Virus record (IMG/VR): IMGVR_UViG_3300037264_002513
Location: 1-61,600 of that record
From: a virus
Taxonomy: Duplodnaviria; Caudoviricetes
Strand: one strand, 5' to 3'
DNA length: 61,600 bases
In this document: piece by piece, positions 1 through 61,600 of the stretch
How the letters are laid out: every line of letters begins with the position of its first letter
Numbering within the stretch: position 1 is the stretch's first letter
The notes under the pieces: generated by a model
Told to the model about the DNA's origin: nothing
What the model saw: only the letters and a program-made list of their open reading frames with translations
Databases searched by the model: none
Translations under genes and position numbers: made by a program

Positions 1-746
1 TCGTGGCCCTTTGGCAACGCGCACCGATAGGTCACCTCAAACGGTTCGTCGCGTGGCGGCGAGGTCTGCGGCACGGGATAACGACCCTCGCACCGCTGCT
101 CCCGCAGGGCGGCGAACTCTAACTCAGCAGTATCCAGTTCTTCGCGCAGCGACAGAATCGCCGTGGCGATTTCGTCGGGGAGGGATGGACCCCCAACCGT
201 ATAGCCAAACGCCGACCGTATGATCTCCAGGCCAGCTTCGCCCTCCGCACGGGCGGCGGCGAGGGCGGATTCGGCCTGCTCAGCGCGATCCACGAGGTCG
301 GGCACCTTCAGCAGCGCCGCCTTCACCGTATCAAGGCCGCAGGGTTGAGAAGTCGCTCGGGTCTGCCATCTTGAACCTTTCGGCGCACGGTACCACGCCA
401 CGTTCTCGGGCTTGAGCAGGCCGAGAGCGATGAGGTATTCGATCACGTCGTCCAGGCCGCCCGTCACGTAGTGGACGAGGAAGGGCTCCTCGCAGGCGAG
501 GCACTGGTCCCCGAACTGCTCCTGCTCGGGGCTCAGCCGGCCGCCGGGGGCCTTGACCTCGATCGCGAGCATCCCCATGCCGCGAGGCAAGAAGGCGAGC
601 ACGTCGGGCAGCCCAGGCGCCTGCATCGTGCCTTGGTAGTCGCCGCGGCGCCGGTGGGTGCCCAGCGGGTAGACCTGGCAGCCCACGGTGCAGAGCAGCT
701 TGATGATGGCGGCCTGCTCAGCTTTCTCGGGTTGCCGGCGCTTCAT
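1..746 (-). CDS. VRR-NUC (PD-(D/E)XK) nuclease with C-terminal extension; runs off window edge
   Basis: Manually translated from ATG at 746: MKRRQPEKAEQAAIIKLL...PGLPDVLAF...AIEVKAPGGRLSPEQEQF; frame stays open to position 1, hence absent from ORF track. Confidence 0.8.
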   Translation of the reverse strand, partial: MKRRQPEKAEQAAIIKLLCTVGCQVYPLGTHRRRGDYQGTMQAPGLPDVLAFLPRGMGMLAIEVKAPGGRLSPEQEQFGDQCLACEEPFLVHYVTGGLDDVIEYLIALGLLKPENVAWYRAPKGSRWQTRATSQPCGLDTVKAALLKVPDLVDRAEQAESALAAARAEGEAGLEIIRSAFGYTVGGPSLPDEIATAILSLREELDTAELEFAALREQRCEGRYPVPQTSPPRDEPFEVTYRCALPKGH

Positions 747-937
747 GTGGAGTCCCTCCTCGCCTGGGCCCGCCGATCGGCAGGCGTGTAGCCTTGAGCG
801 TCGTAGACGCCGGCTTTCACGTTCTCCTGGAAGAGCGCGCGGAGGCGGCAGGCTTCGGCCTCGCAGAGCGGGTGAGCGCCAAAGAACGGCTCCCCGAACG
901 CACAGACCAGGGCCGGCTCTGGTTGCCGGCGCTTCAT
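743..937 (-). CDS. hypothetical protein (64 aa)
   Basis: ATGA overlaps with both neighbours; GGAGG upstream. Confidence 0.6.
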   Translation of the reverse strand: MKRRQPEPALVCAFGEPFFGAHPLCEAEACRLRALFQENVKAGVYDAQGYTPADRRAQARRDST

Positions 938-1446
938 GCCTCCGACTCCTCCAGTGCCTTTTGCGCCCGCCGCACGCTGTCACAGGTCGCTAAACAACAC
1001 TCGCGAGGGAGCTCGTCCATCGGGATATACCGAAAGGACGCGCGGGCGCGGCCATTCTGATTCACATTATTCCGCCAGCACAAACGGCCCTCTTCCGTCG
1101 CGAGGACGACGCGGGGCCAATCCAGCAACACCCACGGCTCCATCGCGTCACCATCGCCATACCCGACAAAGTAGAACTGGCACGCGAGGCGGAACCAGTC
1201 GCCCGGTTCGTGGGTCGCGGGGTCTTGCCAATACTCAACCGTCACGGTTCGGAAAGAGGCGTACTGGGCGCGGAGGAACTTCTCTTGCCCCAAGATCGCC
1301 ATGCCAGAGGCGGGCAAGGTAAGCTGCACGTCAATCGCGAACGCCTGGTCGAGGATGTGCGGGGCGCCATCCTCGCGGTCAAAGCGCTGAATCTCGATGT
1401 GTTGGCCAAAGACACGCCGATAGACCTGGTCGGCAACCGGCCGCAT
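934..1446 (-). CDS. hypothetical protein, possible PD-(D/E)XK-fold nuclease (start uncertain: ATG 1446 or TTG 1509)
   Basis: LDQAFAIDVQL...GQEKF...VTVEY pattern; directly downstream of DNA MTase. Confidence 0.55.
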   Translation of the reverse strand: MRPVADQVYRRVFGQHIEIQRFDREDGAPHILDQAFAIDVQLTLPASGMAILGQEKFLRAQYASFRTVTVEYWQDPATHEPGDWFRLACQFYFVGYGDGDAMEPWVLLDWPRVVLATEEGRLCWRNNVNQNGRARASFRYIPMDELPRECCLATCDSVRRAQKALEESEA

Positions 1447-1462
1447 CCGGAGTTCTTGCTGC

Positions 1463-2638
1463 TTACGCGGGTCGGCGAGAAATCGAGAGGCGTTGTTCGA
1501 TGATGGCAAGATATTCCTCCTCTTGTTCGATGAGCACGCAGGCACGATCCGACGCCGCCTGTCCCGTCGTGCCACTACCAGCAAACGGGTCAAGCACGCG
1601 GGCGCCGGGGAGAGATCCGAACTCGACAAACCGCCGAATCAGCGCGAGCGGCTTCTGCGTCGGGTGCAACTTGGTGTCAGCGAAGTTCGTCTGCGGGACC
1701 GCGAACGTCTGAACATCGAACCGCCCGTCGTCCCACTCCGCCGGGAAGTAGAGGTCGGTGTTCCCGCTATGAAAGACCATCTCCCAGCTGTCGATGAACT
1801 TCCCGCGGGCATCGCTGCCAAGTGCCATGTTGCGGCGATGCCACACGATCCGGCTCTGGATGGGCAGCCCGCAGTCGCGGAAGATCATCTCAATGTCGGC
1901 CGCGAAGGACGGCGAACAGAACCAGAACAGATGAGACTGGGGGGCGAGCGCCGCTTGACAGGTTTCGAGCCAGCATCGACAGCGCGACAGAAAGTCGTCG
2001 CCTTGCCTGTCCCACGCCCAGTCGGTCACATTGTACGGCGGGTCGGCGATGACGAGGTCGAACGTCCCGAGGGTGGGGACGACCTTCAGCATGTCACCGT
2101 GGATGAGGCTGACGCCGGAGACGCCGTCGCCGCCGGTGCTCGTGCTAGCGATAAGGCGCGGAGCACGTCGCGCGAGAAGGGCGAACTCGAGGTCGCGTAC
2201 GCTCCACTGCTTGTCGTGCGCCTCCTCGATCGCGCGCAGAGCCTGCGCCGGGGTTTCAGTGTACGCAGCCGCCACCGCGTAGTGCTTGAACGCGATCGGT
2301 GGACCCATGCAGGTGAACCCGGGTGCACCAGCAAACGTGCGATGCGTGCGGCCCAACACCATCACCCACCGCTTCGAGCACCCAACATCGTGGGCGAATC
2401 GCTGGAGATCCGTCGTCTCCTCGCCGTGCCACTGATTCACCTGGCGCTCCAGCGAGGCCGCGACCGCCGCCTTCGCCCACAGATGCCGTTGCTCTGACAG
2501 GTCGACGACGGACCAAGCCGCCACATGGTCCTCGTAGGTCGTGCCGACAAACTCAGGTAAGCCGTCGCGGTCCACGAAGAGGGTGAGCGCGTACTGCTCA
2601 TGCGACGGAGCGGCGGACCTCTTGTTCGTGTGCTTCAC
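1463..2638 (-). CDS. DNA N6-adenine/N4-cytosine methyltransferase (beta class) with N-terminal extra domain
   Basis: Catalytic DPPY precedes HPTQKP and DPFAGSGTTG (SAM-binding motif I); GTG start at 2638 overlaps the upstream TGA. Confidence 0.9.
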   Translation of the reverse strand: MKHTNKRSAAPSHEQYALTLFVDRDGLPEFVGTTYEDHVAAWSVVDLSEQRHLWAKAAVAASLERQVNQWHGEETTDLQRFAHDVGCSKRWVMVLGRTHRTFAGAPGFTCMGPPIAFKHYAVAAAYTETPAQALRAIEEAHDKQWSVRDLEFALLARRAPRLIASTSTGGDGVSGVSLIHGDMLKVVPTLGTFDLVIADPPYNVTDWAWDRQGDDFLSRCRCWLETCQAALAPQSHLFWFCSPSFAADIEMIFRDCGLPIQSRIVWHRRNMALGSDARGKFIDSWEMVFHSGNTDLYFPAEWDDGRFDVQTFAVPQTNFADTKLHPTQKPLALIRRFVEFGSLPGARVLDPFAGSGTTGQAASDRACVLIEQEEEYLAIIEQRLSISRRPA

Positions 2639-2844
2639 TCTGCGGGCCCCTCCTTGAGCGGGGCGGTGATGCGAAGCGATGTCGGAGCGACGTGAAACTC
2701 CCTCACGCAACTGTCGCAGATGTACTGCTCGTCGTCGGTGTCGCCATCCACCACGAGCACCCAGAGCTGCGTCGCCCCGCCGCCGCAGCGATAGCAGCCC
2801 ACTTCGTGGCTGAACTCCAAGTAACCCGTGCACTCAACGGCCAC
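2635..2844 (-). CDS. small Zn-finger-like protein
   Basis: CYRC...CDSC; coupled to the MTase gene; GGAGGG upstream. Confidence 0.55.
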   Translation of the reverse strand: MAVECTGYLEFSHEVGCYRCGGGATQLWVLVVDGDTDDEQYICDSCVREFHVAPTSLRITAPLKEGPAE

Positions 2845-3076
2845 AACCCCTCCGTTCTGAGGTAGACCGACTCTATTCCCGCGATCTTCAGAAGACCGCA
2901 GCCCCCATCCCCCGGCATGACGCAGCAGGCCCGCTCGTCTCTGCTGCTCGGTTCTCAGGACACCAGCCTCTCGGCCGTCGCTACGGTCGGGGTCGTCAGT
3001 CGGCGACGTTGCCCCTAGCCCCGAACCTCGTCATGCGTTCCGCCTTCATGAACCCGGCGTAGGTATCGGCCGCGAG

Positions 3077-3493
3077 CTACAGTCCAGCCCCGGCACCGTC
3101 GCGCTCGGCGAGAATGCGCCGCACATGATCCATATCGGTGTCGCACATCGGCTCGTGGGCACACCACTGGTGCCCGTCCGGGATGCGTCCGCCGGTCGCC
3201 TGCGAGGGCCGCCAGCGATTCGCGGGGGGATCAGGGCCCGCGCCGCCCGTCGGTCCGGTTTCGTCGTCGTAGCGCCCGCCGCGCAGGTACGTCGCCGGGA
3301 GCGGGATGTATTTCTTCTCGGTCGGCCAGCGGCGCGTCTCGAGGTCCGCCAGGATGCGGGCGACGAGCGCGGCGTCGGGGCGGATCTGGGACCAGGCACG
3401 CTTCGCGTCCTGCTTGGCGTCGTGGCGCGGGTACGCAGCCCAGAAGCGGTCGAAGTCGGCCGGATCGTCGAGGCTGAACAGGGTTGGTGTCAT
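3077..3493 (-). CDS. phage replication-initiator C-terminal-like domain protein
   Basis: FDRFWAAYPRHDAKQDAKRAW...YIPLPATYLRGGRYDDE motif typical of phage replisome-organiser C-termini. Confidence 0.7.
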   Translation of the reverse strand: MTPTLFSLDDPADFDRFWAAYPRHDAKQDAKRAWSQIRPDAALVARILADLETRRWPTEKKYIPLPATYLRGGRYDDETGPTGGAGPDPPANRWRPSQATGGRIPDGHQWCAHEPMCDTDMDHVRRILAERDGAGAGL

Positions 3494-3518
3494 AGGCGCT
3501 CTACACAGCAAAGAGAGT

Positions 3519-3587
3519 GTGGCCGGCCCCGAGCGTGGTGTAGCACCCCGAGCTTGATCGGCCGCTCCGTCGAGCGACACCGACCAC
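3519..3587 (-). ncRNA. candidate structured RNA (three-way junction, C4-antisense-like architecture) in a 5' leader
   Basis: Minus strand GTGGTC-GGTGT-[CGCTC gacg GAGCG]-G-[CCGA tcaagc TCGG]-GGTGCT-ACACC-...-GGCCAC, beginning just downstream of a consensus promoter. Confidence 0.4.
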
Positions 3588-3594
3588 GCGGCGG

Positions 3595-3623
3595 ATAGTA
3601 ACGCCGGACCGGCGGGATGTCAA
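3595..3623 (-). promoter_or_regulatory. sigma70-type promoter
   Basis: TTGACA (3623-3618) - 17 bp - TACTAT (3600-3595), almost entirely within an intergenic gap. Confidence 0.75.
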
Positions 3624-3844
3624 GGCCCGCATGGTCCGCCATCCTTCCGCATCAGCTCGTCGTTGAGGTGCTTCAGCCCCTCGAGCCGGTCCTCGAGGTC
3701 GCGCACCGTGCGCTTCATGGCGGCGAGCTCGAGGCGCGGGTTCGTGAGTCTCCGCCAGAAGATGATGAGCAGGCAGGCCCACGCGAAGGCGTAGCCCGCC
3801 ATGAAGCCGATGATCGCCGACTTCCAGGAACACAGCTCGATCAT
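3620..3844 (-). CDS. small membrane protein with coiled coil
   Basis: One hydrophobic helix followed by heptad-like segment; ATGA coupling. Confidence 0.6.
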   Translation of the reverse strand: MIELCSWKSAIIGFMAGYAFAWACLLIIFWRRLTNPRLELAAMKRTVRDLEDRLEGLKHLNDELMRKDGGPCGP

Positions 3845-4110
3845 CGCAACCTCCAGACGCGCGTAGACTGACCATCCACCTTCCTAGTCGCGAATCTCCC
3901 GCGCGAGGGTGGACACGCGGTGCTGATGTGGTTCCACGTCGCGTACCGAGTTGGCAGCACAACAGACTGCCCAGGCTCGAGGCTGGCAAGCGCTGTGTGG
4001 GCCCGCACCGACTCCGAACACTTAGCCGGCAAAGCCGGTAGTGGCACGTTGTCTTCAATGACGTATGCCTCGTCGTCCATCCCTGGTGCGTCCGTTGCTT
4101 CATTGATCAT
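3841..4110 (-). CDS. hypothetical phage protein
   Basis: IEDNVPLP...LEPGQSV...FATRKVDG..RVWR pattern common in small phage proteins; ATGA coupling at both ends. Confidence 0.65.
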   Translation of the reverse strand: MINEATDAPGMDDEAYVIEDNVPLPALPAKCSESVRAHTALASLEPGQSVVLPTRYATWNHISTACPPSRGRFATRKVDGQSTRVWRLR

Positions 4111-4331
4111 CGCTTGCTCCAGTGCTTGGCCTGGGGACAGGTGGCGAAGTGGCTGTCGGCGGCGAAGAACTCGGCGACCTGGGAGAACCCCGCGACGCGC
4201 GCCACCTCGGCGGCCCCGGCATTCATCGGGATCTTCTTCCCGGCCGTCGTCTCGTACCAGTCGATGGCGGCCCCGCAGCTGCGACACACCGAGGTGTTGA
4301 GCATCGGGAGCTTGAGGTCGATGGTTCGCAT
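4107..4331 (-). CDS. small Zn-binding phage protein
   Basis: CRSCGAAIDW..T..GKKIP...SHFATCP; GAGGAGG RBS before ATG 4331. Confidence 0.7.
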   Translation of the reverse strand: MRTIDLKLPMLNTSVCRSCGAAIDWYETTAGKKIPMNAGAAEVARVAGFSQVAEFFAADSHFATCPQAKHWSKR

Positions 4332-4341
4332 GGTTGCCTCC

Positions 4342-5301
4342 TCAGCGCGCAACTGCGTACACCTCGGGCAATACCCGCAAGGGTTTATCTGCGGGCCCCT
4401 TGATGTAGGGGTGGATCCACACAGGAACATGGGCACTTCGCAGCGGGAACCACTGCTTTCGCCAGTGTCCTCGAACAATCCAACGATGGGACCATTCCAC
4501 GTCGGTTTCGCCAGGCTGGCGGGCCAAGTCACAAGACAGTTGGTGCCGCAAGGTGATGACATGACACGTCGGATCGATCTGATCACGGCTCGCCCGCTTC
4601 CCCACCTGTCCCCCAACGCGGGCTGTCGCGGTGTGTACGAGTTCCTGTTGAAGGAACATCGCGGCGGCACAGACCCATTTGATTAGGCGAAGTCGTTCAC
4701 CACTGAAGAGGTGGGCTTCATCACCAACGTCGGCAATCTTGTCTTCAGTCGCGCCATCACACCACCACGTAGGTAAATTGATCCCGCCTGGCAACCAGGT
4801 CAGCAGGCGCACGGCCAGCCGAACCTCATGCGTCGTGAGTTCGAGATAGATCCGCCATGCCAAGGCGGAGAAGTGGTGCGTCTGTCCTGCCACAGTGATC
4901 GTCGTCCAGGGACGTTCAAACACGCAGAACGCCGTCATCAGATGAGGAAGATAGGCGGGCTTGGACAGCGGAGCCTTCGTCTCAATGTCGTTCATCACCG
5001 TTGACAGACTTAGGGCCGCCTGGTGTTCGAGTGGATATGTCTCGCTCGCCTCAAGCACCATCTGGGTGGGCCCAGAGGCCCAGAAGAATATTGGCGTACC
5101 GTCAAAGAACTTCACTTCATCTAAGGGCCGTGGCCCGTACAGGCTTTTGAGATCCTTCAGCAACGAGGGATCGATCCCGGCGAGTTCCCCATTCATGTAA
5201 CGCTCAGCAACGAGCGCGATTCCCTTGCGCGCTTCGAGATACGCCTGGATGGCGTCTGCCGGTGTTTTGGCGAAGAGTAATTCCGGTGGGTTGGTTCGCA
5301 T
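4342..5301 (-). CDS. hypothetical protein with C-terminal HRWIVRGHWRKQW...WIHPYIKGP motif
   Basis: 319-aa ORF filling the gap; visibly lower GC than flanks. Confidence 0.75.
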   Translation of the reverse strand: MRTNPPELLFAKTPADAIQAYLEARKGIALVAERYMNGELAGIDPSLLKDLKSLYGPRPLDEVKFFDGTPIFFWASGPTQMVLEASETYPLEHQAALSLSTVMNDIETKAPLSKPAYLPHLMTAFCVFERPWTTITVAGQTHHFSALAWRIYLELTTHEVRLAVRLLTWLPGGINLPTWWCDGATEDKIADVGDEAHLFSGERLRLIKWVCAAAMFLQQELVHTATARVGGQVGKRASRDQIDPTCHVITLRHQLSCDLARQPGETDVEWSHRWIVRGHWRKQWFPLRSAHVPVWIHPYIKGPADKPLRVLPEVYAVAR

Positions 5302-5305
5302 CTTC

Positions 5306-5725
5306 TCACTCGATGGGATCGGGGATGACGACGCCGAGCGTGTCGGCCGCCCACTCGCGGAAGCGGTCGGTGTACTCGGCGAAGGCCGCGGGGCCGAGCG
5401 CCACCGTCGACCCGCCCACGACTACGTTGTCGACCACCTCGCCGTTCGCGTCCACGATCGCGAGCGCCTTGGGCAAGAGGATGCGCTTGGCTAGGTCGTG
5501 GACCTCTTCGGGCGTGTATCCGGTCTGCTCGGCCACCAGCTGGACGCAGCTGCCCCAGTAGTAGGCGTTCTGCGCGAGGCTACGCGCCCGGGTGGACGGC
5601 CGGATGCTGATGAGCACGTCGCCGTCGGGCCAGCCCTGGACGTACCGGCGGAGCAGGTCCACCGGCACGTCCAGGCTGCCGCCCTTGATGTGCGCCACGA
5701 TCAGAGCTGATCGCGTCGTTCCCAT
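5306..5725 (-). CDS. NinB/YbcN-like recombination protein
   Basis: RSLAQNAYYWG...EVHDLAK...STVAL...FAEYTD pattern. Confidence 0.65.
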   Translation of the reverse strand: MGTTRSALIVAHIKGGSLDVPVDLLRRYVQGWPDGDVLISIRPSTRARSLAQNAYYWGSCVQLVAEQTGYTPEEVHDLAKRILLPKALAIVDANGEVVDNVVVGGSTVALGPAAFAEYTDRFREWAADTLGVVIPDPIE

Positions 5726-5730
5726 GGCGC

Positions 5731-6207
5731 TCAGAACCCAATGTCGTCCGCCGTGAGTGGCGCATCCGGCGGGGGCTCGTCGAAGTCGCCCGCGTCGGTC
5801 GAGAACTCCGGCGGCGCGGCCGTCGCCGGCCGGGTGGGACGCACCCAGCCCGCGCGCAGCCGGCGCGCCCAGCCCCGGGCACGGGCAGCGTCTGCCCGGT
5901 TGTAGAAGGCCCTCGGCTTGCCTGACGAGGTGAGCTCCTTGTTGGCCTCCGCCTTGTCGGCCCAGTACTCGTACTGCTCAACGGCGAGGTCGAGTAGCTC
6001 GGGCGGGCAGCTCGAGAGCGGCAAGCCCTTGAAGTTGCCCCCCGTCCAGTCCCGCGGCACGTTCGTGAGCACCGGGTCGCCGTGGGGGCCGTCCAGATCG
6101 GCGTCGGTCGCCACCCGCTTGGGCAGGCCCTCCTTGGCCATCCTGACGATGGCCTTGAGGCTGTCGTCGATCGAGCGCAGCAGGACGACCGCTTCATTCT
6201 CAGCCAT
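5731..6207 (-). CDS. hypothetical protein with acidic SSB-like C-terminus
   Basis: MAENEAVVLL start with TGATG coupling; ends ...ADDIGF. Confidence 0.65.
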   Translation of the reverse strand: MAENEAVVLLRSIDDSLKAIVRMAKEGLPKRVATDADLDGPHGDPVLTNVPRDWTGGNFKGLPLSSCPPELLDLAVEQYEYWADKAEANKELTSSGKPRAFYNRADAARARGWARRLRAGWVRPTRPATAAPPEFSTDAGDFDEPPPDAPLTADDIGF

Positions 6208-7199
6208 CACGCCCTCCCCGCCAGCGCCTCGGCGGCATGTTTCATGCGGTCCACCGCCTCCGTCACGTCCGCGACGGCTTCGACGAGCACCTCCCGGAGT
6301 TCCTCGGCCTTCACCCCCGGCGCCTCGCACAGGCAGCTGAGGATGCGGAGACGGAAGGCGACCACCTTGTCGAGGTCGGGCAGCACCTCCTGCCGCGCCT
6401 TCTCCCGGCGCTCAGCGGCGAGCTTGGCCTGCTGCGCCGCTTCCTCGCGCCGCAGCCGCTCCTGGCGCTCGCGCTCGACCGCTTCGTTCAGCCGGCGCTG
6501 CTCCTCAAGAGCCTTGCGCTCGGCCTCCAGGCGCGCGGCCTCCGCCCGCTGCTCCGCCGCGATCTTGGCGAGCTCGGCCTCCTTGGCCCGCTGCTGCTCC
6601 GCCTCGAACTGCTGGCGCGCCTTCTCGGCCGCTACCCGCTCGGCCTCCCACACCCGCTGGCGCTCAGCCTCCTCCTGGCGGGCCTTCTCCTGCGCGGCTT
6701 CGAGGGCCTTGCGCTCCTCCGCCAGCTTGGCCCGCTCCTCGGCGAGGCGCTTCTCCTCCGCCTCGCGCTGGGCGCGTGCCTCCGCCTCCTGGGCGGCCCT
6801 ACGCGCGGCGATCTCCTCTTCGAGCGCCTTCACCCTCGCCGCTTCCTCCGCGGCCTTCTGGCGGGCAGCCTCGTCGTCGACCGCCTGCTTCTTAACCCGT
6901 AGCGGATCCTCGATGCCAGCCACGAGCGCGGTGAGGCGCTGGGCCTCGGAGTCGACCAGACGCCCGAACCGGAGTGCGTCCGCCTTCAGCAGCGTTCGGC
7001 GCTTCTCGATCGCCGTGCGGGTCGACCGCAGCTTGCCGATGGCCACCCGGATCTCTTCGTAGCCATCGGGGGTGTCGGCCGACATGGCCGCGCAGACCTC
7101 GCGCATCTGGGCGAGCGCCGCCTCGTTGACATCGTAGACAACGAGCGCCGCGGCGGCATCCGGCACCGGCGTGATGATGAGAGGGGTATCGGCGCTCAT
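6207..7199 (-). CDS. long coiled-coil phage protein
   Basis: E/A/R/K-rich heptads; N-terminal GYEEIRVAIGKLRSTRTAIEKRR; ATGA coupling. Confidence 0.75.
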   Translation of the reverse strand: MSADTPLIITPVPDAAAALVVYDVNEAALAQMREVCAAMSADTPDGYEEIRVAIGKLRSTRTAIEKRRTLLKADALRFGRLVDSEAQRLTALVAGIEDPLRVKKQAVDDEAARQKAAEEAARVKALEEEIAARRAAQEAEARAQREAEEKRLAEERAKLAEERKALEAAQEKARQEEAERQRVWEAERVAAEKARQQFEAEQQRAKEAELAKIAAEQRAEAARLEAERKALEEQRRLNEAVERERQERLRREEAAQQAKLAAERREKARQEVLPDLDKVVAFRLRILSCLCEAPGVKAEELREVLVEAVADVTEAVDRMKHAAEALAGRA

Positions 7200-8725
7200 C
7201 GGCCATGCTCCAGTTCCTCCGGCGCGTAGAGCCCGTGCACTACGTCCGGGTAGACCAAGCGGGCCAGCTTCGCGCTGGCGCGGGCCACGCACATATCGGC
7301 CGGGTTCTTCGCCCAGGCTGAGGCGCTCCAGGCTTTCTGCCGTGCGCCGTCTGAGGGGTTGTCTCCAAACCAGGCCTGTCGGCCCTCGGCGAGGGTGAAG
7401 GTCAGGGCGATCTCAGGATCGCCGACGCGCTTGGTCGCGAAGGTCGCGCGCTCAGCCGTGCGCTCAGTGCAGCGGAAGTACTCCGCCAGACCGGAGCGGA
7501 GCACCATCGCCCGCAGGAGGTCAGCGGACAGCGTCGCCTTGCCTTCGATGATATGCACGGCTCTCACTGACGCGAACACCGTGAGTCCGAGCTCGCGACC
7601 GGCGAGGAAGGTCATCAGAAGGGCCTGCCACGTCGTGTAGGAACCACCCCAGAGCCGCGAATCGAACGCCGCCTGTGCGAGCCAGGTCGCCTGCGTCATC
7701 GTGTTCGGCTCGAACTTACGCTCGAACTCGACATCGACGACGTTGGTCGCTACGCGCGCCAGCTCCGTCGTCGTCGGCAGCGGTGGGAGCGGCTTCAAGA
7801 CGGCTGCGTCGGACACGGGAGGGGCCTCCGGGAACGTGATCGTCAGTTCGCCCCCGTTTGGCGTCTGGACAACCGGCGGCGCGACCGGCGCGCTGGCCTC
7901 CTCCTCCGGTGGCGGCGGCGTGGGCCGGGAGGCCGGCGGCTTCTCGAGCTCCGCGATCGGGAGCTTCACATCGGTGCGAAGCGCGATGAGGGCCCGCACC
8001 AGCGGCAGCCGCAGCTTGAACCCAACCAGGGCCTGGACGATGGCCGGCGTCAGGCCGCGCGCGACGCCGCGGTCGAGGTCCACGTACATGTCGTCGAGCG
8101 ACTTCCAGGCCTTCAGGATCTGCACAGCCCGCACGGGGCCGCAGCCCTTCAGGCCCTGGATGTTGTCCGACGCGTCGCCGACGAGGGCGAGGTAGTCACG
8201 CATCTGGTACGGCATGACCCCGAACTTCTCGAAGGCCGCCGCCTCGTCATAGACTTCGCCCTGCCGCGGCGTCTTGACTTTCACGCGGTCGGTGACCAGC
8301 TGGAGGAGATCCTTGTCGCCCGACACGATGAGGACGGACGTGGTCGGCGGCAGCTGGGCCACCAACGAGGCGATGATGTCGTCCGCTTCGAAGCCGGGGA
8401 CCGCCCACACCGGCCAGCCGTCGGCCCGCAACAGATCCTGCGCGAGCTGCAGCTGGTGGAGCAGTGAGGCATCCTTGTCCCGGCGGTTCGCCTTGTAGCT
8501 GGGGTCCAGCTCGTGGCGGAACGTCTGCCCCGGGGAGTCGCAGCAGACCACCACGCGCCGCTCGCCCTCACCGAGGGCCAGCTGGTGGACCTTTGCCGCC
8601 GTCGCGTTCGCGACGTGGTTGAGCTCGGCGTTGTCCGCCGAGGTCATGTAGATGGGATACAAGATCGAGGAGAGGTCGACGGCCACCACGAGGGGCGGCG
8701 TCTCGGGTACAATAGGTTCTGGCAT
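7196..8725 (-). CDS. 5'-3' exonuclease (PolI-N/FEN-like) fused to RecT/Redbeta-like ssDNA-annealing domain
   Basis: FRHELDPSYKANR, FEADDIIASL, SGDKDLLQL, LVGDASDNIQG (5'-nuclease motifs); Pro-rich linker; C-terminal GRELGL..S...HIIEGK...MCVARA...ARLVYPD..GLYAPEEL. Confidence 0.85.
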   Translation of the reverse strand: MPEPIVPETPPLVVAVDLSSILYPIYMTSADNAELNHVANATAAKVHQLALGEGERRVVVCCDSPGQTFRHELDPSYKANRRDKDASLLHQLQLAQDLLRADGWPVWAVPGFEADDIIASLVAQLPPTTSVLIVSGDKDLLQLVTDRVKVKTPRQGEVYDEAAAFEKFGVMPYQMRDYLALVGDASDNIQGLKGCGPVRAVQILKAWKSLDDMYVDLDRGVARGLTPAIVQALVGFKLRLPLVRALIALRTDVKLPIAELEKPPASRPTPPPPEEEASAPVAPPVVQTPNGGELTITFPEAPPVSDAAVLKPLPPLPTTTELARVATNVVDVEFERKFEPNTMTQATWLAQAAFDSRLWGGSYTTWQALLMTFLAGRELGLTVFASVRAVHIIEGKATLSADLLRAMVLRSGLAEYFRCTERTAERATFATKRVGDPEIALTFTLAEGRQAWFGDNPSDGARQKAWSASAWAKNPADMCVARASAKLARLVYPDVVHGLYAPEELEHGR

Positions 8726-8832
8726 CGCGGTCCTCTGGGGCTGGGCGATCTAGGGCGCTCAGCCCCGCTTTTGTGTCTGCCTGGTGTGATGCCCTCCGCG
8801 AGCATGTCCTCGGCAGCGGTTCTGGGTCGTGG

Positions 8833-9009
8833 TCACGCGCGCGCGCGCGTCTTCCGGGTCAACGCTTCCTGCCTCTTCGCGGCGCGGACCTTCTTCCAGC
8901 GGGCGTTGATCGCCTTTCGAGCCGCCGCTGACCTCTCTTCGGGCGTGCGCTTCGCCTGGCACGCCAGCCCGCCCATGCGCGCGAATTCGCCGATGGTGAG
9001 TTCTCGCAT
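8833..9009 (-). CDS. small basic protein (58 aa), likely nucleic-acid binding
   Basis: MRELTIGEFARMGGLACQAKRTPEERSAAARKAINARWKK...; below the ORF-track cutoff; sits right after a promoter. Confidence 0.65.
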   Translation of the reverse strand: MRELTIGEFARMGGLACQAKRTPEERSAAARKAINARWKKVRAAKRQEALTRKTRARA

Positions 9010-9015
9010 GTGCGT

Positions 9016-9044
9016 AACTTACTTGCCGGCGCGAAGCCTGTCAA
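9016..9044 (-). promoter_or_regulatory. sigma70-type promoter, probably leaderless transcript
   Basis: TTGACA (9044-9039) - 17 bp - TAAGTT (9021-9016), 6 nt before ATG 9009. Confidence 0.6.
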
Positions 9045-9214
9045 GCGCCGACTTACCCGCCCGCTCGCGCGCCATGATGAGCGGCTTTTCCATGTGACCT
9101 CCTGTTGCAAGCATCTGAGGCTTAACCCGTGGACCCGCTGTCACTTCCCTCCGCCTGGCGTCCAACCCGTGTGCTCGATTGAGCCGCCCGATGCGGCTCT
9201 CGGAGCACAGGAGT

Positions 9215-9505
9215 CTACCGCTGTTCGCTAGCGTTCGGCTGGCCCAGCCCCTGCTTCACGCGGTCGTCGTCGCCCTCGTACTCGTCGCACCAGCACACCC
9301 GGCCCTGCGTGTCGTGCCAGATGGCGAAGTGGCGGTCGAGGTGGTCGTAGGCCACGCAGCCCTTGGCCTCATCGAGGGTGGCGTAGCGCCCGTGGGACTC
9401 GTCGGTCGTGAGGTTGATCACCTCGTAGGGAAGCTCAGGATTCCCCTCAATCGACTCGCGCGCCTCGATGGCGTGGAACTCGGAGAGCGTCATCGTCTTC
9501 TTCAT
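9215..9505 (-). CDS. hypothetical early protein
   Basis: MKKTMTLSEF... with AGAGGAGG RBS. Confidence 0.65.
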   Translation of the reverse strand: MKKTMTLSEFHAIEARESIEGNPELPYEVINLTTDESHGRYATLDEAKGCVAYDHLDRHFAIWHDTQGRVCWCDEYEGDDDRVKQGLGQPNASEQR

Positions 9506-9516
9506 GGTGACCTCCT

Positions 9517-9759
9517 CTAGGAAACAGAGCGACCGCATGTCTCGCAGTGGAACGAATCGCAGTCGAACCCGTTCGCGACGATCAGGTCAGCTGTGAGCTC
9601 CAAGACCTCCTGCCCGCTGATGTCGCGCCCAGTGTAGGCGGCGCTCATGCCGGCGTGCGCGCCGCAGTAGCACCGCCCGTTGTCGCCCAGGTAGAGGGCG
9701 GTGGGCTTGAGGACCGGTTCACGCCGAGCGTTCGCCGCGATGAGGCTTGCCTGTTTCAT
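9517..9759 (-). CDS. hypothetical Cys/His protein
   Basis: CYCGAH...CETC; in the early gene run. Confidence 0.6.
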   Translation of the reverse strand: MKQASLIAANARREPVLKPTALYLGDNGRCYCGAHAGMSAAYTGRDISGQEVLELTADLIVANGFDCDSFHCETCGRSVS

Positions 9760-9768
9760 CGCGGCCCC

Positions 9769-10008
9769 CTACCACTCACCGAACGTGCAGACGATGCCGC
9801 AGCCACCGCTGCGGTGCCGCTCGCTCGCGAAGTGTGCCTGGATCTCGGCCACGCGCTGGGCATCCAGCGTGCGCCAGGAGTGCGCCCAACGGCGCGGCGG
9901 GGCGCCGGCCAGGAGCTCCGCGCAACGCGGGCACCCGGTCGGCTTGGGACGACCGAACGCCATCTGGCATCGGCCGTCGTGTTTCGTGGGGATGGGCGGA
10001 AAGGACAT
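9769..10008 (-). CDS. hypothetical Zn-binding early protein
   Basis: H..RC..FGR...CPRC...H..GGCGIVCTFGEW; GGAGG RBS; first gene after promoter. Confidence 0.7.
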   Translation of the reverse strand: MSFPPIPTKHDGRCQMAFGRPKPTGCPRCAELLAGAPPRRWAHSWRTLDAQRVAEIQAHFASERHRSGGCGIVCTFGEW

Positions 10009-10025
10009 TCAGACCTCCGCCACAC

Positions 10026-10054
10026 AATATACGCGCTTGTTCCTATCTTGTCAA
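10026..10054 (-). promoter_or_regulatory. strong sigma70-type early promoter
   Basis: TTGACA (10054-10049) - 17 bp - TATATT (10031-10026) in AT-rich intergenic DNA. Confidence 0.8.
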
Positions 10055-10190
10055 TAGGGGCTGGTGCGTATTCGTAGAGAGGCCCGCCGTCAAGACGTTG
10101 ACAACCGTGCGATACTGGGCTTGGCGCCAACCTGGGGCTGAGACAAGCCCTGGCCGGGGGCCGCGGCCGGAACCCGCGAGCCCCCAGCCC

Positions 10191-10280
10191 CTACCGCATC
10201 CAACGCCAGCACGCCATCGCCAGCAACATAGCCAGCACGGTCGCGAGGATGAGGGCGGCATCCTCCTTGTCATCAGTCAC
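10191..10280 (-). CDS. small membrane peptide (29 aa)
   Basis: MTDDKEDAALILATVLAMLLAMACWRWMR; GTG start overlaps upstream TGA (GTGA). Confidence 0.45.
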   Translation of the reverse strand: MTDDKEDAALILATVLAMLLAMACWRWMR

Positions 10281-10762
10281 GCCGCATCACTCCATACGAC
10301 CGAGAAGCCCTCGGCGCGGGTGACGAAGTAGTGCGGGGGCACCAGCCCAGCGGGGAAGTCCTCGAAGAGCGGCACGCCCCCCGCCGCATAGAAGTTCGCC
10401 GCGAACTGTGAGCAGAACTGCTGGCCGACGAGCGTTACGGGGTCGGGCGTGGCGAAGCTCAGCAACGCCCAGAACGCGTACGGCTGGCCTTTTACCTTCT
10501 GGAAGTAGGCCAGTGCGTCCGACCAGGAGAACCCCGAGGGCGGGCGCAGCGCTATCCCCGGCTTCGGCCAGTCCCACCTGTACCGGTTCACCCCCCGGTC
10601 AGCCCGCGCCGTGAGCGTGCTCACCCCAGGCACCTCCACGACTTCGACGTGGCTCCATCGGTGCCCCGTCCGCAGTGAGATCGCCCAGCCCAGCAGCTCG
10701 AAGGGCCGGTAGACGACGATGTCGCCGGGACGCAGTAGCGCCGGGTCGAGGATGGGGCGCAT
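10277..10762 (-). CDS. permuted papain-like (YiiX/YebB, NlpC/P60-type) amidase/peptidase
   Basis: LRPGDIV...WSHV (His first)...GQPY...FCSQF (Cys second). Confidence 0.75.
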   Translation of the reverse strand: MRPILDPALLRPGDIVVYRPFELLGWAISLRTGHRWSHVEVVEVPGVSTLTARADRGVNRYRWDWPKPGIALRPPSGFSWSDALAYFQKVKGQPYAFWALLSFATPDPVTLVGQQFCSQFAANFYAAGGVPLFEDFPAGLVPPHYFVTRAEGFSVVWSDAA

Positions 10763-10764
10763 GG

Positions 10765-11256
10765 CTACACGCTGCTGAGTACCGCGCCCGCTTGCTGCAT
10801 CTTCGTCTCGATGCGGAGGACGCGCGTTTCGAGGTCGGCGACCCGCGCTTCGAGGTCGCCCGTGGGCGGCGGCAGCGGGTCAGGCGGGGGCGTCGTCGTG
10901 CCGGGGTTGATCGGAGCTTTCCACGGTCGCGCTGGGTCGTTCAGGACGCCCTGCGGCTGCCAGGCCGGCGTGGCGGGTCCGTACCGGTTCTCGTCTTCGT
11001 CCCACCCAGCACCGACGAGACAGTCGAAGTGTTCGAGTGTCACCTTGTGCTGGATGATGTCCGCCGCAACGTACGACCCGTCCGACAGGATGCCATAGCT
11101 GCCGGAGGTTTTCGTCGACAGACCCCACCCCTCGGCGCGGTGTATCCAGGCCGCCTCGTTGCAGATCGCCGCGCACTGGCTGGCGGTTGGCCCGAGATCG
11201 CGGTCGTGGGTGTACTTCTTTCGAACGTCCGCCACCGTCTCCTGAATCGTCGCCAT
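10765..11256 (-). CDS. hypothetical protein in lysis region (globular domain + Pro linker + coiled coil)
   Basis: ATG 11256 with AAGGAG RBS; WGLSTKTSG...ADII...FDCLVGAG; C-terminal DLEARVADLETRV. Confidence 0.65.
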   Translation of the reverse strand: MATIQETVADVRKKYTHDRDLGPTASQCAAICNEAAWIHRAEGWGLSTKTSGSYGILSDGSYVAADIIQHKVTLEHFDCLVGAGWDEDENRYGPATPAWQPQGVLNDPARPWKAPINPGTTTPPPDPLPPPTGDLEARVADLETRVLRIETKMQQAGAVLSSV

Positions 11257-11257
11257 G

Positions 11258-11374
11258 TCACTTCTCCTTCGGCGGACGACCGTTCCACCAGCGCCCGCAC
11301 GTTGCACACTCCCAGCGCCGGAGCGCCGGATCGTACTCGATCTGTGCTGTCTCGCCGCAGTGCGGGCACCTCAT
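11258..11374 (-). CDS. Zn-ribbon microprotein (38 aa)
   Basis: MRCPHCGE...WECATCGRWW; ATG abuts upstream TAG. Confidence 0.55.
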   Translation of the reverse strand: MRCPHCGETAQIEYDPALRRWECATCGRWWNGRPPKEK

Positions 11375-11716
11375 CTACTTCTCGCGGCCGATACAGCGGT
11401 TCCAGGCTTCTTCCGGGTTTGGATTCCTACGCGCGTTGTTGAGGCATTCCGCGAGCACGATGCGGTTCGTTTCCTTCGCGGCGGCTAGGATCTGCGCGTC
11501 CAGCATCTCGTCCCGCTGGTAGTGCTTCACTCCTTCGTCCCGCATCTCTTCTATGAGCTTGGCGTGCGCGTCGAGGCGCGTGATGAGGTGCGTACGGTCG
11601 GACCAGACCATGTAGCCCGCAAGGGACCACGCCGCGCCAACCGCCGCGACGAACCGCATCCATGCCGGCAGCCCGCGCGTGCCGTTCCCGCCGTTCTCGA
11701 TGTCGTTCGCCATCAT
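11375..11716 (-). CDS. holin-like single-TM protein
   Basis: GAGGAG RBS; one hydrophobic helix followed by coiled coil; position after tail genes. Confidence 0.5.
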   Translation of the reverse strand: MMANDIENGGNGTRGLPAWMRFVAAVGAAWSLAGYMVWSDRTHLITRLDAHAKLIEEMRDEGVKHYQRDEMLDAQILAAAKETNRIVLAECLNNARRNPNPEEAWNRCIGREK

Positions 11717-11777
11717 CAGACTCCTCGCCGCCAGCGCCGATCCGGTCGGAGGATCGAAACGAAACATGGGATTCTCG

Positions 11778-13055
11778 TCACCTGGTCGCTGTGATGCCGA
11801 CCGCGTGAGACGGGCTGCTCGAGAGAGTCAGCAAGGGTCGATCGAGCCCAGCCCGACGCGCGAGGCCTTCGAGGCCATCGGGCTGGAGGTTGTCGCTGTA
11901 GGCATACAACAGGAGCGTGCGCCACGGCGCGAGGCAGTGTTCGCGCACCACTGCGGCGCGCTCCGGCGGCAGCTCGAGGAGCCGCCCCGGCATCAACAGT
12001 ACTGTGTCGGGGCTCCACTCGGCCCACGGCACATGTCCGATGTCGCCCGTCATCCACTCCCCGCCAGCGAGTCGGATGATGTCAGGCTCGCGCTCCACAC
12101 CCAGCGTCTCGATGGCGCCGACATCCCGCAGGATGCGGTCGAGGAGCATCCCGTTTCCGGCCCCCAGGTCGACGACGCGAGATTGACCCGGCACGAGGCG
12201 GCCCCGCAGGGCGGCGACAATCGCGCGGTGGGCAGCCCGCATCGGCCCGGGGGCCGAAAACCCGTTCTCCGTCCACCACCTGGCATCCGCCGGTCGGTAC
12301 GCGCCATCGCGGGCCAGCCGGTCAGTGTGCAGGGTGTGGTCAGTGCGCGTCGAGATCCGCATGGCCGGCGTCGAGATCCACGCGATGCCGTGCAGCCGGC
12401 TCCACTCCATCGGCCAGGCCAGCATCTCGACCGCCTCGTCCGTTTCCCACCGATAGCCCAGTCGCCTTGCCGCCTTGAGCGCGTCAGAGGCGAGCGCCTT
12501 CGACATCATGCAGGCGGAATCGCAGGGAAGATGTGGGACGAGGCGGACGCCAGCCCATCGCAACCAGATGTTGATGAGGGGTGGCCCAGACGCGCCGGCT
12601 TCGAAGGTGCTGTCGACTTGGCCCTTGCCCCATGTCTGACAGAACGCCCCGCGACAGCACACGGGGTAGCCCAGGAGTTGCCCGACCTTGCCGTCGTCGC
12701 GCACCGCGAGGGCGTTGAGTAGGGCCCGCGCGTTCTCCGGCGCAGCGACGATGACCCGGTATTGCCAAGGCCCGCCAGGCACGAGCGCGCCCTCGCAGGA
12801 CGTGTAAGGCTGCGCTGACACGGGCACCTGGCGCGGCACCACGGCGAGCCCGTGCCGCACGCCCCACTCCGCCAGCGCCGGGAGCTCGTCGGGCGAGCAG
12901 TGCTGGTACGCCGCCTGGCGCACACCATCCACCACCAGTTGGCGCTCGACCTCGAGCCAGGCGCGCCCCCAATCCTGCCGCACCGCTTCCCACCAGGCGC
13001 GAGACGCCTGGTCGCGATACGCGATGCGCGTGAAGTCAGGCAGCTGTGGGCTCAT
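11778..13055 (-). CDS. Cys-motif (DUF483-like) domain fused to class I SAM-dependent methyltransferase
   Basis: GQLLGYPVCCRGAF...RLVPHLPCDSAC in N-domain; VVDLGAGNG..LGVE in C-domain; ATGA overlap with radical SAM gene. Confidence 0.75.
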   Translation of the reverse strand: MSPQLPDFTRIAYRDQASRAWWEAVRQDWGRAWLEVERQLVVDGVRQAAYQHCSPDELPALAEWGVRHGLAVVPRQVPVSAQPYTSCEGALVPGGPWQYRVIVAAPENARALLNALAVRDDGKVGQLLGYPVCCRGAFCQTWGKGQVDSTFEAGASGPPLINIWLRWAGVRLVPHLPCDSACMMSKALASDALKAARRLGYRWETDEAVEMLAWPMEWSRLHGIAWISTPAMRISTRTDHTLHTDRLARDGAYRPADARWWTENGFSAPGPMRAAHRAIVAALRGRLVPGQSRVVDLGAGNGMLLDRILRDVGAIETLGVEREPDIIRLAGGEWMTGDIGHVPWAEWSPDTVLLMPGRLLELPPERAAVVREHCLAPWRTLLLYAYSDNLQPDGLEGLARRAGLDRPLLTLSSSPSHAVGITATR

Positions 13056-14308
13056 CGGCCGGAATCTCCATGACTGTCACCGTGCGGCGAGTCCCCGTGC
13101 CCAGAGTCCCCGTGGCGCGGACGGGTGTGGTCGGTGTGATCGCCGTGGCCGTCGCCGTGGCCGCCATCCCGCGGTGCCCGTCGTGTGCCGCAGCTCGAGC
13201 CCAGCACCGCGTCTGATAGGCGGGGCGTGTCGCCGCGCGCCCACGCTTCGTGCATGTACCGTTCGTAGAGCGCCCGGTGCGGATGCTGAGTCACCGGCAC
13301 GATGCCGGCGCGGCGGAGCCGCCGCTCGCCCTCCGCGTAGAGGTGTTTCCACACCGCGCAGTACGCGTCTTTGTTGCGCCAGTCACCGTCGATGGCCCCG
13401 CCAGGGCACGCCCCGGTGCAACAGATCCAGTAGGGGCAGCCTTGGCAGCCGCCGTGATCTTGCGGGGTGACTTCCAGCGCGAGCTGCCGCTCGTAGGAGT
13501 GGCCGTCGGCGGGGGTCCACGGTCCACCCGTGAGGACGCGTCCGCACATCGAGGGTTCGCCGTCAGGCTCGATGCCGTTGCAGCTGGGCGTATTCCATGG
13601 GTCACAAGACCGATGGTGGCACAGCACATGATCGTCTTGACCCTGCAGGACGCGCAGCACATCGCTGAAGATCGACAGCGTGAGGTCGGGGCTCTCGTCC
13701 TGTAGGGCCCAGAGCGCGTCAAGCACCGACATCAGATCCGAGTCTGGCAAGACAAGCTCAGGGGGGCCGTGCCGCTCAAGTAGGTGCGGGTTGATATGTC
13801 GGATGCCGCGATGGCGGAGGCCACGAACCCACTCGAGGAACCGCGCCACGCGCTCGCTGGTCCCCACGTTCGCCGCAGAGAGCGTGATGATGAACGAGGG
13901 CACCACGCCAGCCTCAAGGAGCGCATCGATCGCCGCCTCGGTCTTTGCCGTCTGCTGCACGCCACATCGGGCGGCGTTGAGGTCGCCAGGGCCGTCGATG
14001 CTGACACCTACCCCGACGCAGTACCGCTGGAAGAGCACGATGTGCGCGGGCGTGATCAAGGTGCCGTTGGTCTGGATGCCGGAGTGCCCGAACTTCTGGT
14101 GACCGTACGCGAAGAACTCCTCGAGCTCAGCCAGCGACGAGAGCAACGGCTCGCCGCCAAACAGATGGAAGCTCCCGCCCAACCGGTCGATCTGCCGGAA
14201 CATCGCGGCCTTGTCGAGCGGGATGCGCTCCCGGCGGTCGTGCTGTTCATAGCAGTACGCGCAGGCGAGGTTACATCGATGCCCGACGAGTTTGATCTCG
14301 ACTGTCAT
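13052..14308 (-). CDS. radical SAM/SPASM-domain peptide/protein maturase with HGD-repeat C-terminal tail
   Basis: CNLACAYC (CxxxCxxC), FGGEPLL, IQTNGTLI, VSIDG; SPASM C..GIEPDGEPSMC and CQGCPYWICCTGAC (Cx2Cx5Cx3C)...YC. Confidence 0.92.
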   Translation of the reverse strand: MTVEIKLVGHRCNLACAYCYEQHDRRERIPLDKAAMFRQIDRLGGSFHLFGGEPLLSSLAELEEFFAYGHQKFGHSGIQTNGTLITPAHIVLFQRYCVGVGVSIDGPGDLNAARCGVQQTAKTEAAIDALLEAGVVPSFIITLSAANVGTSERVARFLEWVRGLRHRGIRHINPHLLERHGPPELVLPDSDLMSVLDALWALQDESPDLTLSIFSDVLRVLQGQDDHVLCHHRSCDPWNTPSCNGIEPDGEPSMCGRVLTGGPWTPADGHSYERQLALEVTPQDHGGCQGCPYWICCTGACPGGAIDGDWRNKDAYCAVWKHLYAEGERRLRRAGIVPVTQHPHRALYERYMHEAWARGDTPRLSDAVLGSSCGTRRAPRDGGHGDGHGDHTDHTRPRHGDSGHGDSPHGDSHGDSGR

Positions 14309-15544
14309 CTACGCTCCTATCAGGCTGGGGTTCGCTACGGCCTCGGCATCGGCGTGGTCGATGTCGGCGTGATCCGTGTCAGCGTGCGTATTCGCGTGGT
14401 CGGCATCGGAGTGGGCAGAGTCGGTGTGGGGCACAAGGTCGCCGTGCGCGTCAGAGTGGGTGTTCTGATGGTCGATATCTCCATGCGCTTCGTCCTGGTA
14501 CAGCTGGTCTTGGTGCAGCGTATCTGCGTGGGTGTTCGAATGCGCGTCGGTGTGCACGTTCAGGTGGTCGCTGTCGAGGTGCTCCTGGTCCACATGGGTC
14601 ACGTCCCCGTGCGTGTTCTGGTGCAGCGTATCAGTGTGGGTGTTGAGGTGCGGCCAGTTTTCGTGGGATACGTCGTCGTGATCAGTGTAGGTGTCGGACC
14701 AGTCATCATGGGTGTTCAGGTGGTCGCTGTCGAGGTGGCCGACGCCCTGGTTGGTATGCTCGTCCTGGTGACCGGAGTCCTCATGGGAGTCCGTCCAGTC
14801 GGTGTAGTCCGCGTAGTTCCCATGGAGGACATCCTCGTGGATGTTGGTGTGCCCATCGAGGTGATCGGTGTGGTCCGTATAGAGCTTCCCCCCGCCCAGA
14901 TCGATGTAGCCCACGTTCGCCCAGTCTCCGTACGTGTCCTGATGCTCAAACACCGGAGGCGTGTCGGTGTGCGTGTTCGTATGGGTGTCGGTGTGGTCGC
15001 GGTCAGCGTGGGGGACATTGGTGTGCACCGCATCCGTCCACGCGCTATACGTGTCAGCGTGGAGGACGTTGGCATGGCTCTGGTCCTGGTGCTGCGTGTC
15101 GACGTGTTCGGCATCCGTGTGGCTGGCATCACTATGGGCGTCGCTGTAGATGTCTCCATGTTCGATGTCAGCGTGCGCGACGTTTCCATGGGTATTCTCA
15201 TGGACGTTATCTTGATGGTCGACGTTGCCGTGCGCCACATCCTGGTGACCCCAGAACTCCTCGTGGTCGCTCTCCGCCAGCCAGTGCAGCTGCGCGCCCT
15301 CGATCCAGAGGGATCCCGCCGCGCCCGCTGGGGTGCCCAGCGAGGGGCCGTAGGCTCTGTATTCGTTTGAGGCGCTCTCGTTGATCCAGTGGAGGTAGTC
15401 GCCCTCGATCCAGAGGCTCCCCGGGGCCGCCGTCGCGACCGCCGCAGCGACCCATTCCCCAGCCAGTCGCCACTCGATGCGGGAGGCGTCGATGTAGTGG
15501 AGGTTGTTCCCCTCCACCCAAAGGGAGCCGGGGCGTTTCGCCAC
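14309..15544 (-). CDS. H/Y/W-x-D/N repeat protein; putative radical-SAM substrate and virion fibre
   Basis: Three N-terminal GSLW(V/I)EGxxLH(Y/W) repeats, then ~65 aromatic-X-Asp/Asn tripeptides; start and stop abut both neighbours with 0-bp gaps. Confidence 0.85.
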   Translation of the reverse strand: MAKRPGSLWVEGNNLHYIDASRIEWRLAGEWVAAAVATAAPGSLWIEGDYLHWINESASNEYRAYGPSLGTPAGAAGSLWIEGAQLHWLAESDHEEFWGHQDVAHGNVDHQDNVHENTHGNVAHADIEHGDIYSDAHSDASHTDAEHVDTQHQDQSHANVLHADTYSAWTDAVHTNVPHADRDHTDTHTNTHTDTPPVFEHQDTYGDWANVGYIDLGGGKLYTDHTDHLDGHTNIHEDVLHGNYADYTDWTDSHEDSGHQDEHTNQGVGHLDSDHLNTHDDWSDTYTDHDDVSHENWPHLNTHTDTLHQNTHGDVTHVDQEHLDSDHLNVHTDAHSNTHADTLHQDQLYQDEAHGDIDHQNTHSDAHGDLVPHTDSAHSDADHANTHADTDHADIDHADAEAVANPSLIGA

Positions 15545-16366
15545 TTAGATCTCCGCGTACTTGTCCGCACCAACAGGAATCACAAGGCGGTTGCCCGCGT
15601 TGGACAGCCGCACGATCGGCGACCGCGCAAACTGCGTCGCCGACGTGGCCATCAGCATGTCTCCCGCCGCTTGCCCGACCAACGCCAGGCCCCCGGCGCG
15701 CACGGCCGCGATCTCGACGTTCGTCGGCTGCACCACGAGGCTCGAACTCAAGTCCGCGACGCCCACCAGCCGCCGATACGTGGGCGCGGTCGACGTGATG
15801 GCCCCCACCGTCGCGGAGACATAATACGCCACCCCGGGACTCAGTCCAACAAACCCCGTGACACGCCCTTGGAGCCGAACGGCCCCCGTCGCTGCAGAGG
15901 CGATAGCCGTCGGCGCCAGGCCCACCATCCCCGCCTCGCTCGAGCTCGCCAGCACATCCGCATCGGCACGGTACCACCGCCCCGCCGTCGTGCCGCCCGC
16001 CCCCGCACTGAGATAGACGACATCGCGCGCGGCGATGGCCTCACCGGCAATTCCCTCGATGTCCACGTTCGCGTCCCACGAGGCCGGCGCGATCAGGTTG
16101 TCTTGCGTCCGCAACACCACATCGTTGGCGTTCGCGAAGATGAGCTTGTAGCTGGTCGGGAGCCAGAACATGACGCACCGGCCGGCGGCGTCGCAGATCA
16201 CGGGGTTCGGGTTCGGGATCGTCCCCGCCGCATCTGAGTACGTCGGCAACGCGTTGGCGGGCCAGGTGCCGCCCGCCGACAGCGTGTAGATACGCGCCCC
16301 AGCGATCGTGTTGCCGTTGCTGTCAAGCGCCGTGAACCACGGCGAGGGGGCGACCATGAGCTGCAT
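15545..16366 (-). CDS. tail spike/fibre adaptor with P22 tailspike head-binding-like N-terminal domain
   Basis: DSNGNTIAGARIYT..AG...TYSD..GT.PNPNPV.CDAAGR...YKLI...RTQDN; no catalytic spike domain follows. Confidence 0.7.
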   Translation of the reverse strand: MQLMVAPSPWFTALDSNGNTIAGARIYTLSAGGTWPANALPTYSDAAGTIPNPNPVICDAAGRCVMFWLPTSYKLIFANANDVVLRTQDNLIAPASWDANVDIEGIAGEAIAARDVVYLSAGAGGTTAGRWYRADADVLASSSEAGMVGLAPTAIASAATGAVRLQGRVTGFVGLSPGVAYYVSATVGAITSTAPTYRRLVGVADLSSSLVVQPTNVEIAAVRAGGLALVGQAAGDMLMATSATQFARSPIVRLSNAGNRLVIPVGADKYAEI

Positions 16367-19300
16367 CAGCGTCCTCCTTCAGCTGCCGGCTCCGCAGCCC
16401 GCGTAAGCCGGGGTTTCGTCACCCACCCGTGCATCGTCGAGGGCACCTTCACCAGCAACCCCGGGCTGACCGGCGGGTGCCGCTCGGGCAACGACGCCTC
16501 GCCGTTGGCGTAGCGAGCCATGTCGATCACGGCATCGTACAGGCGGTCGTAGATCTCGCGCTTCTCAGCAGGCGTGAGGTCAAACCGCTGGCGCACGAGG
16601 CGGATCTGCTGGGTCACGAGCCGAATCTGAGCATCCGCCCGACGCAGCCCGCTCAATTCCTGCGCGGCCTTGGCGTTCTTGGTGAGAAGGGCTTGTGCCT
16701 TGGGAATCTGGCCCTCCCGCACATACCGATTGACCATGCGCGAGTACTGCTCGAGCGACGCCTTCCGCTGCCGGAACCGTTCCAGGCTGGTCGCCTGTCC
16801 CGTCGCCTTCTGCCCGACAAACGCGCCGATGCCAGGCACGTCACGGAGCCCGCGCGAGGCCGACGGCGGCGCCCAGCCCGCCTTTTCCTCCGCCTTCGAG
16901 ACGAGGCTGGAGATGAATTGGCCGGTCGCCGAGGTGTAGCCGTAGATGATGTGGTCGAGCATCGCCGGCGCCAACCCGATGGCCGGTCCAACCTGCTTCG
17001 AGAATGTCGAGGTCCACTGTGAGTACTGCTGCTCCAGCGGGAGGTCGAGGTCGAACGGGCTGACAATCGGCCGCTTGCGGAACGTGTCGTAGTTCGCCGC
17101 CGCTTCCAGCACCGGCAAGACGGCTGTTGGAGCCAGCGCCAGGAACGCCTTGAGGAGGTCCGCGTCGCCGACGCCGGCAAACGGCAACCGCTGGATCGCT
17201 TCGGGGTCGTTGTCGACCGCCCAATCCAGGTAGGTTTCGAGCACGTTGCCGATATCGCCCACATCGAAGGGTCGAGGGATGCGGACCCACCCGCCTCGCC
17301 CATTCGGGATGTGCCAGAAGGCCGCGCGCTCCCATCCCGCCAGCTCGCGGTATTCGGGATCTTCGCGGTTCAGGAGCCACAACAACAGCCCCGGCAGGAG
17401 CCCATAGAGGAACGCCTTGAAGGCGTAGGCCGCGCGCTTGTCGGGGTCGCCCAACTCGGTGGCGATGCGCGTCCACCCGCCGATCCTCGCGCCGAGGAAG
17501 GCTTCGTAGCGGTTGTAGCGCCGCACGACAGACCCCATCTTGGCGAAGTCCTGCGTGGACTCACGCGCGGTAAACGCGGCGCGGGCTTCCCGCTCGGCCC
17601 CACCGATGCCCTGCGCGGCCAGCTTCTTCTCGGTTTCGCGGAAAGCCTGGAGGCGCGTGGCGTTGTCGCTCAGCTCGGCCAGGGCCCGCAGCCCCTCGAA
17701 CGGATTGAACACGGTCTTGTCGAGGGTGCGGCGGAGGCGGCCGTGCTGGAACTTCTTGATTTCGTTCTTCGCGTAGTCCCGGTCGACCGCAACGATGCTC
17801 GCCTGGGCCGCCTTTGCGGCACGGAACCGCTGCCAGGACTCATCGTTCTTGATGATCAGGCCCGCCGCCGCCAGCGTCTTCAGGAACGAGTGATGATAGG
17901 CGGCCTTCGTTTTGGCGTCGATGGTGTCGCGGATCGGGTTCCGCATCGCGAAGGACAGCGTTGAGGTCGCCGCGCGGCGCAGCAACGATGCCGCGCCCAC
18001 CGCGAACTTGGTGATCCAGTTCCGCGGCTGCTGCGGCTGCGCGTTGACGAGCAGCTCCCAGATCGCGTCATCGTGGACTTCGTACCATTCCCGCTTGCCG
18101 TCACGCAGGACCGTCACAATACGGGCGTCGCCCTGCGCGATGATAGCCGGCGTGAACACCGTGACCAGCGCATCGAACTCGATGTCGTTGGGAATCTCCT
18201 CGCCGACCGTAACCCCGTTCGCCGCGAGCACCGCGAGGATGGCCGACCGGACCCGATCCAGGTTGAACCGCGTCGCCACCTGTTTCATGCTGACCCGCTC
18301 GAGGAAGCGCGCGCCGCCCTCGTCGTGGATCAGGTCCACCAGTTTCAGCCTGGCGGTGTTTTCCTCGACCGTCCGCACGAAGGTAAACGTGTTCTTGATG
18401 GAGGTCACGATCGGGTCGACGATCCGGCGGGCGCTACCCGTGCGGGCCTTGATGGCCTGCGGCGTGTTCTGCTTCTTCGTCCCAGGCCCCCGGAAGGCCG
18501 CGTCGGCCGCGTCCATGACCCGCTCCCACGGCACGTAGCGGGTATTGCGCGCCCGCATCGCTTCCGCCGAGTCACGCGACAGGTAGTCGTGCTCCACCGC
18601 CCACTGGAGCAGCGTGTCCCAGTAGGCCGTCACCCGCTCGGCCGCGGTGACGAATCGCTCCGGCACCTCGGCCGCCATTGCAGCCTCGACCGTCGATGGT
18701 CGGATCCCCGTCTCGAGGCCCTGTTCGTGGTACTCCTGCGCACGGCGCGCCACGAGATAGGCCACGAACGGTCTGTAGTCCTTTCGGTTGAGCACCTCCC
18801 TGACGGCCGTGAGGAACCCCGGCCCCATGATGGTGCCGTCCGCGCGCCGAATATGGTCTTCGAGAAAGGTTTGCGCCTCGCCCGAAGTGCCGGCCAACGT
18901 GCGGAACGCCACGTAGGCGCTGCTGCCGTAGTCCTTGACCGGCAACCCCTTCTCCATCGCCTGTTCCACGCGCAGGATCGGCAGGTTGTCGTCGTTCAGC
19001 GCGTCGTTGAGCTTCTGGAGGGCATCCCTGGGGTCTGACGTGGTGCCCAGCACCCAGTCGCGGAAGCGGCTCCACCGGCCAGGCTCGCCGTTCCAGTCGA
19101 TGCGCTCCTCGAGCTCCTGTTCCGGCGTCATCGCCAGAAGGCCCTGAATCTGGGCCTGCTGCTCGCGGAAGAAGGCCCCGAGGGCCTTGTCCGAGTTGAG
19201 ATACGCCTCGAACAGGGCGGTAAACGCCGGGGCCTGCGTCGCCGCGGCCTCGGGCTCGGTGAACCAGAGGCGGAGGTATTCGGCCGCGCCTTCCTTCCGC

Positions 19301-22300
19301 TTGTACTGGCGGTCTTTCAGCTTGCTCGGCGGCGTCGTCACCTCGCCGAGGGCTTCGAGCTCGACGGCCACCGCCCGGTTGGCGCCCGCGGCGCGCGCCG
19401 GCCGGATCTGCATCACGGCCTTGTCGACGTGGTGTCCCAGCTCGTGCAGGATGACCTGGAGATCCTTCGACACCTTCGTACGAATCGCCCACACATCCGG
19501 CTTGTAGATGCCGCCGGCGCGCTGCTGGAACCGCCGCACGCTCATGGGCACGTCGGCAAAGAACTTCTGGAACGCGGCCAGGATCTCGTCCCGGTTCATC
19601 TGGGGCCCCGCCGGCCCGGGGGCGGAGGCACGCGTCGGCAACGCTGACCGGGCTGGCAAGGGCATCATGTGGCGCCGCGGGGCCCCGCCGCCCATCGGCA
19701 TCGCGTCCTCGTCGTCCTCGTCGCTCGGGGGTTCCTCGGCTGCTGGCTCCCGACCCGGCGTCTCAGGCGCTTCGTCCTGCCCAACCGACACGCGCAGCCG
19801 GCGCACCTCAGCCTCCAGGGCCTCGAGCTCCGCATCTTGGCCGAACTGCTTACCGAGCACTTCGAGGTGGCCCTTACGGTCCTCAGCCCACTGCGCCAGG
19901 CTCTTGCGGGAGAACCCGCCGAGCTTCTCCAGGGCCTCTCGCTTGGTGTGCGCGTCGAGGCTCCGGCGGTAGTCGGGCGGCACCTTCTCATCCCACTCGG
20001 GCAGCGAGGCGAACGGCAGCACCGTGCGGAGCGGCCCCCGGCGCTTCTCGCCGATCGTCGTGTCGTTCGAGAGGAACAGCTGCGGCGCCTGGATCTGAAT
20101 CCGGTCGGTGGTCGGTTCGCCGTTGACGACCTTGAACTCGTCGCGGCCGTAGGCCTGGATGACCAGCACATAGGGGCCGACGCGGCCCACGACCACGGGA
20201 TCGCTTCGATAGCTGGCGTAGCCGCTCTGCAGGATCGCCTCGAGCTTGGCCTGGAACGCCTTGCGCGCGTCCGTATCCTTCAGGTCGAAGGTCAGCGGCG
20301 TGTCCAGTTCCTCTAGGTAGAACCGTGACGGGTTGTGCGTGATGATGGCCGTCGGCTTCTTGGCCCACTCGTCCAGCACCGCGAGGTCCGCGTCGTTCTG
20401 CGCGATGCGCTCCTCGTCGCGCTTGGCCTCGGCGTCGCCGGAGTCGATCGCCCGACGGGCCTTGCGCTGCCGCTGCAGAAAGTTGACCCGCCGGCCGCGA
20501 AGCGACCTCAGCTCCCGGTCCTTGTGGACGAGCGTGAGGGCGTCGGGATTGCCGCTCGCCAGCGCCGCGGCCGTCTTCTGATCCATCTGCGCCGGGTCGA
20601 GGTCTTCCATGCTGTCGAGCTCGCCGCGATAGAACTTCGTCAGAAAGTCCTGTTTGGTGGCCAGAAGGCCCCAGCGGTATTCCTCGAACGAGCCCTTCGT
20701 GACGTACCGGACGATCTCGACCTCCTTGTTGGTGTTGCCCTGCCGGATGCCCCGCGCTTCCTGCTGCTCCAGCCAGTCTGGCCGCCAGGGCGCGTCGAGC
20801 TCATGCACCGCCACCACGCGGGTCTGCACGTTCATGCCCGTGCCCATCTTGGCGCCCGTGCCGATGAGCACCCGGACGCGACCTTCGCGCACCGCCCGGA
20901 AGAGCCGGATCTTGTCGCCTGGCTCGGGCGCCTGGTGAATGAACGCGATTTCCTGGGGCTTGATGCCCTTGGCGATGAGCTTCCGTTTCAGATCCTTGTA
21001 GAGGTCACGGCCGGTTTCGAGCGAGGCGACGGCGTCGAGCACGGTCTGTTCCTCTTCCTCGTCCGTCACGATCTCGCCCTGATCCTCGTCGACTACCATC
21101 TTGTCGGCGTCGTCGAACGCCTCGACTCTTTGCCCTCCGAGGTTGAGCGGTTCCACCGTGCGCGGAGCCCCGGCGTTGAGGAAGACGAGCTGCGTGCCCA
21201 GGTCGTCCTGGGACGCCCGGTAGATGTCCGCGATCTTGTCAGCCGCCGCCACCAGCCGGCCCTGCGGGTTCTCCGGCGCCTCCGGGTCAATGAGGCGCAT
21301 GTCGATCGCTTCGAGGCTGGCCTGCGTGTAGATCTTGAGGTGGTTGTCGTCCTTCGGGTCGACCTTCCCACCCTTCAGGGCCTCCAGGCGATCCCGAATC
21401 TCGGCCATGAACTCTTCGTGTCCGGGCGGCGGGGGCGTGGTGATGACCGTCGGGCGGCCGTTCTTGATCGCCGGCAGCGTCACCACGGGCGTCCCGTCGG
21501 GGTTCTTCGCCTCAATGAGTTGCTGCGTCGTGAAGACATCCGCGAAGCGCCAGAAGAGGCCCGTGAGCTCGCGCAGGTTCACCCAGTACCGCAACCGTGT
21601 CCGCTCCTTGTAGCCGCCCCCCGGCTTCGGCTCGCTCTCCGGCGCGGCCACCGCGAAGGCATTGGCCCAGGCGTCGAACCCGGCCATCCCGACATCAGCG
21701 AGCTGCGGTTGCGCGAGATAGCGGAAGACGGTGTAGACCTCGCTCATGGTGTTCGTGACCGGCGTGCCCGTCATGAACACGAGATTACGACTCTTCGACT
21801 GCTCGTTCAGGTAGCGGGCCTTCAAGAACATATCCATCGACCGTGCGGCGTCGCTGCCCTTGAGCCCGACGATGTCGTTCTTCCCGGTCGAGAAGTAGAG
21901 GTTCTTGAACATGTGGGCTTCGTCGACAATCAGCCCATCCACGCCGAGCTCCTCGAAGGTGACCGGCGAGCTCTTCTTCTGCTGGTCGAGGCGCTTCCGC
22001 AGCCGCGCCCGCAGATTCAGGATGGCGCGGACGATGTCCTTCACGCTGGCCGTCGTGCCACGCCCGAACAGCCCTTTCTTCCCAGCCTCCTTCGCGTCGA
22101 CCTGATCCTTGAAGTCCTCCCGCGACACGTCCGCCTGTTCGGCGCCGTTGGCGATGAGTTCGTCTTCCTGCTGCTGAATGAACGCCTTGAGCGTCGCCAG
22201 CTTGACGGAAATCCGCAGGTACTGTGACTGCGCCATCACGATCGCGTCCCAGTCCTGGTTGGTGATACGGGCGATGAGCTCCTGGCGCCGGTCTTTCTGG

Positions 22301-25300
22301 AAATCGCTCTCATCGGGCACCAGCACGCGGGCGCCGGGGTAGACGTACTGGAAGTCTGCCCGCCACTGTTCAACCAGGTGGTTCGGGACCACGATCATCG
22401 GCTTGCGGGCGAGCCCGAGGCGCTTCCATTCTCCGGCAATCGCGATGCCGGCGAACGTCTTGCCGGCGCCCACCGCGTGGGCGATCATCGTGTTTCCGCC
22501 CTGGAGCGTGCGCCAGACCACGTTCTTCTGCCACGGGTGCCACCGCAGCTCGGGGTTGGCCCCGACGATCAGTATCCGCGAGCCGTCGAACTTCCTGGGC
22601 ACCTCGCGATTCAGCAGGGCGTTGTAGATGTTCGTCAGCGTCTCGGCGGCCTTGTCGTTGTTCTTCCACCACAAGGCCCACTGTTCGCGGAGCTGCTTCA
22701 AGGACTCCCGGTACTGGTCGGTTTTCTCCTGGCTGAAGATCTTGATCGTCTCGCCATCGACCTTTTCCTCGTTGTAGATGCGCGGGAGCCTGTTGTTCAA
22801 CGCCTCGTAGGCCCACTCGACGAAGTTCGTCCCTTCGGGCATGAACTCATGCGTCCCCCCGAAGCCGTCGACGTGGAACTCCGTCCGATGCTCGTTGTTC
22901 GAGAGCTTCACGGTGAGGCTGCTCGTGTTTCCCACGGCACGCAAGAAGGACTCATAGATGTCGTCGGGCACCCACGTCGCCCCGAACGGCGCCTCGAAGG
23001 TTTCCGGCGTCTTCGGCGCCGGCTGGACCTTCTCTAGGGCCTCGACGTTCGGCTTGAACGCGGGGTCGAGCTCGGCCGCGAACTGCGCCTGCTCCAGCTT
23101 CGTAACCACGTCCCCGGAGAGATATTCCTCGCGCGTGACCCAGACCTTCGTTTTCGGCTCGAAGAAGAGCTCGCCGGTGAGGCCCTTGGTCACGGCATCG
23201 GGCGTGCTCTCGAGCAAGCCGGCCATGTATTCGAGGTCGACGTGCCCCTTCCAGGCCAGGCTTTGCACGAGGGCGTCTTGTGGCGAGGCGGCCTTCGTGG
23301 GCTCCTCGACCTTGTCCACGACGCGCTTCGAGAAGATGTCGGCGAGGCCGATGAAGTCGACGACGCGCTTCTTCCGCCCGCTGGCGTCCTTCTCGCTGTA
23401 GGTTTCCGTGACCTCCAGCGTGATGATGCGCGACGCGTTCGGGTCGGCCTTGATCGCCCGCTTGTTCTCGGTCAGCGCGATACGCCCGAACCCGGCCACG
23501 AACGCCTCGTAGGTCTTGCGGAGCTCGGCCTGCGCGGCCTTCAGCGTGGCATCGTCCTGTCCGGTGGTCATCGCGTCGAGGACGACCTGGTAGGCGTCGC
23601 GCAGCGGGATGAACGCCTTGACGCGCGCAGCGGTCTTGCCGGTCAGCGGCACCCGCTCGGTCGTCCCGTTGTTGTAGACGGCGATGTGCTTACCGTCCAT
23701 GACGTAGGAGCCGTTCTTCGAGTCGAGCGGAACGTCCTTCGCGAACTTCCGCCGGTCAGGCCGCAGCGTGGCCTTGTAGGTGTTCTTCGGGAAGCTGTCC
23801 ACGACGCGCGCCAGGTCGTCAGGCGTCATCACCCCGGTGACGTTGTAGCCGGTCGCGCGGTAGTTCATCTTCCCGCTGCGGTCCTCCTCGCCAAGGATGT
23901 TCTCAGGATGCGCGACGAAGTACTCGTTCGTGTGGATGAACTCGTCGCGGCCTTTGTCCTCGTTCCACTCCTTACCCAGATCCTCGCGCTTGACCGACTC
24001 GATCCACCCCGGGATGCCCTGCGCGAGCGTGGCGCCAGGCTCCTTCTTCTGGAGCACGATCACGTCCGTCACGACCTCGGTGCCCGCGGTTGTCTTGAAC
24101 GCGGACGAGGGCATCCTGAACGCGCCCAGGAAATGCGCGCGGTCAGCGATGTAGGCTCGTACGGAGTCGTTCTGGCTATCCATCGTGTAGCGCGACGTGA
24201 CGAAGATCACGAGCCCGCCAGGTCGAACGGCGTCAAGAGCCTTGCCGAAGTAGTAGTTGTGAATCGACCGCGTCATCAGCGCGCGCGCGGGCGACACGAA
24301 GGCCGGGTCGAACACCTCAACCTTGCCGAACGGCACGTTCGAGATCACGAAGTCGTAGAACTCGTCGGGCACGCGGGCCTCTTCCAGGGGGCTGGCCTGG
24401 ACGATGGCGCCCTGGTAGAGCTGCTGCGCGATGGCCGCGGCGACCGGCTCCTTGTCGACGCCGAAGAGGACCGTCCGCGGGTGTTCCACGATGGCGGGCG
24501 GCATGGTCCCGAAGAAGTGGCCGGTCCCGATGGCCGGCTCGAGGATGCGCCCGCCCTTGAACCCCAACCGCTCGGCCAGGCTCCACAGCGCCCGCGGAAT
24601 GTCGGAGAACGAGTAGTGCGCGTTGATGACCGATTCGCCGAGATCCTTGAGCTCCGCTGGCGTGAGCAGCCGTTCGAGCTCTTCGCGGGCCTTGCCGAGC
24701 CGGGGGTCTTTCCCGGCAAGGTCGGCCGCCTTCTTCGAGGCGACGACCGGGGCGAGGTTGGTGTGCCCCCAGCCGATGTACTTGGCGAGGACGGCCTGCT
24801 CGTCGGCGGTCGCGGGGCGCTTCTGCGCGTCGAGTTGCTTGAGCAACCGGAGCGCCGCCATGTTGTTTTCGAGTTTGCCGATCCAGCTTCCGCCGGTGGT
24901 CAGCTCTTCGACATCGCTGATACGGAAGTGCTTGGGCCGCTCGCCGCGCGCGTGGGCGGTGACCACGTTCGGATCGTCGACATCGTCGGCGGTGTCCACA
25001 TCGCTGGCATCACCAGCTCGCTCACCTGGGCTGGGCTGGCGCCCTCCCCCAACATCAGCGCCTCCTCGCCGAGGGCCGCGTCGACCGCCTCGCGGACGGC
25101 CTGCTCCACCTTCAGCTTGCCCTCCGGCTGCTGGTGCAGCTTCCGCAGCGGCGGGCTGTTCGCCAGCCACACCTTCAGCACCTTCAGCTCGAGGCCCTCC
25201 AGGGGGTTGACCGGTGACACCGGCTTCGACGGCTGGCCTTCCTCGTACACCCGCTCCCGTGGTAGACGCTGCATCGGTGCCTTCTTCCTGTACTGTCGGC

Positions 25301-28300
25301 TCCGCCGGCAGGGTTGTCAAGACCTGGTGCGTGGACACCTCCTCGGCCTCGGGGTGGAGCAGGCTCCAGCCGGCGTCGAGGTAGATGGCCATCCGTTCCA
25401 CGGTCGGTCGGCCCAGCTGGTCGATCGCCTGCCGAACGGCCTCCCCGAACTCGTTGATGCCCTTGCGCGCGTAGACGCCCAGCAATTGCACGGCGAGCCC
25501 CGCCATCTCGGGGTCGATGCCGACGTTGAGCTGGTTCATCTTGGCGCGGATCTTCGCCAGGATGGCGGCTTCCTCGGCGTCGAGGGCGGCCTTGGTCGCC
25601 TCGTACTTCGTCGGAGCGGCCTTCGTCTGAGCCGTGGTCGGCGGCTTGAACTCGGCCGGCTTGGCGGGTTCCTCCGCCTTCTCGAAGTCGATGCGCTGCT
25701 GCCCCGCGGCCTCGAGGGCGTCCCGGCGCAGCCTGGTGATGGCTCGGTCGAGCTCGGTGCTCGGCTCCAGCTCGACGCCGAGGTGACCCTCGAGGAGCGC
25801 CGAGGCGAAGCTGAGCTCGTCCTGCGTCATCACGTCCACCGCGGCGTGGTAGGCGCGGACGTACGAGTGCCCGAGCACGTCGATGATGATCTGGCCCTCG
25901 GCCTCAAGCAGCTCGCGGCCCTTCTGGCTGGTCGCGTCGGCGTTCTTGTCCCAGGACTCGATGTGCGTCAGGAGGTCGTGCAGGGCCTCATTGGTGGCGC
26001 TGTCGTAGACGAGCGTGTTCTCGCGCCAGCCGAGCTCGGCCTCCATGGAAGCGAGGTCGTCCTGCTCGTACTTGGTCAGCCCAACATTCGTCTGCGAGTT
26101 CAAGAGTCCCTTGATGTCATCCTCGAGGCCCTTGTCGCTCGTCTCGAAGTGCTCGAAGTTCGGTCGGGTGGAGGCGGGGGAGGGGACGTGCTTGGCCACC
26201 GGGGCCTTGGACTCTTCCTCTTCCCGGCTTACCGTCGGTTCGATGCGCTCGAGGCCCGAGAGGTTTGTCCACTTCCCGTAGGTCTTCGTCGAGTCGAGCA
26301 TGAGCCGGGCCGCTGGCGGGTCTTCGGTGCGGATCTGCGTGATGATGCCGCTTCCCTCGAACCCGGTGACATGGTCCCCGACCTTGAACCCGCCGACCTC
26401 CGTAACCTCCGTCTTCACGCCCTCGCGGGTCGGGATAATCGTCGCCTTCGTGAAGGTGACCGCTGGCGCCTCGGCCTTCGTTTCCTGGCGCGTAACGTCG
26501 CGGGCATCCACCCCCATCGCCAGCCCGTCGGCGTCCCTCAGTGTGAGCAGGTCGCCCCTTCTAGCCGGCTTACCAACCGTGTAGGGTTTCCCGTTGTAGG
26601 TGACGGCATCGCCAGGCTCGAACTGGTCAGCCGCAGCCCCCTTGCTGATGATCTGGTCGATGGCAGGGCCGCGTTCTACCGGCGCCGTCTCCGTCTTCCT
26701 CGGCCGCTGCACGCCCGTCACGTTGTAGACCGTGTCCTCCACGCCAGGGCCAGGCTTGTGATACCAGACCTTCGACGGCGGGCTCCAGCGCCAGCCGGCC
26801 TTCTTGAGGCCGTCGAGGACGTTCGGCGCCGGCTTGCCAGGGAACTTCAGCTCGTAGTTCCCGGCCACCGTGCGGCGGACGCCGGCCTTCGGCCCCTCGT
26901 ACCAGGTGCCGTCCGAGGCCAACATGCCGGTCGACGTGGGCGGAGGGGCGGAAGAAGGAGCCGAGGGGGCTACTTCTTCCGTGACAGACGCCTCCGCGTT
27001 TGTGAGCTGGCCCGGGAGCAGCTCATAGAGCGCCTGTCCACCTGGACTGTTTCTCGTGTGTACGTCGCGGACGCGGACGCGGACCCACTTCCCGGCGACA
27101 CCCACGACCTCGCCAGTGCGAGTGTAGGAGGCTTCGCCAGGCCGCTGGTCAATCACCGACTTGAACGTAACCCGCGTGCCAACTGCGAACTCAGCAGGCT
27201 TGACCGGCGCTGGCTCTTCGGCCTCGGCCACCTCCGCTGGCGCTTCGCCACCGACCACGCGGATCTGATGCGGTTTTGCCCGCATCGTTTCTCGATACGA
27301 TCTGGCCCCTGGCGGCCACATGGGCTGCATCACCAGCGACGGGTGCTGGACCTTCGTGCGGCCCTCGGCGTCGGTGTCCTCGAGCACGTCGGTTTTCTTC
27401 CACTCGCCGTCGAAGTCGAGGACTTCAACCTCCTGGCCCTTCGTGAATCTCCCGGGTTCGCCGGCAGGAGTGGTCGGCTCGGCTACTTCTTCTGCGGCGG
27501 GGCCTTCGGCTTGACGTGCTGCGGGAGGTGCTTCGGGAGCTCGTACTCCCGGTCCCACCGCGCCGCGATCTTCGGGTGCTTCGCGTGCATCAGGCGGAGC
27601 TGCGCTAGGCTCTTGTACGGCATCGGGTTTCTCCTGCGGGACGACATCGGGCGGCAGCAGCCCCGCCTCCTGCATCCGGCGCTTCATCTCGGCCTTGGCG
27701 GCGGCCTTCTCCTCGGCGGTCGGGGGCTCGGCCGCCGGTGGGCCAGGCGTAGCAGCGACGGGCGGAGCGACCGCCGCGGAGGAGGGCGGCGGGGGTGGGC
27801 TCGGCGGCGCGGCCGCGGGGCCACGCGGAGGCTGCTGCTGGCGGCCAGCGGGCGGAACGTGCAGCTCCCGGCCGACCATCGGGACCGGCTCGGGACCGGG
27901 CTCTCGCGGGGGCCGTCCAGACGTGGCGAGCTCGGCAAGCCCTCTGACGGTCCCAGGAACGGCGAACGCCGCGGCCTCCACCACAAGCTGCCGGCCGAAC
28001 TCGCGCATCGCCTGCGCCCGCGCAGACTCCCCATGGACCGTTTCTGCCGTCGGCTCGCCCGTGACCATGCGAAGCATCGCCGGCTGCGGCTGACCTGGCT
28101 CGCGCAGGTAGGGCTGGGCGGCGCGCATCACCTCGCCGACCCGCTCCTCGAACATCTCGCCGATGATGCCGTTCCAACCCGACTTCGTCCGCACCTGGTC
28201 GAAGAAGTCGCGGACGCCCCGATCCGGGTGCAGCTGCAGCCAGCGCGAGAGCACGGCCTCCTTGAGCGCCACGATGCGGTTGGCGACCGGGAGTTTGGCG

Positions 28301-29817
28301 AGCTTCCCGCCGACGCCTTCGACGAGGCCACCCGTGCGCTCCGAGAAGATTTCGACAAACTGGTCGGGGATGGCCTTCGCCAACGCCGGCACGAAGTCGT
28401 CGTCCCAGTCGCGGAGAGCGTCCGCGCCGCCGGCCGCCTCGTCCGTAGTCGGGGCCTGGCGCCGAGCCGCTTCGGCCAGGATGCGATGGGGGAGCACGGC
28501 CGTCTGCGCCAGGGCTCCCGCCGTGTAGCCGACCGCCTTGGTGGCAAACCGTTCTGCGGCCCGCTCAGCGGCCGTCGTGGCGCCAGACGTGGCGAGGCGC
28601 TTGACGACCGCCTCGGTGACGAGTGCCTTGGCGCCGGTGAAGAAGCCGCCGGTCGCCATGAACTCCACACCGAACGCCGGGATCTGGCTGGCGACGTTGG
28701 CGATATCGTAGAGGATCGACGTGCCACGCCGCCTGGCTTCCGCCTCCTTGGCGATGTAGTTGTCGAGCACCTGGTTGTCGGCTTCCGTGTTCTTTCCGTC
28801 CCGCACCCGTCGGGCTGCTCGGATGAGGTTGTAGCCCTCCGCGATCGCGGGAATGGACCCGATGAACGGCAGCTTCGACACGCCTTCCGCGCTGAGGCTG
28901 GTCCTGGGGAGTTCCACTTCGGGGTGCATCGCAAACGGCGCCTCGGAGGGCATACCGCCGGCGCCAGGCGTCGCCGTGGTAAGGCTCGCCAGGAAATCGG
29001 CCAATCCGAGCGGCCCTTCAAGGTCTGAGGGCGGCGGCGGGGCCTTCGGCTTAATCGTCGGCAGCTTGAGGGGCCCGACTCCAGGCGTCCGCTTCTCGGC
29101 AAACGACATCGGGCTCTGTTGCGCGGCGACAAGAGCCTGCTCCACGCCGGCCGCCATCGTCGGCGCGCCAACCCTCACGCCCATGATGATCGGCTCGAGC
29201 CCCGCGAACCGCGGCGGATTGAACGGCGTCGGCGTCCGCGTCGCCAACGCCGCGAGCGCCTCGTGCGTGGGCTTCCACACAGCGGGGGGCCCGACAGCGG
29301 TGGTCACCCCGTGGGCCACCATCGGCGTCGCCGGCCGCGGGGGCTCAGGCGTGGCCGCGAGCTCGGCGGCGGCCTCGGGCGACCATCCGACATCGAGAAG
29401 ATCTTGGTAGTCGCCGCGGGGCAGGGCGGGGTGGCGCTCGCGCGTGCGGGTGCTGAACCCGCCGGCAAACTCATTCGGGTGTCCGCGGAGCTTGAAGTCC
29501 GACGGCAACCGCCCCGTGACCGGATCGGGCTGCGCGCCCGATTGCACGGCCAGCTCGGACAGATAGTACTGCGGCTCATGCGAGGGGATCGGCTCCATCC
29601 TCGGGATAGCCGGCGGCGACGGGACAGGCGGGGGCGTCAGTTCATGCGAGGGCTGCGGCGGAGGGATGTCGGCCATCGCCTCCCGCTGACGCAGGAACCC
29701 CATGGCGCCCCCTCGCCAATCGTCGACGGCCGGGGGCGGGGTGATAGCGTCCAGCGAGGCCGCCGTTGGGGCCCGCTGCTCGAGGAACTTCACGATGGAG
29801 TCGCGCCAGTCGGCCAC
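16366..29817 (-). CDS. giant DarB-like polyvalent internal virion protein (N6-adenine MTase + SNF2 helicase + zincin-like + LPD38-like C-terminus), 4483 aa
   Basis: ILEPAIGTGHF and ISNVPFG (MTase), AHAVGAGKT / IVDEAH / MTGTP / QQEARGIRQGN (SF2 helicase), ILHELGHH; follows ejection genes. Confidence 0.9.
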   Translation of the reverse strand: MADWRDSIVKFLEQRAPTAASLDAITPPPAVDDWRGGAMGFLRQREAMADIPPPQPSHELTPPPVPSPPAIPRMEPIPSHEPQYYLSELAVQSGAQPDPVTGRLPSDFKLRGHPNEFAGGFSTRTRERHPALPRGDYQDLLDVGWSPEAAAELAATPEPPRPATPMVAHGVTTAVGPPAVWKPTHEALAALATRTPTPFNPPRFAGLEPIIMGVRVGAPTMAAGVEQALVAAQQSPMSFAEKRTPGVGPLKLPTIKPKAPPPPSDLEGPLGLADFLASLTTATPGAGGMPSEAPFAMHPEVELPRTSLSAEGVSKLPFIGSIPAIAEGYNLIRAARRVRDGKNTEADNQVLDNYIAKEAEARRRGTSILYDIANVASQIPAFGVEFMATGGFFTGAKALVTEAVVKRLATSGATTAAERAAERFATKAVGYTAGALAQTAVLPHRILAEAARRQAPTTDEAAGGADALRDWDDDFVPALAKAIPDQFVEIFSERTGGLVEGVGGKLAKLPVANRIVALKEAVLSRWLQLHPDRGVRDFFDQVRTKSGWNGIIGEMFEERVGEVMRAAQPYLREPGQPQPAMLRMVTGEPTAETVHGESARAQAMREFGRQLVVEAAAFAVPGTVRGLAELATSGRPPREPGPEPVPMVGRELHVPPAGRQQQPPRGPAAAPPSPPPPPSSAAVAPPVAATPGPPAAEPPTAEEKAAAKAEMKRRMQEAGLLPPDVVPQEKPDAVQEPSAAPPDAREAPEDRGAVGPGVRAPEAPPAARQAEGPAAEEVAEPTTPAGEPGRFTKGQEVEVLDFDGEWKKTDVLEDTDAEGRTKVQHPSLVMQPMWPPGARSYRETMRAKPHQIRVVGGEAPAEVAEAEEPAPVKPAEFAVGTRVTFKSVIDQRPGEASYTRTGEVVGVAGKWVRVRVRDVHTRNSPGGQALYELLPGQLTNAEASVTEEVAPSAPSSAPPPTSTGMLASDGTWYEGPKAGVRRTVAGNYELKFPGKPAPNVLDGLKKAGWRWSPPSKVWYHKPGPGVEDTVYNVTGVQRPRKTETAPVERGPAIDQIISKGAAADQFEPGDAVTYNGKPYTVGKPARRGDLLTLRDADGLAMGVDARDVTRQETKAEAPAVTFTKATIIPTREGVKTEVTEVGGFKVGDHVTGFEGSGIITQIRTEDPPAARLMLDSTKTYGKWTNLSGLERIEPTVSREEEESKAPVAKHVPSPASTRPNFEHFETSDKGLEDDIKGLLNSQTNVGLTKYEQDDLASMEAELGWRENTLVYDSATNEALHDLLTHIESWDKNADATSQKGRELLEAEGQIIIDVLGHSYVRAYHAAVDVMTQDELSFASALLEGHLGVELEPSTELDRAITRLRRDALEAAGQQRIDFEKAEEPAKPAEFKPPTTAQTKAAPTKYEATKAALDAEEAAILAKIRAKMNQLNVGIDPEMAGLAVQLLGVYARKGINEFGEAVRQAIDQLGRPTVERMAIYLDAGWSLLHPEAEEVSTHQVLTTLPAEPTVQEEGTDAASTTGAGVRGRPAVEAGVTGQPPGGPRAEGAEGVAGEQPAAAEAAPAAGGQAEGGAGRPRGGRRGPRRGGADVGGGRQPSPGERAGDASDVDTADDVDDPNVVTAHARGERPKHFRISDVEELTTGGSWIGKLENNMAALRLLKQLDAQKRPATADEQAVLAKYIGWGHTNLAPVVASKKAADLAGKDPRLGKAREELERLLTPAELKDLGESVINAHYSFSDIPRALWSLAERLGFKGGRILEPAIGTGHFFGTMPPAIVEHPRTVLFGVDKEPVAAAIAQQLYQGAIVQASPLEEARVPDEFYDFVISNVPFGKVEVFDPAFVSPARALMTRSIHNYYFGKALDAVRPGGLVIFVTSRYTMDSQNDSVRAYIADRAHFLGAFRMPSSAFKTTAGTEVVTDVIVLQKKEPGATLAQGIPGWIESVKREDLGKEWNEDKGRDEFIHTNEYFVAHPENILGEEDRSGKMNYRATGYNVTGVMTPDDLARVVDSFPKNTYKATLRPDRRKFAKDVPLDSKNGSYVMDGKHIAVYNNGTTERVPLTGKTAARVKAFIPLRDAYQVVLDAMTTGQDDATLKAAQAELRKTYEAFVAGFGRIALTENKRAIKADPNASRIITLEVTETYSEKDASGRKKRVVDFIGLADIFSKRVVDKVEEPTKAASPQDALVQSLAWKGHVDLEYMAGLLESTPDAVTKGLTGELFFEPKTKVWVTREEYLSGDVVTKLEQAQFAAELDPAFKPNVEALEKVQPAPKTPETFEAPFGATWVPDDIYESFLRAVGNTSSLTVKLSNNEHRTEFHVDGFGGTHEFMPEGTNFVEWAYEALNNRLPRIYNEEKVDGETIKIFSQEKTDQYRESLKQLREQWALWWKNNDKAAETLTNIYNALLNREVPRKFDGSRILIVGANPELRWHPWQKNVVWRTLQGGNTMIAHAVGAGKTFAGIAIAGEWKRLGLARKPMIVVPNHLVEQWRADFQYVYPGARVLVPDESDFQKDRRQELIARITNQDWDAIVMAQSQYLRISVKLATLKAFIQQQEDELIANGAEQADVSREDFKDQVDAKEAGKKGLFGRGTTASVKDIVRAILNLRARLRKRLDQQKKSSPVTFEELGVDGLIVDEAHMFKNLYFSTGKNDIVGLKGSDAARSMDMFLKARYLNEQSKSRNLVFMTGTPVTNTMSEVYTVFRYLAQPQLADVGMAGFDAWANAFAVAAPESEPKPGGGYKERTRLRYWVNLRELTGLFWRFADVFTTQQLIEAKNPDGTPVVTLPAIKNGRPTVITTPPPPGHEEFMAEIRDRLEALKGGKVDPKDDNHLKIYTQASLEAIDMRLIDPEAPENPQGRLVAAADKIADIYRASQDDLGTQLVFLNAGAPRTVEPLNLGGQRVEAFDDADKMVVDEDQGEIVTDEEEEQTVLDAVASLETGRDLYKDLKRKLIAKGIKPQEIAFIHQAPEPGDKIRLFRAVREGRVRVLIGTGAKMGTGMNVQTRVVAVHELDAPWRPDWLEQQEARGIRQGNTNKEVEIVRYVTKGSFEEYRWGLLATKQDFLTKFYRGELDSMEDLDPAQMDQKTAAALASGNPDALTLVHKDRELRSLRGRRVNFLQRQRKARRAIDSGDAEAKRDEERIAQNDADLAVLDEWAKKPTAIITHNPSRFYLEELDTPLTFDLKDTDARKAFQAKLEAILQSGYASYRSDPVVVGRVGPYVLVIQAYGRDEFKVVNGEPTTDRIQIQAPQLFLSNDTTIGEKRRGPLRTVLPFASLPEWDEKVPPDYRRSLDAHTKREALEKLGGFSRKSLAQWAEDRKGHLEVLGKQFGQDAELEALEAEVRRLRVSVGQDEAPETPGREPAAEEPPSDEDDEDAMPMGGGAPRRHMMPLPARSALPTRASAPGPAGPQMNRDEILAAFQKFFADVPMSVRRFQQRAGGIYKPDVWAIRTKVSKDLQVILHELGHHVDKAVMQIRPARAAGANRAVAVELEALGEVTTPPSKLKDRQYKRKEGAAEYLRLWFTEPEAAATQAPAFTALFEAYLNSDKALGAFFREQQAQIQGLLAMTPEQELEERIDWNGEPGRWSRFRDWVLGTTSDPRDALQKLNDALNDDNLPILRVEQAMEKGLPVKDYGSSAYVAFRTLAGTSGEAQTFLEDHIRRADGTIMGPGFLTAVREVLNRKDYRPFVAYLVARRAQEYHEQGLETGIRPSTVEAAMAAEVPERFVTAAERVTAYWDTLLQWAVEHDYLSRDSAEAMRARNTRYVPWERVMDAADAAFRGPGTKKQNTPQAIKARTGSARRIVDPIVTSIKNTFTFVRTVEENTARLKLVDLIHDEGGARFLERVSMKQVATRFNLDRVRSAILAVLAANGVTVGEEIPNDIEFDALVTVFTPAIIAQGDARIVTVLRDGKREWYEVHDDAIWELLVNAQPQQPRNWITKFAVGAASLLRRAATSTLSFAMRNPIRDTIDAKTKAAYHHSFLKTLAAAGLIIKNDESWQRFRAAKAAQASIVAVDRDYAKNEIKKFQHGRLRRTLDKTVFNPFEGLRALAELSDNATRLQAFRETEKKLAAQGIGGAEREARAAFTARESTQDFAKMGSVVRRYNRYEAFLGARIGGWTRIATELGDPDKRAAYAFKAFLYGLLPGLLLWLLNREDPEYRELAGWERAAFWHIPNGRGGWVRIPRPFDVGDIGNVLETYLDWAVDNDPEAIQRLPFAGVGDADLLKAFLALAPTAVLPVLEAAANYDTFRKRPIVSPFDLDLPLEQQYSQWTSTFSKQVGPAIGLAPAMLDHIIYGYTSATGQFISSLVSKAEEKAGWAPPSASRGLRDVPGIGAFVGQKATGQATSLERFRQRKASLEQYSRMVNRYVREGQIPKAQALLTKNAKAAQELSGLRRADAQIRLVTQQIRLVRQRFDLTPAEKREIYDRLYDAVIDMARYANGEASLPERHPPVSPGLLVKVPSTMHGWVTKPRLTRAAEPAAEGGR
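24900..25274 (-). CDS. nested alternative-frame ORF (124 aa) inside giant gene
   Basis: Purine-rich AGGAAGAAGG before ATG; helical-looking product (LKVWLANSPPLRKLHQQPEGKLKVEQAVREAV) while the host frame is low-complexity linker. Confidence 0.5.
   Translation of the reverse strand: MQRLPRERVYEEGQPSKPVSPVNPLEGLELKVLKVWLANSPPLRKLHQQPEGKLKVEQAVREAVDAALGEEALMLGEGASPAQVSELVMPAMWTPPTMSTIRTWSPPTRAASGPSTSVSAMSKS
27483..27623 (-). CDS. nested alternative-frame small phage protein (46 aa) inside giant gene
   Basis: AGGAG RBS, then MPYKSLAQLRLMHAKHPKIAARWDREYELPKHLPQHVKPKAPPQKK*; resembles the MP(F/Y)KSxAQ...HPxIAxxW small phage protein pattern. Confidence 0.65.
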   Translation of the reverse strand: MPYKSLAQLRLMHAKHPKIAARWDREYELPKHLPQHVKPKAPPQKK

Positions 29818-29820
29818 GGG

Positions 29821-31290
29821 CTACCTCGCGAGAAGGCGTCGGAGTTCTGCCACTTTCTGGGTGTGCATCGGCGACCCCTGCTGCCCTTGCCGTTCGAGGC
29901 TGACGATCTCGTTCATCAGCCGTTCCGCCTGTGCACGGACCTGTTCGTCGGCCGCGGCGGCCATTGTCGGGGCGGGCAACGGCCCAGCCGGCGCCGCAGG
30001 CGCAGCCGGTGGCATCGGACCCGCTGGTGGCGGAGGCGGCGCAGCCGGAAGCGCAGCCTGGGGCATCGCAGAACTCGGCCGAGCCAATGAGGCCAGTCCT
30101 GGCGCGGCGCCGGCAGGATTCACGGGCGGCTTGAGTTCCGTCGTGCCCTTCACCGGGTTGCCGGCGAGGTCGTAGACGGGCGGCCGGATCGGCCAGTACA
30201 CGTCCAGGGCCTTCTGGACCTCGATGCCGCTGAGATTCGGATGCGCAGCCTGCAGCTCAGGCATGGCCCGCGCGAGCTCGGATTCGGCCTGCTCCCGCGT
30301 GTAGCCGCTGTTCCTCATCTTGGTGAGGTAATGGTCGACGCCGGTGGGGAACTTCGGGTTGTCCTTGAAGGGCTCCTCGCCCTTCTCCGGCTTTTCCGGC
30401 GCCCGCTGCGAGGCGCTGAAGGCCGAAATCAACGCGGCGCTCTCCTTTGCGGTCTTCGGCGGCCCATGCTCCGCCACCCAGCCCGCGTGAAACACCGCGA
30501 ACTCGTTGATCGCGGGCTTGGCTTCGTCCATCCACTGCAATGCCGCCCTCCGCTCCGTCTCGGTATTCACGGGGTCGAACGTCGGTGAAAACGCCTGGGC
30601 GAACACATCCTGGAGGCCACCCATCTTTGCGTACGGCTCGATCGCTTTTCGCCGTGCATCGAGGTCAGCCTGGTCCCTGATGGGGGTCTTCAAGACCCGC
30701 ATCCCGGCACTAAAGACCGCCGGCAGCGAGGTCACCTGTCGGTAACCTCTGGCCTCTTTCCGCTCCTCCTCCTCTGCGCGTTCTCGGAGAAACTTGCCGG
30801 TCATCTCCGGCTCGACGGCCATGCCCTGGCGTCGCACCTCGTCAGGATCGTCCTCGCCGTAGATGCCGATGAGTGCACCGACCTGTTGCTTGTTCGACCG
30901 GTCGGTGGCGGCGTTCGTCCGTCGCGTGATCTCGTCAGCCTTGTCATCGAAGCCGTGGGTGGCGTAGACCTCCGCGCGTGCCGCGGGGGGGAGGTCGCGC
31001 GCCGTGACGGCCAGCGTATCCAGCAGCTTCGCCTTGTCCTCTTCCCGCATCAGGCGCGCTGTTTGGGCATCGGCGAGCTTGCGCCCCGACTCTCCGGCCT
31101 TGTACTTGATGAGGTCGCTCATCGTGTCCCCGGCCGTGTTAATGATGTTGCCCCACATCCAGGCGTTGGCTGCGCCCTCTTGCCGCATCCGATCTCCGGC
31201 GACAAGCCCCCGCCGCCGGATGAGGTCCGACATGCGCGCCGTCGAGGCGCTTGAGTCGTACGGGGGGCGTGCGTAAGGAATGTTGGCCAT
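29821..31290 (-). CDS. probable ejection/internal virion protein
   Basis: MANIPYARPP start with TAATG coupling; position between DNA-transfer genes and giant gene. Confidence 0.7.
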   Translation of the reverse strand: MANIPYARPPYDSSASTARMSDLIRRRGLVAGDRMRQEGAANAWMWGNIINTAGDTMSDLIKYKAGESGRKLADAQTARLMREEDKAKLLDTLAVTARDLPPAARAEVYATHGFDDKADEITRRTNAATDRSNKQQVGALIGIYGEDDPDEVRRQGMAVEPEMTGKFLRERAEEEERKEARGYRQVTSLPAVFSAGMRVLKTPIRDQADLDARRKAIEPYAKMGGLQDVFAQAFSPTFDPVNTETERRAALQWMDEAKPAINEFAVFHAGWVAEHGPPKTAKESAALISAFSASQRAPEKPEKGEEPFKDNPKFPTGVDHYLTKMRNSGYTREQAESELARAMPELQAAHPNLSGIEVQKALDVYWPIRPPVYDLAGNPVKGTTELKPPVNPAGAAPGLASLARPSSAMPQAALPAAPPPPPAGPMPPAAPAAPAGPLPAPTMAAAADEQVRAQAERLMNEIVSLERQGQQGSPMHTQKVAELRRLLAR

Positions 31291-32357
31291 TATGCCTGTG
31301 CTCCCAATTCTGCCAGCCAGCGCCGACGTTCCTCGAACATCAACTCGCGCTTCCACAGATCCGACTCAGCCTCCACCGCCTTGCGGAACGCATCGTCGGT
31401 GCCGTAGACGACCTTGCGGAAGTCGTCGTCGTTCTTGTAGACGTACTCCTGCCAGTCGCGATCGAAGTTGAGCTCGGCGGCGCGCTGGCCGGCGTTGGTC
31501 TGCGTCTGCCAGCCCAGCAACCCCGGGGCGTACTCGGCCCCGCTGCCCTCGAAGGCCCGATCCCACACGTCCTTGTCAGCGCCCCAGTTCCGCTCCCAGG
31601 CTTCGCCCTTGCGTTTGTCGGCCGCCGCCCACTCCTGCGACGCCAGGCCCTGCCCGAACGCCGTGAGGTCGGCCATGTGGCCCCCGGTTCTCACGGTGCC
31701 TTTCGCCGCCGCGCCCATGTCCGCGGCACGCACGCCCTGGCTGAGCCGCCAGTCGTAGCCGGGGTCAGCGAGCAACTCCTCCTGCGTCAGCGGCGTATAC
31801 CGCGCGGGCGGCGTCAGCGTCGGAGCCGTATAGGCTGGCGGCGCGACGTACGGCGGGGCCTGGAAGTTGCCAGCCGTGGTGGAGGGCCCCAGCGACTCTG
31901 GCAAGGACAGACCACCCCATGGCGCCGGGGTCGCCGCCGGTACTGGAGATGCTGGCGCTGGAGACGCCACAGCTGGCGCTGGAGACGCCACAGCTGCCGG
32001 TGTCGTGCCGGCGGGGACCGCAGATGCCGGCAACGTCGCGGCGACCTCCGGGGTCATCGCGGGCGCAGCCGCAGGGGCCACCCCGGGTGTCTGCAGTTGC
32101 TGGTCTGGCCCGATGTCGGTCGGATCCCAGACCAGCTGGCCCGCTCCGTTGTCCTTCCACCGGCCTGGTTGCCCCGGCACGTTCACTTGAGGGCCGGGGC
32201 CGGCGGGATGAGTACCGCCGGTCGGCAGAATACTCTGAGCCGCGTCCCCGCCAGGCGCACCGGGCGCACCGATCTTCCAGGCCTCAGCGACCTCGTCCTC
32301 GGTCAGGTCGCGGCCGAGCGCCTCGCTCAGACCGTCGTACGGATATCCGCTGGCCAT
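31290..32357 (-). CDS. DNA transfer (ejection) protein
   Basis: DPGYDWRLSQG...AAAKG...GG...L..FGQGLASQE motif characteristic of P22-like DNA-transfer proteins. Confidence 0.75.
   Translation of the reverse strand: MASGYPYDGLSEALGRDLTEDEVAEAWKIGAPGAPGGDAAQSILPTGGTHPAGPGPQVNVPGQPGRWKDNGAGQLVWDPTDIGPDQQLQTPGVAPAAAPAMTPEVAATLPASAVPAGTTPAAVASPAPAVASPAPASPVPAATPAPWGGLSLPESLGPSTTAGNFQAPPYVAPPAYTAPTLTPPARYTPLTQEELLADPGYDWRLSQGVRAADMGAAAKGTVRTGGHMADLTAFGQGLASQEWAAADKRKGEAWERNWGADKDVWDRAFEGSGAEYAPGLLGWQTQTNAGQRAAELNFDRDWQEYVYKNDDDFRKVVYGTDDAFRKAVEAESDLWKRELMFEERRRWLAELGAQA
31951..31996. repeat. 21-bp tandem repeat (2.2 copies) encoding AVASPAP
   Basis: GCTGGCGCTGGAGACGCCACA x2 + GCTG. Confidence 0.85.
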
Positions 32358-32361
32358 GGTG

Positions 32362-33234
32362 CTACCTCTTCGTCAATGAGCTCATGGGCATCTGCGTCGC
32401 CCCCTGCGCCAGGAGCCTGTAGGCTTCAGGCGACATCGTCGCGTAGGGATCCAGAGGCGCGAAGGCGGGCGGGGGGCCGTAGTCGCGCGGGGTGTAGGTC
32501 GTCGGCGGGACGTTGGCCGCCGTGAATCCCGCGAACGCTGCAGGCGGCGTCACCGTGGAAGCCGGAGGTGCCACTTCGGGCTTATACCCGGGGCCTCCCG
32601 AGGGTTGCCAGCCCCAGCCCCTCCACCCCGCGCCCGCGCCGAGGCCGACATCGAACTGGTTGATGCCTTCGAACTTGGGGTCGATCTCGGTGCCGAGGTA
32701 CAGCTGATCGCCCTTCGGACCCACCAGCGTGGCGTTCTTGAAGTAGCCCGACGGGTCCATCCGCAGCATCTGCAGCATCGCCTGTCGCTGCGCGGGGTCT
32801 GCTTGATTGAAGTTCGACGCGATCCTAGCAAACACGTACTTCGGACTCCGGTGCGACAAATCCGCGAGCTTCCCCGCATCGAAGCCCTCGAGCCGGCCTC
32901 GAGTACCCGTAGGCACATCGCGTGTGGCCATGCCCGACGACCCAGTGGCCAGCTGGTACTTGACCAGGTCAGCCCACCGCGCATCGCTGACCGCTTCGAC
33001 CTTGCCCTTGCCGGCGAGCACGTAGACCTTCGCCGCTGACACTTCAGATGGTTGCAGCCAGCGGTAGTTCCCGTCCTCGTAGAGCATCGCCCCGCCCTTC
33101 TCGTTGGTATAGAGGGCGAGCGTCGCGGGCGCGGGGCCACCGCCACCGGTGATCGGATCGGCCTGGGGCGGCGTGTAGGGATAATCCCCCTGGTACGCCG
33201 AGGGAGCCGACGCGTCGACGAACTGGGTTGCCAT
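32362..33234 (-). CDS. hypothetical virion protein
   Basis: 290-aa ORF with TAATG coupling in ejection-protein block. Confidence 0.7.
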   Translation of the reverse strand: MATQFVDASAPSAYQGDYPYTPPQADPITGGGGPAPATLALYTNEKGGAMLYEDGNYRWLQPSEVSAAKVYVLAGKGKVEAVSDARWADLVKYQLATGSSGMATRDVPTGTRGRLEGFDAGKLADLSHRSPKYVFARIASNFNQADPAQRQAMLQMLRMDPSGYFKNATLVGPKGDQLYLGTEIDPKFEGINQFDVGLGAGAGWRGWGWQPSGGPGYKPEVAPPASTVTPPAAFAGFTAANVPPTTYTPRDYGPPPAFAPLDPYATMSPEAYRLLAQGATQMPMSSLTKR

Positions 33235-33935
33235 TATGCCACCTGAGTCTTTCTCCGCCGCACGAGGGAGGCGAGCGAGGAGCCGAAGCCGGCGGACTTC
33301 ATCAGAGTAGAGATGTCCGCTGGCGTCAGCGTTGGCGGCGGCGCGGCCAGGGTGTCGTACGCCGCCGTCGTCATCGTGGGCGGCACACTTCGATCCGCAG
33401 GCGGACCCGCGGCCTGCCCAGCCGGCGCGGGAGCCAACGTCGGGGGCAGGATGTTCGGGTCGGACAAGTACGGATGCTGGGGAGCGGCCGGGGCCGGGGC
33501 CGGGGCCGCAGCCACAGGCTCAGCGGTCGTCGGTGGCGGAGCCGCCGGGGCCGCGGCAGGCGCGGAGAGGCCAGCCAAGGTAGCCAGCTGCGCGAGGGCC
33601 CCGGCACCCGCCGCTCGGTACGGGGCCATCTGTCTCTCGCGGTTGGCGTACTTCTCCCGCGCGAAGCCGATGGTGTCTTCGCGGTTGAGGTCGAAACGAC
33701 GCGTCTCTTCAGCCTGGCTTATTTCCCATTGGGTCTTGGCTTCTTCCTGCGCCCGCTCCCATTCGGCTTTACGTTCGGCCTCCTTCTCACGCTCGAACGC
33801 GAGCTGCTTGTCGAGGGCCGCTTCATCAGCTGCCGCGGCACGCTGGGACGCCCCCTTCTGGCTCTTCGAGGCAACGACCGTGGAGGCGGTCGTCGCCACC
33901 GCCGAGATGATGGCCGCCGCAACCATGTATGGCAT
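33234..33935 (-). CDS. P22 gp7-like DNA transfer protein
   Basis: Ala-rich hydrophobic N-terminus, coiled coil, APYRAAGAGALAQL motif. Confidence 0.65.
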   Translation of the reverse strand: MPYMVAAAIISAVATTASTVVASKSQKGASQRAAAADEAALDKQLAFEREKEAERKAEWERAQEEAKTQWEISQAEETRRFDLNREDTIGFAREKYANRERQMAPYRAAGAGALAQLATLAGLSAPAAAPAAPPPTTAEPVAAAPAPAPAAPQHPYLSDPNILPPTLAPAPAGQAAGPPADRSVPPTMTTAAYDTLAAPPPTLTPADISTLMKSAGFGSSLASLVRRRKTQVA

Positions 33936-33946
33936 GGGATCTTCTC

Positions 33947-34321
33947 CTAGTTCTCGCGCATCGGCAGCGCGTAACCGGTGCCAGGCACCGGGACACCACC
34001 GAGCTTGCGACAGAGCCCTTTGACCGCGTCTGTCGTGGCGGTCGTGAGCACCACGCGCACGCCCCAGTCAAACGCAATGCGTTGCATCCCGCGCACCAGG
34101 CGGCTGACCACACCGACCGCGTGCCGGTGTGATTCGGCAATCCAGACACACTCCCCGTGTACCACGCGTATCGCCACCCAGACGCCCACGATCTGCTCAT
34201 CCTCCTCGACCACCAGCACGCGCGTATTCAGCGGGTCCAGCTGCGATCGGATCGGTCCCGCCTCGGTGGCGTCCAGGCGCGGCCATTCGTCGAACGGGAG
34301 GATGCGAGAGCGATAGCTCAT
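33947..34321 (-). CDS. GNAT-fold protein (P22 gp14-like position)
   Basis: VLVVEEDEQIVG...WIAESHR...LCRKLG; between tail and ejection genes. Confidence 0.6.
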   Translation of the reverse strand: MSYRSRILPFDEWPRLDATEAGPIRSQLDPLNTRVLVVEEDEQIVGVWVAIRVVHGECVWIAESHRHAVGVVSRLVRGMQRIAFDWGVRVVLTTATTDAVKGLCRKLGGVPVPGTGYALPMREN

Positions 34322-34815
34322 GTCGCCACTCCCGGCAGCAGCTCGACGACGAGGTCGAGCGCGAACCGCATCGAGGTGCCACCCACGCTGCTGTAGGCCA
34401 CCCCGTAGGTGATCGGGCCGTCCTTGTCGACACGCATGAGGACCGTGCCCGTTTGCACCGTCGCGGGCGTGTTCCCCGTCGCCGCGGGCCAGGTCTGACT
34501 ACAGGCCACCCCGCTGTCAGTCCACCCCAGCGTCACCGCCGCGGAGCTGCTCGTCGAGGCGGCCCGCAAGATCCGCAGCGTGAACGTGACCCGGTACAGC
34601 GCCGCCGGGATGCCAGACACCGGCACAGCCGTCGGCGGGATGGCCGCTTCCGCCTGTACGCTGACGGTCTGCACACGACGCGTCGCGGCGTCTAGCTCAG
34701 ACACCACCGCCTGGAGCCACGAAATCCAAGGCCGCGTGAGGAAGCCGACGCGCTCGACCGGATTGACAGACACCATCGCGTCGCGTGGCAGCCCGGACAG
34801 ACGTTGTCGCAACAT
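34318..34815 (-). CDS. tail-associated protein
   Basis: ATG 34815 with TGATG coupling to gp10-like gene; LTRPWISWL motif. Confidence 0.6.
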   Translation of the reverse strand: MLRQRLSGLPRDAMVSVNPVERVGFLTRPWISWLQAVVSELDAATRRVQTVSVQAEAAIPPTAVPVSGIPAALYRVTFTLRILRAASTSSSAAVTLGWTDSGVACSQTWPAATGNTPATVQTGTVLMRVDKDGPITYGVAYSSVGGTSMRFALDLVVELLPGVAT

Positions 34816-36269
34816 CACCCACCTCCGCGGATCATGATATTGCAACCGATGATGCGCCACGGCACCGGATCCGTGACGACGAACTCGCCGACGATGTCCT
34901 CGCCAGACCCGCAGGCCCACCACCGGACGCGCTTCTCGTACTCCCAGATTTGTCCGATGCTGCGCGCCCGCGCCGGCCCCCAGGTTTTCCCGCCGTTCTT
35001 CGAGATCCGCATCGACATCACGGGGTCACTGCCGACCCCGCTGTAGGTCGCCACGCCGGCCTCGAGGAACACCTCGACGGAATCGAGCACGACGGTGTCG
35101 TGGTCCCGCCAGACCGAGGGCGTGACGCGGACCCGTCGGATCGGGAGTCCGTCGACATCCAGACCGAACGCCTCGGACACCTCGTAGATGGTGCCCGTCG
35201 TGCTGTCGAGCGCCAGGTGCTGGCCGAACGCGTGCACATGGTAGCGAGGCCGCCAGGCCACGAAGGTGTTGGACCCGCTGACCCAGGTGCCGCGCCGCGC
35301 CCAGGTCTGTGTGGACAAGTCGAGCGCCCACGTTACGTTCTGCGTCGGGAACGTGAGCAGATAGAACCAGTGCCCCGCCGACGCGTAGCTCGAGCCGTAG
35401 GCGTCGGTGATGACCGGGTACTGGTGCGTCGCCCACGCGAGCGCGTACGTGGAGACGACGTTGGGCGTGCCGCCGTTGACCATGACGATGCGGCCCTGGC
35501 CGTCGGCCGTCCGCTCCACCCAGAGGATGCCACCGCCGACCTCGCGCGCGGAGAACGGCGCCGCGCAGCCGAACGGCAGCAGGGCGCTGGGGATTGGCGC
35601 GAACGGGAAGGGGTAGGTGCCCGCGTTGTTCCAGACCTCAGAGGTTTCCTGGCCGAGCAGCCAGATCTCCCGCGAGGCCTTCGGGACGATCAGGCTCACC
35701 CACCGGTCTGGGGCCGTCGACCGCTGTGCGTACTGCGTCGGATCCCACGTTGTGGCGTCGCCCAGATCGCTCACGTAGAAGGTCGATGTCGCGGAGTCGA
35801 GAACGATGAAGTAGCCGTCCAGCATCGCGCACATCGTGTTGCCGATCTGCCGTTCGACCGTCAGCACGTTCGTCGTGAGGTCGTAGCTGTAGCCCACATC
35901 GCCGCTCGTGATGAAGAGCTGGCCGGCGAAGTCGCCGCCCCCGGCAATCGTGGCCGGGTTCGCGCCCACCTGGACCGTGCCGCGCGCGACGAGCGTGATC
36001 CCGCCACCCGTCACCGAGAGCGCCTCGTAGAACGTGCCGCCGATCACCGCGAAGGCGCGTCCGTTCTGCTCGAAGAACGCGCGGCCGGGTGTTTCCACTG
36101 GGGTCACGCGCGCCTCGACACCAGGCGTCGGGTACAGCGAGAACGGCGTCTTGCCGCCGATGACCTGGCGGGGCTCGGGATACCAGTTCACGCAGTCCTG
36201 CCCGTCGGCAATCACCGACTGGGACACGTTCGAGCCGCCGCAGTACATCGGCCAGGGGATAGAGGGCAT
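34815..36269 (-). CDS. P22 gp10-like tail hub / packaged DNA stabilisation protein
   Basis: CVNWYPE...LYPTPG, LDGYFI, SEVWNNAG..FPF, SKNGGKTWG..R.IG..EY..RVRW. Confidence 0.85.
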   Translation of the reverse strand: MPSIPWPMYCGGSNVSQSVIADGQDCVNWYPEPRQVIGGKTPFSLYPTPGVEARVTPVETPGRAFFEQNGRAFAVIGGTFYEALSVTGGGITLVARGTVQVGANPATIAGGGDFAGQLFITSGDVGYSYDLTTNVLTVERQIGNTMCAMLDGYFIVLDSATSTFYVSDLGDATTWDPTQYAQRSTAPDRWVSLIVPKASREIWLLGQETSEVWNNAGTYPFPFAPIPSALLPFGCAAPFSAREVGGGILWVERTADGQGRIVMVNGGTPNVVSTYALAWATHQYPVITDAYGSSYASAGHWFYLLTFPTQNVTWALDLSTQTWARRGTWVSGSNTFVAWRPRYHVHAFGQHLALDSTTGTIYEVSEAFGLDVDGLPIRRVRVTPSVWRDHDTVVLDSVEVFLEAGVATYSGVGSDPVMSMRISKNGGKTWGPARARSIGQIWEYEKRVRWWACGSGEDIVGEFVVTDPVPWRIIGCNIMIRGGG

Positions 36270-36270
36270 C

Positions 36271-37290
36271 TCAACTCCCCGAGTAAAGGTCGAAGCGTCC
36301 ACCGCCACGCAGCCCCGGCATCATCGGGTCCAGCGAGGCATCGACCGGGCGCCAGTTCGCCCGCTTGACCGCCGCCAGCGACTCCTTCGCCTTGCGCTCG
36401 ACGCGTGGTGACAGCGGGATGGCCGGGAAGTCGTCGGCCAGCTCCACCGCTAGGTTGTATCGCAACATGCGAGCCCACCCCTGCGGCAGCGCGTAGACCG
36501 TCGTGAGGTCCACGAACGTGCTGGGCGCCTCGGGCGTGTAGAGCACGAGGTCGGAGAGGTTGTTGTCGGGAACCGGGTCCAGATAGATCGTGCCCAGCCC
36601 AGCCGAGTGGGCCTGGTCATAGTAAATCTGGAACGGGTGCGACCCGGACGCGCCCTTCACTTGCAGCCCTTGCCACTGGGCAATCGTCATCGGGCGCCCG
36701 ATCGACATCTCCATCACGGGCGATGCCGAACGATTCGGCCGCACGCTGGCGCGGTCAATCCAGACCGGCCGCACCTGGTTGAAGTCGCCGCCCAGCCCGA
36801 TCGTGTAGGACGCCACGCCCGTCGAGAGCGGGTAGACGTGCCGGCCGATGGTGAAGATCGCGGCCCGCTCGAGGCCCAGGCTGTCGACGAAGTCGTCGAG
36901 CGCCACCTTGCCGGCGGCGAGATACTCGGCCTCCGGGGTGTCGATGACGCTCACCACGCCGAGCAGGCGCAGGGCCCGGGTGATGAGGTCGGTGGCGGAG
37001 GCGCCGGTCGGGCCTGGTACCGCGAGCTGCGATACGAGGATGGTGAATGACCGGTCGCCCGTGCGCCCGAGGTTCGTCACGATGTTATTCGTGCAGGTGT
37101 ACTCGATGCCGCTGGTCCCGGCGCTCAGCCACTGCGTAGTCGTGGTGTTGTCGTAGGACGCCACGCCTGCCGTGATGCCATCCGGCACGTCCCAGGTTGA
37201 GCTCGCAATCGTTTCGCCAGGCCCCAGCCACCCGGACCAGTCGAATCCGTAGTCGAGGTTGTCTGACGGGTCTTTCGTGAACAGGCTCAT
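36271..37290 (-). CDS. P22 gp4-like head-tail adaptor with N-terminal KDP..DY.FDW adaptor domain
   Basis: N-term KDPSDNLDYGFDWSGWL; C-term ATDLITRALRLLGV...LPQGWARMLRYNLAVEL. Confidence 0.75.
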   Translation of the reverse strand: MSLFTKDPSDNLDYGFDWSGWLGPGETIASSTWDVPDGITAGVASYDNTTTTQWLSAGTSGIEYTCTNNIVTNLGRTGDRSFTILVSQLAVPGPTGASATDLITRALRLLGVVSVIDTPEAEYLAAGKVALDDFVDSLGLERAAIFTIGRHVYPLSTGVASYTIGLGGDFNQVRPVWIDRASVRPNRSASPVMEMSIGRPMTIAQWQGLQVKGASGSHPFQIYYDQAHSAGLGTIYLDPVPDNNLSDLVLYTPEAPSTFVDLTTVYALPQGWARMLRYNLAVELADDFPAIPLSPRVERKAKESLAAVKRANWRPVDASLDPMMPGLRGGGRFDLYSGS

Positions 37291-39296
37291 GGCTCTTCCT
37301 CAACGATGACGATCCGGTCAGTGGGGCCGATCTCCAGCCGCCGCGAGTCCGGGGACACGACCACGATCCGCGTCGCGTCCGATACATAGGCGGAACGCAC
37401 CCCAGCCACCACGCGACCACCCGCGACCTTCCAGTGCGCGACGGCCGCGGTCGCGGTCGCGAACTGCTCGTGCGCGGAACTGGCATGACGCACCACCCAG
37501 TGTGCGACGGCCGCCGTGGCGATGCGCGTGATGTTTCCAGCCGCCGCCGTGGCGCTTGGCACGGCCCACACTGCAACCGCCGCCGTCGCGGCGCTGTCTG
37601 CCAAGTCCGCCGCGCTCGCCGCCGGCACCGTCCACGCGGCACTCACCATGGTCGCCGTGGCCGTCACGACCTGGGCGCTCAGCGTCGGCGGGTACAACTG
37701 CGCGGTGCTGGCGATCGGGGCCAGCATCGTCGTCCCGCCATGCTCGAGCGTCGGGGCGTACAGCTGCGCGCCCGAGGGGATCTGCGGCGGGAAGAGCGGG
37801 GCCTGCCCAGGAGCCTTGAACTTGATCCAGGACACTTGGACCTGTTCCCCGTTGGCAACGATGGCGACGTTCACGGCGCCCCAGTTACCGATAACGGTCC
37901 ACAGGGACTCGGGCATGACCAGGGGCAGCGAGGCAAGGTCGGGGGTCAGCCCCAGCGCCCAAGTGGCCCGCACCTCCTCCCCCTCAAGCAGCTGGGCGTA
38001 TGACCCAATCGGGGGCAGGGAGGGCGCATAGAGCACGGCCGTCGACGGCAGATGCGGCATCTCGATGATCGCCACGCCCATCGACGGGGCGAACATCTGC
38101 GCGCCCGACGCCAGGAACGGGAAGGCCAGGCCGGTGGCCGGGGCGGCCGGGGGCACCTCCACTTCGGTCCAGTCGAAATCCACCCGATCGCCGTCCGCGG
38201 TGACGCTCCCAGACAACGCGCCCCAGTCGGTAACGAGGGCCCGCTCCTCAAGCGAGAGCGTGACGGCATCAATCGCCCACGCGCTGCTCATGGGCAGCGT
38301 CCGGGCGAACACCAGTGCACCGGCGCTGTACATCTTCCCCACGTAGGCCGGCACGCTGGGCGCGAAGAGTTCGGCCAGAGACGCGATGTGCGGCAGGGTG
38401 ATGGCCTGCAGCCCAGGCCCCGCATGAGCCAGGGTGGGCGCGAAGAGTTCGGGCTGCCCGCTGATCAGAGGCAGGGCCAGCACCTGGGTCGACCCCGTCG
38501 CCGGCAACTCCACGGCAAACCAGTCCAGCTCGACCACGACCGACTCGTTGGCAATCCACGAGGCGCGGAGGACTGTCCAGTCGGTGATGCTGTCGCGCTC
38601 TGCCTGGGTGAGTTGCAGCGCCCCCAGCGTCAGCGTGTCGGCGAGGAGGACATCACGCGTGGCCCGCAACGTCGTGCTCTCGCGGAACTCGAGGACCGCT
38701 TTAGGCATCGACGGGGCGTAGACCTGTGACGCGGAGCTCAGGAACGGCAGCGAGATCCCAGCCGCCGGCTCCCCGGCTGCGGCGGAAGGAACCACCCAGT
38801 TGGCCGCTGCGGCGGTCGCTGTGGCGGTGATGGCCCCGATGACGATGCTGGCCGCGATGGTCTGCCACCACGCCACGCCCTTGCCATACGAGGGCTCGAC
38901 CGTCGCCGTGACGCCGCCAGGCGTGGCTGGGGCGGGCGGCACGACGTAGTGGGCGTCAACGGCGGTCGTCGCGCGCGTCACGCCGCCAGGCGTGGCCGTC
39001 GCCGACCGCACCACCCACGGGGCACTCGCCGCCGTGGCGCTGACCGTGATGACGTTCGCCGCCGACGCCGCCGGGACGACGTAGTGAGCGTCCACCGCCG
39101 TGGTGGACCGCGTCACTCCCCCGACCGCCGCCGACGCCGCCGGCACGACATAGTGCGAGGCGACCGCCGTCGCCGCGTGTGTCACCGCTCCTGGCGTCGC
39201 AGTCGCACTGGGCGCCACATAGGGCGCCATCGCCGCCGTCGCGGTGGCTTGCTGCGACCCCGCGCCGCTCGACTGCAGGAGGGTGAGGATACTCAT
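37287..39296 (-). CDS. repeat-rich structural protein (669 aa)
   Basis: Ala/Thr repeats (ATAV..HYVVP..SA), LP.I.S...L(Y/F)APS repeats and three ~65-aa beta-rich modules. Confidence 0.75.
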   Translation of the reverse strand: MSILTLLQSSGAGSQQATATAAMAPYVAPSATATPGAVTHAATAVASHYVVPAASAAVGGVTRSTTAVDAHYVVPAASAANVITVSATAASAPWVVRSATATPGGVTRATTAVDAHYVVPPAPATPGGVTATVEPSYGKGVAWWQTIAASIVIGAITATATAAAANWVVPSAAAGEPAAGISLPFLSSASQVYAPSMPKAVLEFRESTTLRATRDVLLADTLTLGALQLTQAERDSITDWTVLRASWIANESVVVELDWFAVELPATGSTQVLALPLISGQPELFAPTLAHAGPGLQAITLPHIASLAELFAPSVPAYVGKMYSAGALVFARTLPMSSAWAIDAVTLSLEERALVTDWGALSGSVTADGDRVDFDWTEVEVPPAAPATGLAFPFLASGAQMFAPSMGVAIIEMPHLPSTAVLYAPSLPPIGSYAQLLEGEEVRATWALGLTPDLASLPLVMPESLWTVIGNWGAVNVAIVANGEQVQVSWIKFKAPGQAPLFPPQIPSGAQLYAPTLEHGGTTMLAPIASTAQLYPPTLSAQVVTATATMVSAAWTVPAASAADLADSAATAAVAVWAVPSATAAAGNITRIATAAVAHWVVRHASSAHEQFATATAAVAHWKVAGGRVVAGVRSAYVSDATRIVVVSPDSRRLEIGPTDRIVIVEEEP

Positions 39297-39299
39297 CCG

Positions 39300-40094
39300 T
39301 TACCCCATGATCCGACGACGAGACAGGTACCGGCCGGGAGAGTGCGAGAGGGCGCAGAACGGGATGTACCCACGGATCGAGCACCGGTTCGTCTGCGAGC
39401 CCGTGGTGCTGAAGAACGTCGAGTTCGTCACGGTCTGCCCGAAATAGTTGACGGCAGCTCCAGAGGTGCTCGCGTTCCTGAACCCCGCCCAGACGTTGTA
39501 ACTGGGCGCGGCGGAGACGCCGTTGTCAAGCAGTTCGCTGTATCCGGTGGGCGCGGTCGCGGTCGGTACGGTGCCGCCGTTGGAACAGCCACACGCGATG
39601 ATCTCGACGCCTTGCGCGCCGTTGCCGCCGTTGCCCCAGCCGTTCTTCCAGGGGTCCCAGGTCATCGACCGCACATCGGTGAGGTCGACCCACATGTTGC
39701 CCGCCCCGCACCGAGCGCCCAGGTCGAACTGGATGGGCGCCTGTTGCCTGGCGGTATCGAGCCCCATCGTCAAGATGCCCGTGGCGCTGACCCAGTTCCC
39801 GGCGGTCGGGAGCGTGATGCCAACGCGGGTCGCGCCGGGACGCCGAGCGATGACAAAGTAGATCGCAAGGCCGATGTTGTTCGTCGCGTCGAACTGGCTC
39901 TCAACCTGCACCCAGCCTTCACCGGTATCGACCGCCCCCAGTTGATCGACGTTGGCATAGACCACCATCACCAGGGCCTGACCGACCGCGGTCTGTGCGG
40001 TCGTCGCAGAGGTCACTGCCGTAGACGCCGTCCCAGATTGGACGGCGCCCTCGGACAGCCTGATGCCGGGTGGGCCGTTCCAGTAGTAACTCAT
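39300..40094 (-). CDS. hypothetical structural protein
   Basis: 264-aa Gly/Thr/Ala-rich ORF tightly packed in structural operon. Confidence 0.7.
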   Translation of the reverse strand: MSYYWNGPPGIRLSEGAVQSGTASTAVTSATTAQTAVGQALVMVVYANVDQLGAVDTGEGWVQVESQFDATNNIGLAIYFVIARRPGATRVGITLPTAGNWVSATGILTMGLDTARQQAPIQFDLGARCGAGNMWVDLTDVRSMTWDPWKNGWGNGGNGAQGVEIIACGCSNGGTVPTATAPTGYSELLDNGVSAAPSYNVWAGFRNASTSGAAVNYFGQTVTNSTFFSTTGSQTNRCSIRGYIPFCALSHSPGRYLSRRRIMG

Positions 40095-40096
40095 CC

Positions 40097-40837
40097 TCAG
40101 TCCTGCAAGATACAGAGGGTCAGCGTCAGGTCACTCGAGGCGACGTACGTCGGGGTGCCGCGCGTCACCATCACCACATAGAGGCTCGTCCCGTTGCAGA
40201 CGATCGGCAACCCGACGTTCGTGAGCGTCGAGATCGAGTTGAGCGCGGTGGCGGGAAACGCGACGTTGTAGGCCCCGATGCTCACGATCCCCAGGCAGTA
40301 CGCCATGTCGGCATCGGAAATCGCCACGGGGGCCTGGTCCGCCTGGGCCGTGATCTGTCGGTCGAAGAACAGGAGGTCGAACGGCTGCCGCACCGCCGCG
40401 GTCTTGTCGAGCAGCAGGATGCTCTGGATCATGCCGCTGCCGCCGGCCACCCGCACGGCGTTGGCGAACTCGAGCGCGTTGCTACTCCCGCCGACCACGT
40501 CGCCCGACGCGTAGATGCTGGTCGAGATCGTCGGCGTGACCTGGATGCGCGTGACGACCGGCGCAGGACGCACCCAGGCGCGGCCCACGGCGTCGACCTC
40601 GAGTGGGGCGTAGTCAGCATCTGCGTCCGCGAGGGCCGCCGGGTTGTCCTTGCGGACGGCGAGCGCCATGATGCCGCCGTCGCCGGTGGTGTGCGCCACA
40701 TCTTCCGCGTGGCCGATCCCGGCCGTCGCGTCCGCGAGGGCCACGGCGAGCTTCATCCGCTGGTAGTGCGCCCCAGAGATGTCGTCGGTCGCGATGTTGG
40801 TGCCAGAACCTGCCGTGATCGGTACGTTGTCAGCCAT
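40097..40837 (-). CDS. hypothetical structural protein
   Basis: MADNVPITAGSGTNIATDD...HYQRMKL; AGGAGG RBS. Confidence 0.7.
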   Translation of the reverse strand: MADNVPITAGSGTNIATDDISGAHYQRMKLAVALADATAGIGHAEDVAHTTGDGGIMALAVRKDNPAALADADADYAPLEVDAVGRAWVRPAPVVTRIQVTPTISTSIYASGDVVGGSSNALEFANAVRVAGGSGMIQSILLLDKTAAVRQPFDLLFFDRQITAQADQAPVAISDADMAYCLGIVSIGAYNVAFPATALNSISTLTNVGLPIVCNGTSLYVVMVTRGTPTYVASSDLTLTLCILQD

Positions 40838-40893
40838 CCCTGCCTCCTACACACACCACCCAAGCGCCCGGTAGAGCCACCGCCAGGGCGGGG

Positions 40894-41295
40894 CTACTTC
40901 TTCACAACAGGGACGCCCCCCGGTGACCCCGGCACACGCACGAAAGGGTTGCTGGGCAAGCTCCACTCCGAGTAGAGCGTCCCCGCGCGCGCCCGCACCT
41001 TCGCGGTGTACTCCGCGAAGGGGAGCGGCATCACGTTGATCGACGCCTCGACACACGGGACGGGCGACGAGCAGGTCGGGACGGTATCGGGGGCCGGCTT
41101 CCCCAGGTCAGTCGTGCCGACCGGGCTGGTCGCCCCCGACAGGAACCACCCGACCTCGTAGACCGTGATGCTCTGGTGGTCGGGGCTCGCCGTGAAGTTG
41201 ATGAGACGAGGGTTCGGCACGCTCTGCGCGAACGCCGCCGCCGCGAGCAGCCCCAAGACCAGTGCCAACAGGCCGATGAACAGTGGTCGCTTCAT
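40894..41295 (-). CDS. signal-peptide-bearing FN3/Ig-like protein
   Basis: MKRPLFIGLLALVLGLLAAAAFA|Q; Y..KVRA....YSEWS FN3-like C-terminus. Confidence 0.7.
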   Translation of the reverse strand: MKRPLFIGLLALVLGLLAAAAFAQSVPNPRLINFTASPDHQSITVYEVGWFLSGATSPVGTTDLGKPAPDTVPTCSSPVPCVEASINVMPLPFAEYTAKVRARAGTLYSEWSLPSNPFVRVPGSPGGVPVVKK

Positions 41296-41304
41296 CGCGA
41301 CTCC

Positions 41305-41748
41305 CTATGGCTGCTGGTCGAGATAGAACCAGGCCGTGAACGGCGAGGTCGGACAGGTCACGGTGATGTTGCCCCCGTTGGGCGTCACCTCGGTGATCTC
41401 GACACACGCCAGGGGGAGGCAGTTCGCGTCGCCACCCGCGACGTACTTGTAGATCGCCATCCGGTTGCACGCCCCCGCCCCGATCTCCGCCGCCGTGAAG
41501 AGCGCGTCGGAGCTGGCGTACTTGATGACATCGTAGGTGTTGTCCTGCGTCGGCCCCGACTTGCCACCCAGCGTACAGGTGCAGTTGGGATAGGTGCCGA
41601 TGACCACCCCGATGCCAGACATCGTGGCCGCATCGACACTGGGCGCCCCGGCCGCGGTGGTGATGAGGCGGGCGTTGATGGTATCGCTGCCCCAGTTCGT
41701 GGAGCCGGTCAGCTGGAACGCGCCGGTGTTGAAAAGAAATCCCGCCAT
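41305..41748 (-). CDS. minor structural/tail protein (paralog of 47824-48231)
   Basis: WGSDTINARL...VTPNGGNITV. Confidence 0.7.
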   Translation of the reverse strand: MAGFLFNTGAFQLTGSTNWGSDTINARLITTAAGAPSVDAATMSGIGVVIGTYPNCTCTLGGKSGPTQDNTYDVIKYASSDALFTAAEIGAGACNRMAIYKYVAGGDANCLPLACVEITEVTPNGGNITVTCPTSPFTAWFYLDQQP

Positions 41749-41803
41749 CGCTCACTCCTTGCGCCGCCGCGGGCGCGATGTCTGGCCTCAGGCCAGCCCG
41801 TCG

Positions 41804-41998
41804 TTACCGGCCCTTCTTGGCCTTCTTCTTCGCCTCGCCGTTGTCCTCGAGCTCGTCCTCGTCCACCGCCGCGACGTAGGCGTCGGCCTCCGCCTGGTTG
41901 TCGAACCACCCCGGCCCCAGCAGTTGCGCCTCGACCTCATCGACGACTTTGGCCGGCTCCGTCTTGTGATACCGCCAACTCGGGAACTTCACCACCAT
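41804..41998 (-). CDS. small hypothetical protein
   Basis: FPSWRYH...LGPGWFD; GGAGG RBS. Confidence 0.6.
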   Translation of the reverse strand: MVVKFPSWRYHKTEPAKVVDEVEAQLLGPGWFDNQAEADAYVAAVDEDELEDNGEAKKKAKKGR

Positions 41999-42007
41999 GA
42001 CATCCTC

Positions 42008-45000
42008 CTACACTGTGATCGTCTGATTCGTCGCCTGCGCCAGCGCGGTTTCGACCGTGCCGCTGGGATAGATGACCTTCACGTCGACCGATGTCGCCGG
42101 CCCCAGGCCGACATGGATCGGCAGCTTGCCGCCGACCGACGTGCCCTCGCCGCCCACGGACATGTGAACCGGTGAACCCGGGGTGTTGTTGACCGTGACG
42201 CCGAGCAAATACGCGGCCTCCCCGATGTGCCCCGCCGTGTAGACCTCGACACGCGCGTCGATGCCGACCTTGTTCTGCGTGTCGCCCGACAGGTGGACGT
42301 TGATCCAGTTCCCCGCCGCGGGCGTCTTGTTGAGCCAGACCTTGATGATGCCGAGCGTGCCGGTGTCCAGGCCGATGAGGTCGAGGCGCCCATCGCCGTC
42401 GACATCGACCGGCACCCAGCACTCGATGTAGCCGGGGCCAGAGGGGCGCAGCGCCCTGACGTACTGGTCGTTCTGGTTCTGATAGAGGCAGGAGTTGTAC
42501 CCGAACCTTCCGCCCTTGAGCAGGATCTCAACCTTGCCGTCCTCATCGAAGTCGGCCACATCTGAGAGCGTGTCTTCCGGCCGCACCTGTGCAGCCAGGT
42601 CGTTCGCGAGCTGGTCGACCTGGCGGGTCAGGGCCGCGGCGCCCGTGTTGCGGTAGATGCCTCCGGTTGGGCAGTCGGTCAGCAAGAGGTCGGGGTAGCC
42701 GTTGCGGTTGAAGTCGTACACGCCCGCCAAGTACCAGCGGTAGGTCGGCAACCCGAGTTCCGCCGTGACATCCGACCACAGGCCACCCACAAGGCGCAGC
42801 GCATAACTCAGCTGGGGGTGCTCATGGAACGTGTAGCCCTCGCCAAAGGAGACGAAGACGATCTCCCCGATGGCGCCGCCCATGGCGACCTTGCGACAGG
42901 TCGGGTAGGTCAGCTGGCCGTAGCACAGTATGTCCTGGGTGCCCGCCTCAACGAAGGCGATAGCAGAACCGCCTTGGGTGAGCGCCAGCCGGAACGTCCC
43001 GAGCCCGTACGCGTTCTTGTCCCGCACCCAGTAGTCGGTCCCGGCGCTGATGTTCGAGGGAAGCGCCCCCCCGCCGCCCGCGCGGAACCGGACCTTCTTG
43101 TTGTTCGCCATCTGGGTACCGGGCCAGGTGACGAGCAGGGTGCCCGCTTGGTCGGAGAACGTCACCATGCCGACGTACTCCATGACCGAGAGCCGCATCG
43201 CTTCGGTGAAGGGAATCCACTCTCCCGACCCCGGACTGGTCGACTCGGTGAACGTGCCGTCCTGGTCGTTCTGGTAGACACTGAAGCTGTCGCCAAGGGT
43301 CAGCAGCCCCACGATGTCGATCCACCCGTCGCTCGTGGTGTCATGCTGGCGGATCTGGGAGTAGCCGATGTCGAGGGCCTGGATGTTGAACCGGCCGGTC
43401 CCGTCATTCAGCGCCACCCTGGCCGTGCCCTCGTCGGTCGGCGAGATGATGTCCGGGTACCCGTCGTTGTTGACATCACCAACGTGGGGCGACCCGTCCG
43501 CGATGATGTCGAGGAAGCTCCCGACGAGCTCGCGCGTGGGCGTCTCGTTGGCCCAGCGAGGGAAACCGAGTCCGTCGAGGCCCTGATGGATGAGCACGGC
43601 CGACCCCGGCACGCCGTGGTGCGCCACCACGAGGTCGGCACGGCCGCTGCCGGTGAGATCCGCCGCGCAGACCGCCGCCGGCCACCAACGGTACGGGCGC
43701 GTCGGGTCACCCGGGTAGGGGTCCACCAACGCCCTGGCGTCGTACCACGCCTGCATGATCTCGGTCAGCCCCGTCAGGCCGGTGATCTCTTCGAAGACGA
43801 GCGGACCCGGGGGCAGCGGCGTCGTCGTCCGCGCGCGTACCGTGAGGACGCAGTCGCCGGGAAGCGGGCGGTTGAGGCCCGGGAGCGTCATCACCACCGC
43901 TTCGCCCACCGGGTAAGCCGGCGAGGTGATGAAGTCCGCGTCTGATGGGGTGTCTGGCTCATCGACGAGCGCCGACAGGTCGCCGCCCACGCTGCCCGTC
44001 CAGCCGCCGTCAGACACATCGTCGCCGGGATAGACCACCTGGTCGTTCGCGGGAGTTGGCACCTCGACCCAGCCGCGGATGATCGTGGGCAGCGAGAAGT
44101 TCGCCGCCTGCATCAACCCGAACTGGTACATCGAGTGGTTGAACATCCAGCTGACGCGGCGCGAGTTCAAGCCGTGCGCCGCCGCCTTGGAGTGACCCAC
44201 GGTGGTGCTGGCGATGTAGGAGTCGATGGACGCCTGTCCGCCCGCGTATGCCACCGCCAATCGAGATTGGATATGGTAGGTGCCGGGAGGGCGCGACGGG
44301 TCAGTGTAGATCCAGTCGTCGGTGAAGGTGGTCATGAAGCTCTTCGACACGTACGACAGCTCATGGTGCATCGCCTCGACGCACTCACGCTCTGTATCGA
44401 AGGGCGTCATCGCCCCCTCGTCGAGCTCCGGCCGACGCACGAGGCTCCGCTGGGCCGCGGCGGTCAACGCGCTGTTGTCCGGGGCGTGCTGATCCTCCGC
44501 CCCGTCGGGCGCCCGGTTGAACCCGCTGGCCTTCGCCGCCTCGTAGGCGGCGGTCCTCGCCGCCCCAAACGCAGCGAGGTACCAGTCCGGGGTCGGTTGC
44601 ACGGTGACGGCGTTGTCGATGAACTTCCCCACCCCATAGAGCCCCACGGCGATGCGTCCCACCGGAGGGGCATCGGGCTCGAGCTTCGGCGCGAGGAAGG
44701 TGTCGTTCCCCCAGGTGGTGTACGCCTTGTACGTGAGGCCGGAATCGCGCATCCCCCGTCCGAGCCTGATGAAGATCTCGTCGACGCGCGGATCGTTGCT
44801 CTGCTCTTGGTACGACAGCAGCGGCGCGACGACCAGAGAACTCATCCAGGGCGACCAGTGCGGGTGCATCGCGTTGGACTCGGCAGCCTGGGCTCCGTTC
44901 TTGATCCATGCGTTCTGGGGCGGATGCCGATATGTCACCCCGTTGTACACGTAGGGCACGGTGATCGCGTCGAGCGTCGCCTGGTCTTGGGTGCTGATGT

Positions 45001-46132
45001 GTGTGTACGCGGTGCTGAGCAGGGCGAGAAACGCCTGGAGATAGGAGTCGTTGCCCGTCGCCATGAAGCCGTAGAGCGTGCCGCACCAGGCCGCCGCGAG
45101 GAGGCGCTCCGTCCACACCTTGTCGTACCCGCGCATCTTGCCCTGGCCGAGCGGCGGGGCCATGTAGGGGACCGCGAAGAGCGTGTCGGCCTTCCACCCG
45201 TCAGCCAGAGCTGTAATCGCCGCGAGCCCGCCCTCGTCCCCCGTCAACGCGTAGTAGTAGTAGAGGCCCCTCGTCTGGTTGTACTTGCCGTCCCACACGA
45301 AGGCCCCTGCGTCGTAGTCCCACTTCCCCTTCCACCACCCGCGGTACAGGCCGGACATCTCGATGCCGTGGCCCACCCCTTGGCCCCCGTCCATGTACCA
45401 CCACGCGTACTGATAGGCGGCGCGCAGGAAGTCGGGTTCGTTCGTGTGAACGTAGGCCAGGAAGTAGGTGGCGTGCCGGTCGTACAACCAGGACTCCACG
45501 CCGTTCGCTCCACCGTACGGCAGCTCGGGGCTCGCGTACGCCTTCTCGACCGCCCAGGTGTCGGCGTAGATTGAGGCACGCGCCACAACGCGAAACGCAT
45601 CGCTGAGGAACTTCACCCCAGCCAGGTCGGGATCCGCCGCCACATCGGTCGCGCTCAGCATCGGGCCGAACACGTTGGTTGAGGCCAGATACCCGTCCTC
45701 GAAGTGCGCGAGCACGTTGGGCTCGCGAGTGGGGGTGTCGAAGACCTGAAGATCCTCGGGGTTAATCGCTGCGAACTCGTAGACGGATCCGTTCTGAACG
45801 ATGGTGTAGTCCGCAGACGGGATGGTTGGCGTGACCGAGTGGCTGACGCTCGAGAAGGGCGTGTCCGCCAGGGGCCAATCGACCGGCATGGGGATCGAGG
45901 TGCTCAGGACCAGCGTGAGGGCGTCCTCGGGCATCGCGAACTGGAGCCGCACCGCCTTGATGCTCGTCGGCACACCCAGCGCGTCGTACCAGTACAGGGT
46001 CGGGGTAACGAACAGCGAGAGCCCTCCGGCGGTGAGTTGCCGCGTCTCCGTCAGCACCCCGCGCGCGAACGGCACCCCGATCGAGGCCAGACTCCCCGGG
46101 GCGATACGCGTGAGGGTGATGGTGATCGCCAT
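42008..46132 (-). CDS. large multidomain protein: polysaccharide-lyase-like N-region + FG-GAP repeats + ASPIC/UnbV-like C-terminus
   Basis: IGVPFARG..W.D..SIK N-terminus, YYYALTGD and HWSPWM helical-barrel motifs; DVNNDGYPDI, DFNRNGYPDL, DFDEDGKVEI, DVDGDGRLDL; GNWINV..IDARVEV..HVGLG..VIYPSG. Confidence 0.75.
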   Translation of the reverse strand: MAITITLTRIAPGSLASIGVPFARGVLTETRQLTAGGLSLFVTPTLYWYDALGVPTSIKAVRLQFAMPEDALTLVLSTSIPMPVDWPLADTPFSSVSHSVTPTIPSADYTIVQNGSVYEFAAINPEDLQVFDTPTREPNVLAHFEDGYLASTNVFGPMLSATDVAADPDLAGVKFLSDAFRVVARASIYADTWAVEKAYASPELPYGGANGVESWLYDRHATYFLAYVHTNEPDFLRAAYQYAWWYMDGGQGVGHGIEMSGLYRGWWKGKWDYDAGAFVWDGKYNQTRGLYYYYALTGDEGGLAAITALADGWKADTLFAVPYMAPPLGQGKMRGYDKVWTERLLAAAWCGTLYGFMATGNDSYLQAFLALLSTAYTHISTQDQATLDAITVPYVYNGVTYRHPPQNAWIKNGAQAAESNAMHPHWSPWMSSLVVAPLLSYQEQSNDPRVDEIFIRLGRGMRDSGLTYKAYTTWGNDTFLAPKLEPDAPPVGRIAVGLYGVGKFIDNAVTVQPTPDWYLAAFGAARTAAYEAAKASGFNRAPDGAEDQHAPDNSALTAAAQRSLVRRPELDEGAMTPFDTERECVEAMHHELSYVSKSFMTTFTDDWIYTDPSRPPGTYHIQSRLAVAYAGGQASIDSYIASTTVGHSKAAAHGLNSRRVSWMFNHSMYQFGLMQAANFSLPTIIRGWVEVPTPANDQVVYPGDDVSDGGWTGSVGGDLSALVDEPDTPSDADFITSPAYPVGEAVVMTLPGLNRPLPGDCVLTVRARTTTPLPPGPLVFEEITGLTGLTEIMQAWYDARALVDPYPGDPTRPYRWWPAAVCAADLTGSGRADLVVAHHGVPGSAVLIHQGLDGLGFPRWANETPTRELVGSFLDIIADGSPHVGDVNNDGYPDIISPTDEGTARVALNDGTGRFNIQALDIGYSQIRQHDTTSDGWIDIVGLLTLGDSFSVYQNDQDGTFTESTSPGSGEWIPFTEAMRLSVMEYVGMVTFSDQAGTLLVTWPGTQMANNKKVRFRAGGGGALPSNISAGTDYWVRDKNAYGLGTFRLALTQGGSAIAFVEAGTQDILCYGQLTYPTCRKVAMGGAIGEIVFVSFGEGYTFHEHPQLSYALRLVGGLWSDVTAELGLPTYRWYLAGVYDFNRNGYPDLLLTDCPTGGIYRNTGAAALTRQVDQLANDLAAQVRPEDTLSDVADFDEDGKVEILLKGGRFGYNSCLYQNQNDQYVRALRPSGPGYIECWVPVDVDGDGRLDLIGLDTGTLGIIKVWLNKTPAAGNWINVHLSGDTQNKVGIDARVEVYTAGHIGEAAYLLGVTVNNTPGSPVHMSVGGEGTSVGGKLPIHVGLGPATSVDVKVIYPSGTVETALAQATNQTITV

Positions 46133-47334
46133 CAGGGCACCCGACGCACCTTGAACCGCATCACGACGGGGCCGGCGGCCGGGGGGTTCACGGCTGACAG
46201 CCCAAACGTCAGCGTGTCGTTGACCGGCTGCGCTCCACTGCGGGCCACCTCGGCGCCATCGGGCGTCGTTTCATCGAGCGCGGTATAGATCCCGACGTTG
46301 TCCTGTTCGGTGAGTGGGTTGCCCGTCCAGCGTTTCCAGTTGCCATCCGCGATGTCGCTGGTGGGCCTGGCGAACTGCGAGGTGAGCGCGTACTCAAAGG
46401 GTCCGATGTCCCAGACGCCGGTGCGCTGCGCGCCCGTTACGTCGTGGGTGAATCCCGCCAGCGTGTTCGCGACATCGCGAAGCGCGGAGGCGCCCGTGAT
46501 GGTGAAGTCCTCGCTATCGACCGTGAGGTCGGTGAAGCACGCCCCAGAGCCAACCGCCGCGGCGATGTTCCGCAGCGTGGCGTCCGCCGATGAGTCGTCA
46601 GAGGTTGCGACCTTGGTCTGCGTGAGGGAGGCGCCGGTGCCACGGAGCACCGCCGCGGGTGAGGCGCAGTAGCAGTTGGTGACCACGATCGTCCCGCCGG
46701 CACGGTTCACGGCGCCCTGCGTGGCGTTCGGCATGTAGATGAGGCAGTTCTCGAGCACCATCGTCGTGCTGGTGAGCGTCGAGACGCCGCTGTTGTAGCC
46801 CTTGCCGTAGATGACACAGTTCCGCAGGGTCAGGTGCGCCCCGGCGGCGCTACAGCGCGCGGCGCCCGAAAAGCCCGTGTTCCCCGTGTCGCATCGCAAG
46901 ATACAGCGGTCGACGACGACGCCGGGGACGGACGCCGCGAGGGCCGAGTACCCGGTGGTTCCGGTGTAGAGCGAGGCGATCTGGATGCCAGTGACCCGCG
47001 TGTAGGGCACGTTGATAGCCATCGGGGCCTGGTAGCCGACAGTCCGCACGATGCGGAAGCGCCCAGTGTTCCAAACGCCCGTGGCAAGTCCGTTCCCAAC
47101 ACCGTAGATGTCGATGTACCGGTCGATATCCGTCCCGGTGAAGCTGCTGATGAGCGAGTTGAGGTTCTCTTCTGTCCCGATGGAAACCGGGAACCTGAGT
47201 CGCCCGTCAAAGCCCGTGGCGGCACTCAGGTCTGCGTGGTTCGCGAGGCCATGCGCGAGGGCGGCGTTCAACGAGACGAACCGGTGGTTGCCCGCGTCGT
47301 TGACGCCGTCGACGCTCAGCGTGATGTCGGCCAT
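46132..47334 (-). CDS. beta-helix (pectin-lyase-like) virion protein
   Basis: Repeated VDRC/LRNC/LENC/VTNC rungs; DVTGAQR...WDIGPFEY. Confidence 0.7.
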   Translation of the reverse strand: MADITLSVDGVNDAGNHRFVSLNAALAHGLANHADLSAATGFDGRLRFPVSIGTEENLNSLISSFTGTDIDRYIDIYGVGNGLATGVWNTGRFRIVRTVGYQAPMAINVPYTRVTGIQIASLYTGTTGYSALAASVPGVVVDRCILRCDTGNTGFSGAARCSAAGAHLTLRNCVIYGKGYNSGVSTLTSTTMVLENCLIYMPNATQGAVNRAGGTIVVTNCYCASPAAVLRGTGASLTQTKVATSDDSSADATLRNIAAAVGSGACFTDLTVDSEDFTITGASALRDVANTLAGFTHDVTGAQRTGVWDIGPFEYALTSQFARPTSDIADGNWKRWTGNPLTEQDNVGIYTALDETTPDGAEVARSGAQPVNDTLTFGLSAVNPPAAGPVVMRFKVRRVP

Positions 47335-47358
47335 GTCCGCCCGCCTCCCCCACGATCG

Positions 47359-47817
47359 TTACTGCCCCCAGACCCGTGCCGTGCTCCCGATCGCCGGCAT
47401 CCCGAGCTCCTGCGCCAACGGCTTCCCCTGCAACGTGGTCCCGACCGGGAGAGCCGGGATGTCAATCCACTGCGAGCGCGGCTGGCCGTTTTCCGGGTTG
47501 CCGGCGAGCAGCCGCGGCGGGAACCAGACCAGACTCTGGAATCCCTTGAGCCAGATCGCCCGCACCGCCTTCAGGAGCTCGAGCTGAACATGCCGGCACC
47601 AGGCCGGGTCCAGCACCGAGCGCCCGCTCGTCTCAGCCTGGATCTCCACCTCGAAGAAGGCCTGGGTCACACGGGCGCGCATCCGCCCGTGCGACCCGAA
47701 CTCGGCCAGTGTGGCGCGTCGTAGATGATCGAGCGCCACGCGAAACGGTGGATGCTCCGCAGCGACGACGCGGAACTTCCACTCCGACCACTCCTGGTGC
47801 TGAGAGTTGGGGTCCAT
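47359..47817 (-). CDS. hypothetical protein
   Basis: 152-aa ORF with AGGAG RBS. Confidence 0.6.
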   Translation of the reverse strand: MDPNSQHQEWSEWKFRVVAAEHPPFRVALDHLRRATLAEFGSHGRMRARVTQAFFEVEIQAETSGRSVLDPAWCRHVQLELLKAVRAIWLKGFQSLVWFPPRLLAGNPENGQPRSQWIDIPALPVGTTLQGKPLAQELGMPAIGSTARVWGQ

Positions 47818-47823
47818 GATCTC

Positions 47824-48231
47824 CTACAGCGCGAACCAGCCGCTGGAGTGAACTGTGTAGTTTATGTCTCCACCGTTTGGCGTGATCGGGACACCCGTGA
47901 TGCCCTGGTCGAGCCAAGCGATCAGCGCATCGCTGGCGTGCGTGTCGTTCCAGAGGATGACGCCGTCGCACGGGTCGCCCGCCGGCACGGCCGCGAAGGT
48001 GCCGTTGTCACTGTCGAACACGCCCAGCGCGATCGTGGTGTTCGCCAGCGTCGCCACCGCCTTCTTCGCGGTGTCGTTGATGCCGTACGTCCCCTGCACG
48101 TACGTGTTGTCGGTCGCGGAGTACGACTCGTAGGCCCCGTCGAACAGCGTGATCTTGATCGTGTCGGTGTCCAGGTTGTGCTCTTTGCCGAGCAGCGCCT
48201 GCTTGAACGTCGGGTAGAGGGCGTTCGCCAT
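47824..48231 (-). CDS. minor structural/tail protein
   Basis: MANALYPTFKQALL...DTDTIK...PITPNGGDI. Confidence 0.75.
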   Translation of the reverse strand: MANALYPTFKQALLGKEHNLDTDTIKITLFDGAYESYSATDNTYVQGTYGINDTAKKAVATLANTTIALGVFDSDNGTFAAVPAGDPCDGVILWNDTHASDALIAWLDQGITGVPITPNGGDINYTVHSSGWFAL

Positions 48232-48261
48232 GATGGCTCCTTCGCAGAAGGCCCGCGCCCT

Positions 48262-49392
48262 CTACTGCCTGGTGATCTCCCACCAGTTGATGCGGATGTT
48301 GGCGTCCGTCGTGCCTGCGGCCAGGTAGCTGATGAACGGGTTCATCCCGATGTCGGCGGTCTTCGCCACGCCACTGTTCGTCATCGTGATCGGGTTCCCG
48401 TTGAGGAACGCCGTGGGCACCCGCGTGACTGAGATGCAGGACTTCAAGGTGTAGGTGCCGGCGTTCGCCGTGTTCACCCCGCTGTCGTCGCTCAGGGTGC
48501 CGCCCCCGGCCACCTCGCCCAGGCTGAAGATGCTGCCATCCGCGTTGTTCTGGCCGACGACGGACCAGTCGGCATACCCGGTGTAGACGTTGCCGGCCTG
48601 AAACGCCTCGTGCTTCCGCCAGCCGATGACAAACTGCGCGGTGCCGGCGATCAGGCCGATGGTGTAGTTCACCGTGAAGCAGCCGCCGTGCTTGCCCGTC
48701 GTGATCCACGAGGTGGCATCGGTCACGATGCCGTCGCCGATGTAGATCTCGACACCCTCAGAGATGATCGTGTTATCGGCGGTGATGTCGAGCTTATTGT
48801 CGGCCACGATCCAGCTCGAGGCGGACTTGACGAGTTCCTCGCGATAGGTGATCAGGCCAACCGGGCTGCCCCAGACGTAGTTCGTGCCCGTCGCCGCCAG
48901 CGTCTTCGCGCCGGCCGCGGTGGTCGCGAGCACGAGCCGGGGACTCGAGAAGTCCTCGCGCGCGATCGTCGTCCACATGTTCGCCGGGGCGCCGGCCACG
49001 CTGCCAGGCGGGACCACGGCGGAGCCGCCCTTGATGGCGATCCGCGCCTGCCCGCTGGTGTAGGCCGACATGCGCGCCCGCAGCTGCGTGTAGCCCACGT
49101 TCGCGAGGAAGAACGCGTCGTTCGATGTCGTCGTGGCTGCGAGCCCGTACGTGGACTGGCGCACCAGGGGTACGGCCGTCCACTCGCCAGCGATGCTGGC
49201 CTCGAAGGTAATCGTCCCGCTCCAGGTGCCGGTAACCTGAATCACGGTGCTGGGGTCCACCCCGACGGCGGCGCTGACCACGGCATCGGCCGCGCCCAGG
49301 CTCCCCTGCGTGGTCGGCTGCGCCGACACCGAGATCACCGCCAGCAGGGTGATGAGGAGCGCCACCAAGCTGACTCGAATCGTTGTACGCAT
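48262..49392 (-). CDS. signal-peptide-bearing beta-rich protein
   Basis: AGGAG RBS; MRTTIRVSLVALLITLLAVISVSA|Q; IQVTGTWSGTITFEAS...RARMSAYTSG domain. Confidence 0.7.
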   Translation of the reverse strand: MRTTIRVSLVALLITLLAVISVSAQPTTQGSLGAADAVVSAAVGVDPSTVIQVTGTWSGTITFEASIAGEWTAVPLVRQSTYGLAATTTSNDAFFLANVGYTQLRARMSAYTSGQARIAIKGGSAVVPPGSVAGAPANMWTTIAREDFSSPRLVLATTAAGAKTLAATGTNYVWGSPVGLITYREELVKSASSWIVADNKLDITADNTIISEGVEIYIGDGIVTDATSWITTGKHGGCFTVNYTIGLIAGTAQFVIGWRKHEAFQAGNVYTGYADWSVVGQNNADGSIFSLGEVAGGGTLSDDSGVNTANAGTYTLKSCISVTRVPTAFLNGNPITMTNSGVAKTADIGMNPFISYLAAGTTDANIRINWWEITRQ

Positions 49393-49416
49393 CGGTCTTA
49401 CTCCTGCATCACGAGG

Positions 49417-49455
49417 AAAAGGGCTGACCGCCCGCGTCGCCTGCGGGCGGCCAGC
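49417..49455 (-). terminator. possible intrinsic terminator
   Basis: Minus strand GCTGGCCGCCCGC-aggcgac-GCGGGCGGTCAGC followed by CCTTTT. Confidence 0.5.
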
Positions 49456-49466
49456 ACATCCACGGT

Positions 49467-50069
49467 CTAGGTGATGGTGAACCCGTTGTTCGCCAGCACG
49501 GACCACTTGCCGCCCAACGCGATCAGCATGAGGCAGTTGCCGCGGAACGCCCCCGCGGAGGTGACGGTTGTGTGCGCGCCCGTCGTGCCATCGTGCAGGT
49601 TGACGGTGGTGAGAACGTGCAGGGCGTCTGTGGTCGTCACGAACTGCACCACCAGCCCGTCCTGGTCGGCCCTCGGGTCAGCGAAGGTCGAGCTCCCCAG
49701 AGCGGTGGCCTTGTTGATGTTGAAGATCGTGTTCTTCGCTGGGCAGGCGATGGCCCCGTCCGCGCCGACGTTCTTGATGTCCCACGCAAACCCGGGGACC
49801 GGGATGTCCATCCCCTCGCCGAGCGTCTGCATGTCCTCCGCCAGGCCGAACGTGACCGGCGCGAGGACGCCGTGCGCGGCAGCGGTGCCGCCCCGGTCGC
49901 CGCGCGAGCGCACATCGATGTAGCCGCTCTGCGGGATCGCGACGATCTGGCAGTACTCCTTGTCGATCCGCATGAACCCGCCGACGGTGGCGCCGGTCGA
50001 GCTCGTGACGTTGAACCGCAGCGTGTCCCTGGTGGCCGCAGCCGCGAGGGTAGTGACTGTGAGAGCCAT
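49467..50069 (-). CDS. probable capsid decoration protein
   Basis: Directly downstream of coat gene; IDKEY..I...VRSRG.RGG.AAAH motif. Confidence 0.6.
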   Translation of the reverse strand: MALTVTTLAAAATRDTLRFNVTSSTGATVGGFMRIDKEYCQIVAIPQSGYIDVRSRGDRGGTAAAHGVLAPVTFGLAEDMQTLGEGMDIPVPGFAWDIKNVGADGAIACPAKNTIFNINKATALGSSTFADPRADQDGLVVQFVTTTDALHVLTTVNLHDGTTGAHTTVTSAGAFRGNCLMLIALGGKWSVLANNGFTIT

Positions 50070-50109
50070 AGCTCTACCTTCCTTTGAAGCAAGCGCCTGT
50101 GTGGACTAG

Positions 50110-50145
50110 ACGGCGAGCGTGCCGGCGCGAACGCACGCTCGCCGT
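50110..50145. other. perfect 13-bp stem hairpin after coat gene (mRNA stabiliser/attenuator)
   Basis: ACGGCGAGCGTGC-10 nt-GCACGCTCGCCGT; no U-tract. Confidence 0.55.
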
Positions 50146-50164
50146 GACAACGACGCGTGCGCTG

Positions 50165-51424
50165 CTACGAGCAGATGCGAACGCCGAGCTCCTGCCGGGG
50201 GGTCGCCCAGCCGTACATGATGTCGACCCGAGCGGGGCTCTGGTCGGTCATGATCGAGTAGTCCTTCAGGAACCGCACGGCGATCCCGAGCGCCTTGTTC
50301 GAGATGCGCTCCGAGATCCAGAGGCCTCCGGGCTTCTCCAGGTCGGCGAAGACCAAGGCGTAGGCCCCCATCACGTAGATCAGGCCCTGCGGACTCACCT
50401 TGTTCGCGTGGCTGGAAGCGTGTCCAAAGATCGTGACGACCGCGGAGTCCGCAGGCGCGTTGCTGCAGTTCTGATCCGCCCCAGAGGTGACGATCGGCGG
50501 CGAGATCGGAATCGTGGCCGCGCCGCCAGACGTCGAGTACACATCCGCCGTGGCGACGAAGTCCTTGAGCGCCCCGGTGCTCGCGTACGTCATCGGGTTG
50601 ATCTCATAGCACCCGTCGAACTGGACCACATCGCCTTCGCTCAGGCGCTTCGCAGCGGCGGACGTCCAACTCTTCGTCAGAATCGCGGCCGACCCGTTCG
50701 CCGGCACACCATCGATGGCCGGCGCACCGCCCAGCGGCCCCACCGTGTGGGTGTAGGTGTTCTGGGTCTGGTACCACTCGCTGACCCCAAGAGCTTCACC
50801 GCTGAACTGCCCCGACCGGAAGATCTTTCCGACGAAGTTGGCCGGGTTGAACAGGGTGAAGTTGTTCGCGGTCAGGTAGGCGTGCATGTTCGCTTCCAGC
50901 ATCGCCTTCCGGCCTTCCTGGGGCACACCGATCTTGGTGAGCTTCACCCCGGCCAGCTGGTAGATGATGTTGGAGTTGTACGGCGACGGCGTACCCGTTG
51001 CCCCCGGAATCGTGCCCGGGGTGCCGACAACCATCGGTGTCTTCTTCGTACACCGCTGGAGCCCGTCGTAGTCGCACTGGTTGATGAGCGAGTCCACCGC
51101 GGGCTCGAGATACCGCTCGCGGTAGTTGTCGACTTCCATCGTGAGCGAAGCCATCGAGAACTCGAGCCCGATGTTGGCCTGATCCGTCAAGCTGATGGGC
51201 ACAACGGCGTCCTTCACCGGCTGCGGATTGAGGGCCTGGCCCTTGTTCACGATGTACCTTTGCGGCAACCTGCAGTTCACGGTGTAGCCGACCTTCGCGC
51301 CGGCCTGCTTGAACTCGTCGCTGTAGCTGCGGTCCACGTTGTTGGCGAACCGCATGTTGTTGACGAGACGGAGTCCGATCTGCTTCATGACCCACGACGG
51401 GGTCACAAGAACGTTTGCAGCCAT
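50165..51424 (-). CDS. major capsid protein, P22 coat (gp5) family
   Basis: MAANVLVT..LVNNM.F...VDR.Y..EF...GAKVG.TVN.RLP; C-terminal RVDIMYGW...RQE. Confidence 0.92.
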   Translation of the reverse strand: MAANVLVTPSWVMKQIGLRLVNNMRFANNVDRSYSDEFKQAGAKVGYTVNCRLPQRYIVNKGQALNPQPVKDAVVPISLTDQANIGLEFSMASLTMEVDNYRERYLEPAVDSLINQCDYDGLQRCTKKTPMVVGTPGTIPGATGTPSPYNSNIIYQLAGVKLTKIGVPQEGRKAMLEANMHAYLTANNFTLFNPANFVGKIFRSGQFSGEALGVSEWYQTQNTYTHTVGPLGGAPAIDGVPANGSAAILTKSWTSAAAKRLSEGDVVQFDGCYEINPMTYASTGALKDFVATADVYSTSGGAATIPISPPIVTSGADQNCSNAPADSAVVTIFGHASSHANKVSPQGLIYVMGAYALVFADLEKPGGLWISERISNKALGIAVRFLKDYSIMTDQSPARVDIMYGWATPRQELGVRICS

Positions 51425-51455
51425 AGCACCACCCCCTGGTGGTTGTGCCGGCTAG

Positions 51456-52625
51456 CTAGCGTCGTTGGCGTGAGGCTCGAGCTGCGTTTTCAGCCGCGAC
51501 GTACTCGGGGCCAAAGTCCAGCTCGTCTGGATCACGCGTGCCACTACCAGCCGCTCGCGTTCCCCCGACTGGCCGGATCGGAGGCTTCGCCTGTGTAACC
51601 GGTGGTGTCACGCCAGAAGAGCCGTTCTTCGCATCTGGCTGAGACAGTGTGGCAGAGAGACGACCGAGCGCCATGAGTTGGCGGGGCGGATCGAGATGCG
51701 CGATGCGCGCGTGCTCCTTGGGATGATGCGCGAAGTAGAGGAGGAGCGGCGCGGGGTCAGTAGCTTCCTTTACAGCATCCATGATCGGACGCGTCATCTG
51801 GAGGGTCGCGAGAATCTTCGATTCCACCGGATGCTGCGCGAGCGTGTAGAGCAGCTCCATGCCGGCGGGATGGCGGCGCACCACCGTCTCCACGAAGGGC
51901 GTCAGCGGAACGTCCTCCAGGTTCTCCTTGATCGTCGCTTCCCAGTCTGGGTACTTCGCCATCGCGGCTTCGCGTCGGGCATCCTCACGCGCCACCTCAG
52001 CGATGGCGAGCTCGCGCTCACGCGCAGTAGACACAACTTCACTGGCCGTGCGCGAGGCCCGCGCGTCCGCCTCAGCCGCGATCACCTTCCGCAGCCAGGC
52101 TGCATGGTCGTGCTGGTACTCCTTGAACGTCTTGCCGGACGCCTCGTAGGCGTCCCAGTCCGGTTCCTCGCTGTCGACCGCGGCGGCGGCCTCGGGCGCC
52201 TTCTCGTCCTTGACGGGCGCGGCGGCTGCGGGGACCGGCTCGGGCACAGGCTTCTTCGGCGCCCGCTCAGCCTCGAGGGCTCGGCGCGTCTCTTCGCGCT
52301 CGCGCACCAGGGCGTTGATCTCCGCCCGCAGGACCGCCTTCCGTTCGGCCGCCGTCTCACGCTTCTTGGGCTTCGCCTCGTCACCCTTCGCCTCGGGCGC
52401 CTTGTCGTCGTCGTCGAGGTCGTCGTCCTCGGCCTTGGGTTCCACAACCGGCTTCGGCTCGTCGCCGGCCGACGGAGCCTCGCCGCGGATGCGCTCCTCG
52501 AGCTGCTCCTTCGTCGGCTGGTCGTGCGACGAGGACTCGGCGACCCATCCGTCGACCTCGGCCACCGTCGGCAATGCCGGGGCTCCCGAGCTGTCGTGCG
52601 TTTCGTTATCGGCCGAGACGGACAT
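51456..52625 (-). CDS. scaffolding protein
   Basis: Acidic/coiled-coil, between portal and coat; C-terminal VTQAKPPIRPV. Confidence 0.8.
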   Translation of the reverse strand: MSVSADNETHDSSGAPALPTVAEVDGWVAESSSHDQPTKEQLEERIRGEAPSAGDEPKPVVEPKAEDDDLDDDDKAPEAKGDEAKPKKRETAAERKAVLRAEINALVREREETRRALEAERAPKKPVPEPVPAAAAPVKDEKAPEAAAAVDSEEPDWDAYEASGKTFKEYQHDHAAWLRKVIAAEADARASRTASEVVSTARERELAIAEVAREDARREAAMAKYPDWEATIKENLEDVPLTPFVETVVRRHPAGMELLYTLAQHPVESKILATLQMTRPIMDAVKEATDPAPLLLYFAHHPKEHARIAHLDPPRQLMALGRLSATLSQPDAKNGSSGVTPPVTQAKPPIRPVGGTRAAGSGTRDPDELDFGPEYVAAENAARASRQRR

Positions 52626-52633
52626 ACACGCTC

Positions 52634-55021
52634 CTACGTCAGCGAGGTCGCGGGCGGGGTGAACTCTGCGGGCGCCGCCACCGGAGGATACGGGGGCTGA
52701 AGCACCGCATCGCGCACCGCCGCGTGATCGTCTTGCGCGGCCTCTTTCTTCTTCATGTCGCGGTCGTGGGCCCGCTCCTCAAGGCTGTCGGCGCGCTTCG
52801 TCTGCGCGTTGAGGACCGCGATCCCTTCCTTCGAACCGAGCTCGGCACTCGTCTCTGTCGCACTCGCGCGAATCTTCGCCGCCTCGATGCGTTCGCGGCT
52901 CTCGATCTCCAACCGCTTGATCCGTTCGTTGGAGGCGACGCGGAGTTCCTCGGCCGGCAGGCCACTCTTCGCCTTCGCGAGCTCCTGCTGGAGCACGGTG
53001 ATCTGCTGGGCCTGCATCTGCAGCTGCTGCTGCACCTGGGGCGGGATCTCCTGCTCGCTTTCCTCTTCCTCGTCGCGCAGCTGCGGGTTGACCTTCTGCA
53101 GGCGCTTCGCGACTCGGTCGCCGATGGTCCCGCCCGTGAGCTCGGCGTAGATGTCGAGCAGGTAGGGCACCAAGCTCGGCGCCGCCTTCATCGCGCCTTC
53201 CACGAACGCCGCGTCGGCCTCCTGCTGCGTCGCGAAGGCCTGGCCGACGTTCACGCTCACCGTGTAGTCGCCCTCGCGGAGGTCGTACAGGATGGGCTTG
53301 ACCGGCTTCTTCCCACGCAGCTTCTTCATGACCGTGGGAATCAGACCCTCAGTGCCAGGCTCGGTGAGCAGCGGCCCATCGGGCCCGGGGATAAATGGCC
53401 GTTGGAGAACGACCTGGCGCTCGTCCTTCGGGTCATCGCCGAGCAGCCTCACCACCCGGCCTGGTCGGTCGTAAACGATGGGCAGCAAGTCGAGCAGGAT
53501 GCGGCCCTCATGCACCATTGAGATGTACGCGAGGTTCTCGAGGTAGTTGCTGGCGCTTTGCTGGCCCTGCTCCTGGAGCTTCTGCACCGCCTTGCCCGAC
53601 CTATTCGTCGAGTCCTGCTTGCCCAAGCTGGGGTTGAACCGGTGCGTCGTGGCCTGGATGTCCATGTCGGCTTCGCGCGCGAGCAGGACCGAGGCGCTTA
53701 GGTTCGTCGAGCTCAGGTCGTTACGCTGCGGGGGCGGCACCAGGTGGCCTTCGAACGTCGTCGGTTTGTACTTGAGGCGGGTGAAGGCCCTGGTATTCGC
53801 TTCGTCCCACATGGCCTCATAGCCTTCGTCTTGACCTTCGGCCATGACCCAGGGCGCCAGGCTCTCGAGGCCGGAGCGGAGCGCCTGCGAGCTGCGCGCG
53901 TAGTTGTAGAGGCGCTGCGCGTCCTTCGCGTTCGAGACGATACCCTTCCAGCAGGACTCGCCGTCGACGTTGTATTCCTTGCCGACGACCGGCACGAGCG
54001 GAATGTACCGCCCCTCCCAATCTTCCTCGTCGAGCACCTCGACGGCGTTGATCACCGCCCACTTGATCTGGCGCTTCTGAACCGTGCGGCGAACCTCCAC
54101 GCCAGCCGGCTCCTGCTCGCCCTTCTTGAGCAGCCTCGATTCGCCGGAGGCCGGGTCCAGGATGAGCGTGCGCGCTTCGTACTCCGCCCAGAAGTACTCC
54201 GCAATCCTGATCGTGCCGGTGCCGTCGTCACCGCTGCCGGTCGTGACCCAGCCGGGTGACACATCGCAGACGCTTTGCAGCTCCTCCGCGCTCATCGCCG
54301 CCATCGCCGACTTGCCGTACTCGCGCCGATACTCGTCGGTCGGCATGTCGCTGGTGATGATCGCGAACTCGGCGTCGCTCCAGTCGGGCTCCTGCGCGTT
54401 CGGGTCCGCGTACACCGAACCCTGGTTCTTGATGCGGGCAACCACCAGGTCGAGGTCGAAGTCCCCGTCGTTCGCGTAGGTCTTCAGGATGCGGTACCAC
54501 CCCCTGCCGCACTTCGAGGCGCGCTCGAGCGCCCAGATCCGCGCGAGGTTGGCGCGGCTGTCGTGCTCGATCGTGCGGATCATGCCCTGCCGCACCTCCG
54601 CGCCGGCCTTGTTGGCCTTCGCCCCCCGCGGCTTGATGACGACGCCCAGCCGCGCCTTGCGGGCCTCATTGATGGTCTGCTGGACAGGCTGGTCGAGCTT
54701 GGGGATGACGAGGCAGGGGCGCTCGGGAATCACGCTGCCATCGGGCGCGATGCCCTTGGCCCGCGCCTTCCGCATGTCCTCCGGCCACTGGTCTTCCGGC
54801 AGGGCCCGGTCGAACCTGAGATCCTCGACCTCGCGGTCGCGTTGGTCGCCCTCGATCTCAACGACCATACGAAACCGGGCGAGCGCCCGCTTCACGATCG
54901 CGTCGCTTCTGGAGGTGTCTTTCTTCTCGGTGGGATCGGGCGGGTTGGCGAGGGCGGCGTCGTAATCCGCCGCCTCGTCGCGCGTCAGCTGACTGCTGAA
55001 GGGCCCCAGCTTCTTAGCCAT
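52634..55021 (-). CDS. portal protein, P22-like
   Basis: EDLRF...DQWP..RPCL.I..L, CGRGWYRI, GIVSNAKDAQRLYNY, SGKAV; ATG 55021 with GGAGG RBS. Confidence 0.92.
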   Translation of the reverse strand: MAKKLGPFSSQLTRDEAADYDAALANPPDPTEKKDTSRSDAIVKRALARFRMVVEIEGDQRDREVEDLRFDRALPEDQWPEDMRKARAKGIAPDGSVIPERPCLVIPKLDQPVQQTINEARKARLGVVIKPRGAKANKAGAEVRQGMIRTIEHDSRANLARIWALERASKCGRGWYRILKTYANDGDFDLDLVVARIKNQGSVYADPNAQEPDWSDAEFAIITSDMPTDEYRREYGKSAMAAMSAEELQSVCDVSPGWVTTGSGDDGTGTIRIAEYFWAEYEARTLILDPASGESRLLKKGEQEPAGVEVRRTVQKRQIKWAVINAVEVLDEEDWEGRYIPLVPVVGKEYNVDGESCWKGIVSNAKDAQRLYNYARSSQALRSGLESLAPWVMAEGQDEGYEAMWDEANTRAFTRLKYKPTTFEGHLVPPPQRNDLSSTNLSASVLLAREADMDIQATTHRFNPSLGKQDSTNRSGKAVQKLQEQGQQSASNYLENLAYISMVHEGRILLDLLPIVYDRPGRVVRLLGDDPKDERQVVLQRPFIPGPDGPLLTEPGTEGLIPTVMKKLRGKKPVKPILYDLREGDYTVSVNVGQAFATQQEADAAFVEGAMKAAPSLVPYLLDIYAELTGGTIGDRVAKRLQKVNPQLRDEEEESEQEIPPQVQQQLQMQAQQITVLQQELAKAKSGLPAEELRVASNERIKRLEIESRERIEAAKIRASATETSAELGSKEGIAVLNAQTKRADSLEERAHDRDMKKKEAAQDDHAAVRDAVLQPPYPPVAAPAEFTPPATSLT

Positions 55022-55271
55022 GGCTGGCCTCCGCCGGGGGTGCCGTGTCCCGATCGGTATAGATGGGACGGCCGAACTGGTCGAGTAGGCGGGAGCCTGC
55101 CAACATGGCGTTCGCCGTCTTGAGCTGCGCCTGGATACGCTTGAGCCCATCCTGGACCAGCCAGCTCGCCAGCGCCGACACCGGCGACGCCCGCAGCCGT
55201 GCCCGCTCGACCTCGCCGGCCGGCTTCCAGCCGTCAGGGGAGCGCGGGTTGAGGCGGGCGAGGCGGCCCAT
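55014..55271 (-). CDS. hypothetical protein
   Basis: TGATG-coupled small ORF. Confidence 0.5.
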   Translation of the reverse strand: MGRLARLNPRSPDGWKPAGEVERARLRASPVSALASWLVQDGLKRIQAQLKTANAMLAGSRLLDQFGRPIYTDRDTAPPAEASHG

Positions 55272-55684
55272 CAGTGTATCCTCTTGATGAGCTCTTCCGG
55301 GTGGCCGTCGACGCCGTAGAAGAACCGGCGCCCTTCCTCGCTCGAGCTGCTGTCCACTTCCCAGGACTCGTCGATCTCGCGCTGTGTGGGCGGGCTCTTC
55401 ACCTCGAGCTTGTCGAGCACCGCGCCGGCCTGCTGCCCGCCGAACTCGTGGCGCACCTTCTGACGGAAGAACGCGAACATGCGATCGGCGATGTCGGCGT
55501 CGATCGCGAGCCCGCGAGTCTGAGAGAGGACGTAGTTGCGGAACTGCTGGGGACCGTTGGCGACCACCGTCAGTAAGGTCGGGGTGTGTGAGGCGACCTC
55601 AAGCATGATCGACCGGCAGGCGACCAGGCTGTCGTTCTTCAGCGTTTCGGCCTTCGTGCGCCTGTCGAACTTCAGCAGCATCAA
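55271..55684 (-). CDS. hypothetical protein
   Basis: Coupled ORF between terminase and portal. Confidence 0.6.
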   Translation of the reverse strand: MMLLKFDRRTKAETLKNDSLVACRSIMLEVASHTPTLLTVVANGPQQFRNYVLSQTRGLAIDADIADRMFAFFRQKVRHEFGGQQAGAVLDKLEVKSPPTQREIDESWEVDSSSSEEGRRFFYGVDGHPEELIKRIH

Positions 55685-55929
55685 CGTCCCCGGGCCAGCT
55701 GGCGCGTGTAGAAGTCCATGTATTCCGCGTGCGTGGGCTTGGTGTCGAGCGCCCAGGCCGGGTCAGCATGGGCCGGGTCGAGCTCGTGGGCCCGCACCCG
55801 GAGGTCGCGCGCGATCTCGAGCGAGGCGCGAGCGCCAACCGCGAGGCCCTGATGGCGTGCCTCGCGTGCGCGGTTATGCTGCGCGCGAGACGCCTCAAGC
55901 AGTTGGCTGACGCTCAACGCCTCGGTCAT
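55681..55929 (-). CDS. hypothetical protein
   Basis: MTEALSVSQLL...; preceded by extended -10-like TGATACAAT. Confidence 0.55.
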   Translation of the reverse strand: MTEALSVSQLLEASRAQHNRAREARHQGLAVGARASLEIARDLRVRAHELDPAHADPAWALDTKPTHAEYMDFYTRQLARGR

Positions 55930-55965
55930 CGCCGGAGATTGTATCATCCCCGTCAAGCAGAGCGC

Positions 55966-57471
55966 CTACCCCATCCACCCGGTGCCTGGCTTCGCCTGCC
56001 CCTGGAACGGCAGCCGCAGCTTCGGTTTCTGGATGCCGTCCTTGCCCCGCACCACCGCCGCGTGGGTCAGGGCGAGCGCGTCGCCGTCGTCAGGAGACGC
56101 CACGCCCCGCTTCTTCATGTGTTCCTTCGACTCGAGGAGCAGCTGGTCCCGCTTGTTGTGGTTATAGCCAGGGCCGGTGAGGTCGCTCTCGAGGCGCACG
56201 TCGGCGTCGACCGCGGCGCGCGGAAGCCAGTCCCGCATCTTGCCCCACATGTACGACCGCATGTTCGCGAACTTCGGGTCTGGACTGTCGGCCCCGAACT
56301 GGACCTCAGTGATGTTCTTGTGGCCGAGCTGCTTCAGCCGGTCCACGATGGGCCCGCCAACGCCCGTGCCGTCGACGAACAGCATCGCGACTTTGCGTGT
56401 GTCGTAGGTGCGACCCAGTACGTCAGCCGCCATGGTGACCAGGCGCATCGAGTCACGCGCCTCCGCTCCCGGCACCCGCAGCGGCGGGATGGACCGGGCG
56501 TCCGCCCCGCGACGGAACCGGAACACACAGCTGTCCTCTCCGCCCCTCGCGATGTCGAGGCCGCACACCAGCGGCTCGTCGGGCAGCACGATGGGCTCGC
56601 GCTTCTGCGCCTCGTAGACGAGCTCGGTCGAGATGTACTGGAGGTCGGACGCGCGAGGCGCGAGGCCGCGGACCCGGACCCGGAAGAAGTCGCTATCCTC
56701 GCCGTAGTCCTGCTCCCACTCCGCGATCTGCGCCTTGTTGGTGAACCGCGAGGTCCGGGAGTCGACGATCACCTGGTGCCACCGCTCGCGTTCACTCCCG
56801 AAACACACGCGATGGAACTTGCCCTGCGTGCGTGTCGGGTTGCCGAACAGGAAGATCATGGGCTCGCCGTCAGTCAGCCCACCCTCGGCCACCTCGTGGA
56901 TGGCATCCGGCACCGCAGAGTCCTCGTCGCAGATGTAGAAGCTCGTCGAGGTCGCCGCGTGCTGGCCGGCGAAGGCCTCGCTGTTGTCCTCTTTGCTCGA
57001 CTGGGGGGCGCAAAACCAGGACTCCTTGTGGGCCGGGTGATAGAGCCGGTTCGACGTGCAGACGAACCAATGCCCGGTGAGGCAGAGCTTGATCCACTTC
57101 TGGATCGACGCCCACGTCTTCGTCTCGAGCTGGGTGAAGGTGTTGGCCGTCACCGTGCCCTGGCAGTGCGGGCGCGTCGACATGATCCAGCAGACGAGCC
57201 AGCCGACCAACGTAGACTTCCCGACGCCGTGGCCGGAGCTCACCGCGCCCCGAATCGGCGCCACCGGCTGGATGCCGTCGAAGCCGCGCTCGCGGACCTC
57301 GGCCCCCAGCCACTCAAGGAACTCCCGCTGCCACTCATCGGGGCCGTCGTAAGGCTCGAGCGGACCCGGCTCGACCCACGGAAACATGTGCAGGACGAAT
57401 CCCAGCGGGTCATCGTAGTAGCTGGCGACATCGTCGTGCAGCTGGGCCTCGACGGTGGCGATGGCAGACAT
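55966..57471 (-). CDS. terL: terminase large subunit
   Basis: Walker A SGHGVGKS, Walker B YICDE, GNPTR, nuclease GLDIARGG.D, VDGTGVG, SPDDGDAL. Confidence 0.95.
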   Translation of the reverse strand: MSAIATVEAQLHDDVASYYDDPLGFVLHMFPWVEPGPLEPYDGPDEWQREFLEWLGAEVRERGFDGIQPVAPIRGAVSSGHGVGKSTLVGWLVCWIMSTRPHCQGTVTANTFTQLETKTWASIQKWIKLCLTGHWFVCTSNRLYHPAHKESWFCAPQSSKEDNSEAFAGQHAATSTSFYICDEDSAVPDAIHEVAEGGLTDGEPMIFLFGNPTRTQGKFHRVCFGSERERWHQVIVDSRTSRFTNKAQIAEWEQDYGEDSDFFRVRVRGLAPRASDLQYISTELVYEAQKREPIVLPDEPLVCGLDIARGGEDSCVFRFRRGADARSIPPLRVPGAEARDSMRLVTMAADVLGRTYDTRKVAMLFVDGTGVGGPIVDRLKQLGHKNITEVQFGADSPDPKFANMRSYMWGKMRDWLPRAAVDADVRLESDLTGPGYNHNKRDQLLLESKEHMKKRGVASPDDGDALALTHAAVVRGKDGIQKPKLRLPFQGQAKPGTGWMG

Positions 57472-57476
57472 GGCGG

Positions 57477-57809
57477 TCAGCAGGACGCCGGCGGCTGGCT
57501 CAACGCCTCCAGCTGGCGCAGCTGGATCGCTTCCTTCTCAGCCACATCCATGGCCGCCTGGAGTTCACGCTCAGCTGACTCATCAATCCGTTCGATGAAT
57601 TCCGAGGTGTCGAGGCCGGCCTGCACGAAGAATTCGCCTAAGACCTTGGTGAAATACTCGTTCTTGTCCGCCGCTGCCCGCATTTCGTCGAGGTCGACCG
57701 ATACGTGCCTATCGATCGTCTCGAGCAGCGCCGCCTGCATCACCGGCCGCTTCTCCTCGTCGCGATAGATGACTTGCACCACCAGCCTCACGCTCACCTT
57801 GCCGGCCAT
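57477..57809 (-). CDS. hypothetical protein
   Basis: MAGKVSVRL; TGATG coupling. Confidence 0.55.
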   Translation of the reverse strand: MAGKVSVRLVVQVIYRDEEKRPVMQAALLETIDRHVSVDLDEMRAAADKNEYFTKVLGEFFVQAGLDTSEFIERIDESAERELQAAMDVAEKEAIQLRQLEALSQPPASC

Positions 57810-58012
57810 CAGTCCTCGCTTTCTTCGCCGACCGGCACCGCCCTGACCTCGACGAGCTCTTTCCCGCAGTAGGGGCAGTGCTCGAACCCATGCGCGCATG
57901 GCCCCTCATCGTCGGGCGTCTCGAACGTGAACAGCCGGCCAGGCCGACACTCAGCTGCCCAGGCGTTCCAGTCGTCCATCTCGAGCGTCCACTCACAGGT
58001 GCTGCCTAGCAT
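57809..58012 (-). CDS. Zn-binding small protein (paralog of 60797-60991)
   Basis: CEW...W..EC..F...P...FEHCPYCGKEL. Confidence 0.6.
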   Translation of the reverse strand: MLGSTCEWTLEMDDWNAWAAECRPGRLFTFETPDDEGPCAHGFEHCPYCGKELVEVRAVPVGEESED

Positions 58013-58584
58013 CAGGCCTTCTCCCTCGCCTTCCGCGCCTCGGCCACCCGCTGCCGGCCAGCCAGGAGCCGCTGCTCGAGGCTCGCCTGCTCCTCCACGC
58101 GCACCACCTCGGTCAGCAAGGCGAAGTGCTTCGCGGCCATCTCGACGTACCGTTCGCGGGGCGCCAGCTTCACCTTCAGCACCTCGGCCGCGGGGCCCCG
58201 CTCGCCAGGCGTCACGTCAGCCTGGGTCACATCGAAGCCCCCGATGAGCGCCGCGTCCTCGGCCGACAGCTTATGAATCGGCCGGAACCGCCCCCGCTTG
58301 TCGAACAGCCGACGCACGTCGCCATGGACCTGGCGGCGAATGGCCTCGAGGACGCTGGCGGCGGTGAGCTCGGCCGTCTGCAGCTGCTTCGCCTTGCCGG
58401 CGGCCACAGCGCGGGCAACCTTATGGAACCTTAAAAGCTGCGAAGCGCCCACTTCGGCATGGTTCGGCGAATACCCAGCCCTGATGTAGGCCTGCTTGCC
58501 GTTGAGGTCGACGAGGTATTCCGCGATGAACCGCCGCTGCCTCGGGGACAGCGGGCGCGGCTTCTTCGCGGGCTGCGGCGTCAT
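58012..58584 (-). CDS. terS: terminase small subunit
   Basis: LSPRQRRFIAEYLVDLNGKQAYIRAGYS..A...ASQLL; ATG 58584. Confidence 0.9.
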   Translation of the reverse strand: MTPQPAKKPRPLSPRQRRFIAEYLVDLNGKQAYIRAGYSPNHAEVGASQLLRFHKVARAVAAGKAKQLQTAELTAASVLEAIRRQVHGDVRRLFDKRGRFRPIHKLSAEDAALIGGFDVTQADVTPGERGPAAEVLKVKLAPRERYVEMAAKHFALLTEVVRVEEQASLEQRLLAGRQRVAEARKAREKA

Positions 58585-58763
58585 GCTTGCGCTCTCCTTC
58601 TCGCCTGGAGAACGACATCGCGGCTGAACGAGAGGTCGTCCCAGGCGTCTGGCGGGACAGCCCGGTCGCCACGAATCTTGGCCTGCTTGGCCCCGCGAGG
58701 CCGGCGTATCCACAGGCGTCGAGGACACAGCCGCAGGAGGTCAGCGCGCTCTGTTCGGGCCAT
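58581..58763 (-). CDS. small basic hypothetical protein
   Basis: MART...VPPDAWDDL; ATGA coupling with terS. Confidence 0.55.
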   Translation of the reverse strand: MARTERADLLRLCPRRLWIRRPRGAKQAKIRGDRAVPPDAWDDLSFSRDVVLQARRRAQA

Positions 58764-58872
58764 GGCCTTCTGACTGGTGGCCTCAGCCCTACCACCCTCG
58801 CCTGCCCTCCCTTAACCACGAGTTGCAGGTTCCGCCCTGTGCCGCTGAGTATACCGCCGCTGTCCAGCCGCG

Positions 58873-59091
58873 CTAGCCCTTGGCCCGAGACAGGTACTCG
58901 GCCTCGACCTCGGCTGGGCTGGAGAGATAGCGCCCGAGTTCGCTGAGCATGACCGACATGTCAACGAACACGACCTGCTGGCAGCCGACCTCGAGGATCC
59001 AGCCGTTCAGGACCGTCCAGATCGTAACTCTCCGCGATTGTGTGGGCCACGGCGGCCCCGGCGGGTCGTCAGGCCCGCGGGGAGTCGGCAC
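58873..59091 (-). CDS. hypothetical protein (start uncertain)
   Basis: VLNGWILEVGCQQVVF...YLSSPAEVE pattern. Confidence 0.5.
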   Translation of the reverse strand: MPTPRGPDDPPGPPWPTQSRRVTIWTVLNGWILEVGCQQVVFVDMSVMLSELGRYLSSPAEVEAEYLSRAKG

Positions 59092-59134
59092 CGGGCCGTC
59101 CTCGGCGCGTTGCGCCGCCCGCGTCTACCCGTAC

Positions 59135-59353
59135 TCACGCCGTCCTCCGCTTGACCATCTTCAGCGTCGGCACCTTGGGCTTGGGGAGCTTCCGGCTCCG
59201 CACCACCGGGGCCACCGAGGGCGAGATGGGGCCGCGCAACCCTACCGACCGGCGCCCGCAGACCTGGCACTGGCAGAACACGCGGCCGGGTTCCCAGGCC
59301 CTCATGTCATCATGTCCCCAGAGCGCACAGTGCAGGCGGGTGAGGAGGCTCAT
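59135..59353 (-). CDS. small prophage protein (DUF1660-like)
   Basis: LHCALWGHD...CQVCG; ATGA coupling. Confidence 0.55.
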   Translation of the reverse strand: MSLLTRLHCALWGHDDMRAWEPGRVFCQCQVCGRRSVGLRGPISPSVAPVVRSRKLPKPKVPTLKMVKRRTA

Positions 59354-60702
59354 CGCTCCTGCTCCATCATCCAGTGTCCGATGAGGTACGGGACGTGCGG
59401 CGGATTCGCGTTCCCCAGAGCTTTAAGAGCGTGTCGTCGGGCAGATCTAACCAACCGTCGGGCAGTCCTTGCAGTTGCGTCACCCACGCCGGATTCAGTT
59501 GGCCCTTGGCCTGAGTCACAAGGCTGTGCTGTCCTGCTTTCGCGTCCGGACATGGATGCACGCCTCGCTCCATCGCTTCTGGGGTACGCCAGTCGCGGCG
59601 CTTCCCACTCGTGCTGCTCCTCGCCGGGGCGGGCGGGCCAGCGCAGCGATGGGCCTGCACCATCCCAGTGAGCAGCAACTCGTCCTTCCGTGCTCCACCC
59701 CGGCTTGTCTTGCCCCCGGCCATCCCTTCCGGTGTCGGCCAATCCAACCGCGCCTTGCTGGTCAGCGTGTCCGCCACCCCCGCGTGCGCCCCCGTCTGCT
59801 CGCTGTCCTCGCTGCGCGGCGTCGGCCAACTCTCGGGCGTGCCACAATCGGAGTCGGTCGGCCAGGGTTTCTGGCCCTTCCTCCTCCGCTCCTGAATCGC
59901 CGCCGGCATCTCGGGCCGCACCGCCAAGTCCAGCGGCGTCAGCCCAGGCTCGTGGTTCTTCTCGTCGCCCTTCGCGTAGTTCTGCGGCGTCGGCCAACTC
60001 GCCTGCACCGCCAGCGGCGGCATCAGTTGGTTGCCCTTCGCTAGACTCCCCGCGCCTCGCGTCACCTTCGCCAGCGACTCCGCATCCCGGCAGGTTGGAG
60101 AGGTCCACGCGGCTACATGATCCGGCAGGTTCCTCCCGCCGTGTTTCGTCCCGTACCGCCCATGCCTCGCCGCATCCGGCGTCCCCTGCGCGTCGTGACT
60201 CTGTGGACTCGTCCATCCGTCTGCCGACGATCCACACCCGGTCCCGCTTGTGCGGCGCCCCGACCGCCCAAGCACCCACCACGCACGGCCACCGGGCGTA
60301 CCCGAGTCCGTCCAGTTCAGCGAGAACCCGGTCAGCCCCTCGGCTGCGGAGCGCAGGGACGTTCTCAAGGAGGCACCAAGCCGGTCGGACTTCATCAAGC
60401 AGTCGGGCGAGTTCAAAGAAGAGCGCCGAGCGGTCACCGTGGAGTCCGTCTCCCTTCCCCGCCGCTGATATGTTTTGGCAGGGGAAGCCGCCAGTGATGA
60501 GGTCGATGCGTCCGCATCGTCGGGAAACATCGTCCCCTGTAACAACTCGGACATCAGTCCACCTCGGCACATCCGGCCAGTGCTTCTCCAGCACGGCCGC
60601 GCAGTAAGGATCGATCTCGATCTGGCCCGCGATGGTGATCCCCGCCCTCTGGAGGCCCAGGTCGTGCGCCCCGATCCCCGAGAAGACGGAGAGGCATCTC
60701 AT
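59350..60702 (-). CDS. C5-cytosine DNA methyltransferase, catalytic (alpha) chain
   Basis: SVFSGIG (I), GGFPCQ (IV), LENV (VI), HKRDRVW (VIII), LKALGNA (X); low-complexity middle; no clear motif IX in this frame. Confidence 0.88.
   Translation of the reverse strand: MRCLSVFSGIGAHDLGLQRAGITIAGQIEIDPYCAAVLEKHWPDVPRWTDVRVVTGDDVSRRCGRIDLITGGFPCQNISAAGKGDGLHGDRSALFFELARLLDEVRPAWCLLENVPALRSRGADRVLAELDGLGYARWPCVVGAWAVGAPHKRDRVWIVGRRMDESTESRRAGDAGCGEAWAVRDETRREEPAGSCSRVDLSNLPGCGVAGEGDARRGESSEGQPTDAAAGGAGELADAAELREGRREEPRAWADAAGLGGAARDAGGDSGAEEEGPETLADRLRLWHARELADAAQRGQRADGGARGGGGHADQQGAVGLADTGRDGRGQDKPGWSTEGRVAAHWDGAGPSLRWPARPGEEQHEWEAPRLAYPRSDGARRASMSGRESRTAQPCDSGQGPTESGVGDATARTARRLVRSARRHALKALGNANPPHVPYLIGHWMMEQER
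59367..60554 (-). CDS. overlapping-frame C5-MTase beta chain with W(P/T/R)(T/S)P repeats and motif IX-like end
   Basis: GAGGTGG RBS before MSELLQG; ~7 WxTP-like repeats; GQLNPAWVTQLQGLPDGW. Confidence 0.7.
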   Translation of the reverse strand: MSELLQGTMFPDDADASTSSLAASPAKTYQRRGRETDSTVTARRSSLNSPDCLMKSDRLGASLRTSLRSAAEGLTGFSLNWTDSGTPGGRAWWVLGRSGRRTSGTGCGSSADGWTSPQSHDAQGTPDAARHGRYGTKHGGRNLPDHVAAWTSPTCRDAESLAKVTRGAGSLAKGNQLMPPLAVQASWPTPQNYAKGDEKNHEPGLTPLDLAVRPEMPAAIQERRRKGQKPWPTDSDCGTPESWPTPRSEDSEQTGAHAGVADTLTSKARLDWPTPEGMAGGKTSRGGARKDELLLTGMVQAHRCAGPPAPARSSTSGKRRDWRTPEAMERGVHPCPDAKAGQHSLVTQAKGQLNPAWVTQLQGLPDGWLDLPDDTLLKLWGTRIRRTSRTSSDTG

Positions 60703-60800
60703 CGCTCCCCCGTGGCGGCCATCGCGCACAGGGCCGCGAGCAGCCAGCCGAGCAGCGCGCCGAGCCAGACGCCGGCTACGAACGCCAGCCAGGGGGTCAT
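60699..60800 (-). CDS. small membrane protein (33 aa)
   Basis: MTPWLAFVAGVWLGALLGWLLAALCAMAA; ATGA coupling at both ends. Confidence 0.6.
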   Translation of the reverse strand: MTPWLAFVAGVWLGALLGWLLAALCAMAATGER

Positions 60801-60991
60801 GGCTCCCTCCGCTTCGCCTTCACCTCCGTGAGTGGCTTCCCGCAGTAACAGCAGAACTGCATCAGGTTGTCGGTCGGCCCGCCCTCGATGAAGCAGAACA
60901 TCTGCTCGCAGTCCGTCTCCCAGTTGCCGTTCTCGTCCTCGGTCCACCGGCACGGATGCTGTTCGTCTGGTTTGTTCTTACGGCGGCTCAT
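60797..60991 (-). CDS. Zn-binding small protein
   Basis: CRW...WETDC..F...P...FCCYCGKPL. Confidence 0.65.
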   Translation of the reverse strand: MSRRKNKPDEQHPCRWTEDENGNWETDCEQMFCFIEGGPTDNLMQFCCYCGKPLTEVKAKRREP

Positions 60992-61031
60992 GGCTCCCTC
61001 CGCTCCTGCTGGTAGCGGGTCCAGGCGGCGG

Positions 61032-61600
61032 TCATGCGATGCCCTCCAAGGCCAACCCTGCTTGCCCCTTCAATCGATTCACCGCCAGCCCGACATACGC
61101 CGGGTTCAGTTCCACGCCCACAAACCGCCGTGCAAACCGGCGGCACACCACGCCCACCGTCCCGCTCCCCGCAAACGGATCCAACACCAGATCCCCCGGG
61201 CGGCTCCCCGCGAGGATGCACGGCTCCACCAGCTTCTCGGGGAAGGTCGCAAAGTGCGCCTCGGGATACGGCTGCGTGTTCACCGTCCAGACGGACCGGC
61301 GGTTGCGGGTGTCAGCCGCGCCCATCGTTCTCACGCCGCCCTTGCCACAGGACGTTTCTCCGTTGCCGCTGTTGTTGCGCGTCAGCCCATCTCGGTATGC
61401 TTTCGCCCACCCGCTGTCGCCGGCCCGCGACTCGCTCGGCTCCGCAATCGCCTCCGCGTCGTAGTAGTACCGCGCCGCCTTCGTCAGCAGGAACACATAC
61501 TCATGCGCCTTCGTACACCGATCCCGCACCGACTCCGGCATCGGGTTCGGCTTCGCCCAGATGATGTCCTGCCGCAGATACCACCCGTCCCCTTGCAGCG
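61032..61600 (-). CDS. DNA N6-A/N4-C methyltransferase (beta class), 5'-truncated by window edge
   Basis: WYLRQDIIWAKPNPMPESV.DR...HEYVF, HFATFP, VLDPFAGSGT. Confidence 0.9.
   Translation of the reverse strand, partial: LQGDGWYLRQDIIWAKPNPMPESVRDRCTKAHEYVFLLTKAARYYYDAEAIAEPSESRAGDSGWAKAYRDGLTRNNSGNGETSCGKGGVRTMGAADTRNRRSVWTVNTQPYPEAHFATFPEKLVEPCILAGSRPGDLVLDPFAGSGTVGVVCRRFARRFVGVELNPAYVGLAVNRLKGQAGLALEGIA

Follow-up and report, generated by a model that had tools for sequence, protein, structure and literature searches.

A Putative Radical SAM/SPASM Substrate with 65 Aromatic-x-Asp/Asn Motifs Encoded in a Late Gene Cassette of a Phage

We have identified in a phage genome a three-gene cassette in which one product, a 411-aa protein, carries a long array of tripeptides with an aromatic residue, mostly His, at the first position and Asp or Asn at the third. 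The full explanation that we favour, with a probability of about 0.55, is that the radical SAM (rSAM)/SPASM enzyme of the phage and its DUF483-methyltransferase partner act on this array and would staple it into cyclophanes. That the array protein is modified after translation is very probable; that the modification would be a link of the triceptide type, from an aromatic carbon to the C-beta of the residue at +2, is by analogy about an even chance.

Results

Organization of the cassette

The genes described here all lie on the minus strand of the window, by which we mean the whole stretch of 61,600 nucleotides that was analysed. The array protein gene occupies 14309..15544 and has a GTG start. 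This ORF was judged to be real because its N-terminus could be aligned to those of homologues, of which 110 were found. Sequence, membership of DNA repeat family D5 and AlphaFold prediction defined an N-terminal domain (residues 1–99; 15248..15544); exact residue-to-DNA mapping placed the array (residues 100–399, 65 motifs) at 14348..15247; and conservation together with AlphaFold set off the C-terminal 12 residues, with a cap motif at Pro406 (14312..14347). The rSAM/SPASM enzyme (418 aa; 13052..14308) was recognised by its CX3CX2C motif, invariant Cys residues and profile matches, and the DUF483-methyltransferase partner (425 aa; 11778..13055) by domain matches and by rSAM-DUF483 fusions elsewhere.

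The GTG of the array gene immediately follows the stop of an upstream late gene (273 aa; 15545..16366), whose product matched no known family in NCBIfam, Pfam or PHROGs and is given as context. The stop of the array gene abuts the rSAM start codon, and the ATG of the partner overlaps the rSAM stop by 4 nt. We take the three genes to be a single cassette with coupled translation, which closes the late (structural) operon. Among the cassette genes no protease or transporter family was found in NCBIfam, Pfam or PHROGs, and a blastn search of positions 11000–17000 against phage records gave no match. A Val/Gly-rich plus-strand ORF at 13784..15370 (528 aa) was dismissed as a shadow of the repeat codons.

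The array and its grammar

Our count reproduced that of an earlier note, made from the sequence alone: residues 100–399 contain 65 [HYWF]-x-[DN] tripeptides, 53 with His, 8 with Tyr and 4 with Trp. As had also been claimed, every His of the array (53/53) has Asp or Asn at +2. When the same 300 residues were shuffled 10,000 times, the number of His motifs was 13.4 on average (sd 2.9) and at most 25. The rule is obeyed by eight of nine Tyr and four of five Trp but not by the single Phe, and every non-aromatic residue type in the array has Asp or Asn at +2 in 14% of cases or fewer. The four His beyond the array (H16, H52, H87 and H94) break the rule. The His motifs divide into 36 HxD and 17 HxN, while Ser is never found at +2 of an array His in this protein. 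The array is very acidic, with 67 Asp and Glu residues against two Lys and Arg.

The motifs follow each other from start to start by 5 (31 times), 4 (20), 3 (8), 6 (once), 7 (twice) or 9 residues (twice). Spacers thus consist mostly of 0–2 residues (59/64), as noted before, and the spacings of 3, 4 and 5 are freely mixed, with no fixed period. At the DNA level the longest exact repeat is 24 nt long and is found at 14558 and 14714, both copies encoding HLDSDHLN; the other repeats are degenerate (60–85% identity), apart from three short tandem rows of 2.2–3.1 copies. The earlier note had reported this duplicate and had proposed that the pattern is kept at the protein level. Our results agree with both points, since the DNA is not a slippage array, yet the rule is found in 105 of the 110 homologues.

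These homologues revealed a family of at least 105 metagenomic phage proteins in which the array makes up the tail and differs widely in length between members. The rule holds for 2728 of the 2790 array His in the family, and Ser stands at +2 of only seven. The most common spacing is again 5 (1105 of about 2840). The frequencies of Asp or Asn at +2 are 0.978 for His, 0.384 for Phe, 0.285 for Tyr and 0.190 for Trp, followed by Arg with 0.176 and by all other non-aromatics with 0.111 or less. The four top residue types are exactly the four aromatics, and the interchange of His with other aromatics suggested earlier stands in this sense, although Trp is not clearly above Arg and motifs with other aromatics are scarce outside this phage (222 in the family against 2728 with His). 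Asn takes the third position in 32% of cases in the present array and in 3.9% in the family. With this share of Asn and its 12 Tyr/Trp motifs, it is the most degenerate natural array of those compared.

PHROGs, Pfam, NCBIfam and PADLOC hold no family for the array protein, and ESM Atlas gave no usable match to it. PHROGs had nothing informative for eight modular relatives either, and neither PHROGs nor Pfam offered a structural family for the protein or these relatives.

Predicted structure of the array protein

Residues 1–99 consist of three copies of a unit of about 35 residues with the core GSLW[VI]EG-x2-LH[YW][IL], and AlphaFold predicted them to form an all-beta domain (pLDDT 84–96, with strands). 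Over residues 101–400 the prediction, based on 82 sequences, gave pLDDT values of 41–51 and no secondary structure at all. The array is thus predicted by the model to have no fold of its own. This is the disordered or extended state that had been expected of an unmodified array, and the beta-solenoid that the earlier note had named as contrary evidence was not predicted for these residues. Confidence returns at the C-terminus (pLDDT 74–90), where a strand was predicted at 407–410. Pro406 is invariant in 16 sequences and present in at least 90% of the 82, within the family consensus QPTxVGP. When the model was searched against PDB folds, nothing reached E≤0.001; the best E-value was 0.066.

The rSAM/SPASM enzyme

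The rSAM motif CX3CX2C is formed by C12, C16 and C19, and eight further Cys (C230, C235, C255, C288, C291, C297, C301 and C317) are invariant in 56 sequences. The stretch 288–301 reads CX2CX5CX3C, a Cys set of the SPASM type. The Pfam Radical_SAM model matched the enzyme with an E-value of 1.6e-13, while the Pfam SPASM model did not match. Judged by the NCBIfam and PDB matches given next, the enzyme is a member of the peptide-modifying SPASM group.

The nearest NCBIfam model was that of the cyclophane-forming AmcB (2e-17; 63.2 bits against a cut-off of 425), and the second was the anaerobic sulfatase maturase (anSME) model TIGR03942 (60.1 bits against 349.45). DynA (57.3/450), YhhB (45.5/445), GrrM/OscB (44.8/310) and XyeB (33.6/450) scored lower, so the enzyme is below the cut-off of every curated cyclophane-synthase family in NCBIfam. 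None of the best 25 of 50 NCBIfam matches was an Hxs model. When the family profile was compared with PDB, anSME (4K36) came first with 2.3e-19 over positions 3–349 and is the best full-length solved relative, followed by the triceptide synthase ChlB (6e-16). PADLOC matches to the enzyme were discounted, as they reflect a generic viperin-type core.

The enzyme ends in a tail (13055..13165, minus strand) with seven His-x-Asp motifs, which hold seven of its eight His. Similar tails were found in 24 of 27 complete rSAM homologues from phage loci, and also in Cumys_12 and phiLo_142. The rSAM family is broad, with 252 clusters at 50% identity (E≤1e-30), and has members in many bacterial phyla as well as in two archaeal lineages. 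A complex prediction, run without controls, of rSAM residues 1–385, the DUF483 domain (1–262), three 4Fe-4S clusters and array residues 340–411 gave a score of 0.00 (mark, 0.32), which speaks neither for nor against a complex.

The DUF483-methyltransferase partner

The N-terminal half of the partner is DUF483-like, with an invariant CC...H..C...C pattern, and its C-terminal half is a class-I SAM methyltransferase domain. A DUF483 match was found in 17 of 22 partner homologues, the partner in this phage itself scoring 17 bits against a cut-off of 25. In 15 of the 22 loci the partner includes a fused methyltransferase domain, but this domain is dispensable: it is absent from two loci (L021 and L027) and from Cumys_11 and phiLo_141. 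A fold search with the partner model matched only methyltransferases, through the C-terminal half (best, PrmA, 5e-6), and gave nothing explanatory for the DUF483 half. Proteins in which rSAM and DUF483 are fused were found in our homologue survey and are also mentioned in the available part of PMC11437467; such fusions tie the partner to the enzyme.

Linkage of array and enzyme across genomes

A scan of viral contigs with the single rSAM sequence gave no matches; an alignment-based scan succeeded. In 29 of 31 array-bearing viral loci, an rSAM homologue (32–41% identity) starts 0–800 nt downstream of the array gene; in the remaining two, the contig stops no more than 186 nt after that gene. By comparison, rSAM is present in none of seven loci whose related protein has no array. 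The co-occurrence that the earlier note had predicted is therefore borne out, and the homologues commonly lacking an rSAM partner, which it had named as counter-evidence, did not appear among the 31 array-bearing phage loci. The partner is also present in 24 of the 29 rSAM-positive loci. Of the five loci without it, four lie on contigs that stop at the rSAM gene or no more than about 500 nt from it; the fifth (L036) would have space for the partner.

We also examined 30 family-level rSAM loci from bacteria and archaea. Nineteen adjoin an ORF with at least six motifs that hold most of its His, three have short motif clusters (including FID-HFD-FGD in L066), two are truncated and six have none. 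Counted over untruncated bacterial loci, the enzyme has no array nearby in 6 of 28, including the cyanobacterial L046. Small peptide-like substrates stand beside two bacterial homologues (L066 and L067). Beside distant rSAMs, no array-type ORF was found in 50 loci.

The module in cultured Thermus phages

Cumys, phiMa and phiLo are Thermus phages in culture. Cumys and phiMa carry this set of three genes, arranged as here; in Cumys, baseplate and tail-collar-fibre genes are followed by the array gene (Cumys_13), the rSAM gene (Cumys_12) and the DUF483 gene (Cumys_11). All 54 His of Cumys_13 obey the rule. In the jumbo phage phiLo at least five array ORFs lie within about 9 kb of the rSAM gene, one of them with 104 of 109 His in the motif. 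The Thermus-phage rSAM enzymes are 39.5–40.8% identical to the present one (tblastn 1e-76 to 4e-78), and the array proteins about 33% (9e-23 to 9e-29). Unlike the partner here, those of the Thermus phages have no methyltransferase domain, and the present array has far more Asn (17/53) and more Tyr/Trp motifs (12) than theirs.

The module is already published for Cumys and phiMa, without its link to the repeats (PMC11437467, Viruses 2024). In the available part of that paper, two of the three proteins are called unknown, the His-x-Asp repeats go unmentioned, DNA modification is proposed for the module, and cyanobacterial homologues are described as adjoining deazapurine genes. It was the only paper on the array in phages found in a literature search of main texts.

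Discussion

Comparison with known systems

The closest parallel to the array is found in the triceptides (XncB, OscB, MscB, YxdB, HaaB, YhhB, HtkB and ChlB systems), three-residue cyclophane RiPPs made by rSAM/SPASM enzymes. According to the accessible parts of PMC11002830 and PMC11499958, OscB joins the C-beta of Asn to Trp or Phe and that of Asp to Trp; YxdB joins Tyr-C3 to the C-beta of Asp; HaaB, YhhB and HtkB join His-C2 to the C-beta of Ala, Arg and Lys, respectively; and the His-modifying enzymes accept Phe, Trp or Tyr for His. The array shares with these systems the Omega1-X2-X3 motif with an aromatic at position 1, position 3 being the site of the triceptide C-beta link. It also shares Asp/Asn at position 3 (as for OscB and YxdB), His at position 1 (linked through C2 by HaaB, YhhB and HtkB), tolerance of other aromatics there, and several motifs per substrate. 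A link from His to Asp specifically was not found in the same parts of these two papers.

Given this match between the degeneracy of the array (His, Phe, Tyr or Trp, then Asp or Asn) and the triceptide rule, our best reading is that every triplet would be stapled by the enzyme. Phe is unable to act as a metal ligand and Asn is a poor one, yet either residue suits a chemistry that joins a ring to a C-beta, and both sit at motif positions in phase. At the level of sequence, an array rich in Asn, Tyr and Trp is the best argument for selection on ring and C-beta over selection on metal ligands. Differences from triceptides are also clear. Instead of a short leader-core peptide, the putative substrate here is a protein of 411 aa that has 65 motifs and a folded domain; the cassette is carried by a phage, lies in a late operon and has no protease or exporter; a seemingly obligate DUF483 partner is present and the enzyme carries a motif tail of its own; and, unlike triceptide synthases, the enzyme scores under every curated cyclophane cut-off.

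In the HXS antiphage system, His-x-Ser repeats of HxsA are matured by the rSAMs HxsB and HxsC together with HxsD. The sections of PMC13128918 available to us report five repeats, each of them required, and a change of +8 Da ('+C/-4H') at one site rather than the −2 Da expected for a cyclophane; the words cyclophane, crosslink, SPASM and HxD do not occur in the main text. Both systems have a protein, not a small peptide, with repeats of His and a small residue, and HXS needs dedicated rSAMs. However, HXS has Ser at +2 in a basic context, where the present array has 65 very acidic repeats with Asp or Asn; it uses two rSAMs and HxsD in place of one rSAM and one DUF483-methyltransferase gene; and it is host-encoded, with a periplasmic product that acts against phage, whereas the present cassette belongs to a phage.

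Alternative explanations

The strongest alternative is that the enzyme modifies the array by another chemistry, such as anSME-like C-beta oxidation or hydroxylation of Asp/Asn, epimerisation, methylation or methylene bridging with the methyltransferase, or a link from a His nitrogen to carbon. We consider this rather unlikely, though it has several points in its favour. The enzyme here has the SPASM architecture of anSME, its best full-length PDB relative and second NCBIfam match, and anSME abstracts a C-beta hydrogen on a protein substrate, giving formylglycine. The substrate motif and product nevertheless differ, and the score of 60 bits compares with a family cut-off of 349. The position of the enzyme under all curated cyclophane cut-offs, the fused methyltransferase that the partner has in 15 of 22 loci, and the +8 Da change in HXS, the nearest repeat system (in the text available of PMC13128918), also point to another chemistry. 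Against this, the methyltransferase domain is dispensable, and such chemistry alone does not explain why an aromatic residue, Phe included, stands exactly two positions before every Asp/Asn.

It is improbable that the array is an unmodified, disordered metal-binding or electrostatic appendage while the rSAM acts elsewhere, for example on phage DNA. Acidic sequences rich in His and Asp, such as this one with its 67 acidic and two basic residues, commonly bind divalent metals. An enzyme without an array nearby in 6 of 28 untruncated bacterial loci would also suit this reading, as would the DNA modification proposed, and the deazapurine genes beside cyanobacterial homologues reported, in the seen part of PMC11437467. 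However, the pairing of array and enzyme is near-perfect in both directions, the enzyme falls within the SPASM group that modifies peptides, its own His-x-Asp tail recurs in 24 of 27 phage homologues, and the poor ligands Phe and Asn occupy motif positions in phase. Finally, phage fibre proteins are often repetitive and a spacing of 5 is the commonest (31/64 here), but a regular fibre fold (a beta-solenoid, or one of collagen-like or pentapeptide type) whose ladder accounts for the periodicity, with the enzyme as a mere neighbour, is very improbable, given the mixed spacings, the low pLDDT without secondary structure over 101–400, the widely varying array length and the strict enzyme linkage that it would leave unexplained.

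Proposed mechanism and significance

In the cyclophane stapling that we favour, the rSAM would remove a C-beta hydrogen at every Asp/Asn, and the resulting radical would add to the aromatic ring two positions upstream (at C2 for His). Each triplet would become a three-residue cyclophane, as in triceptides. With some 65 staples, the floppy acidic chain would become a rigid appendage that resists proteases and heat, shows ordered imidazole/carboxylate pairs and is anchored on the small beta domain. A stapled His/Asp pair could well bind metal.

Solely from the position of its gene, the array protein would be part of the virion, and we infer roles both for the partner and for the His-x-Asp tail of the enzyme. 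A tentative picture, in which we have somewhat less confidence than in the stapling, is of a part of the phage particle made from a chain of 300 residues, unable to fold on its own, which the rSAM converts into about 65 cyclophane rings. It may form a fibre tip, covalently rigid and proof against heat and proteases, whose ordered imidazole/carboxylate pairs bind metal or the host surface, with the enzyme's tail acting as a substrate mimic or a tether.

We know of no experimental demonstration so far of post-translational chemical stapling in a virus. If this tentative picture is true, no virion protein would have been known before to undergo RiPP-type carbon-carbon stapling, and the links would far outnumber those of any known polypeptide. 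Real staples would also mean a natural scaffold that carries dozens of identical macrocycles, made by an enzyme processive on a whole protein. Because Cumys, phiMa and phiLo are in culture, this can be tested directly. The cultured carriers infect Thermus, and stapling would explain in a new way why phage appendages withstand heat and proteases. It would also extend radical-SAM peptide chemistry beyond small secreted natural products into structural protein material, with viruses as carriers of the machinery.

The array and its protein family

The array gene (14309..15544, minus strand) encodes a 411-aa protein, and residues 100–399 correspond exactly to 14348-15247 (minus strand). Our recount of this stretch gave the same figures as the earlier note: 65 aromatic-x-Asp/Asn triplets (53 His, 8 Tyr, and 4 Trp), referred to here as motifs, with Asp or Asn at +2 of all 53 His. 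When the same 300 residues were shuffled 10,000 times, 13.4 ± 2.9 such His were expected, with a maximum of 25. The rule also holds for 8 of 9 Tyr and 4 of 5 Trp in the array, Asn takes position 3 in 17 of the 53 His motifs, and the four His of the N-terminal domain do not follow it. Spacers, described before as mostly 0–2 residues, are of that length in 59 of 64 cases. The DNA had been called largely non-repetitive apart from a 24-bp duplicate; this exact duplicate (14558/14714) is indeed the longest in the stretch, and the rest holds only degenerate repeats of 60–85% identity. A 528-aa Val/Gly-rich ORF at 13784-15370 (plus strand) was rejected as a gene, being a shadow of the repeat codons on the opposite strand.

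None of the 110 metagenomic homologues of the array protein carries a function name. At least ten motifs were found in 105 of them, in which 2,728 of 2,790 array His have Asp (2,621) or Asn (107) at +2. The array is a C-terminal module terminated by a conserved Pro-containing cap, with Pro406 invariant or nearly so. The N-terminal modules before it differ: three GSLWVEG-LHYID units (as in the window protein), an added N-terminal extension, a LamG insert, MG2 domains, or a domain of ~430 residues. The array is a real, conserved, and unusual feature, and the earlier note interpreted it well.

Linkage of array and enzyme

With the N-terminal repeat as anchor, 39 viral loci were obtained, 31 of which encode an array-bearing protein. 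The earlier note had proposed checking for co-occurrence with radical-SAM/SPASM (rSAM) genes, and the two do co-occur: an rSAM homologue (32–41% identity) starts 0–800 nt downstream of the array gene in 29 of the 31 loci, in one of which the contig breaks off 57 residues into the homologue, and the remaining two contigs stop at most 186 nt past the array gene. The enzyme was not found in the 10-kb flanks of seven relatives without array (at most two motifs); one of the 39 loci was too truncated to judge. The DUF483-methyltransferase partner gene is also present in 24 of the 29 array-plus-rSAM loci. Four of the other five end at or within ~500 nt of the rSAM gene; the fifth (L036) has no partner, though its contig has room.

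When the rSAM served as anchor in prokaryotic genomes, 30 family-level loci were recovered, spread over many phyla and two archaeal lineages. In 19 of them an ORF beside the enzyme carries six or more motifs, which account for most of that ORF's His; three have short motif clusters near the enzyme, and two were truncated. Six bacterial loci (L046, L056, L061, L063, L064, and L072) have no array ORF within 6 kb of the enzyme; one of them comes from a cyanobacterium and is reminiscent of the deazapurine context in the accessible text of PMC11437467. No array-like ORF lies beside any of 50 distant rSAMs from the same scan. The system crosses domains, since the enzyme adjoins array ORFs in archaeal loci L068 (a Nanohaloarchaea MAG; 19/25 His in motif) and L070 (Halorubellus litoreus; 40/42).

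Two bacterial enzyme homologues adjoin small signal-peptide-like ORFs with motifs FID-HFD-FGD (L066, 8166-8477, plus strand) and HND-HLD-HVD (L067, 8244-8537, plus strand). A third locus, L049, has a 1179-aa protein (2458-5994, plus strand) with a short motif cluster at its end. These three proteins are candidate substrates.

The rSAM enzyme and its partner

The 418-aa rSAM enzyme (13052..14308, minus strand), whose start abuts the array-gene stop, carries the CX3CX2C motif plus eight other invariant Cys, some of them arranged as CX2CX5CX3C. Its closest curated models are peptide maturases, namely AmcB (cyclophane-forming, 2e-17), then anSME, DynA, PapB, YhhB, GrrM/OscB, and XyeB, with scores far under all their cut-offs, and it fails every curated cyclophane family by sequence. 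A family profile of 56 sequences run against solved structures matched anSME first (2.3e-19, full length), then the triceptide synthase ChlB (6.4e-16). At best, the enzyme resembles a cyclophane synthase in action without being a filed member. Its family comprises 252 clusters (50% identity, E≤1e-30). A C-terminal His-x-Asp tail (13055-13165, minus strand) has seven motifs, and at least three such motifs end 24 of 27 complete phage homologues (seen across L002–L033). Many metagenomic homologues bear long HGD tails; across the family, including proteins P0112, P0113, P0124, P0128, and P0142, tails are short or long and mostly HGD. Our guess is a built-in substrate mimic or tether.

The partner gene (11778..13055, minus strand; 4-nt overlap with the rSAM stop) encodes a DUF483-like domain, with CC, His, and two more Cys all invariant, followed by a class-I methyltransferase domain. 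DUF483 matched 17 of 22 homologues and Methyltransf_25 matched 15 of 22. Its AlphaFold model (pLDDT 87) has methyltransferases, e.g. PrmA, as fold matches. The methyltransferase half is absent from some loci and from Thermus phages, and rSAM-DUF483 fusions occur.

Genome context and Thermus phages

The whole 61.6-kb virus record is present in the window (completeness 100% by CheckV). Nearly all its genes lie on the minus strand, among them those for the large terminase, portal, scaffold, major head, and head closure. A 4483-aa 'polyvalent' giant protein (16366-29817, minus strand), encoded two genes upstream of the array gene, combines an LPD38 domain (4.9e-28) with SNF2/ResIII helicase motifs. 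A possible adhesin or tail protein of 1374 aa (42008-46132, minus strand) has FG-GAP repeats and, at its C-terminus, an ASPIC/UnbV domain. In a single 509-aa ORF (7196-8725, minus strand), an N-terminal exonuclease part is joined to a C-terminal part of the RecT-like annealing type.

The enzyme occurs at ~40% identity in Thermus phages phiMa, Cumys, and phiLo, and the array protein also in phiMa and Cumys. In Cumys_13 the rule holds for 54/54 His; its gene comes after those for the baseplate and tail-collar fibre and is followed by Cumys_12 (rSAM) and Cumys_11 (DUF483). Jumbo phage phiLo has at least five heavily arrayed ORFs (e.g. 104/109, 75/78, and 58/62 His in motif) within ~9 kb of the enzyme (L123–L130), at ~142.5–147.4 kb of its record, on the strand opposite to the rSAM-DUF483 pair a few kb away. 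This three-gene module has been reported for Cumys and phiMa; its authors guess DNA modification, and the His-x-Asp repeats go unmentioned in the accessible text (PMC11437467). In our literature searches, which covered main texts, phage His-x-Asp arrays were not the subject of any paper.

Proposed chemistry and alternatives

Modification of the array by the phage's own rSAM enzyme is probable (about 0.85 by our estimate). Across the family, the frequency of Asp/Asn at +2 is highest for aromatics (H 0.978, F 0.384, Y 0.285, W 0.190), followed by R (0.176) and other residues (≤0.111). Both motif positions vary in the manner expected of a ring-plus-C-beta reaction and not of a metal site, in keeping with the earlier preference for aromaticity over metal ligation. 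In triceptides, an aromatic carbon is linked to C-beta of residue +2. According to the accessible portions of PMC11002830 and PMC11499958, OscB joins Trp to the C-beta of either Asp or Asn, and Phe to that of Asn; YxdB joins Tyr-C3 to Asp-C-beta; HaaB, YhhB, and HtkB join His-C2 to C-beta of Ala, Arg, or Lys; and Phe, Trp, or Tyr is tolerated for His. Taken together, these enzymes cover each element of the motif. Because of this coverage and the degeneracy, we propose that each triplet would carry one aromatic-to-C-beta staple, and the odds that the modification is such a link seem about even.

Another rSAM chemistry on the same substrate is possible, if distinctly less probable: anSME is the closest structure, the partner's methyltransferase domain is left unexplained, and the antiphage His-x-Ser system (HXS) changes by +8 Da in the accessible text of PMC13128918. 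It is improbable that the array is an unmodified metal-binding tail and the module acts on another target, possibly DNA as suggested in PMC11437467 (accessible text); the six array-less bacterial loci would fit this, and the motif degeneracy would not.

AlphaFold modelling with 82 sequences gave a confident all-beta domain for residues 1–100 (pLDDT 84–96), no predicted structure for 101–400 (41–51), as anticipated earlier for an array disordered or extended if unmodified, and recovery over the last ten residues (74–90; strand 407–410). From these confident ends and structureless middle we infer that the array may hang from the small N-terminal domain as a long tail or loop. No fold in the PDB matched the model at E≤0.001. 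A regular fibrous fold, such as the beta-solenoid that the earlier note held against modification, is very unlikely given this result and the mixed motif spacing.

Stapling of a protein from a phage late operon would be a variant of established chemistry, used in a setting new to it, and is readily testable by experiment. The window offers both a full genome and, among the arrays compared, the most degenerate one, and so makes the strongest sequence case for equivalence among the aromatic residues and between Asp and Asn.
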